64,000 nt of DNA, taken from positions 1-64,000 of the forward strand of contig JAUCBJ010000915.1 of assembly GCA_032718475.1 (NCBI GenBank), in the 5' to 3' direction. Numbering within the stretch: position 1 is the first letter of the stretch; each line of letters begins with the position of its first letter. Shown here in pieces: positions 1 through 64,000 of this stretch. The notes beneath the pieces are model-generated. The model saw only the letters and a program-made list of their open reading frames with translations. It searched no databases and was not told where the DNA came from. This stretch comes from Nemertoderma westbladi. Its lineage: Eukaryota; Animalia; Xenacoelomorpha. The position numbers and the translations under genes were made by a program.

Positions 1-5
1 AAATC

Positions 6-59
6 ACATGTCCAATTCAGTGATGTGAACGACACTGACCAAAGTTCTGAGTGGGAAGG
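6..59 (+). mobile_element. Short remnant of a Bel/Pao gag related to the element at 13815-18378
   Basis: ACATGTCCAATTCAGTGATGTGAACGACACTGA..TCTGAG.GGAAGG closely matches ~17237-17290 (HVQFSDVNDTDQ..E.EG); may continue left of the window. Confidence 0.7.
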
Positions 60-381
60 CAAGATACTCTTCCCACGACCACTTCCCTAATCCGACAAAT
101 ATCTAGGGACTCCATAACGTAACAACATATGGAGCGGGTGTGTGACTATATTATTTATATTTGTTTTTTATTGTTTTATATTATGTATGTATTATTATGT
201 AATTTTATTATAATCGTTTTCTTTAATTTTATTTAGTAGAATGTTATTTTAGCGATTATTTAGTAGATTAGTGCAATATATTCGCGTTTATTAGTAATTA
301 TGTATATTATATTTAGTGCGACGGCGAGAAATAATTATTTTTCTCTTTCCTTACTGTCCGTATCATATTATAAATACGTGA

Positions 382-2136
382 CTACAATAAGATGAAATAT
401 CCGTACTTATTAAAGTACAATAATGGGCTGTGTCCCGGGCTGAGGGGTCGTCGGGGGGACAGTACGGGACTGATGGCGGCCTGGGGCGGTCGCTCCTTCA
501 TCCCCGCACCTCCGTTATCCCGCTGCTCCTCCTCTAACAGTAACCGCTGCACGTCGTAAGGGAGCGGGAAGTTAACGTAGTCGTGGTTGGCGAAATCGTC
601 GTCGTCGTCCCCGGCGAGCTGTCGGGAGGTAACCGGCGGCAACGGGGGAGGGGGGAGTGTACCATGATCCCCGTCCGGCATGGAGGAGTAACGGGAGTCC
701 TGCACCGCCGCCCCGAGGTCCATCGGTTTCCGGGAGGTGTTGTCCACCACGCTGGGGATGGAGCCGCCGAACACCTCGAGGTTGAGCGGCGTCGTGGTCG
801 GCCGAGCTCCGAGCGAGCGAGACAGAATCCGGGAACTCAACGTCGGGGTTCGCCGCAACGAGCGATCCAACGTCGCCTCCCGGACCTTCGCTACAACCTC
901 CTTCTGAGTCCGTCCACTGTACCGGAAGTTGGAACCGGAAGTAAATAAACGTCGTTTGGGCCGCGGCCGGTTCTCCGGTAAACGGAAGAACGAGTGATGC
1001 TCGATGCAGTCCTTCCAGAAACGTTTACAAGCGTTCCTTGACGACATGAGAAACTCCACCTGATCCTTATAGAAAGCCAAGGATTCGTGGTGCAATTTAA
1101 CAATAAAGTATTTCTTCTTAAAACTGAGTTTGCGAATTTTCGCCCAATTAAATTGATTAATTCTCGTCATCTGCTGGTATATTAATATGCCGCTGTGACT
1201 TACTGTTAAATGGAGTAAAACTCCCTCGTAATCCCTCACCGGGTGTAGTCTCACCCCGTACATCTCCAGTCTACGACTTATATCCAATAAGTTAAAATCC
1301 GCGTCGGCCGGAGTCTGGCCGGTGTGATCCTTGTAGTAGTTCATCACCTTCTCGAGGAAATCGTCAGTTTGTTCCGGGATAAACTTGAAATTGTTGAGAT
1401 ACCGCAGGGATTGCGGCGTGGTAGCGGAGAAGTCGCCCAGCTCCGCTTGCACCATGTAGCTTGCCATCAGAGCGGCGGTATTCTCGCCGCAAGGTATTAA
1501 ACCGCACGACAGATCGCGTTTAATTTGAAGCGCAAACAAATACTTCGTGTATTCGTCTTGCAGTTGCCCGGGGTCAGGGGTGTAAAACTTTACGGCGAAA
1601 CGAAAGAGAATACTCGTAGGACATTTAACTTGTTTTACTACTTGTTTCTCTGGATCCAACCAGTAAACAGATCCCGTGTAATCCGCCGCATATTGTAGAC
1701 CAAAATAATCGCTTTCTAACAATCCGATCTCGTCGTAGACTAATTCGAGGAAATCCTTTCCCAAACATTTCACCGGCACATCGAAACGCGGAGTGGAACC
1801 ATCGAGTAACAGAACCCTGAGCGACACGCATCGACCGCGAGACAAGGACCGCCTGCGTTCGACGCTAACTGAACTACTTATACTGCGCAGAGAACTCGGT
1901 GTATTTCCTTCGGGAGGCAGTCGACTGTGGCCGTTGTCTCTCCACGATATCCCGTTGTTGTTTAAAGGATGAAGTACTGGGGAAACGGGGCCTTCATTAG
2001 AAACTACAGGGCGGTCTGTTGCTATAGAAACAGGCATTGCCATCCGGTTGTCGGCGTCTGTCTGGGGGGGGGGGGGGGGGGTCAAATCACCATCATCAAA
2101 CAACCATTGTTTGGCTACTGACTGAACCAGAACCAA
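382..2136 (-). CDS. FARP: FERM + FERM-adjacent (FA) region of a FARP/Cdep-like (FERM-RhoGEF-PH family) protein; probably one large exon (~407-2141) of a gene continuing leftwards
   Basis: 584-aa ORF with band 4.1 motifs DYFGL, WLDPEK, FRFAVKFYTPDPGQLQDEYTKYLFALQIKRDL, TAALMASYMVQAELGDF, LEMYG, FNWAKIRKLSFK, FWKDCIEHHSFFR and FA motif GSNFRYSGRTQKE. Candidate acceptor TGTAG| at 2142, candidate donor AA|GTACGG at 406, first in-frame ATG at 2043. No DH/PH domains in window. Confidence 0.85.
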   Translation of the reverse strand: MVLVQSVAKQWLFDDGDLTPPPPPQTDADNRMAMPVSIATDRPVVSNEGPVSPVLHPLNNNGISWRDNGHSRLPPEGNTPSSLRSISSSVSVERRRSLSRGRCVSLRVLLLDGSTPRFDVPVKCLGKDFLELVYDEIGLLESDYFGLQYAADYTGSVYWLDPEKQVVKQVKCPTSILFRFAVKFYTPDPGQLQDEYTKYLFALQIKRDLSCGLIPCGENTAALMASYMVQAELGDFSATTPQSLRYLNNFKFIPEQTDDFLEKVMNYYKDHTGQTPADADFNLLDISRRLEMYGVRLHPVRDYEGVLLHLTVSHSGILIYQQMTRINQFNWAKIRKLSFKKKYFIVKLHHESLAFYKDQVEFLMSSRNACKRFWKDCIEHHSFFRLPENRPRPKRRLFTSGSNFRYSGRTQKEVVAKVREATLDRSLRRTPTLSSRILSRSLGARPTTTPLNLEVFGGSIPSVVDNTSRKPMDLGAAVQDSRYSSMPDGDHGTLPPPPLPPVTSRQLAGDDDDDFANHDYVNFPLPYDVQRLLLEEEQRDNGGAGMKERPPQAAISPVLSPRRPLSPGHSPLLYFNKYGYFILL

Positions 2137-2919
2137 TCGATCTACAGTACATTGAAAAGTTGAAATACAACTGCAAAGATCCTAACATCAGACAGTCAGA
2201 AGCAGAACATGACATGTAGGCCTATTATTCCAGATTACTGTCAGACTGAATTACAGGCAACCGGCGCCGGTGGAATTGGAAATTTTTTGAAACGGGAAAT
2301 GGAAAGTTTTTATTTATTTACTTCTATAAGTAAGTAAAAAAAAAACGCACCAACATGCACAACACAAAAAAATAAGATAATTTTTTAACACACTGAGTGA
2401 CTGATACTGATAGCGACCGTATCAAAATAATCAAATAGTAACATACAGTACAGTATACTATACACACGCTGAGACTATGGGTGACGTGACGATATAAAAA
2501 CAAGTTGATTACTATTGGTAAGTATGTTAGTATATGCGATATATCATATAAAATAAGTATGTTGGATATTATTTTTAAAATACATAAAATAAATTAAAAT
2601 AAGTCTGTAGGACAGTAGGATAGTGATCTTAGAATAGAAACAAACAACATATTAAAATACTTAAAAATTTAATAAAATATAATGATTCAAGTTAGAAGTT
2701 CTATTATAATGTTTAATAAAATAAGTATATTATGTAATGTAGGTTTATTGAATTAAAACAATGTAGAAATAATGTAGGCCTACCGGTATTTAAAATAATG
2801 AAATATTGAAGTAAAAATATAAAAGTTTTTTATGTTCTTTTGCACTATTATCATTATCTATTATGGTAGATTACGGAATGCTTTCAAGTATGAGGTCAAA
2901 TCAACATCACGTAATAGAG

Positions 2920-4388
2920 TGTTATATTTCTTCCTGATTTAGTCCACTTGTTGGTCATTTCCTTTACTACTTTACTCCCCACACTTTCAGTTCTCTGCTG
3001 GTGTGGTTGTTTCCCCAAATAAATTTGTCCCTTCAATGGGTACGATGTTTCAGCATCACAATTCCAGAAAATCTTAATGCCATATTTACCTGGCAGCCTG
3101 GCTTACTTGGAATGTATTGCTTGAATGGACACCTTCCACGAAATGCAACAAGTTGCTCATCAACCGTCATGTCAAACCCCGGTTTGTACATTACTGGAAG
3201 CTGGGCAAGAAATAACTCCCATAAGTCACGAAATGCGGCTAGCTTGTCAGTTTCTCGACGTTGGGGTCTATCAATGACATTGTCAAATCTTACATGACGT
3301 AAAATTTCCTTGAATCTAACTTCTGTCATTACAGAACGAAAAACTGGCATTGAATCCAAACTCCAAAGCTCTTCTGTAGATTCATGGGCGGATTTATGTA
3401 CGCCAGCCAAGATCAATAGCCCAATGAAAGCCGTAAATTCTTCCCTGTCCAACTGTTTCCAATCTACTGCTTTAGAGCATAATGGAGATACCCTTATTTG
3501 TCTATGAATTCGATTAGCCCTTCTATTTGTTTCACGGACGATAATGTTTATCATATCCACAGTTAGAAATAACCCTAAACATTCCTGTTTAGTTTGGAAG
3601 CTCGCTCGTTTTGTAATTCCAGAGGATTGTTTGACAATATTACTTGAAGGTGTCTTGATTCCTTGTGATTCTGGAGGCATACTACACCATTTTCTTCCAC
3701 TTTTAGCAGTATATGTCATACACGGGCGCTTAGCCGGAGGTTCAGAACATGAAGCAACATCATCCCCAGAGTCAGTAGACTCAGTACCGATATCGGTATC
3801 TTCATCAAAATCCAATGCTACATCAGTCCCATCACTATCCTCCTCCTCCCATTCTTCATCCATACAATCACTTTCCTCAGATAGGCTTTCATAATCTATG
3901 CACTCATCAATATCAGACATTTTAATAATTGAATGCCTTACTATCACACCGGTACTGATAACTCTTTAAACATTCAGATACTAGTATTGTCAGCATGTAG
4001 AGAAGAATATATTTAATAATGAAACTTTATACCAGACTGCCAGACCAGTACCAGATAATTCACTCATACTAGATATGGTACATGGTAGGCCTACAAGAAT
4101 AAATGAAGGCTGAAATGAAGTCTAAATAATGAAGAATAATGTTATTTAATACCAGCAATAAGTGGGGTATTTTTATACCCCACCTTACCTAACTAAGTTT
4201 TTTTTAAATTAAGGGCCCATAAAATATTTCATAAGCATAATTTTCTGGGACTGGCCCACACAATGGGTAGATTACAAGTTGATTGGAAGATACTATGAAG
4301 CTGGACATACATAATATGAGAGATTGGCGAAAAATATCCAAATGTATCCCCTTGTGGTATTTTTTTACCCCACGTTACCGGGGAAAGG
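2920..4388 (-). mobile_element. Truncated piggyBac (PGBD4-like) element: one end plus 5' part of transposase pseudogene
   Basis: TTAA (4389-4392) then CCTTTCCCCGGTAACGTGGGGT end; subterminal palindrome GTGGGGTAT..ATACCCCAC at 4162-4183. ORF 3033-3947 has an acidic N-terminus, FIGLLILAG, RFKEILRHVRFD and TVDEQLVAFRGRCPFKQYIPSKPG; it continues after a frameshift as KYGIKIFWNCDA..SGRNIT, then breaks. Confidence 0.9.
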
Positions 4389-4399
4389 TTAAAGGAACC

Positions 4400-5325
4400 T
4401 AATGATGTAGCCTCAACTACATTGGCCGGTAGTCCGTTCCAAGGGTTGATTACTCCAAAAAAAGCTATTTTGTATTAAGCATGACAGCATGATGCCACAT
4501 TTGGTTTAAATAACTTATACTTATGTCCACGTGTTCTACAATTGTTAATAATGTTAAAGCGATTGATTAAGTTGGGGACATCCACCAGACCAAGATCTTC
4601 GCGAATTATTTTGAAGGTCATAGTTGGATTAAGTCGGAGACGGCGCAGTTCGAGTGATTCGAGACATAGAATACGAAGTCGTTCAAAGTGTGAAGTCTTT
4701 GGATCAAGCGAACATCGATAAAACAACCTTCGTGTAAATAATCTTTGAACTTTTTCGAGTTTATCAATGGAACCTAGTTAACCCTCTTTTTTACAAGTAG
4801 TCCAGTAGTTGATAGGAACGGATTCCAAACAGTAGTAGCATATTCCAAAAGAGGTCTCGCAAAGGTCGTATAGGCTCTCGCTCTCAATAGGGTTTGATGG
4901 TTATTGGTACAGAACATTTTAGAAATCACACTAATAAAATAGTATTCCTTTTTACAAATAGCATTAATGTGGTTTTATAATGATAATGATGACTGATGAG
5001 ATGAGATGAGTCAATAATTACACCCAGCTGCCCAGGTCGCGGCAATGTTCAACTCGTGTCAATATCAGGTGGAATCAATAATGTAGTCAACGCGCTCAAA
5101 ATTCTTAGTTCCAATAATTAATACTGTTCTTTTATGATTGCGATTGTCATTTGCCATGCAGCCATGTATAACACCATTTTACAAAGTTTGTAAGTGATTC
5201 TGATAGAGCACTATGGTTGTTATTGGAGCCATATAATTTATTATCATCCGCAAATAGCTGAATAGTTTGATCTCAGCCGGTAGAACACAATTATCAGGGC
5301 AATCGTCTATAAAGCATAAGAACGT
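4400..5325 (-). mobile_element. Decayed CR1/L2-type non-LTR retrotransposon, RT C-terminal part
   Basis: Minus-strand LFADDNKLY (~5235-5260), RPLLEY (~4840-4860), LESLELRRLR and RTRGHKYKL; many stops and frameshifts. Confidence 0.8.
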
Positions 5326-7786
5326 TATCAGTCTGTCAGTTTATTGGTCCTTATTGGAATTTTTTAATTGAGAAACAAAGTAAAAAGGCAGAAAGGAATA
5401 TACTGACTGAGTACTGATACTGACATATTCAGATATTACATTACGGTACACGACCTGATGACAGTTAAATTCAGAAATTAGAATAAAACAGAAATCACAT
5501 TATTACAGTATTAATTATTAGGCAGTTAGTCCTAAACACTTAAGCACTTAAATATATAGAAAACGGTCGGTATGAAATACATACGGTAGTTTAAAAAAAA
5601 TATGTGGGCCCCTACAAAATAAGTTCTTAGAGTTTGAAAGAACGTAGTTAATTATTAGCTGACAGGCTGATTAGTCGATTAGTGTAATAGGCCTATATAC
5701 CTGTCTGCCTGTCAGCCTGTATACCGCACCGTACAGCCGTAGCCGGTATCGCTAATGTCAGAATGTGGGGTAAATGTAGTACATTCAATGTACCAATAAA
5801 AAGTACCATCATATCATATCACTGTATCACAGGCTCACTGCAGGTGCAGCACTGGCTTGCTGGCTGACTGCGACTGGTGAAATTAACATAGGCCGCCTAT
5901 GCTAATAGTTCGGGTTTACAGTTTGTCCAGGCAGCCAGGAGAACCTGACAGCCTGAAGACAGGAAGAGACTCATCTCGTTTTCAAGAGGGTCCTGCTGTC
6001 CTGTAGTAAAGGTATGATAATTGTATAAGTACAGAAGTATGTGTTTAAAGGCACGTGTTAAAAATATAACAAGAATATTAAAAGATTGACTGATTGCGAT
6101 TGGTTGAAAATGTTAAAAATAAATCAGTAAATGGCAGAATGGCAAATTATTACCGGTACTGTATTAACTTGAAGCTATCTGATCTGGCTGGATATGGCTG
6201 TGTCAGTGTGTGGCAGTCAGGCAGTATGGGATCATTCATCATTCTGTCATTGTACGGTCTGACGACTGACGGTAGGCCTACTTTTACATTACGAATTGTT
6301 TGATTGAGTGCTAAAAAGAGTTTGGCTGTTTGGTGTTAGTCATGTTAGTGGTTAGTCAAGTAGTCCGTTACCCTGTTACCGGTATGTCTGTATGCCAGTA
6401 TGCTATGCAGTATGTAGTATTTAATATTTTAGTCATGCATTACCTATCACCTATTACTGTATTACCTACTGGACTGCCAGACTGCGCTACTGCCTGACTG
6501 CATTATTCAGTTAGGGCCTATTCATTATTCTGTTATTTAGTTATAAATTACTGATGATTATCGTACTACTCTGCTACTCAGCTACTGGCGGTAAGCTAGT
6601 CAGGTCAGTACACCAGTCAGGCAGTAGGCACCAGGTGCAGGTCCCGGCAGCGGCAGACCGTTCAGATTAACTGTCAGCCGGCTGGCCGGTATGGCAGTAC
6701 AGTAGTACGGTATATCAGTATATGGCATCTGGCAGCTGGGTACTGGGGTAGGTTACTGGCTGACTGGGTTACAACACAGCAACAATCTGACAATCAGACA
6801 GTAAGACAATGAATACTACTGTATAGTCTGACAATGCTGCAGTGCTGCAGTGTAGTACCGGTACAGGCTGACAGCCCCAAGGAATAGGCAGGCAGGCTTA
6901 CCGTACCGGTACTGCGTTATGATAAATGTCTGTATGTGATTATAAATTAAATTACACATAACGATGACAAAGGCATGACTGTTTCTAACACTACTGACAT
7001 TAACTGTAACTGTACTGTGGAATTTGACTTTTTTATTTTCAGTACATACAGACAGACATAGGGCCTACGAATCAACATAAAAGTTCGCATAATGCGCAAC
7101 ATTACGTGGCCTTCGCGAAGCAAGTGCCAAGTAGGGGTGGGATAAGTTTTATAGATACATATAGTTTTTACACATACAGTTAGTAAACGCGAAATAATTA
7201 CAGTATAAGCCAAATATAAGCAGATCCCCCCACCCCCCCCCCCCCCCCCCCCCCTGTTCACTTTGGTGTATCAGGCCTTTACGAAGTTTCTCTTGAGAAT
7301 CTAATCAACTGTACCTCTCATCCGATCACTACATTCGTTCATGAAACGGAACACTTGGATCAGAACAATGTATAAGTGCTACTTCTAAATATTATGGCCT
7401 CGGTTGGAAATCGACGATATGTACTGTATAACTGTAAATATGATATTTTTGGAATATTTAAAGCTAAAGAAGCTTTAAAGCTTTATCAATTAATGGAACG
7501 ACAGACAGAAGGCAAGCCTTCTAAGTCGAATGAATGGATGAATTTAATTTGTTTAATGACCATATCAGGAACAGATATTACAGTAAAATAAACAAACAAC
7601 TTAAATCAGAGTAAAATAATACAATATAAACAACAATTAATATATAAGTTAGATATATGAACATTACAGATTTAACATTAATTACTAGATTTGAAGATAT
7701 TTCTGCGTCTTTACGTAATATTTCTGGATTTCTGGTAGTCAAGTAATGTAACCCGCTAAATTAAAAGCATGTAGCTGTGTGCTACC

Positions 7787-9644
7787 GATTCCCCGTACTT
7801 AGTTCCAATTTAAGCCTCATGCGAATTTAGTTCCAATGGAAACGAATTTAGTTCCAATTTTGGCGAATTTAGTTCCAATTTAGGCGAACTTAGTTCCAAT
7901 AACTAGAGAAAAACGAATTTAGTTCCAATGGATGCGAATTTAATTCCAATGGATGCGAACTTAGTTCCAATGTTTCAGGTGTGAGGCGAGCCACGCAGTT
8001 GACGAAGAATCTGTTTAATGACACTATTAGGTGGAGGGTTAAATAATAATTGTAAATAACAAACCCAAAACGCCCAACCTCCTAACCAAAACAATCTTAT
8101 CCCAAACAACGCCCAATCTCTTAACCCAAACAATTCAATTAAATTAATTTATATTTAATCATTTAAAATGATATTCAGTGTAAAGCTCTTAACCCAAACT
8201 ACGCCCAACCTCCTAACCCAATCAACGCCCATCCACTTAAACCGAAACAACTGGTTAATATTGTATTTGGTGTGAGAAAGGCACAATGTGCATGACTTGA
8301 GTATATAATACTACAGACTCAGTCATTTAGTATCAGTATACTCGTGATTAATATATATTTCAAAATGTGTAATTATACATTTAATTCGATTAATAATAAT
8401 TCGTTTTTAAAAATGACAGAAGGGTTTTACAATTATTTACAATTATTGTTGACCCTGACCCACCCCAAATAGTGCCAATACGCAATAGGCTTCGCCTACT
8501 ACGTGGCTATCCCCCGATTGAAACATTGGAACTAAGTTCGTACCCATTAGAACTAAATTCGCATGCATTGGAACTAAATTCGCATGCATTGGAACTAAGT
8601 TCGTTTTGATATTCTGGGATTGGAACTAAGTTCGCCTCGATTGGAACTAAGTTCGCCTCGATTGGAACTAAGTTCGCCTCGATTGGAACTAAGTTCGCTT
8701 TGTAAAATTTATTTTGGAACTAAATTCGTTTCAATTGGAACTAAGTTCGCATATGAAAATGTGCGATTGGAACTAAGTTCGTGTACCTGAGGATAGCTAC
8801 GTAGTTGTAGGCGAAGCCTATTGCGTATTGCCACTATTTGGGGTGGGTCGGGTGAACAATAATTGTAAATAATTGTAAAACACTTCTGTCATTTTTAAAA
8901 AACGAATTATTATTAATGAATTAAATGTATAATTACACTTTTTGAATTATATATTAATCACGAGTATTCTGATACTGACTGACTAAGTCTGTATAGTAGT
9001 ATATACTCAAGTCATGCACATTGTGCCATTTTCACATCAATTACAATATACTGTAGTATTTACCAGTTGTTTCGGTTTAGGTGGATATGGGCGTTGATTG
9101 GGTTAGGAAGTTGGGCGTAGTTTAGGTTAAGAGCTTGGGCGTTGTTTGGGATAAGATTGTTTTGGTTAGGAGGTTGGGCGTTATGTGTTAGTTATTTACA
9201 ATTATTATTTAACCATCCACCTAATAGTGTCATTAAACATAGATTCTTCGCCAACTGCGTGGCTCGCCTCACACCTGAAACATTGGAACTAAATTTGCTT
9301 CCCTTGGAACTAAATTCGCATCTATTGGAACTAAGTTCGCATCCATTGGAACTACGTAAGTTCGCATACATTGGAACTAAATTCGCTTGCATTGGAACTA
9401 AGTTCGCATGCATTGGAACTAAGTTCGCATGCATTGGAACTAAATTCGTTTTCGTTTTTCTCTAGTTATTGGAACTAAGTTCGCCTAAATTTGAACTAAA
9501 TTCGCCAAAATTGGAACTAAATTCGTTTCCATTGGAATTAAATTCGTTTCCATTGGAACTAAATTCGCATGAGGCTTAAATTGGAACTAAGTTCGCCTAA
9601 ATTGGAACTACATTCGCCAAAATTGGAACTAAGTACGGGGAATC
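7787..9644. mobile_element. Foldback-like non-autonomous element with ~0.7-0.85 kb inverted arms and arrays of GCGAA(T/C)TTAGTTCCAAT repeats
   Basis: Begins GATTCCCCGTACTTAGTTCCAAT and ends TTGGAACTAAGTACGGGGAATC; arm 7787-~8510 is the reverse complement of ~8790-9644; ~20-21 bp repeat arrays at both ends and in the centre. Confidence 0.85.
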
Positions 9645-11987
9645 ATACTTTTAGCTTGGCATTGGCTCATTTTCCAAAATGTATGACAGTCAAGTTTAAG
9701 GAAAATGTAAGCCTAAGTAACAAGCGAAAACTAGAGTAATATATTATTATTAGGTCCGTTACTAAAAACAACTGTATTGGGTAAAATAAAAACGGACGTA
9801 AAAAAAATTACCTTCTTAATTGATTCCAGTATGTAGAATATTGTACTCGGCCTACTGTATGTAGAAATATGTTGTAATACAGCAACTGGAAAACATTTAT
9901 ATGATTTTGTTTATAATCATATAAGGGGAAATCGTCAGACTTCTTCCTGCCACATCTTATATGAATATTAATCGTATCGATACTTTCGGATTCAATGTCT
10001 TCAACTTGAACTTACGTACAACAGTTACAGTAGATGTAGAGGTTAACGTCCTATTATTATAAATTATAATATTCCACAAGATGAAATAATGGCTCAATTT
10101 CATTGTGTAATTGGCGGGCTTCAATTGATTTGAAAATTCGGTTTTCGACACGTTACAGTAGTTATTACTGTAATTATGGTTTGTATTGTACATCTGTAGA
10201 TAGTCGTGCATAGTGGTACATAGTCGTACATATTAGTAGGAATCATATATTTTATTCAATAATTTTATCATCATTACTGAACTCTGTTAGTATTATTTGA
10301 AATATTACATTGCACAGATATACAGTACATTCAGTAACTATAAGTATTGAGACTTTACATTTCAAGTTGTTTCTACTTGTTACTTTATTCTATTATTGTA
10401 AAAGCTTCTGTGGGATATAACTGGCCCCTTTTGCTTCGCAATCCAGTTTCCCCCCAGGCGCTGGAATACTCTAAAAAGGTTCTCTAACTGTATATATATT
10501 CCCCTCGCCCGCAAGGTACCTTTACAGGTGTTTTAACGGACATAAAAGTCATTCTGCTATATACGTGTTTTGGCGGACATGGTAAGGCAAAAAACCTGTA
10601 ATGCACCAACTACCTTTCACAGCTTAGCCGTGATGATTCATATTACGACATCTAACAGCTGGTTGCTGACATGGAAACAGCCATTGGACGCATGGTTCTT
10701 TGTTTGGCTTGAGCCAATCAGAGCGATTTTTCCTGTCGACGTGTAGCTTTTCAGCCGATCATAAGGAGAGTGTTCAGTCTTACTGTTTTTTACTTGATAC
10801 TTTGTTGTTATTGCTGTCTAAGCCAGAAACACCGGCCTTTTGGGAAGAACTCTAGTAAACGGCTTGAATTATCGAAAGTATAAACTGTTACCTCAATAAC
10901 TCACTAATTAACATGCTCACTTAATTTAATTGCATTAATCATATTGTTTGTACTGTTATTTTACCGTCAGTTATTAATTGTACCTATTTGTTGATGGAAA
11001 TATTGCTCTTTGGATAATACGGATAAATCACCCAAATTCCCAATTTTCTTGATACACTACAGGTTAGAGAGACCGGCTATACATAACAATTGCGATTTAT
11101 ATTAATGTGGTGTGTATTGAATCCAATGTTATTTAGCAGACCCTACGTGAGTCAATTGCTGCTCTCTTTATGTGTGATCAAATATACTGACGGTCGGCAG
11201 AATAGTGTGTATGATTGTGATTGGTAACAAAGTATTTCCTAAAGAATACGCTTTATACTTCAATCATAAGCAGTATCGTTGCGTTTTAGTATAAGTCTTA
11301 GTTCTGTTTAAATAGATAAAGCGCCACGTCCTAAAGGAACTGTTAATATTTCCCGAAAGCCAATAATATCTGTCAGAGATTAATTATTAACGATCTATCG
11401 AATAATACAGTAGGTATACACTGCAACCTTACACTGCAATAATAAAATTTAAGCATCCGAATTCAGTCTCCCGGGTGTAGATCCATCGGGTGAATGATCG
11501 CGCATGGGCTGACTTCGGCTAGTGTTTTGCGTATTAGCATAAAATATTGTCGTATGCTAAAGTGGTTTTAATTAACTGAAAGACATATAAATTTTGGCAG
11601 GTTAAACTGCTAAAGGTCTTCAAAAGCGCGAACAGTAACAGTTTATAATCTTATTGCAGTAGGCAATAAGGTTGCAAAATACCGTAGTGACTGGTAAAGC
11701 TGAACCGGTGCTTCTGTAGGTCAGTAGGCCTAACTGTCATCACCGGTACCGGTACTGCTGTACAAGTACATTTAGTATTATTCGATTTTGATTATTGTAT
11801 ACCGGTAGGTCTCGATATTAAATCGGGGACGCCTGGTTTTTATTGGGATTTTACTTAGGTCTATTTCTGTCAGTTTTATTTACTAGTAGGCTAATATTGA
11901 GCAGAAGGCGTGTGACCCTGCTCAGATTGTTCAGATAATTGTAGGCTGAGTTGCTGTCTGACTGTTGTTGAGTTTGGAGAGATTACG

Positions 11988-12470
11988 GCGTGTGTAGAGT
12001 TTGTCTGATAAAGTGCCGTTAGTAAGTTGGGGCAGCCATATGCGGTAAGGTCAATCCCCTCTTAAAGAATAAGTCGTACTACCGTGTTAGAACGCATACT
12101 AACTAACAGTTTCAGAGTCTGCATATACTGTAGTTTATTTAGGCTTGATCGTAGTCTGCCAGTGTTTTGGCCTGTGTTTGTTTGTGTGGTCTGTTCAGGT
12201 ACCGTAATAGTTATTACTCAAATATTTGTAGGCTGGATTGTTGTCTGGCTATTTTTGGGTCTGAAGGGATTGCTGCGTGTGTAGAGTTGGTCTGATAAAG
12301 TGCCGTTAGTAAGTTGGGGCAGCCATATGCGGTAAGGTCAATCCCCTCTTAAAGAATAAGTCGTACTACCGTGTTAGAACGCATACTAACTAACAGTTTC
12401 AGAATCTGCACATACTGTAGTTTGTTTAGGCTTAATAGTAGTCTGCCAGCGTTTGGTTTGTATTTGTTTG
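11988..12470 (+). repeat. Tandem duplication, period 287 bp, upstream of Bel-1 gag
   Basis: GTGCCGTTAGTAAGTTGGGGCAGCCATATGCGG.. at 12013 and 12300; ~170 bp near-identical. Confidence 0.85.
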
Positions 12471-13814
12471 AGTATTCTGTACGGGTAGCGTAATATTTAT
12501 TATTCAGAGTTTATGCGATTATTCGCAACATTCATGTCCCCAAGTTTATTCCTACAGTAATTGTGCTTGTTATACATACCGTTATAGTTAAACTAACCCC
12601 GGTACTACATCAGGGCTGCTTGGCGTAGGTAAAGACTGACGACTTTGTGCTTCGGTCACTCCAGCAGATGCCGTGGTTCTTTTAACTGTTCAAGTATATT
12701 TAACTACTGATTATTTGTTATACCGGTACTTGTACCTAATTTAGGGTTTAGTGTACAGTGCTTTCCGAAGTAATTAGTGTAGGCAGTATATTTGTGTTGT
12801 AAAGTGGTTGATAGGCACATTCGTTAGCTCTATTAGCTTCTGGGTAGGAACAATCCGTGATACATAACGTAGTACCTATAGCGATACGGTTATAGGTCGT
12901 CAGGCGGTGGTATTTTCCTATCTGGACAGTACAATATATTTACTACTACTTATTATTTCAAATACCGTAGTACCCTGTCCGTTGTAATAACCAGAATTCT
13001 AACCCTTTGTTAGGCTGGTTGTAGACTTCCTGTAAAATTACCCTAAAAAATTCGTACGTAATATTTTTGTTGTGTTTAATTAGAGAATTAATCTCACCCG
13101 TATCGTAAGTAATTTGTAGTATTAAGTAACTTAGGTAAATTAGAATTATCAGTTTTAGTGTCAAATAAATAGCACTTCACTGAGAGCGCACAGCTTCTGT
13201 GTAGTGACCCCCCAGAAATAATAACATTTATTTCAAATATTGACAAAAAACCCATTTAAACGGGTATATAAATATTATAAATCAAATCAAACGATTTATA
13301 AATAGTAGGCCTGCCATACGACAACTAGGTCTCACTATCAGTTGGACTACTGCTTAAATAACGGTAATAAAGTAAGTTAAAGTAACTAAGTAACCCTAAA
13401 ATATTCAGGAATTCAATTATTCTAAAAATAATTGACATACCGGTACTTACCAAGGCTTATTATATTTATCTCTATAAATTTGAGCTGAAATCATACCGGT
13501 ACTCTGTCATTAATTCTAGTTCATAATTATACTTACATGCTGTAAGTGTAAGCTGTATACCGGTATTCATTATAGGCCTACTATATATATATATATATTT
13601 GTGCTAAAATTATATACCGGTACTCTGTGACAAATCTAGTCTGTAATAATACTTATATATTATAAGCATACCGGTATTCTAATATATTGTGTATATATCA
13701 CGTTACACCGAGTAACGGTACCGGTAATAAATCGCTAGGCTTGCGGTCATACTGAATTACTAGACTTGCTTTAACTGAAACTATAGTAGTAGACATTCAA
13801 CTGTATAACTAAAC

Positions 13815-16800
13815 ATGTCTGACACTCAGCAAAACCTGTCGGACAGTCTGATCGATACAACTATCTGTGATTCAGATAGGAGTGTGGAGCGAATAAGAAA
13901 GGAGTTCGGCTCACCTCCTACTGTAAAAAAGGTCATCCCTCCAGTAGTATCAGACCCTAGGCTAGTCCACCATAGGTCCATCATAGGCACTCGGGCACAG
14001 GTAAAACGGGACCAAGAGGCAGTTGTCTTATCGCAGCAACATCTTGGTCAAGAACCTACTTCCCAGCGACCCGATAGCTCCAGCAGTTCGGATACTGTAG
14101 AGCTGACTCCCGAACATGGAGTGCAGATGTCTGATACAGTCTACTCGGACCCCCTTCTTACTCTTCCTGCTGCAGTGCTAACTACTATATTCATTGCGGT
14201 GGAAGAACATCAAGCCGACTGGGCGAAGAATAAGCAAGCGACCCAAGATAATTACGCGGGATACGCCAGGGAAGAATTGATATCTATTGTTGAATCACAA
14301 TGGAACTTTCCCGGACTCGGACTTCCGTTGGATATGTCCGAGGCTACTTGGGAAGATATACACAGGATGGGAGTGGCTAAAGATACAATGGATCCAGCTG
14401 TTTGGAAGAGGTCGGCAGCAGGATATGTGCAGGGATTCTTCGGATCCTTGGAGCGATTGGAAGAACAACTGTTTCGACAACCTCACGGACCTCAAGAGCA
14501 GGAAGAGCTGCTATACCAAGTACGCGAAAGAACCCTACGCATTCGACTAATCCTCTCAGCCTTTGAGGAAACTTCCAAAAGAAGACAGGACACGTCGCTG
14601 CAGGTTGCTGTCAAAACTTGGCTACATCGGGTAGATCTCAAAGTACAGGAAACAGCCCAGTGGAAATCCCAGCTGGCTGAGAGATCAACCTATGAAGAAC
14701 CAACTGATGTCACCGAACCAACTGATGTCACCCTTGCTCAAGCGGAAAGCGAAGAGGCCGCCGAGAAACCGCGAACTAGAGACGCTATCGACATTTATTT
14801 GTCCGACTATCAGCGATTCCTAGGAGACGAAGAGTTGAGGAGACGGCTGTCTGGACTTTCCCCTAATAGTGAAGGAACCAAGCTTGTGTTGGACTCAATC
14901 GATGCCGAAATGTTAGCTGCAAACCAAGCTGAATGTGATGAAAAACTCCGCCTCACTAGAGTCCGAGAAGAACAAATAAAGAAAAGAAGGATAGAGGAAC
15001 AAAAGGCGGCGGCTATGGCGGCGGCTATGGCAGAAGCAGAAGTAGAAAGAAAGGCAGCGGCGGCAGAAGTAGAAGCAAAAGGAAGGGCAGCGGCGGCAGA
15101 AGCAAAGGTGGCAAAGGCAGTGGCAGAAGCAGAAAGGAGAGCATCTGAGCAGACTACCCAACTGGAGTTGGAGAATCTGCAAGAGACACAAGACAGTATA
15201 AATAAACAGTTTACTGCTAATCAAATGCAGATGATGAGAAAATCTACTCCCAAGCGCCAGGGGTACACATCCTCGGAGGAAGGCGATACTACCGACCCTG
15301 AAGGCGGAGGAAATAGATCTCATCTAAGTAGGCGTAGAAAAACATATTACCGTCGCAAATTGCCTGATTTGCCCCCAGCTGTTAAAAGACAGCTAACTAG
15401 CACAGATTTAGGTAGTGCAGAACCCATAGAACAATTTATCCAGGTCAAAAGACTCCCTACTATAGTCGATGAACCTGAAATAATTAGGCCTGTAGTTCCC
15501 AAAGTCACTTCTGTGCTAGAGACCCCTACACTTCCAGAGCTTAACTCTAAATTCCCTTTACATAGCACTACACTGCCTGTACCCGGTGGAACAGTCCATG
15601 CAAATACCCCTGTCCAGATAGCAGAGAGAGAAATCAATAATTTGTCTCCCGTCGTCCCGCGTCAGCCCGCTACTATGTTGGCGACTCCCGCTTCGGCGGT
15701 TGAGTGGGTGGAAGAGGGACGGCGGGGGATGAATCTCCTGCTAGGACAGATGCAGGAGACTGTCCACCAACTTAAGGGAACAGTGAGGGAAGGTAGAGCA
15801 GAGTTGCAAGAAGTGCAGCAAAGTATCGCGCTAGAACGCGACAAATTAGTCAATATACAAAAAGGCATACCAATGCCCCCTGTAACATTGTGTCAACCCG
15901 TTAGGTCTGAAGTATTACATGCGCAAGGTGTGGAGCCTACACGCATCTATACTGCTAGTGAAGTTGAAACTCCTATAGCAAACCCTATTAAGGGTGATTA
16001 TAGACCTGTTATTAATGATATTCCCTATAGACCTGATAATGATCCGAGAAATTTGTATACCGATAATTCGATATTAAATAACACGATGGCCCAAGAAAGC
16101 TTTACGCGTCAGATGGCTAGAACAGAAGCCCGCCAAGCGGTCAAAGTGGGAGAGATCGTCAAATTCAATGGAGATGAGATGAAATGGTTACCTTTCAACG
16201 AATATTACAAAGATAGCATACAGAATTCTGTACTATCCAACGGAGAGAAACTTAGATTCCTCATCAAGTGTTTGGAAGGACCTCCCAAGTTAATGGCGTT
16301 AAAGTTTATTGGACATCCAGATGGATTAAGACAAGTTTGGGATACATTAAACATCAGGTATGGTAACAAAGATAACATAGCTAAGTATTTGTATGCAAAA
16401 TTAGTAGCCCCCCGACACTTCCTTAGTAGTGGGATTATAGAGTTTTCCGATGAAATTCAAGAGATCTGTAGACAACTGGACTGGTTAGGTAAGTCGCACG
16501 AATACCAGAGTTCCATGGTTATTGGAGCCGTAGTCTCTACTTTACCAAAGGGTGGAGTATGTACACGCTGGGACAAGAAAGTGTTGTACATGAATGAACA
16601 ACAACGACGAAGTCCAACCATGGCTGATCTCATGTCTTTCTTAGATGGTGAAGTCAAATTACAACTCATCAAGCAGTCCAGAGAGAAAACATCGGAAAAT
16701 AAGGTAAGTGAGAAACCTACTTCTAGGAGAAGAGTAACACCGGTGTGTTACACTGACGACGGCGAAAGCCAAGCTTCCCAAGAAGAGGACAGCGGGAAAG

Positions 16801-18614
16801 ATACAGATAGATCGTATTATGTTGACAAAACCTCCAAGGACGTAAGTAAATACAAAGCTCGAACCAATAATAGGAGAGAACAAGTTACTAAGACCCCTCC
16901 TCAGTCTCCTAGCAGAATGCGCGGAAGAAAGCCCGAAGAAAGAACGAGAGTGCATCAGACTACCCAGGGTAAAGTAAGTAACATAAAACCTAACTGTGCG
17001 CTGTGTGACGGGACCCACCGTTTGAGTGCGTGTGCGGAATTTCTAAAGAAATCCCTTGTAGACAGACGTACAGTTGTGTGGGACAAGCGGTTATGTTATA
17101 ATTGCCTCAGACCAGGACACCAACGGCGAACCTGTTACTCCGACATAAAGTGTGAAAAGTGTGGTGCGAAACATCACATCTTGTTACATAGTGAGTTCGA
17201 ACGAGACAAGCCGAGTCAGGTAAGTGAGTCCGAACTACATGTCCAATTCAGTGATGTAAACGACACTGATCAGGAGTCTGAGATGGAAGGATTCTATACT
17301 GACGAATTCTCCGACGCCAATGAATCCTGTTATCTAATAAACACCACGGTGTATCGAGCACTTACTTACGAAAAGGATATCAACGAGGAGTTCCCCCCTA
17401 CTACTTTTGCCAAACAATTATCTTGGAAAGCTCCAACTTCCAACGTAGGAATTAGAGAATTTCCTGTAGTTCAGGTAAGAGTTCACGGTAATAACAAAAG
17501 CTACATAGTGAACGCCCTACTTGACTCAGGCAGCACAGGAACATTCATAGATCAAGAGCTAGCCGAAGATATCTTTGCTGGACAACCCAAGTTCCGGACT
17601 AAATTGAATATGTCAGGAATTATGCAGGTTTGGAAATCTACCCTGACGGTAGATTACTATGTAGGTGTGTTGTCCACCCCCCAGGATAAGTTAGGAACGC
17701 AAGGTGTAAGGTCAGTAAAAATGGTGGCTATAAAGAACTTCGCTACTACCCAAGCAGACCTTTACAATTGGGACGAGGATGAGAGCATCCAACATCTTAA
17801 GATACCTCGATTCCAGACAGATTATCCTGGAGTGCAAATACTCATCGGCCAAAACGCACACGAAGCGCTTGAGACATTGGAGAAACGGCCTGCTCAACCA
17901 CAGCCACTGCAAACTTATGCGGTAAGAACTAGAGTAGGTTGGTACTTTACTGGCCCTTCCCGTAGAACTCTAGAAGAGAGAATGCCCCACGAACAAATAT
18001 ATCAGGTAAGTGATTGGGAAGAGGAAAGCAGTGAGGTGGACGAACTAACTGAGGGAACACCATACTCCTCGGATAATGACGACATCTACCAACTCTTCGA
18101 AGAAGAGAACACATTTGACCTACTTACCGAAAACCAAACTTGGAAAAACCAAACGAACCTATGTCAACTGATTCGCCCAACGGAATCCATTATTTATAAT
18201 GACGAACTTAATGACGAGGTAGAGCGCTACAACGCTAGAACTCGGGACGAACTCGCCGTACGATTCTTTACCCAAGAATTGGTAGAACCCAATTCATACG
18301 ACAAAGCCCTGTCAATAGAAGAAGAAAGAGCCAAGCAAATCCAGGAAACAACTACACGTTTTTTAAAAGATCAAGGTAGACTACTGAGATGTTCTACGAA
18401 TCTGGGTATATCCTTAGACAATCATAATAAAGATGGATTGATGATAAAACCTGATTATAACACCCCCTATGGGTCCATAATTAGAGGAAATCCAGTCAAG
18501 CACATAACTGATATATATACTTTACTGCTTAATTTAGAATGCCCCCCCCCCCCCCCCCCCCCCCCTCCCCCACCTTCTTCCAATCTATCATGCGACGCTA
18601 ATTATTCTAAATAA
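13815..18614 (+). mobile_element. Bel/Pao LTR retrotransposon gag-protease ORF (Bel-1), truncated before RT at ~18378
   Basis: 1599-aa open frame with coiled-coil N-terminus, DUF1759-type gag (KFNGDEMKWLPF..EKLRFLIKCLEG..LNIRYG), Bel triple knuckle (CALCDGTHRLSAC, CYNCLRPGHQRRTC, CEKCGAKHHILLH), aspartic protease LLDSGSTGTFI, ILIG and TRVGWYFTG. The last ~78 aa read into unrelated sequence and a poly-C tract. Confidence 0.92.
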
Positions 18615-18635
18615 TAATTATGCAACGGTCAGTAA

Positions 18636-18810
18636 TGGTTGACCGATGCGCCTGTAAATAGCCTCTCGTCAACAAGTCAACCCCACCGACTACCGGTACT
18701 GGCTGTTTTTGCTGACGGGGCTCTGTCGAGTGTCGAACAACGCGTCCCTGATAGCAGTAAAGGGGGTCTCTTTAATGAGGGGCAGTATCATTATTGCCGC
18801 GGAACTGCCC
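18636..18810 (+). repeat. Dispersed repeat (SINE/MITE-like); inverted copy at 21212-21400
   Basis: ATAGCCTCTCGTCAACAAGTCAACCCCACCGACT..GCTGACGGGGCTCTGTCGA..ACGCGTCCCTGAT..TTATTGCCGCGGAACTGC has its reverse complement at 21212-21400. Confidence 0.8.
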
Positions 18811-19781
18811 CAACTCATCACCTCTCCCACTCTCGGTCTCCAACGAAAATGAACATAAAATCAACATACACCAACCCGCTACCCTACCCCACACCGCGAC
18901 ACCCACCCACACCTACGATCTGAAAGATTGTACCCAATACAAAAAAACAGGATAAGTTGAATCATACAAACTAAAGCGGTAAGCTTGCAAGACGAATGCA
19001 TGATCCACTGAGAATATCGGTCATAATCTCACCTCATAACTAAACTAAAACGTACATACATATTTACGGGACCTAATTGTACCAAGTCATTATGAGGTCG
19101 TCCTACATTATTGCTTGTATCGGTACAATTAAGTTCCCTCATGGGACCTACCCAATAACGGAGACCCACGCCTTGGGCCTGGTTGCCAGTAATGGGACAC
19201 GTTGTGGGGTCTTCGAGCAGCACGTGTTAAAATGTTCAATGACTGAGCAGCGACTAATTAACAAATTTATGAGGGATTCATTGACCAGCTACAGACAGAT
19301 CAATATTGTAACATATATTTTAGTTTAATGTTTGATTCAATTAAAGGCACAAATTAAAAAGGCTGCAAATATATTGGGGTGAATAATTAAATTAGTCACC
19401 CATTAAAAGGTAGCCAATTATAAGTTGCAATCTATATAAATTTTTAAATTCAGTAGTGTGCGTGTGTTGTGTATTGATTCCGTAGATTTCATGTTGAAAT
19501 AGCGTTCATTAACTTAATTTCTATTTAATTATTCAGGCATACTAATACCCACTTTAAATTAGTTCGTGTGTGTTAAGTGTGTAAGATTTGATTGTTTTGG
19601 CACGAACCCATTAGGGCACAGAAACTGACGGATTCTTCGCGAATCTCGCAAACGTCGCGAATTTCGCAAACGTCGCAAACTTCGGTAATTTTTTCTACAA
19701 TTTTGACTCCTTAAGCAAAAGTGTCCCGAATGAGTTTTTTAACTTTTATTTCTTTGTGATTTTGATTGCTTTTTTATATTA

Positions 19782-20008
19782 GTGAATGTTCTAGAACCTT
19801 AGTAGATTTTTTATGGTATATAGCTAGTATTTTTTACTAGCTAGTAATTTTTGGAAATTATTTTGGTCATTAATATATTCTTCAACAGTTTAACCTGAAA
19901 TATCATGGACTTTCACATTTTTTATAATTTCTAAAAATACTAGCTAGCAAAAAACACTACCGGTAGCTATCATAAAGAACATATCTACTAATGTTCTAGA
20001 ACTTTCAC
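19782..20008. repeat. Imperfect hairpin (MITE-like)
   Basis: GTGAATGTTCTAGAAC..TAGTAGAT..TAGCTAGTA mirrored by TACTAGCTA..ATCTACTA..GTTCTAGAAC..TTCAC. Confidence 0.55.
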
Positions 20009-20339
20009 CAATAACAAAAAAATTTAAAAACTCTAAAAAAGGATTGGTGAAGAATGGCTGGGGTGTCGACAGGGCGAAGTAGGGACCGTGTTGCTTAACC
20101 CCTTAGAGCCTATGACGTCCAGTGCATGTCACCATGGACAACACTAAGACATGCAGTGGACGTCATGCTGCAATACATGTTTTATTGGAAGGCTCTTGGT
20201 CTAGGTATACTGGTGGATAGTATTAAAGACATTTAGTGCTCTTCATGGCAAAAAATCCATTCTGTACTGTAGATAGGATAGGCTTTATTGTAGACTGTAT
20301 TATCAATGTTAGGTATATGGCGTAATGCCAACCACAGTA

Positions 20340-20929
20340 CAGTAGTACAGACTGACAGTAAGACCGACAGACAGACAGACTGGATTTATGTAAACGTGTA
20401 AACTGACATCAGAAATGAAATCAGCAACCCTTAACACCCCCATAACGAGAATGTTAGTTAGTTTGTATTCTTTTTAAAGTTTTGACAGACTGACTGACTG
20501 ACAGAAAGACCGACAGTCCGACAAACTAGATTAATGTAAACCTGAAAACTGACATCAGAAATGAAATCAGCACCCCTTAAAACCCCCATAGCGAGAATGT
20601 TAGTTAATTTGAATTATTTTTTATGTTTTGACAGACTGACTAACAGAATTACCGACAGACAGACAGACTAGATTTATGTAAACGTGAAAACTGACATCAG
20701 AAATGTAATCAGCACCCCTTAAAACCCCCACAGCGAGAATGTTAGCGACACGTTTTAATTATTAACCATATTTCGTAAGATATATTTCATCATCGTGTCT
20801 GCACGGTATTTCACATAGCGCCCCATTTGGTGATCTCCAGTGAATGTTTGGATTTGACCTGACCAAATTGGTTTACTACGGAAGATCCGCAGTGGGCACA
20901 CCTGAGCGGGTGTGGGCCACTCGGACTAG
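20340..20929 (+). mobile_element. Non-autonomous Helitron-like element with ~145-bp internal tandem repeats and 3' hairpin-CTAG end
   Basis: Three copies of GACAGAC..TGTAAAC.TG.AAACTGACATCAGAAATG.AATCAGCA..CCCTTAA..GAGAATGTTAG (~20365, 20510, 20652); terminal stem-loop GTGGGCACACC-TGAGC-GGGTGTGGGCCAC then CTAG (20926-20929). 5' end not located. Confidence 0.6.
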
Positions 20930-21211
20930 GACTTTGTAATTGTTTTGCAAATATTGGGACCATGCATTTTCTAACTTACAGGTTTCGTTGCATTGCTTGG
21001 ATCAAACTTATCCTGTATTCTATAATGCGTGGTATTTTACTCTCCGACATCGGTAGAGGTGAAGAGGTGTGTTGTTGGTCTGCCTCTGCGTCATTGGGGC
21101 GGGGGGGGAGGGGGGGGGGGGGGGTGTATTGGGGCAAGTGTCAGATTCATCTATTCGTGTTGATGGTTGGTGAGGATTCTACTTCTGGCTAGGTCTGGCC
21201 TAGAGTAGAAG

Positions 21212-21400
21212 CAGTTCCGCGGCAATAATAATATTGCTCCTCAAAAGAGGGCCCTTACTGCATCAGGGACGCGTTTTTCGACAGAGCCCCGTCAGCTGAA
21301 ACAGCCAGTGCCGCTAGTCGGTGGGGTTGACTTGTTGACGAGAGGCTATTATGAGGCGCAATGGGATACGCATTGCGTATCTCCTTCTGTCAACCAATAC
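21212..21400 (-). repeat. Inverted copy of the 18636-18810 repeat
   Basis: Reverse-complement similarity visible directly. Confidence 0.8.
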
Positions 21401-21759
21401 TGGCCTAAGATATATTTTTAAACATTTATTTATTAATAATGCAATAACTGAATAACCAGATAACGGAAAGACAAATCGAATTGAAACTTTTAATTACTAA
21501 TAATAATTGTGGTGAGAGGTGATTGGAAATCAAGCATATATGTTATGTTATGGTAGGCACAGGCAAATGAATTGATGTCTGTTGAGATGTATTGAAGGAG
21601 CACTATTCCTTCTACTAGACTACTACAGGTTAGGCCATGTCCTTGTGTGCTAGCCTAGGCACTGGCTTGGTCAATGACTTTAGCTTTAGCTGCCATTTTA
21701 GTAATGTACAACTTCAAGAAATATTATTGGGCACGGCTGCCCTTGTTCATGCCTTGTTG

Positions 21760-23495
21760 TCACACACACACATACACACACAGAGACTTTTGAAAAACGG
21801 CCATAGTATAATTACAGTATATCAGTTCGCTGATGGCTCGCCATTCGTGTCTCGCCCCACACAAAATACGCATTCACGCAAACAAACAAGTAAAATTAGC
21901 CTCGAGATAGCGATAGTTTATGTGCTCGGGAAGAGAGCTTTCGATCATTTGCTCAGATTGGTGCTCGTGTGTCGGAGCGTATAGCTTGGACAGACTCATA
22001 GACTCACAGACAGACAATGCATATTTATATATAACACTAGAAACCTTCTAGTTCACAAGCTTCTATACAGTCAATCAATCAATGGACAATATCAAACATA
22101 AATAAATTAATTAATTAACTTAACAAAACTTTACATAAGTGAGCATTCTCTCAAACAAACAGACTGATGCCGCTTTAGTTGCAGCTACATACAATAATAA
22201 ACAACATAAGGCTTTATGTTGTAATAGATAAATAATAAAATGGGAAAAGGTTTAAACTGTGTGATATTTTCCCCTTAGTGGAAAACTGTATAACTGCAGA
22301 GTAGTAGTTAGCGTCCTCGCAAACATAACCTATAGTGCAGTAGGTCACTGCAGCAACTCTATCGTATTAAAATGGAAGGTTGTAATTTCAGACATTTCGC
22401 CCCCTAGTGACAGACTGCCTGCCAAGTGCCAAGTATCAGCAAAAAAGCATTCATAAACAACAAAATTGTAGGTTTCCTCATTCAGACATTTCATCCCCTA
22501 ATAGCGGCAGACTGGGGAACTGTAGATTGGTCATCGTCTCCCCAAGCCCAAATACACACCCTTACGGTGTAGTATACTCTGCTTGGTATCAGCAAAAAAA
22601 ACATTATAAACATATTGTGTAAAGGACCTAAGTATCAGCTAAAAATCATTATTAATAACAAAATAGGATAAGATTTTCACTTTCAGACATTTCGCCTCCT
22701 AGTGGCAGACTGAAGAACCGCAAACTGGTCGGCGTCCTCCCAACACGCAGCTATGGTCTGGTAGAATTTATTCTGCAAAGTGTCAGCAGAGTGGTTACGA
22801 TGATGCTGTTATAATTTCCTGCTTGCTGATCAGTAATTTCTCAGATAACAAAACAACTGCAGAATAATGCAATTTTACCTCAAGACGCATTCATGCAAGT
22901 ATCAAGTAAATGTGTAAAATAATCAGCCTCGAGATAGCCTTTACAATTCATGTTCACGGGCTCAGGATGGTCTGCATCATATAGATGAACGCACATGATA
23001 GAGTCAAGATCCAACTTGTAGGATGACGGACTGACGACCTGCTAGGCCTACCTCGCTAGCACCCATCCGGTACATTGCAAAATTGAATAATTGAATCATT
23101 TTGTGTTTATGATTATAAACAATATGTGAACTGAAAAAAGCTAATCTAAGATTCACTGCTGGTTCTTACCAATGTAAGTCAAGAACCAATCACAGTAGAT
23201 CCTCTCCGCTCTCCTGCTGGGTCCTATTTATTGAGATTACTACTTAACCAACCCAGCCTGCTGCAGGCCACCTATGATTGGTCTGCAAGTAGCTAGCTGC
23301 CTTGCTAACCGATGTATCATTCGCTCAGATTGGTGCTCTTTAGCTGAATATATTAATTTAGATTATGGCTTCCGACATTTATGGCTACCGACACACACAC
23401 ACGTCACACACACACACACAGACTTTTGAAAAACGGCCATAGTATAATTATATCAGTTCGCTGATGGCTCGCCATACGTGTCTCGCCCCACATGA
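21760..23495 (+). repeat. Cluster of Helitron/Helentron-like non-autonomous repeat pieces
   Basis: (CA)n-GACTTTTGAAAAACGGCCATAGTATAATT..ATATCAGTTCGCTGATGGCTCGCCA..GTGTCTCGCCCCAC at ~21762-21860 and ~23391-23492; CAGACATTTC..CC.CCTA at ~22389, 22483 and 22684; GCCTCGAGATAGC at ~21899 and 22926. Confidence 0.5.
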
Positions 23496-23899
23496 AAGTA
23501 ATTAGTTAACAGGAAAGCCTCTGTTGTACAACAGTTTAGTGGCGATGTTTTGTTCAAGGGGAAACAACATTGTAAATATGGTTTAGTGCTTTTGGCATGA
23601 GCACAACAAAGCAAGTATCTGAGTTAAAAGCTTTCTGTTAAAAACGGGTAAATTATAATGTTGAATCAATTAAGTCAGAGTGTGAATCATTTGAAATATT
23701 TTGTTTCTTTCTCAACTTACTGTATCAGCGCTCAAGACATGGCCGGTTGGATACATTAGACGCAAATCCCATCTCGGCGAATTAATTTCTCGCCGCAATG
23801 TTAAAAATTATCAATTTATGGAAAGGAGCGGGTTACTACTACTACTATAATCGGCCTGCTGCACTTAAACTGCACATTGAGATGCTATGCCGGCTTAAC

Positions 23900-24080
23900 A
23901 AACAAATGTTGTCACCACCATGCAATCCACAATAGGCAAGCCAAATGCAGCGTGCATCAATCAATCCACAACTCCCTATACCTCATTGAATACTTTCGCG
24001 AGATTCCCGCATCTTCAATGCCAGTGTCCTTTAGGAAGCGTCTCAATGAAATGTGGAGGAGGTATCGCACTGCATATCGC
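23900..24080 (-). mobile_element. RTE-like LINE 3' remnant
   Basis: LRRFLKDTGIED..RELW, paralogous to 24332-24727; shared 3' UTR GGATTGCATGGTGG. Confidence 0.6.
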
Positions 24081-24244
24081 ATAACCTTTCTTGTACCTAC
24101 TGTATGTATTCTTGACAAGATACTTGACGCCATCAACAGACCATTAGCTATGCAAAAGTACGAATTTTCCACGTTTAGTAATTATTAAAGCTGAATGTTA
24201 ACTGGTGGCAGATGGAAATCAATTAATACAATGGATGAAGTGAA

Positions 24245-24705
24245 TTGAGAAGATTATTTAGAGCAGCAGTAGTTCCATTTGTACTCCTCTAATGGGAGTC
24301 CATGCTGGGCTCTAAATGCTGAGGACACCAAATGTCTGGATGGCACATTCACAATAATGCTACGTCGGGTTCACTATGTCATATAAAATGCACACATCTC
24401 AAATCAGACACTACAGATATCCCATTGTTCCCCCCAAGCTTGACACTAGAACAAAGCCGCCTCCGCTTTGCAGGACATTGTTTTCGCCGCGGGCAGCAGC
24501 CTGTGCACAATCTTGTACTTGGAGTGAATAAACATGGTGGACAGCCCATGACTTTCTTGAGACGCATCTTAAAGGACACTGGACTTGAAGATGTGAATAA
24601 TGTCGCGAAAGTCATGGGGGATAGAGAGTTGTGGCGTTGCTATTTTGTCGTTAAACATTATTCAACAGCACTGCATGCCAATTATGGATTGCATGGTGGT
24701 GGCAA
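24245..24705 (+). mobile_element. RTE-like LINE 3' remnant
   Basis: C-terminal motifs RLRFAGHCFRR and TFLRRILKDTGLED..MGDRELW. Confidence 0.7.
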
Positions 24706-25697
24706 ATTATTTTTGTTAAGAGCTTAGCAACTCAATGTACAGCTTGAATCCTAAGCGAAACCGGAAACCGGCTTAGCTTTGTGTCTGAGGCCAAGGAGAG
24801 TGGCTCAAAGAGAGGCACAGGTCAACCTAGAAATGGACTGAATTGAATCCTGAATTGAATTGGCCTTGAATTGACATTAACAACTTTAATCCCGGAAGAT
24901 TTTTCGAAAGGTGGAAGTCCGGCACAAGTCTACATTACTGCCTTTATGCAATATGGACAAATACACTAAAACTGATACTTTAATTATCTCAAGGAATCAA
25001 GAATAGACACATCACAGAAATGATCGATGTAGTGGGTGTAGACACCTTTAAAATAAGAGTAGAGTCATTAGTTCTTGAGTTATTTTACAAAATGTCAAAA
25101 GTATGTCCACAAATTGATACTTGATATTGAGTTGACCCATATTACACACATTTTGTACAAAAACTATAGTGAACTAATCATCTTTAATTTTGAAGGTCTC
25201 TGTATACACTAAATCAATTAGTTGCCGTGATGTATATATTTTTGATGCCTTAAGATAAATAGAAGTAAATTTTTTAGTGTATTTACTGTCTATAAATCAT
25301 CAAGGCACTCATGTTGACTTGTGCCACACTTAACATTTTCTGCAATATCTCAAGAACTGTTTGCGCTGCGCTTGTTTTGGTGGTGTCTACCCCCACTAAA
25401 TCGGTCATTGCGGTTCGAATGAGCATAATATTAATGCATTCGGTAATATTAATGTAGTAACTTAAAGTTGTCCATCGCGAAAATTGAGAATAAGAGTCAC
25501 TTGCACCAAAGAGTAGGTTCTGCCCAATATATACAAGTACTGCTTTCAAATAACGTCGTATGGATCCTAATAGGATCCAAGTCACTGACTCACTACTATT
25601 GGTGTTAGGATTTAATTGGAAATGAAATTTAGCTGTAAGCGGATTCAATTACACTTCATTACCCACCAGAAAATGGGATAGTGGCATTTTAGCAATA

Positions 25698-26225
25698 TGT
25701 CGGAGATACGAGATTACCAACATTAATCTCGTATCATAACCAACATTGGGGGGGGGGGGGGGGGGCAACGCAAGCCCCGAAGCCACATAGAAAGGAAGGT
25801 TAGAGGTCAAACCACCTCGGAGGGAACACAGCTAGTAGAGGCTAGCAGCAGAGGGGAAACACTCACAGAGAGTGCCAGGGTGACAAGTAGCATATTAGCC
25901 AATAGAGGGGATGGAAGCACGTGATAGGGAACAGGAAAGCATCCATTGGGTAGGAGGCCAAGGTAGAGTAGGAGGTGAAGCAATATTTAGTGTATCAATC
26001 ATATATTATGTCAGATTCTTGGATTGGTACATCAGTTGGTTATTCAGTTTAGTGCAGACCGGTAACAATTATTGACCGTCATTGGCACTATCATACCGGT
26101 ATCTATTATATCTGTATTTCTGCCGTATTAATTGTGCTATCATTTTCTAACATCAAGAGACAACACGAAACTCTTATTGTTTTCTCCAACGGCCTCGGCC
26201 AAGCTGTTAGCACCATCCCAAAGCA
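25698..26225 (+). repeat. Putative 5' LTR of Bel-2
   Basis: Starts TGT, ends CA, followed after 3 nt by PBS-like TGGTGACGCG (26229) about 100 bp before the gag ATG (26326); no 3' copy in window to confirm. Confidence 0.45.
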
Positions 26226-26228
26226 GAA

Positions 26229-26242
26229 TGGTGACGCGTACT
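26229..26242 (+). promoter_or_regulatory. Putative tRNA primer-binding site
   Basis: TGG (complement of tRNA CCA) + TGAC, partly resembling the tRNA-Trp-type PBS TGGTGACCCCG. Confidence 0.4.
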
Positions 26243-26325
26243 ACAATTACCCGGTCGGGATCTCCGATCCCGTCACAGTCAATAATTTGCCAACTGTGAC
26301 TGCCAGAGACAGTAAAAGAATAAAG

Positions 26326-29300
26326 ATGAGCGACAGAGAGCCCCGATTATCTGAGGGAGAGAGGACGCCTCCGCGGACCCCGGACGATACCAACCAAACG
26401 ATCCGTGAGGCTGTGACGAGACGGTATCGGCCTGCCACGCCGGATTCGCCACGTGGACGATCCGGCTGCCCAAGCGGAGGGCGGCCGTCAACCACGAGGG
26501 AGAGACGAGTCGACGCACGATGGCGGTCGGAGTACCGAAGTCGCCGGCCAGCCACAGGCTGAGGGCGATGGACGGCCCACCGGAACGGCGACGGTGGGGC
26601 CGCCGGTACGACTCCGAACCAGGAGAGGAGGAGTCGGTGAAGAGGACGTCGGGATGAGTGATCGGCTACGACGGGCCTACAACGCCACCAAGAAGTTACT
26701 GAAGGAGGCCAGAGAGGGAGGAAAGGTAGACCAGCCTAAGTTACGACAAAGGCTACGTGAGTCGAACAAACATTTCCGGTATTTAGTCCATTATGGAGCC
26801 TGAAGTAGTGTACGTAGGGCCTTACTTAGTGGATGCTAGGGGAATTGAGTCAGTGGGTTGGGCGGATCCGCACGAGGGCGAACCTGAGGTTAACCCCGAG
26901 GATTCGGTCTCGTCAGTTAGCGAGAACCCAAGAAAGCGGGGGAAAGTTAGTAGGACAGAAAGGCGACGGGAGTCCGTCACGACCGATAAGTCCGCTACAT
27001 CCTCCGCAAAAGCAAGAAGGGTGTTGGAGATAGATCTGGCGTGTCAACTAGACATGGTGGCGCTAGACCAGAAAGAGTTTGAGAGGCAGCTGGAGGAGGG
27101 AACTGCGTTATTAGAGAAAGAGAGAGAGTTAGCGAGGGAATGTAGAGAGAAAGCCGAGAGGGTGGCGAGAAACTATAGAGAGCGGGAAGAGAGAGAGAGA
27201 TAAACGAGCGCGAGGAGCGGGAGGCGAGAATAGAGAAAGAGCGCAAAGAGCGAGAAGCGGAAGAGGCAGCGAGGATAGGGAGGGAAATGAACGAATGTAA
27301 AGTGCGAGAAGCGAGAGAGGTAGAGAGGGCAGAGAGAGAAACGAACGAGCGTAGAGAGCGGGAGGCGAGAGAGATAGAAATGGCGAACCAAAGTTTGCGA
27401 GAGGATAGAGAGAGAGAGAGAGCGGGAAAGCGTATGCGGGATGATATGCATACCCGGTTGAGGGGACTTATGCAATATCAGGCTAAGCAAAGGCGCCGAT
27501 TAGAACTGGCGCAGTTGGGATTATCTGAGAGTGAGGCTGGCTCGGGTAGTATTTACAAGGAGCCAGAAGTAATGGAAACGTTTGTTAATACCCCACTTAC
27601 AGGGACAAAATAATTTAAATAATTTTGATCATAATATTGTTGGTAATGGTGCTATTGATACGAACGCAGGAAACATAGGTGGTCTGACCAGCGAGAGCCT
27701 GCAAGGCCATGTAGTTAGTACGCAGGAAGTAGCGGGGGTGAGTCACCCCGACGGGAGCCTGCAAGGCCACGTAGTTAGATAGGGAGCAATGGGGGTGAGT
27801 CAACCCGACGGGAGCCTGCAAGGTCACGCAGTGGTAGAGGGAGAGGTGGGGGCGAATAGACCCACCCACAGTAGAGACAACGCGTCGACTAGAGAGGGGC
27901 GTAGAAGCGAACTACGAGGTAGTGAAGTAATAGGTGGCGAGTGGGGGGGGGGGGGGGGGCTACGGGCGCCCCACGACGAGAGATTAGTTCCGAGAGGGGG
28001 GGGGGGGTAGAGAATGCCGCACAAGCGTTGGCGGATAATGCACGGGGCGAGTTAGGTGAACCGCGGCACCCGACGACGGAGAATAGTAGGGGGATTATGA
28101 ATATCCCCAGCAGCGTCCAACCGGCTAGAGAGAGAGAGGTTGGCACCATGAGCGGGCGAGCGACAAGACGTCGAGCCCAGTCGGAAGACATAAGAAGAAC
28201 AGTGGAGTTTAACCGGGAGGTCGAAGAGAGATCTCGTGAGCTGGAATGCTACACTGAAGAGAGAAGGAGTGAAGAGAATAGGAGAAGCGTTGCTACGAGC
28301 AACCGGAGAGCGAGGACGGACAGCGAACCGTCGGTAGTAGAGATGGAGTTAGAGAGTCAGTGGTATCAAACTCCGGGAGATTGCCGTCGCCCCGGAGAGA
28401 CGCAAGCCTGGCGAGATATACCAAATGCCGGGAGAAGGGTACAGGATGTACCAGTACGAGGACGAGAACAGGAGAGGGGATCGAAGAGAAACTTACCGAC
28501 GGGATGTAGCTGCCGATCGAGAGTACGGTAGTCGCAGGGAGGACTTCTTGGAATATTCGAGAAGATTAAACTTTGGTCCGGAAGGACACAGGCAGACTGC
28601 AGGACATACTGTAGGCCTTACTGCACATACTATAGGCCATGCTGGGAAGAGATAGTGTAGGCGATAGGGCAGCGCGGACACGGGATTACACCGGAATCGC
28701 GGTAGATACCGGTAGTAGGCAGAGTGGATAGGCCTATACCGGTACCTGCACACCAGTATGACTATAATATGCAGGGATATAACATATACCCAGGGGAGGG
28801 GGGGGGTTATTGCCGATAGGTGTATGGGCCCCAATATATTAACATCAACCCCAGTACCAAACATAACACCGGTGGGGGGGGGGGGGGGGGGGGGGCAGGG
28901 TGACATTCCCCCATTACAATATCAGCAACACACTCAACCGAGAACAAGAACTTCAAACCCCCTGGACCAGAAAGATGTGCGAACGGAGATATGGAGGGGG
29001 CCGTTACCCCCAATGATATATCCGACACAGAAAAAATCAACAGGCCCGACGGGCAGACCGCACCCAACAGGAGAGTCTGTACAGCATCCCTCGAACCCAT
29101 TGGAAGCACAGGCGATGGGAATGGCAACACTTATCGATGCGCTCAAGACCAGGATCGAGCTACCACCAGTTGAGCCATTTAAATTCGACGGAAGCAGACC
29201 GGAAGAATACCTGCAATTCCGACGCATGTACAGCAACGAAATATTAACTAAGAATCTGACGCAGGCGGAGTGCCTAAAATATTTACAGGTATACACAGGA

Positions 29301-32300
29301 GGCCCAGCGTACGACATCGTGAGGCAGTATCAAGGTATCGAGGGTGGCTTCACGACTGCATGGCGGGCCCTAGACAGGGAATACGGACACCCTGCCAAGA
29401 TCATCCGGCAGACCTTGAGGGGAATAACATTGGGTGGCCTACAGGATAACCCTGTTAGTATAAAGACTTTCGCGAACAAGGTCGAGAAGGCGCTCATCGT
29501 GCTAAAGACGCTGGATGCGCCATACGAACTCAACGCATCGAATAACATCACCACGATAGCGCAGGCACTGCCGATCTAGCTGCGGAACAAATGGAGGAAG
29601 ATCGCCTTCTCCACCCGGGAGAAGAAAGGTGCGGAACCGGGCCTAGAGGAAATGTCGAACTTCCTCATTCACGAAGCAGAATTAATCACGGACCCAGTCT
29701 ACAGCGAGGATAGTCTGGGGAAGGCGCCGAGGGCCGAATACAACAGGCCGAAACCAGAGCATAATGCGGCGAATGCATTACCAAAGCTTAGACAATCACT
29801 GCCATACGCTGCGACGCAGGGGACTGCTAGTCCACATATAGCCGGGGGTAGGGCCACACCATGGCATGGACAGGGGCAAAATAACAACACAAATAAATAC
29901 AACCCCAACACGCCCAGTAGGCCAAACCCAAACAATAAGAACAGTAGGGAACTAGGCATGAACGTAAGTGCGATACGCAGCGCACTGTATAGGGACGGCT
30001 ATAATCCGAGACACAAATGCCAATTACATTCGAACGCACTTCATCAGACCATGAACTGCAGGTACTGGCAAGCGTTACCCAAACAAGATCAGATAGAATA
30101 CGCGAGGAAGAGTGGAATCTGTCATCGATGTGTGGTGGGCGGACACAAGGCTGAGCAATGCAAAGAAACACCAATTAAGTTCGGTCAAGGCAAAGGGCAG
30201 ACGATGGCGACAAGCACCGTAGGTGCGAAGAAAAGGGGAACGGTACTACTCGGGGTAGTACCAGTGAGGGTAATAGGAGAAGGCGGTCGATCAGTTACCA
30301 CGTTGATGCTGGTCGACAGCGGAGCAGCCTTCACATTGGTGGAGAATTGGGTGGCCGAGGAGATAGGGTTACAGACGAGGCCAAGCAGGATGGCGGTGAC
30401 TACTATCTCCAGCAAGGATGAGGTCCTGGAGATGAGGACGGGAAGGTGCGAGATATTCAGCAATAGCACCGGGATGTGACTATGGGGCGACCATCGACCC
30501 CATCCAGGTAATAGAATCGATCAACATAAACGCCAGGCGACCAACTAACATCGAGGTCAAGCAATATAGATTCCTGGACGAAATCGATTTCTCGATACCG
30601 GAGGTGGACATCCGGAAGGTATCCATCATAGTGGGAATGGACTGCCCGACGGCCCACGAGAGAGTACAGACGATCTTTGGGGAGGACAAACAGCGTGATC
30701 CGATGGCAGTTTTCACACCATTCGGATGGACACTAAGCGGCCCAATCAAAACCAAAATTCCGTTTAGGATGTCGGAGACATCGGGGTGCATGTTCGCAGG
30801 AACCATGAGGGAGATGGAAGATGAAGGAGCAGAAGAGCAGCTTAGGAGACTGTTAAGACAGGACCTCGAGGGATTAAAGGAGGCCGGGGTCGGAACCTCG
30901 GTAGAGGATAAACAGGCAATAGAGAGTGTGAAGGAGTCAATGAGGTGCGACGAGGGACGGTACACCATAGGCATGGTGTGGAAACAACCGAAATTACCGT
31001 TGCCTGACAATAAGGGGATGGTACTCATGAGGCTTCGCAAACTGAAGCAAACGCTCAAACGGAGCCCCGAGAAGGATGAGTACATCCATAGGACAATAAA
31101 GAAGTATGTCGAGAAGGGATGGGCCGTGGAGTTGCCGGTCGACGAACTGAACAGGGACAGGACCTACTACCTGCCACTTCATGTGGCTTTAGACCCAAAG
31201 AAGGGTAAACTGCGGATGGTGGTTGACGCATCGGCTAAAACCAATGGCAAGAGCCTAAATCGACTATCTGCTGGAGGGCCCCAATATCTACAACTCGGGG
31301 ATAGAGGTCTTGTTGAGATTTAGAAATGGGAGGCACGCCTTCACGTGCGACATCGAAGGCATGTTCAACCGAGTCCGTGTGACGGAGGAGGACAGCGACA
31401 GCCAGCGCTTCCTATGGTACAACGGCGACGAGGAACCGTCGGCGATACCGATGTATAAAATGGTGGTGCAGAACATGGGGGCCAAGTCTGTCCTCATTTA
31501 CGACGACTATGGCTGTAAGAGATACGGTAGAGGGGAAAGAGGGGAAGTATAGTGCCGGAGCGATCGACATGATTCGACGCGGATTCTATGTAGACGACGG
31601 GATGAAATCTGGGAATACGGTTGAGAAATACTGGAGACAGGGCGCGAGGTTCGCGACATCCTGAAGAGGATCCGGATTCAACCTGACTAAGTTCCAATCC
31701 AGCTCAGAGGAGTTCATGAGAGCCATAGAAGACAGGCGGCCAGAGTCGACCATGGACAACCCCACAACAGCCAAGGGACAGGACATGGCGAACAAGAGAG
31801 TGGAGTCTCAGCAGAAGGCGCTGGGGATCATGTGGAACTGGGAGACGGACGAGTTCAAGTATCAACTGAGCCAGGAGGGCGCGGAGATCCACACAAAGAG
31901 AGGCTATGTATCGTACATAGCAAGGATATACGATCCCTTAGGCCTAGCATCCCCATTGTTAGTCACGGGGAAGCAGATACTAAAGAAAGTATATAAGCTG
32001 AAGGACGAGTGGGATACGGAGGTCCCGGAAGAAATAAGCAAACAATGGAGTAAGTGGACGGGGAGTTTAGAACAGATGGGGACATACAGCATGCCACGTG
32101 TGTATTTCCCAGACGGGGACATGACGGATCTGGACCTACACATGTTCTCCGATGCATCATTGGAAGCATACGGAGCGGCACTCTACCTGGTACAGCGAAA
32201 GGGGGCTCATAAGCCCAGACTTGCATTCAGTAAAGCAAAGTCGACGCCACCAGATTCAGCGTCAGTCCCGAAACTCGAGTTGACAGCAGCGAGGTTAGGA

Positions 32301-34200
32301 GTAAGGGCCACAGCCTACTTAATGGACGCTATACGCAACATAGTGGAGACACACTACTGGACGGACTCCATGGTAGTGCTGGGGTGGCTGCATAACGAGA
32401 AGACGAGATACCCTATATTGCGGTGGACGAAATAAGGGCGACGACGATTAGAAAGTGGCATTACTGCCCTACCGACGACAACCGCAGATTTGTTATCAAG
32501 GGGCGTGGCACGCCACACTTTCTCAAAGAAGGAAGTGTTGTGGCAACACGGGCCACACTTCCTGAATGATAGATTAGCCTGGCCACCAATGAGGAAGGTG
32601 GACCCGGGCTCAGAGGAAGTAGCACCAGAAGGAGAGGGAGAAGATTCAGAAGGAGAAGAGATATATAGTCAGATGGTGAGGGAGGTCAAGGAGGTGCCAC
32701 CGAAATCAGAAGAGCCATGCGACAACCCGACGGATAGGTTACTCAGCTACAGCTCCAGCTGGTATAAGACCAAGAAGTTGGTAGCGTACTGGAGGGCCTA
32801 CGGGGATTTCCTTAAGGGAGTTGGCAAGGATGCCAAGGGGAAACCAAATATCGATCTGGAGGGAGCGGCCAAAGCCGTAATACGGTACGAGCAGAGAAAG
32901 AACTACGCGGACGAAGTGGATAGAGTTAGCAAGCAACAACATCTTCGTCGAGACAGCGAGCTCAACATGCTGTCCCCACAGCTAAGCGATGACGGGATTC
33001 TGGTGATGAACTCCAGAGTGCTGAACAACAACAGCCTAATCATCCCACCAAAACCCATAATCATTCCCAACAAATCGCCGATAGTCCACCAGATCATTTG
33101 GGACTCCCATAAGTCGATATTACATGGTGGCACCAATCAGACTCTCACAGAAATACGGAGGACATTTTGGATCACACAGTTAAGGAAGAAGGTGAAGGCG
33201 GTAGTGAGGCAGTGCCAGACCTGCCGACGGACGAGAAAGGAGAGGGCCGTGCAGGAGATGGCGCCATTACCGGCCAATAGAGTGAGACAACACGACCCGC
33301 CATTCACGCACTGCGGCATAGACATGTTCGGGCCGATTAAGATTAAGGTGATGCGACACACGGAGAAACGCTACGGCATCATCTTCGTATGTAACAACAC
33401 GAGGGCGATAGGAATAGAACTTGCCCAGGACGCTACGGCATCGGCATTCATTAATGCCTTAGAGAGATTTAGAGACCGCAAAGGAGGAACAATAGCGGTG
33501 ATTTATTCCGACAATGGGACCAACTTCGTGGGAGCGGAGAACGAGTTGGCAGAGGCCTTTGACATCCTAGAGGGAGACGATGTCAGGGCGGCTATGAGGA
33601 GGTGGCAAGTGAAATGGGAAAGGAGGACGCCGTATGCGCCACATACCCTAGGATGTGTAGAGAGACTTGTGGGTAGTTCTAAGCATCTCATGACGAAGTT
33701 GATGAACACCCACATGGTCACAGAGGACATACTAAGAACGGTGCTAGCTAAGTGCGAGGGAATCATCAATAGCAGACCGCTATATCCGGAGAATGACGAC
33801 CCAGAATCACTGACGTGCTAACACCGGGACACTTTCTGATGGAGAGGCCGGCGACCATCGACATGCGGAGTGTAGACCCAGATGACATACACTCCCGACA
33901 GAGTTGGAAAGTCGCCAAGGCGATAAGCGCCGAGTATTGGAGGAGGTGGGTCGAGGAATACCTACCCACATTACACAGGAGGAGTAAGTGGAGAAACACC
34001 ACTAGGGAGTTGAAGAAAGGTGACTTGGTGATCGTCACTGACGACACAATCATCAATAACCAGTGGAGGCTAGCGAGAGTGGTAGACACTTACCCCGACG
34101 AGGACGGAAGAGTCCGATCGGTGGAAGTGCTGATAGGGGTAAGATAGGAGCAAAGGACAGAAAGACCTACAGGAGGGCTGTAGGAAAGTGCTGCCTTCTA
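26326..34200 (+). mobile_element. Bel/Pao LTR retrotransposon gag-pol (Bel-2); complete domain set broken by frameshifts and stops
   Basis: Gag PFKFDGSRPEEYLQF..YLQVYTGG..LDREYG; knuckle CHRCVVGGHKAEQC; PR LVDSGAAFTLV; RT YYLPLH..KLRMVVDASA..SLN, LRFR..CDIEGMF..QRFLW and FYVDDG (31584-31601); RH FSDASLEAYG, PKLEL, WTDSMVVLGW; IN H..ILHGG..CQTC, GIDMFGP, SDNGTNF, ERLV; DUF5641-type WRRWVEEYL..WRLARV..DGRVRSV. Confidence 0.95.
27693..27835 (+). repeat. Three ~57-60 bp repeats inside Bel-2 gag (SLQGH[V/A]V)
   Basis: GAGCCTGCAAGG(C/T)CA(T/C)G three times. Confidence 0.75.
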
Positions 34201-34381
34201 GAAGGGGCACCATAGAGTTTAGTCGTCCAAGTGTTGGACTGAGGGGGGTGGGATTGAGGGCGAGACGCCCTTCCCGCATAAATATAAAAAATAAATAATA
34301 AATAAAATAAAATTAAAAGAAGTGAAATAAATAAAAGGTTAGAAAGAGAAAGTAATGTAGATAGTACGTAGTAGTAAGTAA

Positions 34382-34885
34382 GTAGGTAGTTAGAGGTATA
34401 GGGAGTGTGGTATATAGGCATACCACGGGAGTAAGAGGATACATAGTACCGTTAGAAGGTAGTTAGAGGTATAGGGAGTGTGGTATATAGGCATACCACA
34501 GGAGTAAGAGGGTACATAGTACCGTTGGTAGTTAGAGGTATAGGGAGTGTGGTATATAGGCATACCACAGGACTAAGAGGGTACATAGTACCGTTAGTAG
34601 GTAGTTAGAGGTATAGAGAGTGTGGTATATAGGCATACCACAGGAGTAAGAGGGTACATAGTACCGTTAGTAGGTAGTTAGAAGTATAGGGAGTGTGGTA
34701 TACAAACATACCACGGGAGTAAGAGGGTACATAGTACCGTTAGTAGGTAGTTAGAGGTATAGGGAGTGTGGTATACAAACATACCACGGGAGTAAGAGGG
34801 TACATAGTACCGTTAGAGTTAGAAGTATAGGGAGTGTGGTATATAAACATACCATGGGAGTAAGATGGTACATAGTACCATTAGA
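34382..34885 (+). repeat. 7-unit ~73-bp tandem array, each unit with two short stem-loops
   Basis: Units start at ~34385, 34458, 34527, 34600, 34673, 34746 and 34816; they contain GTGGTAT-N6-ATACCAC and GGTAC-ATA-GTACC. Confidence 0.9.
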
Positions 34886-34960
34886 GTTGGTAAAGTTAGT
34901 AGAGTTAGTAGAGTTAGTAGAGTTAGTAGAGTCAGTAGAGTTAGTAGAGTTAGTAGTAAG
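34886..34960 (+). repeat. 9-bp minisatellite (GTTAGTAGA)n
   Basis: Direct reading. Confidence 0.85.
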
Positions 34961-35507
34961 AGAGTAAAGAGTATGATATATAAATATATCATAGGAGTAG
35001 TAGTGATAGGGTACGTAGTACCGTAGAGGTTGTGGGCATAGAAAGCGCCACAAAAGTGACAGGGGGGCACGTGGGTACACCAGGATAAACCGTGTAGGCC
35101 GCACAAGATAGACTATTGTACTGCACAGCCCATAGAGTAAGTTAGAATGTTTGATACAGGGCCAGGAGGCTACCTGGTGCAGACTAGCACAGTAGAGTAT
35201 AGCTAGTCTACTCTGTATGCAAACTATAGGGGTTATCTAGGTAGAAATAACCCACTATGAGCGATAATAGCACATTAATAAAAATAAAAATAGTATTAAA
35301 ATAAAATTCTAACAAATTATGGTAACAGTAGGCGGAAAATTCTAGAACATAATAAAAGTAACTGACAAATTTGGGGAATTTAGGAAAATTAGCACTTTGG
35401 GGGGCACATAGGTCAAAATATAGTACAAATTTAGTGTTCTGAGAGAGATGGGCCATTACTGAACTAATACAGATCATTATAATAAACGTCACTCATCTAC
35501 TTGAGCC

Positions 35508-37244
35508 TTGGCAAGGCACCACCAAGCAGGTGAGCGAGCGAGGAAGTTCGTAATGGCGGAGAGACTTGTCAGGAAGAGAAAGATGGAAAGAAGTGGAAAG
35601 GAGATACTAGTAGACTTCACGCAAAGGCATCAGGAGGAGAAGACGAGGGGATACTACGAGCCGTTAGCAAAGGGTCACAAAGCGCGGGCGCTGCAGGACC
35701 ACTTCAGGGAGATGCACGAGAGGCGACTGGTCGGTACCTACATGACACCGTCACTAGACAATGCGATCCTCGAGCATTTTCACTACGTAGTAAAGGGAAA
35801 CGAAGCGAAGTTCAAGATACCGAAGTACCCGAGAGAACCACCAAGAATGGACTGGCGGCGGTTCGTAGAGTCCATAAACAGGGGAGGATACATGGTCCTA
35901 GACGACGAAGGGACTGTGGAGGACAAAGAGGGTTCGAGAAGAGGGTCGGCGGGGTCGGCCAGAACCATACTACTGCATTTGGCTGCACCAAATGGAGACA
36001 TATTCCTATTCGATCTAGGAACGTATGGGAAGAAGAGCAGGCTGAAATTAAACCGGTTGCCAGGGGTGGTGCAGAACCTAGTAAGGGAGAAGTCAACGAT
36101 GAAGGTGGGATCGGCGATCCGCAACGATGCGGAGAGGATCGTCGGACCGGAGACCCCCAACCTCCTGGACATGCAAGCGGTCTACAGAGCCATGACAGGG
36201 CCAGACGGGTTGGGATTGGTAGAGAAGACAGGACATTGCGGAGCAGTGGCGAAGGGCCAGCTCATGGGGCTCGTCTGCCATAAGCCGATGGTCTGGGGTA
36301 AGTTCCGAGAGGAGTACGGAGCAGAGATGGCGAACTTGTTGAAGTGGGGAGCGAGGCCAGGGAAACAGGAGGTGTATCAGTTCCAGAGAGGAGCGATAAA
36401 GATATATCAGAAGCGAAATATCCTACAGGAGGATTGGATAATGATAGGTCTATTAAACCTATTCATTGCCGTGGTTATCGGAAGAGAGCCAACGGCGTTT
36501 CTGCTATCAGGATCACCCCTGAACTACAGAAGAGCCTTCAAGGTGGCCTTCGAAGGTCTGGCAGACCACCCGGGGCTGAAGGGCGAGTCGGTATACTACA
36601 ACTGCCGGCATCTAGTAGACAGGGAGGTGGATACACCATATCAGAGGTGGGAGAATCTGGAGGCGGATAGACTGGAGGAGAAGCGACTGGAAGAAGTCGC
36701 CAGACGAGAAAGGAAGGAGGCAGACGAAAGAGAGGCGGAAGCTAGAGGAGAGGACTATGGGTTCGAGGCCCAGAACTTGGACAAGCTGAGGTGGGGATCA
36801 GGGAGCTCGGGCGAGTTTCTGGGGGAGGAGCTAGGATGGACGGAAGAATTGCCGAAACAGTCGACATCAGGATTGCAAGCGATGCCCATGCCAACGAGCT
36901 CTGAGGGCGATTTCATGAGGAAGAGACCGAGAGAACAGGAAGGATGGAAAGTTACTGGCAAAAGCCAAGGTGGGAAGGGACACAGTGGGTCTGCCGGGAT
37001 ACCGGGTCTGGATCCACTCCCAGCGGGGGATGAGGATGACGACGAGTTCAGGGAGATGCCGCCCATCGAGAGCATCGGCCACTCAGACACGGACTGGGTT
37101 GGCGGGAGAGTGGTGACGGCCAGCGGGGCAAGGGCCTTCAAGGATAAACCCGGCAAGCAGATCTGGGTGCACGAGGAGCCGGCGATGGATTTCGCGGGAG
37201 CACCATCACGTTGGGCGAGCAACCGGGAACGGCACCATGGGTAG
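35508..37244 (+). CDS. Extra ORF of Bel-2 with DEDDy/RNase D-WRN-like 3'-5' exonuclease domain (first ATG 35553)
   Basis: ExoI YMVLDDEG (35889-35912); ILLHLAAPNGDIFLFDL; LPGVVQNLVREKSTMKVGSAIRNDAERI (ExoII); LLDMQAVY; ExoIII-position IYQKRNILQED; then coiled-coil and disordered tail. Same purine-rich composition as pol. Confidence 0.72.
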   Translation: MARHHQAGERARKFVMAERLVRKRKMERSGKEILVDFTQRHQEEKTRGYYEPLAKGHKARALQDHFREMHERRLVGTYMTPSLDNAILEHFHYVVKGNEAKFKIPKYPREPPRMDWRRFVESINRGGYMVLDDEGTVEDKEGSRRGSAGSARTILLHLAAPNGDIFLFDLGTYGKKSRLKLNRLPGVVQNLVREKSTMKVGSAIRNDAERIVGPETPNLLDMQAVYRAMTGPDGLGLVEKTGHCGAVAKGQLMGLVCHKPMVWGKFREEYGAEMANLLKWGARPGKQEVYQFQRGAIKIYQKRNILQEDWIMIGLLNLFIAVVIGREPTAFLLSGSPLNYRRAFKVAFEGLADHPGLKGESVYYNCRHLVDREVDTPYQRWENLEADRLEEKRLEEVARRERKEADEREAEARGEDYGFEAQNLDKLRWGSGSSGEFLGEELGWTEELPKQSTSGLQAMPMPTSSEGDFMRKRPREQEGWKVTGKSQGGKGHSGSAGIPGLDPLPAGDEDDDEFREMPPIESIGHSDTDWVGGRVVTASGARAFKDKPGKQIWVHEEPAMDFAGAPSRWASNRERHHG

Positions 37245-37550
37245 TGTTTGGAGAGACGATGCTGAGGCGGGACAAGGACGTAGACATGGACAGAGACTTT
37301 AACGTCCAGAAGTTTGCTTACCAACGGCTCCATAGACCTAGGAGACTGCTCGGGGCAAAAGACGACTTGGGGCGGGATGTGTTGAAACACGGCTGCGATT
37401 ACTGCGGGAGGCTTACTCACCAGGAAAAGCGCTGTTTGTATCACTTCCAGAAGGGGACGAGTTGCCTCTACTGCCGCGAGTTGAGTCATAGGATGGGGGT
37501 GTGTCCGAGGTTGAACAACCGCTGTTCTAAGTGTAACTTCCGAGGGCACT
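37211..37550 (+). CDS. Frameshifted C-terminal continuation of the extra ORF with three zinc-knuckle-like motifs; truncated
   Basis: CDYCGRLTHQEKRC, CLYCRELSHRMGVC and CSKCNFRGH; composition switches to AT-rich after ~37550. Confidence 0.7.
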
Positions 37551-38649
37551 ATGTGTTAAGAGCGATGATAAACACATGTGTACTGTACTGGGCCTTTAAT
37601 GAATTTTGTAGTTATTATTATTTTGAGAGGGAAATTCAAAATCTCCAGGAGGTACTGGAAATGAGTTATCTTACCGGTGTCACAAGGAAATCAGCCCCCC
37701 CTAGAATATGCCCCCCGGGGCATTATTTCCTAGGATATTATGTCCCCCCGGGCAATTTTTCCTAGGAAATTTAGCCCGGGGGGCATTTTCTCCTTAGGAA
37801 ATAATGCCTCCCCTCAGGAAAATTAGCCCCCCTCAAAAGTCTGAAAACTGGTACGATACCGGTCTGCTGGCCCTATTGAAAAGTTTTACATGTACGCCGA
37901 GCACGTTCGGCGCAGCACTAGAACTTGCGCCGGGAGCTGGCGCAGAAATGTGCTACGCCGGGCAATGAGCCGGAAGGGTTGGCGCAGAGATGTGCTACGC
38001 CGGCGTAGCCGGCGGAGCACTGCCAATGGTAGAGATGCTGCGCTCGGCGCAGCAGGCGTCGAAATATTCCCGGCGTCGACGCTGCAGAAATTGACCCGGC
38101 GCCGGAGCAGGAATCAGCCCAGCACACCCGGCGTACATATTTGCCTGGCGCAGAAATCAGCCGAACCTAGCACCAGGCAGACAGTGAGACTGAGACAACA
38201 GACATGCGTTCATCAGACCAACAGCACAGCAACACAATAACAACTGGCATTGCAGGAGGGAGAAAGGAAACTCACACTGCAGCACTGGCTGACTGCAACT
38301 GGTCATTTATTTACGTATTTAACCTTATGCTGTTATGCAGTAGGCAGGTAGGCTATCACAGTTCCAGCTATCAGCTGATCAGTCATTATTGCTATTGGTC
38401 ATAGTCAGATTATTTATTTTACATAATATTGCTGTATTGTATAAGCTATATTTATATTATATTATATTATTTGGATGGAGACACCGCTGTCATAGAAGCG
38501 TATAAATAAAACTGCACATATAATAAAACAGGCAGACAGAATGAAGTTGAATAGTGAATAAAACAAAACGACTTATACTATGGCACTATTGATAATGAAA
38601 CAATTTATTACCGACACACATGTGTAACCATTGGAAATTGAGTTCAATG

Positions 38650-39330
38650 ACTCCAAGTGCAAGGTCATGCATGCATCTAGGTTCTAGAAATCCCCAAGCA
38701 ACTTTTTACACAATGAATGGACGGACACTTTTATCGGCAACCGAGGAACGTGATTTTGGAATTACATTTACACCAGACTTGTCCTTCACAGCATCACAGC
38801 TCACTGCACAAAGACTGCAGCCCGCTCCATGCGAGTCGTACATTTAATACGAAGAACTTTTACATATTTGGAAGCTCCGATGTTTACCCTCTGACCCTGT
38901 TATACAAATCCCTTGTTCGGCCTCTCCTTGAATACAACACAGTTGTTTGTTCGCCATTCCTCCGACATGATAAATATTGAACGTCTTGAACAAGTACAAC
39001 ACCGTGTGGTCACTCGCCTTGTACAGTTGTACTATCGCTGGCTGAGTTGTCATATGAAAACCGACTACTTGCACTCAAACTACCGACATTAATATATTGC
39101 CGTGTACTAGCCGACCTTATAACAACATACAAGTTTATCAACGGGATTAACAAAATTGAGCGAAGTAATTTCTTCCAGTTTCGTTCCTAACTCCACCAAT
39201 GCTAACACGCAACAACTTTGCAGACACCGTTGTAAACATTTGGAATCCTTTACCATTACCGGAAAGTGTTGTTAATGCACGTAATACCCTTGGTACTCAA
39301 TGATTGAGCATATTCAAAAAAAGACTAGAC
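38650..39330 (+). mobile_element. Decayed CR1/L2-type LINE RT C-terminal fragment inside the nested element
   Basis: CMHLG..YTMNG..ERDFGITFTPDLSF, LYKSLVRPLLEY, ADLITTYKFING, VNIWN. Confidence 0.8.
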
Positions 39331-40529
39331 TGCGAAATGTCCCTTAAAATGAATATATAGTGATACTCCTGTGCCCCAAGTGGCAGTAGCGAAAGCGAAA
39401 ACGATTTCTTTATTAAAATCTAGCTACAGTACCTATTATTTTCATTTTTTCAATCCCAAAAAAACATTTTTTTGTGTTAAATTTTAAAATAGAGTTTTTT
39501 ATGTTTAATTGTTTTCCTATCTTTTGTAGTTACTTTACTTTGCGCGCGTTTTATTTCTACAGTAATATTTTACTTATGCGACATACGGTACTACTGTACA
39601 GTACAGTGTACCTGCGGTACCAAATATATGTTCCGTATAACTACGTATTGTTGTGTTGTATCCTATAGTGTATTGTAAACTTGTCCTTATTAATATGTTT
39701 GCCTTTAGTACTGTATGTTGTTGAAGCCCTTGAACCTACTGTAAGTATGCTTTGCCGGTTTTTAATTTAATTTTAGTGTAATTTCATTTTTTTTTATAAT
39801 TAATATGCACCAACTGTACTGTAAGTACTGTAAATAAACTATAATTTTAAATATTTTACTAATTTTACCTGAATACCATTATCCGTATTTTTAGTACAAT
39901 AGTACATACGCTTATTAGCGTACTTTGCCAGATGTGTTCATTTTATTTTAATCTACTGTACGTGTATGTACATATGCAAAAATTAATATTATATTGTTAT
40001 TCTGGCGATATTAATAACATAACATATATACAGCTAGTCATTATTCATTCAGACATACCGTATCTGTAGCATAGACGTATACCAGACCACAGTACGTAGT
40101 ATGTAATAAAGTAGAACGTAGTACATAAATACAAGGACTAGGCCTACACTGAAGTAGTCTTTAATATTCTTTCTATAATTCATATTGTAACATTTGAGTA
40201 ATTTCAAAAAATGTACACTTTACTTGACAACAAAAATTTACATGCAGTGTTTCTTAAGTAGTTGTTTCGTAATGTTACACTTTTGGAATAAAACAACGTA
40301 CCTACTGTACTTGTTGCATTTGTCTTTATTAAGGTTTTCCGTCTCTGTATCCTTATTTTCATTTCACCCACCCACAACTTTCGTTCGTTTACAGGTTTAA
40401 GTAAACTCGGATTTGTGCAGCTGCAGTATTATAGATAACCGAATAAACTACAGGTACTGTACAGTATAACAGGCTGATTTTATGTTTTATACCAGTCAGC
40501 CCGGTGCGGCTTTGAAGAGCCGGTGGAAG

Positions 40530-40780
40530 ATTTTTCACCCGGCGCAGAATTTTGCATTGCACAGAGCCGGCGCAGGATTTTTGCACCTGGCATGGGCGTT
40601 GGTTTGCACAGAGCCGGCGCAGGATTTTTTGCACCCGGCGTGGTTTTGCACAGAGCCGGCGCAGGATTTTTTGCACCCGGCGTGGTTTTGCACAGAGCCG
40701 GTGCAGGATTTTTTGCACCCGGCGTGGTTTTGCTCAGAGCCGGCGCAGGATTTTTGGCACCCGGCGCCGCGTTCGGCGCA
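40530..40780 (+). repeat. 42-bp subterminal tandem repeat
   Basis: GCACAGAGCCGGCGCAGGATTTTTTGCACCCGGCGTGGTTTT, about 5 copies. Confidence 0.9.
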
Positions 40781-41029
40781 GAAAATAAAACTTTTCAATA
40801 GGGTCTGCTGGTAGCCACTTTTAATCTACCAACTGCAGAACTTGTAATAGTTGGAAGAATAGTACGGTACCGGTCTGCCGGTAGGTAAACAGGTAAGGCA
40901 GTAAGGGATGTAGAACAGCATACTGAAGTATCTAAGTCAGTAGGCTACTGTAGTAACTACTGGTATAACAGCAGTGCGAGTGTGTGGTGTTGTGTGGGCG
41001 CCGAGCAGCTCCAAGCTTTTTTAAGTCTT

Positions 41030-41350
41030 TAACCTGCTCCTTTCCCTGATTTGGTAAAGCGATTGTTTATTGTTTTGGTTAGAAAATCCCGCCTCTGTAA
41101 CCTGCTCCTTTCTCTCAATTGGTAATGTTATCGTTTATTGTTTTGGTTAGAAAATCCCGTCTCTGTAACCTGCTCCTTTCCCTGATTTGCTAAAGTGACT
41201 GTTTATTGTTTTGGTTAGAAAATCCCGCCTCTGTAACCTGCTCCTTTCCCTCAATTAGTTAAATGATCGTTTATTGTTTTGGTTAGAAAGGCCTGCCTCT
41301 GTAACCTGCTCCTTTCCTTCATTTGGTAAAGTGAATGTTTATTGTTTTGT
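41030..41350 (+). repeat. 68-bp tandem repeat (~5 copies)
   Basis: GTTTATTGTTTTGGTTAGAAAATCCCGCCTCTGTAACCTGCTCCTTT at ~41065, 41133, 41201 and 41269; single related units at ~47212, 52877, 56643, 58623 and 63621. Confidence 0.9.
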
Positions 41351-43194
41351 ATAATTTTTGTAAGTTTTAGTAGTAATAAGTTTTGTTTATTGTATAATTC
41401 AGGGGGGGCATAATTTCCTAAGGGGGGGCATTTTTTCCTAGGGAAATTTGCCCGGGGGGGCATTTTTTCCTAGGAATATATGCCCCCCCGGGCACATTTC
41501 CCGGGGGGGCATATTTTCCTGTTACACCGGTCGTGAAAAAGACTGAAAAGCTGTACTGCTGTGTACAGTGTACCGGTTCCATGGTTGATATTATATATCA
41601 TATTAATTGTTCGTTATGTAACTGTCAGGGATTCTACCGAATAGGCCTAACCTAATGCAGTAATGGTTATGACTCATCTCCGTGCGTCTTCGGTTGACAG
41701 GTGATCAGCTCGTTGATTCGTATCGGGTTAGAAGCTCTACCCCTAATATATACATTGGTTTAAGGTACTGTTCATCCCATTATTACAAACGAAGCAAGAC
41801 GCTACAACCTTGGGCCAATCTAAATTTACTAATAACAACCTTATATAATAACCCCATGCGGATGTTCGATTTAGTATATAGTTTATCTTAAATTTAGTAA
41901 ATAGTTATAATCTATCTTGTAATATCTATCCTACAGCCGTACTGAGAGCTGGAGAGATTTTCATTTGTGATCGTGTTTTATGTGTTTTGTCAGTGCAAAG
42001 TTGAACTTTAATCCTTTGTTTTTCAGCACTAGGCCTAGTGTTTTTCGATGTACAATATTATTGCATTATTGAGTTTACTTTGTGCCCTCTTCTTCTTTTT
42101 ATTCTTTGTTTACTGTAATATACCCAAGGTGTACCGGTACTAATAATTTAGTACACCTTGAATATACCGTATCCGTGTATAGACTGCCAATTCTGTCTGT
42201 ACGGCCTTATGGGATTGCCGTAATATAGTTTCTAGTGGTAAAGTGATGAATGTTTCTCTTGTAAATATTTATATATCTACTTATAGACTAGTTAAGTAAT
42301 ATTAAATGGTGTATCAGCTTGATAATCCCCTCCTTTACCAATTTATTTATTCAACAAATTTGTCGGCCTTACATACATTGTAATAACTAAACATTTGTAA
42401 TAGTCGAGCGTCTGATTAACGCGGTAACGCATTATAAAGTATTACAAAGAATAAACCCTGCTTGGGCAAACAGCCTCTGGCCTTCCTAATTAAAAGCGTC
42501 TCAGTTCGGCTTCCTTAAAATTAACCGCCGGAAGTTAAATAAATCATTAAATTTCGCTCACTTCCGGTATAATTTAAAATCGCTTTTAATAATCACAAAT
42601 GATATACTGTTGCACCCCATGAAGGGTGTAAATCTGTTTGTGCCTTCTTTACCGGAGCAGTATACCGGTAATTGGTTTTCATAGTTAAACTATACCTTTG
42701 TTATATAAGTACCGGTATAGTACCGGTATATATATATATATATATATATATGCATTGGCCGATAAGGGCCAGTGCGAATATATAACTTTTGAGCATACCC
42801 AACAAACTTGCTTAGATGTAAATGAAATACTAATATGATCCACTAGGGGGCTCTAATTAACAAGTAGTGAGGTATGGCCCTTCCAGAACTTTTTTCCTTC
42901 TAAAATATATTTTGAAATAGCAATAAATACCACGATGTTCCACGCAGTGGTGGAAGAAAATAATTGACACAATGGCACTAATTATAGAGTTTTCTTTAAA
43001 AAAAAAATATAGGTAGAATATTGACGCCGAAACAAGGAAAAGTGACGAGAAACAGAAGTGCAAAAATGCAGAATCTGATAATTACATATGTTTCTACTCA
43101 ACGAATTTCCCTGAAATAAATTGAACAGCAATAATTTTTGATTCATGAATAATTATTATAGCTTTTGTTGGGCACAGCTTAGCAAAGACAAGAA

Positions 43195-43260
43195 TGACGT
43201 CCAGATGGGATCGAAGTGGTGACCGCCAGTTTGGCGCTCTTACCATTCCGCTAGCGGCTC
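43195..43260 (-). other. tRNA-derived (Pol III A/B box) segment within a small inverted-repeat element
   Basis: Minus strand GAGCCGCTAGCGGAATGGTAAGAGCGC..CTTCGATCCC: A box TAGCGGAATGG and B-box-like TTCGATCC; not a complete cloverleaf. Confidence 0.5.
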
Positions 43261-44069
43261 AGGCCAAAAAAAAAGGTAGACCTTGAAATACTACCGAATA
43301 TACCTAGCTCCCATCTGTCAAACCATATCTGCAGCCACTATATTCAATTCTTTGTTATTATGTGTTTTGCCGTCTCTTGTACTTCACTAAGCTGTGCCAA
43401 ACGGAAGGTGTTTAATAATTTGCACAAATACAACATGAATACACATGAATAATTATGGAAATTTGATTCATTTAGCGGCCACTACAGTTTAACATAACAA
43501 GACATAGTTTGAAACCTAAAAAACATGGAAATATACTTTAGGATTGTAATGTTGCATGCTATTTAAGGTATGTATGGTATGGTAATAACTATGCTTGGCA
43601 TGGTATCGTCCAACCCTTAGTCTTAGGGCATGCTACAGTTTATGTTTGGTTTGCTGATATAAGATGTATGCTATGCATGCTATGTTAACTAACTGTAGAT
43701 GTTATGTTAGGTATGTATCCTATCATTTCACGACTACTAGAAACGATATTCTAGCGACAGGAATATAATCCATTAGCAGTTAGTATTGAAAACACTTCCC
43801 CCTTACAAATTCTGTATGTGCTATATTATTATAGCCATTATTTATGTGCCTCTATAAATTTCATTATTATTCTATATCTATAATATTGTTATAGGGCCTA
43901 TTCTATATTTGTCATTGTCTCGACCAGCTGAATTATTATATAGTTATGCATTATGTTATGTTATGTATGTATGCTATGGTAATATACTATGCTATGCTAT
44001 GCTATGATATGACATTTCCTTCATTGGGTGTATCCAATGGGAGATTTGTCTTGAAGGAACCAGACCAAT

Positions 44070-45055
44070 TTAAATGGCCCTTAGGAACAGTGTCTACTGA
44101 GGGCCATTTTACATTTAAGTGTCTCCAATGAGACATTGTCTTGAATGGGCCACTTTAACTTTAACTTTTAACCCTTTTTTACACCTTTAACCCTATTCAT
44201 ACCGGAAATAATAATACAAAATTAACTCTTATTATTGTGCCTAAATTCACATTTTTAGGTTTTCTGGGGCGCTGATTATATAAGGGAAATATTCCAATTT
44301 CTTGGGAAGTTTTTTTTATTATTATATATTTATAATTTTGTTATTAGTTTTGTTTAGTATTAATTTTGAACACACCTCCGAAAAATACAATTTGAAATGT
44401 CTAAAGCCGTTTTCATTTATTCCAATGAATTCAGAACCAACGTAAAACACATGTAATGCGAGAAACAAGATGTAGAAATCAATTCGTATGTATTGCCATC
44501 TAGGGCCATTTTAGATTTAAGTGGCTCAAATGAGACATTGTCTTAAAGGGGCCACTTCCTTATAAATGACCTTTACGAACATTGTCTACTGAGGGCCATT
44601 TTACATTTAAGTGGCTCAAATGAGACATTGTCTTAAATGGGCCACTTCCTTTTAAATGGCCCTTACAAACATTGTCTACTGAGGGCCATTTTACATTTAA
44701 ATGGCTCAAATGAGACCTTGTCTTAAATGGGCCACTTCTTTATAAATGACCTTTACGAACATTGTCTACTGGGTGCCATTTTACATTTAAGTGGCTGAAA
44801 TGAGACATTGTCTTAAATGGGCCACTTCCTTTTAAATGGCCCTTACGAACATTGTCTACTGGGTGCCATTTTACATTTAAGTGGCTCAAATGAGACATTG
44901 TCTTAAATGGGCCACTTCCTTTTAAATGGCCCTTACGAACATTGTCTCCTCACTACTGAGGGCTATTTTATATTTAAGTGGCTCAAATTGGACAATGTCA
45001 TGAATGGGCCACTTCCTTTTAAATGGCCCTTAGGAACTTTGTCTAATGAGGGCCA
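44070..45055 (+). repeat. 90-bp minisatellite (two related ~45-bp halves), interrupted at ~44160-44500
   Basis: ATTGTCTACT at 44581, 44671, 44761, 44851 (variant at 44941); unit GAGGGCCATTTTACATTTAAGTGGCTCAAATGAGACATTGTCTTAAATGGGCCACTTCCTT.. Confidence 0.9.
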
Positions 45056-45386
45056 CAATCATTAATATAGGAATTGAATTGCCGTAATACAATAGGTTAC
45101 TTTAGGTAGTTAACAACCCCCCCCCCCCCCCCCCCCCCCCCCCACAAGCGTGAGCGCAACCAATTTGACTGAGGTGGAACCTGACAAAGACAAAACTTTC
45201 ACCCCTTTGCAAATCCCCTAGTTTCTAATACAAAAACATTCCTTGATTTTTAAGAAATAAAATATAAAAATATAAAAAATGGCCCTAAATTTACAAAATT
45301 ACATTCCTAAACTACACTCAGAGGTGTGACGCTGAATATGGCTTCTACTAAAAAGGCCTGTGCTCCACTGGTAACTCATGAGGTTA

Positions 45387-45974
45387 GCACGAACTTAGTT
45401 CCAATCGCACATTTTCAAAGGCGAACTTATGTAGTTCCAATTGAAACGCATTTAGTTCCAAAATAAATTTTACAAAGCGAACTTAGTTCCAATCGAGGCG
45501 AACTTAGTTCCAATCACAGAATATCAAAACGAACTTAGTTCCAATGGAAGCGAATTTAGTTCCAATGCATGCGAATTTAGTTCCAATGGGTACGAACTTA
45601 GTTCCAATGTTTCAATCGTGGGGATAGCCACGTGTGTAGCACGAACTTAGTTCCAATCGCACATTTTCAAAGGCGAACTTAGTTCCAATTGAAACGAATT
45701 TAGTTCCAAAATAAATTTTACAAAGCGAACTTAGTTCCAATCGAGGCGAACTTAGTTCCAATCCCAGAATATCAAAACGAATTTAGTTCCAATGAAAGCG
45801 AATTTAGTTCCAATGGGTACGAACTTTTTTCTCTAGTTATTGGAACTAAGTTCGCCTAAATTGGAAATAAATTAGCCAAAATTGGACCTAAATTTGATTC
45901 CATTGGAACTAAATTCTTTTCCATTGGAACTAAATTCGCTTGAGGCTTAAATTTGAACTAAGTACGGGGAATCG
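45387..45974. mobile_element. Internally deleted/rearranged copy of the 7787-9644 foldback family
   Basis: GAACTTAGTTCCAAT arrays matching the inverse of 8505-8785 (duplicated); ends with the family terminus CTAAGTACGGGGAATCG. Confidence 0.85.
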
Positions 45975-47413
45975 TAATTGCCAATTGCCAAATTATATTT
46001 TCCAATTGGCTGCAATATATTTACTGTAAATCTAAAAGGCCATTTTATATAATTTTGATATTTTGATAGAGCCACTGTTAATAAATTTAATGTAATTTAA
46101 CTGTACAATATGAACTCAATCTGTCTGCCAGTCTATTTCTGCCAATAGACATCAATAAAATTAATTTATGAATTTAGGGCCATATTTTATATTTTGATAT
46201 TATAAAGGGGCCACTGTTAATAAATTTAATATAATTAACTGTAGATTATGAACTCAATCTAACATGGGTGTATTTTCCTAGGAAGGCCATTTAATATATT
46301 TGTTTTAGGTTTTAGGGCCATTTCATATCTCTGTATTTCTAATTCAGGGCATATTCTAAGGAAATCTTGATATCGCACTTCACTTGGGATTTCACTTCAT
46401 GATGGCTGGGCACTTCAGTGGATGTAGACGTATATTTTTTATTATATGATACAATAACTGTTGTTAACAACGGTGGGACTGGGAAGTATGGGAGGGAGTA
46501 ACATCGTCCCCGTGTGTGTCTTTTTTGTGTCTCTTTTTACCTTCGATATTTCGTATTTTATAATCGTTTTGATGTGACACCTGGCAATGATTATATTAAT
46601 AATTAAGGTGCATAATACTAGCTCAGGCACATTTTCCATACAAAAACATTCAGTTTTAATCTCTGTTAAGAAATTTCAGATTATAACAGACTCAGCATAT
46701 TATACGATGTTATCGACGCAGATTCCATTTTTGCCAAATCTAAGGCTGCCTGACTGGATTGTGAGATGGTTAGAGGGGTCTGGATCAAGCCTTTGCACGC
46801 CGGATAGAAATAATTATAGAACATAAGGGAACACACGAGAACACAGTTAGAACATAATTAGAATACACCCCGAACATAGGCTAACACATGCACGCATTGC
46901 ACACATTAATGCACGCCTGTAATATTGTTCTTCCAATGTGACTAAAAAGTGTAGGATTCCTTATACAAGCAGCTACCTCATTTTGATTGATCTAGGATAA
47001 GTGACTACACCTCTTCCGTTGATGCATCCATAGGTCTACGTTTCAATTGACGACAAAAATTATTAGAGTTATTCTTCAAGGATCTTATAATTCTTAATAC
47101 ATCTCCAGATACCTTTTTATCAATTAGAGACAATATTAGGGGTGAGTACAAAATAAAGAACCAAGGCCCAATTAAGTAACCTGCATAATCTTGTAAAATG
47201 TGTTAACTTTCGTTTATTGTTTTGGTTCCGCCAACACGCTTCTGTAACCTGCTCCTTTACTAACTTGCTCCTTTAAATGGCAATGGGACTTAAAGCGACT
47301 TTACCTCTTTGTTTTGTACACTCTAGGGTCTTTGGTCTTAACATTAAAACTATAATTATTGCTAGCCCTAAAATTAGTTAGAATTAAAACCCAATAGCGC
47401 TCAAGGTCTACAT

Positions 47414-50179
47414 TAGGGTGTTACAAAAATCACTTTTTTGCCCCAATTGCTTGGAAACTTCGACATGTTTTGCCATTTTAATGTAGAAGTACAATGCAAA
47501 AAACCGTTTTGAAAAATATTTAGTGGAAGAGGTGTCACACGAGTCACAAAATCTGAGAAATTTAACAAAATATAGCAGTTTTAATTTACCGATAAATCTA
47601 GCGAGAGATGATTGCAATGATCTGAAACTCATGTTATGTAATGCATTTATCATGGGCTTTCCAATAACGTTTTTGGCATTGTGAAATTGACAAGATCAGA
47701 TGTGTCACATTGAGTTTGAAAAATTGAATTTTTTTAAAAAATATAAGAAATTTAACAAAATATAGCAGTTTTAATTTACCGATAAATCTAGCGATAGATG
47801 ATTGCAATGATCTGAAACTCATGTTATGTAATGCATTTATCATGGGCTTTCCAATAACGTTTTTGGCAATGTGAAATTGACAAGATCAGATGTGTCACAT
47901 TGAGTTTGAAAACTTAACTAATTCTATATGGGAATGTGCTGGTCCCCCCTGAGTTAGTTCAACTATTACTGACCTGGCCATCTTTACATTGCCGCGATAC
48001 ACAGTAACTAACCTGTCATAAGCCCCCTCAGAGGCATTGTCATCACCTATAAACGTACTTACCAATTCCTTCAGTTGACCTCTCAACTGTTGGTATAAGT
48101 AGTTGAATTTCTCAGTCGGTGAGAAATCCTGTTGAGCGACATTAGTCTTGATATAGTTGATGAAGGTTCTCCAATGTTTAGATAAACCAGTGAAGTGCGG
48201 AGGATGTAATGGTGGAAGACTGTGTCTCGGACTGAACTTAGAAAACTCCACTGTGATTGAGTTGACCATAGTATTGTCTTCCCTTCCTACCCGTTGATGG
48301 ACATAAGTTGGAATCGGTTCCAACTGATGAGTAGGATAACTTACCTGTGGACGAGTACGCGAATTCGTCCCGTGATAGGTTACCTTCTCACTGACTGGTG
48401 ATCTATAGTCAGTCTCAAACTCTGAGTCTGCCTGAATATTTATAACTGGGCATTCTTGCCTTGTGGTGGTTTAAACTTGGGATGGTCTTCAGGACGTTGG
48501 TACTGTTGTTCCTGTACTCTAAGCTTTTCATTCTCATGTTGAGCTCGTTCTACATTGTCATTGACCTCAGGGATATTACACCTAACATGGTCGAACTCCT
48601 TATCCACCTGCACTTTGACGTACTGAATTCTTTGCTGCACTTCTTGCACAACACCACATACAGTTTGAACTTGTCCCTGCACCTGATGGACTTGTGACTG
48701 AATATGTTGGACTTTACCTTTTTCTATGGATGACTTCATCCCACACCTCCTTATTACCTTCCCTAATTGCTAAATTTAATTGATACATATGGATGTTGGG
48801 CTTACCTGGAGTAGGACTTGGATTAAACCGCTCACTGTCTCGAGCTCCATCCCACTCGGCTTGATCGCCTTCGTTAATCACAAATCTTTATCGAGACTCT
48901 ACTTGAGGTCGTATGGGATTCAAGACAAAGAGTGTTACCTGAGGTGTGGTTGGTTCTAATTGGTGTCTAGGTTCGGGCTCATGGCAACCTCCGGGGTGAC
49001 TTACCTGGTTTCCAGGAGTCCCTGCATCCACTGGGTCCACCCAATCCTTGGCAACCAGTCTATAGATTTATTGCGCATAATGTTGATGTGCTTCTATGGT
49101 GTCGGCTCCATGTATCTCGTTGAAGCGCACAATCGATGGTTCAGGCTGCTGATTAGTTCTTGAGCTCGAGTTCTTGAGCAGTCCGTTGCTGTCGATCCTC
49201 CAATTCATAGGCCTTCTGTTGCGGTTTGGCCGCAGCCAACTGTCTTTGTTGTTCTAGAATTAATGCCTCCTTGTGTTGTTCCATCTCGAGTTTCTTCCTG
49301 GTGATGTCGCGTTGATGAGCCAAATGTTTGTTCTCTTCATTGTCTGCTCACATTGAGTCGGGCTTACCGACTGCCTTCCAGCCTACCGACTTTAGCAGTC
49401 TTCCGACATTGGCAGTTTTCCATCCAAAAATTGGTAGTGGCCTACCGGATCGGTTTAACTGTACGAATTTAACAAAATCACCTATTATTAAATTTGTAAT
49501 TTTAAAATATATGTAATTGTGGAAATGCTGCAATTTAATATTATTGTACTGTTGTTGTTGTAGTAACACACCTTACTGCCCTACTTCAGTACTTTGTTGC
49601 ATGGCCTTTATGAATGAAGCAAAACAAAAGGGTCATGGAGTAACTTAGTAGTAGATGAAGTAGTAGTAGTATAAGTACATAGTACTGGTAAGGAGAGGAA
49701 CACACTCAGTTTTCATACATTTTGATCTTCAATTTTGAAATTGTAGAAATGATAAATGCATTACATAACATGAGTTTCAGATCATTGCAATCATCTATCG
49801 CTAGATTTATCGGTAAATTAAAACTGCTATATTTTGTTAAATTTCTTAGATTTTTTAAAAAAATTCAATTTTTCAAACTCAATGTGACACATCTGATCTT
49901 GTCAATTTCACAATGCCAAAAACGTTATTGGAAAGCCCATGATAAATGCATTACATAACATGAGTTTCAGATCATTGCAATCATCTATCGCTAGATTTAT
50001 CGGTAAATTAAAACTGCTATATTTTGTTAAATTTCTCAGATTTTGTGACTCGTGTGACACCTCTTCCACTAAATATTTTTCAAAACGGTTTTTTGCATTG
50101 CTACTTCTACATTAAAATGGCAAAACATGTCGAAGTTTCCAAGCAATTGGGGCAAAAAAGTGATTTTTGTAACACCCTA
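47414..50179. mobile_element. hAT-like non-autonomous element with ~430-bp TIRs and 8-bp TSD
   Basis: TAGGGTGTTACAAAAATCAC.. / ..GTGATTTTTGTAACACCCTA; TSD GTCTACAT at 47406-47413 and 50180-50187; empty site GGTCTACATTTGTAGACC at ~53066. Confidence 0.92.
47895..49350 (-). pseudogene. Degenerate Bel/Pao gag fragment inside the hAT-like element
   Basis: LPPLHPPHFTGLSKHWRTF..EKFNYLYQQLRG..AYDRLVTVY (DUF1759-like), preceded by coiled-coil-coding segments (48440-48739, ~49150-49345). Confidence 0.75.
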
Positions 50180-53100
50180 GTCTACATTTGTAGACCAAAA
50201 GTAGGTGTTATAATTATTTATGTTGTTATGTTGTTACTCGAACTGGTTTTTGAACAACACATTCGTAGCAAGAAATTGATGTATGCAAGCGCATACATCA
50301 CTGAAACTGATCATTACACATCATCATTAAATAAATTTCCGTATTAAGAAAAAGAAAATGTCTTATACGAAGTAGAATCTAAAAATCTCAAATTTGTCTC
50401 TCTGGAGAAGCGCCATGCCCCTCTTGAAGCACCCCGTAAAATGAACTCAATCTAACATTGGTGTATTTTCCTAGGAAGGCCATTTAATATATTTGTTTTA
50501 GGTTTTAGGGCCATATCTCCGTATTTCTAATTCAGGGAATATTCTAAGGAAATCTTGATATCACACTTCAATTGGGATTTTGGTGGATATTATTTATTAT
50601 ATAATACAATAACTGCTGTAAACAACGGTATGGGAGGTATGAGGGGAGGGGGTTAACTATAATATGCTGAGCCTGATATAATCTGAAATTTACAGGTACA
50701 GAGATTATAAATGTACGTTTTTGTATGGAAAATGTGCCTGAGCTAGTATTATGCACCTTAATTATTACTATAATGATTGCCAGGTTTCACGTCAAAATGA
50801 TTATAAAATATGAAATATCGAAGGTTTTAAATTTTGTGAAATTTAAAACTGCATATAAAAAACTTAAAAATCTGCATAGGCCCTATGGATCAGTTTCTCC
50901 CAAATGATGCAGCGCAGGTTGTACTATAGTATTGATTTCACAAGTTTCAGCTTAACGTATCATAAATAACGAAACTGGAGGAGGATTTCACTTTACTATT
51001 ATTACTTACTTTTATTATTAACTTATAAGGCAATGGGCAAATGGCAAGGCAAGCAGTAGAAGCCACCTTTGCCTCACATCTCTGATTGTAATCCCAATTA
51101 TCCTTCCCCCTGCCTTTTCCGTTTGACTCATGTCTGTCTGCCAGTCTATTTCTGCCAATAGACATCAATAAAATTAATTTATGAATTTAGGGCCATATTT
51201 TATATTTTGATATTATAAAGGGGCCACTGTTAATAAATTTAATATAATTAACTGTAGATTATGAACTCAATCTAACATGGGTGTATTTTCCTAGGAAGGC
51301 CATTTAATATATTTGTTTTAGGTTTTAGGGCCATTTCATATCTCTGTATTTCTAATTCAGGGAATATTCTAAGGAAATCTTGATATCGCACTTCAATTGG
51401 GATTTTGGTGGATATTATTTATTATATAATACAATAACTGCTGTAAACAACGGCGAGAGGTATGAGGGGAGGGGGGTAACTATAATATGCTGACCCTGAT
51501 ATAATTTGAAATTTACAGGTACTATAGTACTGATTTCACAAGTTTCAGCTTAACATATCATAAATAATGAAACTGGAAAAGGATTTCACTTTACGACCAT
51601 AATAATATAATGCCTTTTGAAAGCGGCTTACAAGCCACTTACGAACCGATTATTACTTACTTTTAATATTAACTTATAAGGCGATGGGCAAATGGCAAGG
51701 CAAGCAGTAGAAGCCACCTTTGCCTCACATCTCTGATTGTAATCCCAATTATCCTTCCCCCTGTCTTTTCCGTTTGACACATGTCTGTCTGCCAGTCTAT
51801 TTCTGCCAATAGACATCAATAAAATTAATTTATAAATTTAGGGCCATATTTTATATTTTGATATTATAAAGGGGCCACTGTTAATAAATTTAAAGTAATT
51901 AACTGTAGATTATGAACTCAATCTAACATGGGTGTATTTTCCTGGGAAGGCCATTTAATATATTTGTTTTAGGTTTTAGGGCCATTTCATATCTCTGTAT
52001 TTCTAATTTAGGGCATATTCTAAGGAAATCTTGATATCGCACTTCACTTGGGATTTCACTTCATGATGGATGGGCACTTCAGTGGATGTAGACGTATATT
52101 TTTTATTATATGATACAATAACTGTTGTTAACAACGGCGGGACTGGGAAGTATGGGGGGGAGTAACATCGTCCCCGTGTGTGTCTTTTTTGTGTCTCTTT
52201 TTACCTTCGATATTTCGTATTTTATAATCGTTTTGATGTGACACCTGGCAATGATTATATTAATAATTAAGGTGCATACTACTAGCTCAGGCACATTTTC
52301 CATACAAAAACATGCAGTTTTAATCTCTGTTAAGAAATTTCAGATTATAACAGACTCAGCATATTATACGATGTTATCGACGCAGATTCCATTTTTGCCA
52401 AATCTAAGGCTGCCTGACTGGATTGTGAGATGGTTAGAGGGGTCTGGATCAAGCCTTTGCACGCCGGATAGAAATAATTATAGAACATAAGGGAACACAC
52501 GAGAACACAGTTAGAACATAATTAGAATACACCCCGAACATGGGCTAACACATGCACGCATTGCACACATTAATGCACGCCTGTAATATTGTTCTTCCAA
52601 TGTGACTAAACAAGTGTAGGATTCCTTATACAAGCAGCTACCTCATTTTGATTGATCTAGGATAAGTGACTACACCTCTTCCGTTGATGCATCCATAGGT
52701 CTACGTTTCAATTGACGACAAAAATTATTAGAGTTATTCTTCAAGGATCTTATAATTCTTAATACATCTCCAGATACCTTTTTATCAATTAGAGACAATA
52801 TTAGGGGTGAGTACAAAATAAAGAACCAAGGCCCAATTAAGTAACCTGCATAATCTTGTAAAATGTGTTAACTTTCGTTTATTGTTTTGGTTCCACCAAC
52901 ACGCTTCTGTAACCTGCTCCTTTACTAACTTGCTCCTTTAAATGGCAATGGGACTTAAAGCGACTTTACCTCTTTGTTTTGTACAAGGGTCTTTGGTCTT
53001 AACATTAAAACTATAATTATTGCTAGCCCTAAAATTAGTTAGAATTAAAACCCAATAGCGCTCAAGGTCTACATTTGTAGACCAAAAGTAGGTGTTATAA

Positions 53101-53253
53101 TTATTTATGTTGTTATGTTGTTACTCGAACGGGTTTTTGAACAACACATTCGTAGCAAGAAATTGATGTATGCAAGCGCATACATCACTGAAACTGATCA
53201 TTACACATCATCATTAAATAAATTTCCGTATTAAGAAAAAGAAAATGTCTTAT

Positions 53254-54112
53254 GATCATTGACTTCTTTATTCCAACATATGGAGCTTAGTAAAATTAAT
53301 CAATTGAAGCACAAATTTCCGTAAAATAAATAATAATATAATATAAATATTAAAATACTGTTACTAAACTATAATAAATAAGTCACGGTGGATGGGGAAG
53401 TGGTTGGTCTACGCTCATCAGATACAGCGCGCATCTTAATGTAGACAGGTTGGCTGGCATTCCGGTGCATTGCAGGTAGTGGGCGGTAGATGTGGCACTA
53501 TTATTGCACAACCAGCAGACACATTGATCAGTGGGTCTCCAGCAGTTCGAAATTTTACAAATCCGATGGTGGCAGCCGTTCGCCATTAACTGGGCTGCTG
53601 CGCGGCGACGAAAACCGGTTAGGTCCACGAGATTAATTTCCGCGTCATCGCAGTTATCTATTGCGTTAAGGATTGCAGTTGACGACGAGTATTTACTGAT
53701 GCCGCACTAAAGTTTGTAGTAAAATGCTCGCACTCGATGGATGTGTTCCAGCCGCGGAACGTTTTCGTTAGACGTAAAAATAGTGCATCCGTATGTTGTC
53801 GACGGGTAGATTACAGTTGTCCACAAACGTTTTGCCGTGGCTAACGATATATGATGTAGATTTACCTTAGTTGCAATACGAATAGAGCAGGCCACGCCTT
53901 TTTTGTATAAGTGCTGGAAGTGAGCTGTGGGACCATTTTTTGTTGCTTGCACTACGCCTAAGTAGTTGAACGTATTTTGAAACTCCAATAAAGTGCCATT
54001 ATAATATAATTTATCACCAGAAGCTAAACGGCCACCTCTGCGGAATTTGACTGCCTTAGTTTTCTTTATATTGACCTTCAGGTCATTGACCCGACAATAT
54101 TCTGATAATCTG
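53254..54112 (-). mobile_element. 5'-truncated non-LTR retrotransposon insertion with 16-bp TSD
   Basis: YCRVNDLKVNIKKTKAVKF..FNYLGV..YGC and C-terminal CWLC..HYLQC; AATAAA near the 3' end; TSD AAAGAAAATGTCTTAT at 53238-53253 and 54113-54128; empty site at 50351. Confidence 0.92.
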
Positions 54113-57100
54113 AAAGAAAATGTCTTATACGAAGTAGAATCTAAAAATCTCAAATTTGTCTCTCTGGAGAAGCGCCATGCCCCTCTTGAAGCACCCCGTA
54201 AAATGAACTCAATCTAACATTGGTGTATTTTCCTAGGAAGGCCATTTAATATATTTGTTTTAGGTTTTAGGGCCATATCTCCGTATTTCTAATTCAGGGA
54301 ATATTCTAAGGAAATCTTGATATCACACTTCAATTGGGATTTTGGTGGATATTATTTATTATATAATACAATAACTGCTGTAAACAACGGTATGGGAGGT
54401 ATGAGGGGAGGGGTTAACTATAATATGCTGAGCCTGATATAATCTGAAATTTACAGGTACAGAGATTATAAATGTACGTTTTTGTATGGAAAATGTGCCT
54501 GAGCTAGTATTATGCACCTTAATTATTACTATAATGATTGCCAGGTATCACGTCAAAATGATTATAAAATATGAAATATCGAAGGTTTTAAATTTTGTGA
54601 AATTTAAAACTGCATATAAAAAACTTAAAATCTGCATAGGCCCTATGGATCAGTTTCTCCCCAATGATGCAGCGCAGGTTGTATTATAGTATTGATTTCA
54701 CAAGTTTCAGCTTAACATATCATAAATAACGAAACTGGAGGAGGATTTCACTTTACTATTATTACTTACTTTTAATATTAACTTATAAGGCAATGGGCAA
54801 ATGGCAAGGCAAGCAGTAGAAGCCACCTTTGCCTCACATCTCTGATTGTAATCCCAATTATCCTTCCCCCTGCCTTTTCCGTTTGACTCATGTCTGTCTG
54901 CCAGTCTATTTCTGCCAATAGACATCAATAAAATTAATTTATGAATTTAGGGCCATATTTTATATTTTGATATTATAAAGGGGCCACTGTTAATAAATTT
55001 AATATAATTAACTGTAGATTATGAACTCAATCTAACATGGGTGTATTTTCCTAGGAAGGCCATTTAATATATTTGTTTTAGGTTTTAGGGCCATTTCATA
55101 TCTCTGTATTTCTAATTCAGGGAATATTCTAAGGAAATCTTGATATTGCACTTCAATTGGGATTTTGGTGGATATTATTTATTATATAATACAATAACTG
55201 CTGTAAACAACGGTGAGAGGTATGAGGGGATGGGGGTAACTATAATATGCTGAGCCTGATATAATTTGAAATTTACAGGTACTATAGTACTGATTTCACA
55301 AGTTTCAGCTTAACATATCATAAATAATGAAACTGGAAAAGGATTTCACTTTACGACCATAATAATATAATGCCTTTTGTAAGCGGCTTACAAGCCACTT
55401 ACGAACCGATTATTACTTACTTTTAATATTAACTTATAAGGCGATGGGCAAATGGCAAGGCAAGCTGTAGAAGCCACCTTTGCCTCACATCTCTGATTGT
55501 AATCCCAATTATCCTTCCCCCTGCCTTTTCCGTTTGACTCATGTCTGTCTGCCAGTCTATTTCTGCCAATAGACATCAATAAAATTAATTTATGAATTTA
55601 GGGCCATATTTTATATTTTGATATTATAAAGGGGCCACTGTTAATAAATTTAATATAATTAACTGTAGATTATGAACTCAATCTAACATGGGTGTATTTT
55701 CCTGGGAAGGCCATTTAATATATTTGTTTTAGGTTTTAGGGCCATTTCATATCTCTGTATTTCTAATTCAGGGCATATTCTAAGGAAATCTTGATATCGC
55801 ACTTCACTTGGGATTTCACTTCATGATGGATGGGCACTTCAGTGGATGTAGACGTATATTTTTTATTATATGATACAATAACTGTTAACAACAGTGGGAC
55901 TGGGAAGTATGGGGGGGGGGGGGGGGAGTAACATCGTCCCCGTGTGTGTCTTTTTTGTGTCTCTTTTTACCTTCGATATTTCGTATTTTATAATCGTTTT
56001 GATGTGACACCTGGCAATGATTATATTAATAATTAAGGTGCATAATACTAGCTCAGGCACATTTTCCATACAAAAACATGCAGTTTTAATCTCTGTTAAG
56101 AAATTTCAGATTATAACAGACTCAGCATATTATTTGATGTTATCGACGCAGATTCCATTTTTGCCAAATCTAAGGCTGCCTGACTGGATTGTGAGATGGT
56201 TAGAGGGGTCTGGATCAAGCCTTTGCACGCCGGATAGAAATAATTATAGAACATAAGGGAACACACGAGAACACAGTTAGAACATAATTAGAATACACCC
56301 CGAACATGGGCTAACACATGCACGCATTGCACACATTAATGCACGCCTGTAATATTGTTCTTCCAATGTGACTAAACAAGTGTAGGATTCCTTATACAAG
56401 CAGCTACCTCATTTAGATTGATCTAGGATAAGTGACTTCACCTCTTCCGTTGATGCATCCATAGGTCTACGTTTCAATTGACGACAAAAATTATTAGAGT
56501 TATTCTTCAAGGATCTTATAATTCTTAATACATCTCCAGATACCTTTTTATCAATTAGAGACAATATTAGGGGTGAGTACAAAATAAAGAACCAAGGCCC
56601 AATTAAGTAACCTGCATAATCTTGTAAAATGTGTTAACTTTCGTTTATTGTTTTGGTTCTGCCAACACGCTTCTGTAACCTGCTCCTTTACTAACTTGCT
56701 CCTTTAAATGGCAATGGGACTTAAAGCGACTTTACCTCTTTGTTTTGTACACTCTAGGGTCTTTGGTCTTAATATTAAAACTATAATTATTGCTAGAAGC
56801 CACCTTTGCCTCACATCTCTGATTGTAATCCCAATTATCCTTCCCCCTGCCTTTTCCGTTTGACTCATGTCTGTCTGCCAGTCTATTTCTGCCAATAGAC
56901 ATCAATAAAATTAATTTATGAATTTAGGGCCATATTTTATATTTTGATATTATAAAGGGGCCACTGTTAATAAATTTAATATAATTAACTGTAGATTATG
57001 AACTCAATCTAACATGGGTGTATTTTCCTAGGAAGGCCATTTAATATATTTGTTTTAGGTTTTAGGGCCATTTCATATCTCTGTATTTCTAATTCAGGGA

Positions 57101-59971
57101 ATATTCTAAGGAAATCTTGATATTGCACTTCAATTGGGATTTTGGTGGATATTATTTATTATATAATACAATAACTGCTGTAAACAACGGTGAGAGGTAT
57201 GAGGGGATGGGGGTAACTATAATATGCTGAGCCTGATATAATTTGAAATTTACAGGTACTATAGTACTGATTTCACAAGTTTCAGCTTAACATATCATAA
57301 ATAATGAAACTGGAAAAGGATTTCACTTTACGACCATAATAATATAATGCCTTTTGTAAGCGGCTTACAAGCCACTTACGAACCGATTATTACTTACTTT
57401 TAATATTAACTTATAAGGCGATGGGCAAATGGCAAGGCAAGCAGTAGAAGCCACCTTTGCCTCACATCTCTGATTGTAATCCCAATTATCCTTCCCCCTG
57501 CCTTTTCCGTTTGACTCATGTCTGTCTGCCAGTCTATTTCTGCCAATAGACATCAATAAAATTAATTTATGAATTTAGGGCCATATTTTATATTTTGATA
57601 TTATAAAGGGGCCACTGTTAATAAATTTAATATAATTAACTGTAGATTATGAACTCAATCTAACATGGGTGTATTTTCCTGGGAAGGCCATTTAATATAT
57701 TTGTTTTAGGTTTTAGGGCCATTTCATATCTCTGTATTTCTAATTCAGGGCATATTCTAAGGAAATCTTGATATCGCACTTCACTTGGGATTTCACTTCA
57801 TGATGGATGGGCACTTCAGTGGATGTAGACGTATATTTTTTATTATATGATACAATAACTGTTAACAACAGTGGGACTGGGAAGTATGGGGGGGGGGGGG
57901 GGGGGGAGTAACATCGTCCCCGTGTGTGTCTTTTTTGTGTCTCTTTTTACCTTCGATATTTCGTATTTTATAATCGTTTTGATGTGACACCTGGCAATGA
58001 TTATATTAATAATTAAGGTGCATAATACTAGCTCAGGCACATTTTCCATACAAAAACATGCAGTTTTAATCTCTGTTAAGAAATTTCAGATTATAACAGA
58101 CTCAGCATATTATTTGATGTTATCGACGCAGATTCCATTTTTGCCAAATCTAAGGCTGCCTGACTGGATTGTGAGATGGTTAGAGGGGACTGGATCAAGC
58201 CTTTGCACGCCGGATAGAAATAATTATAGAACATAAGGGAACACACGAGAACACAGTTAGAACATAATTAGAATACACCCCGAACATGGGCTAACACATG
58301 CACGCATTGCACACATTAATGCACGCCTGTAATATTGTTCTTCCAATGTGACTAAACAAGTGTAGGATTCCTTATACAAGCAGCTACCTCATTTAGATTG
58401 ATCTAGGATAAGTGACTTCACCTCTTCCGTTGATGCATCAATAGGTCTACGTTTCAATTGACGACAAAAATTATTAGAGTTATTCTTCAAGGATCTTATA
58501 ATTCTTAATACATCTCCAGATACCTTTTTATCAATTAGAGACAATATTAGGGGTGAGTACAAAATAAAGAACCAAGGCCCAATTAAGTAACCTGCATAAT
58601 CTTGTAAAATGTGTTAACTTTCGTTTATTGTTTTGGTTCTGCCAACACGCTTCTGTAACCTGCTCCTTTACTAACTTGCTCCTTTAAATGGCAATGGGAC
58701 TTAAAGCGACTTTACCTCTTTGTTTTGTACACTCTAGGGTCTTTGGTCTTAATATTAAAACTATAATTATTGCTAGAAGCCACCTTTGCCTCACATCTCT
58801 GATTGTAATCCCAATTATCCTTCCCCCTGCCTTTTCCGTTTGACTCATGTCTGTCTGCCAGTCTATTTCTGCCAATAGACATCAATAAAATTAATTTATG
58901 AATTTAGGGCCATATTTTATATTTTGATATTATAAAGGGGCCACTGTTAATAAATTTAATATAATTAACTGTAGATTATGAACTCAATCTAACATGGGTG
59001 TATTTTCCTAGGAAGGCCATTTAATATATTTGTTTTAGGTTTTAGGGCCATTTCATATCTCTGTATTTCTAATTCAGGGCATATTCTAAGGAAATCTTGA
59101 TATCGCACTTCACTTGGGATTTCACTTCATGATGGATGGGCACTTCAGTGGATGTAGACGTATATTTTTTTATTATATAATACAATAGTTGTTGTTAACA
59201 ACGGTGGGACTGGGAAGTATGGGGGGGGGGGGGGGGGGAGAGTAACATCGTGCCCGTGTGTGTCTGAGTCTGTATTCACAGAAATACTCAATATTCAAAT
59301 CCCTTAACTTTTCCTAGAATTAACATACGTTTTTAATGACTAAATCTGAAACATTTTGAAATCTAAAACTATATTTGAAAGTTATTTTTTGTGGTACTAA
59401 TTATCGTCTGGTGTGTTTAAAAATGGCCAAACCAAATAATTAAAAAAATAGGCCACAAAATGGCACTCTGCTGTGGCCAAAAGTGCCTTTTTGTGCAAAT
59501 GGTATTCTGAACAAGTGTCAACATTTCTGAACAAATTTCAAATCATTCCAGCAAAAATCGGCGGAGAAATAGCCGATTTCATGACAAAATATAATTCTTA
59601 GTTAAAGGTGTTTAATATGTCGCTTCATTTCTAAATTTAATATGTAGTCTGCGAAAATAACAATATTACGATCCATCGGTATTGTCTTATTTATTTATAA
59701 TATCGATCTTACGATTTATATTTTCATTAACTTTTTTTATTTTCTGAATTTATTTACTATTTCTCACTGAAAGTGGACATGTTTATTGAATTTTAATAGC
59801 AGCAAAATGGCCTACTTTAGACCATGTACTTAAAAGGCCATTGAAAAGGATATGGCCCCTACAAAACAATGCCCCCTGTCCTAAAGGCCTGTTTACACGT
59901 GGCAACTTTTAGAGCAACTTTCTCGGCGACTAGCAATGTGTTTGGAGCAATTTAATTTAATCGCTGTTTAA

Positions 59972-61486
59972 CCCTATTAAACCCGGGGGGGGGGGGGTCA
60001 ATATGACCCCCCCCCCGTGGTTTTTTTATTATAATTCTGAAACAAACGCAGTTGGGAATCTGAAATTTTATGACTTTTCCTAAAAATCTATTGTCTTCCT
60101 AGTAGTGAAAACCGTTTTCAAAAATATTGGGTACTTTTCGAGTTATAGCACCATTTTTTAACCCTACTTTTGGCACTTTTTTTGAGACGTTTTTTGAAAA
60201 TTACATTTCATTAAATATGAATTGTAACATCTCTATTTTTGATTTACACCGGTTTTTTGGTGTTAGAAATTGGATGGAATTCATATAAATTGATTTAGAA
60301 ATTTCAAACTTGTTTTTTTCGGTGGGTGCCAAATTTTGGTACCAGCACCAAATTTTGAAATAAGTCAATTTGGTAAATTGATTGTTTGAAAGTTGTTTTT
60401 TACGCAATTTGGGTTTTTTGGGATTCTGGATTCGATGAAATATATACGAGTTGCACCAAGCGTATCAAACTTGTATTTTTCGGTGCTGTGTGCAAATTTT
60501 GGTGCTAGCACGAAATTTTGAAAATCCATTCAATAGATAAAATTGCTTGTGACAATTTATTTCTTGCGTTTTAGAGGTTTATGGCCGTTCTGAATTCAAT
60601 GGAAAATATAATTATCTAACTAGACATCTCAAACTTGTATTTTTCGGAAGTGGGTGCAAAATGTGGTGCTACTGTAGCACCAAATTTTGAAAACCATCAA
60701 ATATATCAATTGATTGTGCCATCTTGTTTCTTGAGTTATACGGATTTGTCAGGGTTCTGAATTCAATGGAAACAGTAAAAATTTCATAAGAGTTTTCAAA
60801 CTTGTATTTTTCGCCGGTGGGTGAAAATTGTTGTGCCAGCACCAAATTTTGGAAAATTAGTAAATTGATAAGTAGATAGTATCATCTTGTTTCTTGCGTT
60901 ATACGGGTTTATGAGGGTCCTGAATCCGATGGAATCAATAAAAACAGCACTGGACATCGCAAACTTGTACTTTTTGGTGATTGGTACGAAATTTGGTGCT
61001 AGCACCAAAATTTGTCAAATTACGCCGAAAAATACAAGTAGCAATGATCTGGCATATTTGAAATGTATTCCATTAGAATCAGCGCCCTAGAAAACCTGAA
61101 ACTGTGAATTTATAGCATGATATAAGTGAATTAAAAATTTTGTGTTCTAACTGAAAAGTGCTGGTTACTTGTTTTTTCATTTTTTTCCTACGCAGAGAGG
61201 ACTAAACAGCCATTTATGGTAATGATATCATTTTTTAATATTTTCCAATGTATTTTGCGCCCCAGAAAACCTATATTGAAAAACAATTAAAAAGCCGAAA
61301 AATGTAAATTTGAAATTTTGTGAAAATTGTGCACTACTTGTAATTTTGGTGCTGCAATATTACCACCCCAGTAAATTCAGACGTTTTCGTTAATATTTGT
61401 AGATTTTAGAGGGAGGGGTCAATATGACCCCCCCCCCCCCCCCCCCCGGTATTTGTACAGCATTTTATAGCCCGGTACTAATAGGG
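59972..61486. mobile_element. piggyBac-like non-autonomous element with internal ~162-bp tandem repeats
   Basis: TTAA|CCCTATTAAACCCGGG .. CCCGGTACTAATAGGG|TTTTAA; palindromes GGGGTCAATATGACCCC near both ends; CAAACTTGT.TTTTT units at ~60306, 60467, 60630, 60797 and 60960. Confidence 0.8.
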
Positions 61487-61994
61487 TTTTAAAAGACAAA
61501 ATGTAAAACATTCACATGAAATTAATTTTTTCTTGCCCTTATGTATTATATAAGGCTATATAATGTATTATTATTTATTATTGCTAGCTAGCTATATTTA
61601 TTTTCTTTTGAATTTGACCTTGACTTTGACTCGGTAGTGTAAACGCGGTCTTAAAGTTTTTGAAATTTTTCAATTAAATTATCATGATATCTAGTAAAAT
61701 TTATGGTAGCTAATAAATAATAAAAGCAATGATTAAAGTCATTTCAACAAGAAATTTTTTTTTAATTTTAAATTTTTATTGTTTCACTAGCTAATAAAAA
61801 GTATTAGCTAACACAAAATCAAAATTTCTAGCTACAATCGTACTGTCAAAATGTAAAATGTTCTAGAATAAAAACCTCATGATAAAAGCTATTTTTCAAA
61901 AGAAAAAATTTGACTTCTGGATTTCTCTCACAAAAAAACCGCTTTATGTAATACTGTTTAATTTAATTTGAATCTATTTATAAAAACCTTTAAA

Positions 61995-62410
61995 AAGGAT
62001 TGTCCCATGCAATACAATATTCCATTGGAGCCACTAAAATTCAAAATGACCTCTATTGGACACTGTTCATAAAGGGCCACCAAAAAATGAAATGGCTCTT
62101 ACAAGACATTGTCCATTAGAGCCACTTAAATATGAAATATATTTCATATATATTAGGCAATTTTCCCTTAAAGCCATTCAAATCTGAAATGGCCCATATT
62201 GGATAGTGTCGCTTGGAGCCACTCAACTATAATGTGGCCCGATATTAGCCAATTTTTATCAAACGCCTTTGAAAAGGCAATGGCCCATGCAAGACCATGT
62301 TCCATTTGAGCCAAAAGTTCGAAATGGCCTTAATTAGTCACTGTTCATAAAGGGCCACTAAAAAATATAATGGTTCTTACAAGACAATGTCCCCTTGGAG
62401 CCACCCAAAT
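61995..62410 (-). repeat. Degenerate inverted copies of the 44-45 kb 45/90-bp satellite
   Basis: AAATGGC(C/T)..ACAA(T/G)..TGTCC..TTGGAGCCAC / AAAGGGCCAC, the reverse complement of the GTGGCTCAAATGAGACATTGT units. Confidence 0.6.
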
Positions 62411-62479
62411 GACAAATATTATTTAGATTATCTAAAAATAAAAAAAATAAAATGTTTATTACAATATATTTTGTTACAT

Positions 62480-63170
62480 TATGTCAACATAACAGCGTTC
62501 TGGTGAATTACTCATAACGCTGCAAAGTACTACTTTGCAGCGTTGCGGCCTATAGGACGGAACGTTGCAAACTAATCAATGACATGGAAACAACTTCAAT
62601 TACCGTATTCCAGAATGTATTATTTCCATTTATGTTAATGATTGCAGCTTTATTATCCAATTTGCAGTGACGGGACAAGCTACTGGATGTAAATAATTGT
62701 TTAACATGTACTGTAATCCATTATGGCGAAACGTCCAATAGAAGACACTAAATTAACCAAAGAAAGTGACGACAGTGTTCAGTAAAACTGTACGGACACA
62801 GACGGTGAATAAGTTTGCTTCAGTCGACTATAGTCAAGATGGGTTAATGATTTATCACATCCAAGCAGGAGATAACTTCCAATAAACTTTAATTAGATTT
62901 AAATGTATAATTAATACTGTGTACCAGTGTACCTGTTAATTAAAATGTATAAATGAGCAACCATAAAATCCTTTCTTCACAAACCGAACGCTGATAAGTT
63001 GACATAATGTAACAAAATTACATACATCATTGCTTGCAAAGGTCACTTTTCAGCGTTAAAGACCCTTGTTTATTGATGTAAACCTCCCTCGCTGCGCTCG
63101 CTCAGTACATAAATAAACTCGGGTCATAACGCTGCAAAGCGCTACTTTGCACACAATGATGTAAATAGTT
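62480..63170. mobile_element. MITE-like element with palindromic TGCAAAG..CTTTGCA motifs
   Basis: CATAACGCTGCAAAG(T/C)..CTACTTTGCA at ~62513 and ~63125, with a related inverted motif at ~63030-63065. Confidence 0.45.
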
Positions 63171-64000
63171 ATTAGATTTAATTAATACGGGATAAAATTC
63201 ACATTATATTTAATAGGCCTATAGATAATTGTTACATTAGGGTAAGAGGCAAAACGTCTACATTTATGTCTCCAATATATGAATTACTGGTGGGGGATGG
63301 AATTCGTAGGGGTCGTAAGATGTATTTAGGCTAGTCTATAAACTAATCCCCCACCAATGACAAAATGTTAATAATGAAGTGTATAGTACTCGAAATAGTG
63401 ATAAGTTATCCTTCCTAGAGGTACCGAACAGTCATACATTATTTCTTAAAAAAGCACAAATTTTAATCGCTTCTCAGTGAGAATTTATTAAAACCCTGTT
63501 GTTATTTACATTATTGTTATTTACAATTTAACAAACATATTTTGTTTGCACAAGTTTCGATCTTCAAACGGCTGAGACATCCAAATAGTGGCGCAAATTG
63601 ACCATTAGTGAAAAGGTATTGTTTATTGTTTTGGGTAGAAAACACCGCCACTAATGTTTGAAATTTAAATAAATTAATTTTTTAAATCATCTAAAAACAC
63701 ATATTTTGTGTTTTCGGTCACTTTGCGCCATTAACTCGAGAAATCACATCCGCTTTTTTGACTGTCGGTCATAAGTGATAATAATTATCTATTATATAAA
63801 GACTTAAAATCGTCTAAAAACTACATATTGTACAACTCATAATCAGAAATTACACAAAAGTGAATTGTATGCGTTATTGTAGATATATATATTTTTTAAA
63901 ATATCTGCAAAGGCATTTTTGGCTGTAGAATTAAATTGATAATAAATACTATTGTTTACCGCTAGGGGTGCAAGTTAAATTCATAAGAACTAAAGGCAAT

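Follow-up and report, generated by a model that had tools for sequence, protein, structure and literature searches.

An accessory gene with a WRN-type exonuclease-like domain and zinc knuckles downstream of pol in a Bel/Pao retrotransposon family of Nemertoderma westbladi

The window analyzed here is a stretch of 64,000 nucleotides of Nemertoderma westbladi DNA (GenBank assembly GCA_032718475.1, contig JAUCBJ010000915.1, positions 1 to 64,000 of the forward strand). It contains a retrotransposon identified from its domain content as a decayed copy of a Bel/Pao element, and the gene downstream of its pol, ORF3, is an accessory gene of this repeated family. The N-terminal part of the deduced protein is supported by two unrelated methods as a WRN-type DEDD 3'-5' exonuclease domain, and a zinc-knuckle tail follows in a different frame. 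The reading preferred here, for which we judge the chances to be about even, is that ORF3 is an extra gene in the env position and that its exonuclease domain and knuckles would trim the 3' ends of single-stranded RNA, most likely blunting small-RNA silencing. The usual description of an LTR retrotransposon in animals is gag-pol, with env added in occasional cases. A DEDDy-exonuclease ORF3 behind pol is already known from rotifer elements (PMC5408684), and what appears to be new here is the Bel/Pao carrier: an exonuclease in a Bel/Pao element was not found in a search of the open-access literature. The features are as follows.

25698-26225, + strand: candidate 5' LTR, TG...CA, 528 bp, ends read in the sequence
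26229-26246, + strand: primer-binding-site-like stretch starting TGG, 3 nt 3' of the LTR, from the sequence
26326-34215, + strand: decayed Bel/Pao gag-pol, Pfam domains in Bel/Pao order
34216-35552, + strand: non-coding spacer from integrase to ORF3, with tandem repeats
34241-34253, + strand: polypurine-tract-like run directly 3' of the integrase stop, from the sequence
35553-37244, + strand: ORF3, 563 aa from the first ATG, open frame with pol-like codon usage
35868-36482, + strand: WRN-type DEDD 3'-5' exonuclease-like domain, approximately aa 106-310, from ESM Atlas, profile with shuffles, and hhalign
36630-37110, + strand: charged low-complexity linker, Glu/Arg-rich then Gly/Ser/Pro-rich, from the translation
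37394-37549, + strand: zinc-knuckle tail in a different frame from ORF3, from motifs and a weak Pfam match
~37672-41531, strand not assigned: unrelated non-autonomous TIR element adjoining the cut end of the retrotransposon, from an inverted match

The gag-pol region matched Pfam models DUF1759 (E 2e-10), Asp_protease_2 (E 5e-6), Peptidase_A17 (E 9e-43), Integrase_H2C2 (E 3e-12), rve (E 3e-5) and DUF5641 (E 2e-24). The RT pieces gave zero Pfam matches and were assigned from position and motifs. A hand count gave 8 or more interruptions, as stops or frame breaks, within 28719-34215. The element shares with the Belpaoviridae of the ICTV profile (PMC8742986) the gag-PR-RT-RH-IN order with DUF1759, Peptidase_A17 and DUF5641, as well as an LTR followed by a primer-binding-site-like start; it is unlike them in having a third gene that is not env and in extending over more than 11.8 kb before its cut end. 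The criteria used for that family were two LTRs of 0.2-1.2 kb and a primer-binding site for tRNA-Arg or tRNA-Gly, and one 528-bp candidate LTR was seen, in a copy that is cut at ~37551. This candidate is repeated in the sequencing runs; its boundaries are provisional, being those of the TG...CA reading. The original prediction that no 3' LTR separates pol from ORF3 holds in that a second copy of 25698-26225 was not found within the window, nor did any LTR sequence match behind the polypurine-tract-like run. The absence of a 3' LTR behind ORF3 has a different origin, because this copy ends abruptly at ~37551, where other copies continue, and an inverted-repeat element follows. In the latter, 37673-37814 matches 41531-41401 inverted, with loose ends at 37672 and 37675 in run X5.

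The frame containing ORF3 is open from stop to stop over 579 codons (35505-37244), and when this stretch was base-shuffled 2000 times, the longest six-frame ORF averaged 162 aa and was never longer than 462. The long open frame was therefore correctly predicted, although the predicted length of 578 aa starts at a TTG and the first ATG (35553) gives 563 aa. ORF3 begins 1.3 kb 3' of the integrase, where env would sit. Since it lies at this distance behind the pol stop, it would presumably be expressed from a spliced or subgenomic RNA. Identity as env, for which a signal peptide, a transmembrane anchor and fusion-protein homology would be expected, was rejected, with zero family matches and a charged N-terminus; the most hydrophobic 19-aa window has a mean of 1.73 and falls inside the exonuclease-like domain, at its last helix. 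The linker also gave zero family matches. Downstream, two CX2CX4HX4C knuckles are found at 37394-37435 and 37463-37504 and a third (37523-37549) is cut after its His, as had been noted from the sequence beforehand; the Pfam match of the tail to zf-CCHC_4 is weak (E 0.0025, below the cut-off of the model). The break between the ORF3 and knuckle frames falls in the overlap at 37148-37244, and a length difference in this overlap is carried by all of the depth in run X5, ~16% of that in X2 and ~1% of that in X1 and X3. We infer that the exonuclease domain and the knuckles form one continuous protein in intact copies.

Membership of ORF3 in the Bel/Pao family, as originally proposed, is borne out by codon usage, repeat depth and joints in other copies. 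With a synonymous-codon model trained on pol, ORF3 scored 0.161 compared to 0.066-0.128 for six held-out pieces of pol, while all 29 frames of at least 100 aa outside the element scored below 0. The summed contig depths of ORF3 and pol were of the same order in sequencing runs X1-X3. Contigs of run X5 join the spacer to ORF3 (35371 to 35528, side 62; 35398 to 37271, side 87) and contigs of run X2 join the integrase or its end to ORF3 (34045 to 36938, side 30; 34254 to 36426, side 20), both of the latter joints being single contigs with short sides. A piece bridging integrase to spacer was not present among those listed. The spacer contains a 73-bp unit repeated 7 times (34381-34884) and a 9-bp unit repeated 8 times (34882-34956) according to Tandem Repeats Finder; it is repeated in the sequencing runs and differs in length among copies. 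Among 16 listed of more than 4000 pieces, three diverged ORF3 pieces (~80% identity, 230-360 nt) contained 0 gaps and three spacer pieces contained 2, 2 and 11. Domestication of ORF3 by the host was also considered and found no support: 1 break in ~2 kb was observed versus ~2.9 expected (P about 0.2) at the rate of pol, taken as 8 breaks in 5.5 kb by hand count.

The assignment of the N-terminal domain was evaluated by embedding and profile methods. In the ESM Atlas, 24 of 30 hits carried PF01612 (score 0.93; 175 of 256 features shared), and PF01612 was present in all 30 named clusters, including 'Werner syndrome-like exonuclease' (0.92-0.93). These two results were counted as one source. The nearest clusters were mostly plant Werner-like exonucleases, and 4-10 in 100 shuffled proteins reached a score of 0.9 or more. 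The WRN-type profile comprised 129 bacterial WRN-type exonucleases, and its 19-sequence seed matches WRN in the PDB with E 4e-38. ORF3 was the top of 257 window frames with this profile (7.2 bits; next 1.6), and residues 1-375 scored 8.1 bits, a value above that of every one of 2000 shuffles (highest 2.8), the significant match being limited to aa 140-196. Alignment with hhalign gave P 0.0024 at a probability of just 12%, with DxE, the LA strand, FLF, KVG..D and LD in register. An RNase D profile of 40 sequences gave no score for ORF3; thus, 'WRN-type' suits the domain better than 'RNase D', and the predicted RNase D/WRN-exo (DEDDy) identity stands for its WRN side. The proposed check against PF01612 gave no match at E up to 10, a silence of the model which indicates that the relationship to the family is remote. 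Similarities to the group of WRN, EXD2, Mut-7/Nibbler and plant Werner-syndrome-like exonucleases (PF01612) are the ExoI DxE, the strands that follow and the KVG..D segment of ExoII; ORF3 differs in a 19-residue insertion and in being less than 25% identical to the bacterial members tested.

Direct searches were negative. Neither ORF3 nor its domain matched anything by sequence in Pfam, NCBIfam or the PDB, a homologue search yielded 0 relatives among 7997 scored candidates, and no relative emerged when metagenome and viral contigs were scanned for patterns. By tblastn there were no matches in plasmids and 3 in phages (E 0.9-10). The lone match in 1.84 billion representatives, a bacterial TPR protein (P0001), extends over 35 residues and was rejected as chance. 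Pairwise BLAST of ORF3 against one WRN-type protein gave E 6.4. ORF3 matched 12 of 30 conserved columns of the family, no better than chance in that 4 of 60 shuffles do as well. A single-sequence AlphaFold2 model had a pLDDT of 31 and was discarded. The family-guided model reached a pLDDT of 70 and matches DEDD enzymes with Z up to 11.1, a circular result that is not evidence for the fold, and its C-terminal half was not cleanly built (TM at most 0.49).

The predicted motifs were all found in the order claimed, DDEG at 35901, LLHLA at 35970, IFLFD at 36000, KVG at 36102, IRND at 36117 and LDMQ at 36165. As catalytic signatures they fare unevenly. Within ExoI, D117 and E119 (35901-35909) align to the invariant D and E of the family, and within ExoII, D192 (36126-36128) is in register together with K184 and G186 inside the significant profile match. 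LDMQ marks the strand following ExoII rather than the third catalytic motif, and an ExoIII motif had not been listed. For ExoIII (Y-x3-D), the family register places Arg279 and Lys283 at the Tyr and Asp positions; a second acidic candidate, E293/D294, lies ~10 residues further on, likewise in the stretch (aa 265-295) to which ExoIII would belong in this decayed copy. The ORF3 protein may have 3'-5' exonuclease activity; since in this register the Tyr and Asp of ExoIII fall on other residues and the C-terminal half is poorly modelled, the enzyme may also be dead.

The closest known arrangement is in bdelloid rotifers. Among the rotifer elements, Juno and Vesta are LTR retrotransposons of the Ty3/gypsy type. 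Both, and Athena/Terminon, are described by Rodriguez et al. (2017, PMC5408684) as having an ORF3 that encodes a DEDDy-type 3'-5' exonuclease, located like the gene reported here downstream of pol in the env position, and a role in 3'-end processing or silencing was proposed there with the function left untested. The carrier is Bel/Pao here and in rotifers includes the Penelope-like Athena. The rotifer motif is given as DEED in the same source, with the third position read as ExoII, where the present protein has Asp192. Compared by description only, the rotifer proteins are credited in that source with a Cys-His-Cys motif and no CCHC knuckle cluster, whereas CCHC knuckles are present here. The domain layout is shared with Trypanosoma brucei RNase D (TbRND; PDB 7c42/7c45; PMC7797062), described as a 3'-5' exonuclease domain, a linker and tandem CCHC fingers. 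The likeness is architectural: TbRND is a mitochondrial enzyme of the cell, is of the RNase D type and has four fingers behind a linker of 28 aa (PMC7797062), while ORF3 is of apparent WRN type, has a linker of ~250 aa and belongs to a mobile element.

In the proposed mechanism the CCHC knuckles would grip single-stranded RNA and the WRN-type domain would trim the gripped RNA from its 3' end. Trimming would blunt small-RNA silencing of the element, either because piRNA or siRNA is cut or through competition with host factors of the Mut-7/Nibbler/EXD1 type. A precedent is TbRND, which reportedly depends on its C-terminal CCHC fingers both for binding small guide RNAs and for trimming them (PMC7797062). 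If ORF3 is a trimmer, its purpose is somewhat more likely to be counter-silencing than the maturation of RNA or primer belonging to the element itself. The further proposal that Bel/Pao elements acquired a WRN/Mut-7-type exonuclease on their own and joined CCHC knuckles to it, thereby obtaining a small-RNA trimmer that suppresses piRNA/siRNA silencing, is doubtful as a whole.

Two alternatives question the gene and its domain. It is very unlikely that ORF3 is a separate repeat or host gene adjoining a Bel/Pao copy whose 3' end was lost at 34241-34253. The polypurine-tract-like run directly after the integrase is where ordinary elements end, the depth drops ~tenfold across the spacer with no listed contig spanning 34250-34400, and some copies may have an LTR after the integrase, as loose ends at repeats fall outside the listing; yet ORF3 resembles pol in codon usage and depth and has the same strand bias, contigs of two independent samples join integrase and spacer to it, and the 12 loose ends listed out of 401 include none that looks like an LTR. 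Slighter still is the chance that the accessory gene is real and the exonuclease resemblance fortuitous or confined to a fragment. The silence of the libraries, the frequency of shuffled proteins at Atlas scores of 0.9 or more, and the restriction of the profile match to aa 140-196 are consistent with it; however, two unrelated methods arrive at the family that the original prediction had already named, and the profile score was not equalled by any of the 2000 shuffles.

The remaining alternatives concern what the protein does. The main rival, which we consider improbable though far from negligible, holds that ORF3 is real and its exonuclease dead, the protein with its knuckles serving as an RNA-binding adaptor (in export, transport or packaging) or as a decoy for a silencing factor, like Egalitarian, EXD1 and Maelstrom. 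This would account for an ExoIII Tyr/Asp pair not kept in the family register and parallels Maelstrom and EXD1, described as inactive DEDD derivatives retaining RNA binding (Rodriguez et al. 2017, PMC5408684). Egalitarian structures, one with the I-factor localisation signal, are also among the fold matches, a weak point as the model was guided by the alignment. Against a dead adaptor, three of the four acidic ligands (D117, E119 and D192) are kept despite less than 25% identity to the family, and E293/D294 offers a second acidic candidate for ExoIII. An exonuclease active on DNA, which would trim the 3' ends of element cDNA or strong-stop DNA or proofread for RT, is unlikely. The WRN-type profile scores ORF3 and the RNase D profile does not, and WRN itself has DNA as its substrate, which counts against an RNA target. 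DEDDy enzymes such as WRN are described as acting on single-stranded DNA (PMC5408684). However, the knuckles parallel those of the RNA-trimming TbRND, ORF3 is separate from pol with nothing linking it to RT, and the WRN-type group includes the RNA enzymes Mut-7/Nibbler. Of the functions originally suggested, proofreading for RT has the least in its favour, since CCHC knuckles suggest a single-stranded RNA target.

For the rotifer DEDDy ORF3s, the question of purpose has stood since 2017. The presence of such a gene in yet another superfamily of retroelements, the third, with an exonuclease of another subgroup and RNA-binding knuckles of its own, suggests repeated selection for the activity. 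If ORF3 does encode an independently captured small-RNA trimmer, it and the rotifer genes would represent an anti-silencing strategy at which animal retroelements have arrived repeatedly and by convergence, and this could help explain the abundance of the family in its host; a protein acting on silencing RNAs would be one of few counter-defences encoded by transposons in animals. Since the family is highly repeated and includes subfamilies that have diverged, it probably has intact natural copies, on which selection, expression and enzyme activity could be tested. The copy in the window differs from other copies at many sites, and the 40 differences listed are mostly private to it.

The element upstream of the open reading frame under study (ORF3), which by its sequence is Bel/Pao, encodes in order the Pfam domains DUF1759, aspartyl protease, Peptidase_A17, integrase and DUF5641. 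A 528-bp TG...CA stretch (the candidate 5' LTR, 25698-26225) followed by a primer-site-like TGG lies 5' of the genes. The gag-pol is decayed, with 8 stops or frame breaks over 28719-34215 by hand count. The features downstream are as follows.

34215, + strand: integrase end, the 3' limit of pol
34241-34253, + strand: purine run after the integrase; LTR sequence does not come next
35505-37244, + strand: ORF3 open frame, 579 codons, 563 aa from the first ATG at 35553
start at ~37672: inverted-repeat element, downstream of the cut Bel/Pao end

The purine run is followed by a 1.3 kb spacer containing 73-bp and 9-bp tandem arrays. The Bel/Pao copy is cut at ~37551, where two contigs of sequencing run X5 continue into different sequence. 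The inverted-repeat element begins at ~37672. With the copy cut short and other sequence following, a 3' LTR behind ORF3 could not be seen in the window. Summed contig depth at the purine run reached ~200,000 (at 34243, run X2) versus 24,000-28,000 over the integrase end, and the purine run may be a cis-element common to non-autonomous derivatives. The sequence upstream of the candidate LTR (25300-25697) is highly repeated in the runs, indicating either that the Bel/Pao element lies inside another repeat or that the LTR is longer than called.

The longest open frame in 2000 shuffles of the same bases never exceeded 462 codons, compared with 579 for the ORF3 frame. The exonuclease-like motifs of the original prediction were all located in ORF3 in the order described, as were two CX2CX4HX4C knuckles and a cut third downstream in another frame, giving a layout of nuclease-family domain, long charged linker and cluster of CCHC knuckles. 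Other copies differ in length within the overlap of the two frames (all of the depth in X5, a minority in runs X1-X3), results suggesting that a single exonuclease-knuckle protein is likely in intact copies. The one break in 2 kb of the ORF3 region is consistent with the decay rate of pol (P ~0.2, hand calculation); thus, the break rate gives no sign of domestication by the host.

The PF01612 (DNA_pol_A_exo1) match anticipated in the original prediction was not obtained in a Pfam search of ORF3, nor was a match found in NCBIfam or among PDB sequences, and none of 7997 scored candidates in a homologue search was related. The sole match among 1.84 billion representatives, a TPR protein, was by chance. 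In the ESM Atlas, 24 of the 30 hits had PF01612 at a score of 0.93, and the remaining six, which include the best three (0.93-0.95), were unnamed eukaryotic clusters; all 30 named hits carry PF01612, among them 'Werner syndrome-like exonuclease', with the caveat that 4-10 in 100 shuffled proteins reach 0.9. A WRN-type profile was built from a bacterial WRN-type seed with 129 relatives collected, the 19-sequence seed alignment having been checked on PDB (WRN, E 4e-38; EXD2, 4e-24; Mut-7, 3e-23). The 129-sequence profile placed ORF3 at the top of 257 window frames (7.2 bits; next 1.6), and scored aa 1-375 at 8.1 bits (residues numbered from the ATG), above all of 2000 shuffles (best 2.8), the significant stretch being aa 140-196 only. 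Alignment to the WRN-type family with hhalign gave P 0.0024 at a probability of only 12%, with D117/E119 of catalytic motif ExoI and D192 of ExoII in register. A 40-sequence RNase D profile did not score ORF3. ORF3 matches 12 of 30 conserved columns of the WRN-type family, a level that 4 of 60 shuffles also reached. The Atlas and the profile are two independent tests that support the family, and ORF3 very probably holds a remote WRN-type DEDD domain, a candidate exonuclease; a false family call is the least probable of the alternatives considered.

In the family register, the Tyr and Asp columns of ExoIII fall on Arg279 and Lys283 of ORF3, and an acidic pair lies ~10 residues beyond. With 82 family sequences as a guide, structure prediction gave a model (pLDDT 70; blocks of 65-90 at aa 136-225 and 38-41 at aa 226-245) that matches DEDD enzymes, a circular result given guidance by the family's own sequences. 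The foremost rival reading, that ORF3 is a dead-nuclease RNA adaptor, is favoured by these ExoIII residues and disfavoured by the acidic pair, and is rather unlikely.

The membership of ORF3 in the element was evaluated with a synonymous-codon model trained on gag-pol, with six pol pieces held out. ORF3 aa 1-375 scored 0.161 versus 0.066-0.128 for the held-out pieces, the knuckle tail scored 0.029, and all 29 frames of at least 100 aa outside the element scored below 0, those of the FERM gene and the second Bel/Pao gag among them. The stretch is present in three of six listed sequencing runs, from two studies, X1 or X2 possibly being the source reads of the window. Summed contig depth in X1, which is not copy number, was 10,700-23,300 over ORF3 and 8,000-36,800 over pol, with a like pattern in X2 and X3. 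Among the 15 of 26 contig joints listed, the spacer joins ORF3 in X5 (35371 to 35528, side 62; 35398 to 37271, side 87) and X2 (35398 to 36132; 35331 to 35501). Joints from the integrase end in X2 (34045 to 36938, side 30, with 29 other letters in between; 34254 to 36426, side 20) are weak, as each is a single contig with a short side. No LTR-like loose end after the integrase was found among the 12 of 401 listed, which omit those at the repeat there, and no contig among the pieces listed bridges integrase to spacer. Among the 16 of more than 4000 pieces listed, three diverged ORF3 pieces (~80% identity over 230-360 nt) have no gaps while three spacer pieces have 2, 2 and 11, which hints at coding constraint on ORF3 across subfamilies. 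The pol-like codon usage, repeat depth and joints from spacer and integrase end bear out the proposal of a Bel/Pao accessory gene, and a chance neighbour of the Bel/Pao copy is most improbable. ORF3 is a genuine accessory gene in a Bel/Pao family that occurs in repeated copies, and it has a knuckle tail behind a remote WRN-type exonuclease domain.

The only solved parallel found for this layout is Trypanosoma brucei RNase D (TbRND), the fingers of which bind RNA and are required for trimming small guide RNAs (PMC7797062). Based on the TbRND fingers, the ORF3 product would, with about even probability, be an RNA-binding 3'-end trimmer translated from a spliced or subgenomic RNA of its own; a part in proofreading or in the processing of DNA ends is improbable. 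Trimming would target small-RNA silencing of the element or the element's own RNA, and counter-silencing is somewhat more likely than maturation. Mut-7/Nibbler and EXD1 have roles in small-RNA pathways. Part of this account appears in PMC5408684. That paper also substantiates the precedent, cited in the original prediction, of DEDDy exonuclease cargo in bdelloid rotifers, reporting DEDDy ORF3s of unknown function in the LTR elements Juno and Vesta as well as in Athena elements (Rodriguez et al. 2017). The available parts of two reviews (PMC6431247, PMC5718144) and of PMC6338049 likewise give retroelement DEDDy ORF3s for rotifers only. The ICTV profile of Belpaoviridae lists gag, pol and env and a size of 4.2-10 kb (PMC8742986). 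The word 'exonuclease' is absent from a Bel/Pao survey (PMC3118150) and the Troyka paper (PMC12440569), and no Bel/Pao exonuclease was found in literature outside Repbase entries and subscription journals, so that absence from print is uncertain. The exonuclease ORF3 arrangement is already known from the rotifer elements, which share it with the Bel/Pao copy; the Bel/Pao carrier, WRN-type subgroup and knuckles appear to be new.

Other features of the window are as follows.

382-2181, - strand: FERM frame, 599 codons uninterrupted, with FERM_N, FERM_M, FERM_C and FA domains; either a host gene with a single long exon or a retrocopy
3033-3965, - strand: transposase fragment (Pfam DDE_Tnp_1_7, E 1e-33), piggyBac-like
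7786-9662 and 45432-45966: nested inverted-repeat elements made of a 21-bp unit
13809-18614, + strand: second, unrelated Bel/Pao gag-protease frame, open 1601 codons (DUF1759, E 9e-12)
37672-41531: 3.9 kb non-autonomous element bounded by terminal inverted repeats, with tandem arrays (32, 42 and 68 bp) inside
46044-59227: complex array of 651-bp and 1326-1980-bp repeats, 92-100% identity; a young satellite or a tandem mobile element
47895-48470, - strand: a third fragment of a Bel/Pao gag (DUF1759), situated within one arm of the 352-bp inverted repeat region at 47492-50100

The second Bel/Pao frame has a long N-terminal region ahead of DUF1759 and ends near the RT start. The 3.9 kb element contains a second inverted pair near 37835-37888 and 40786-40881.
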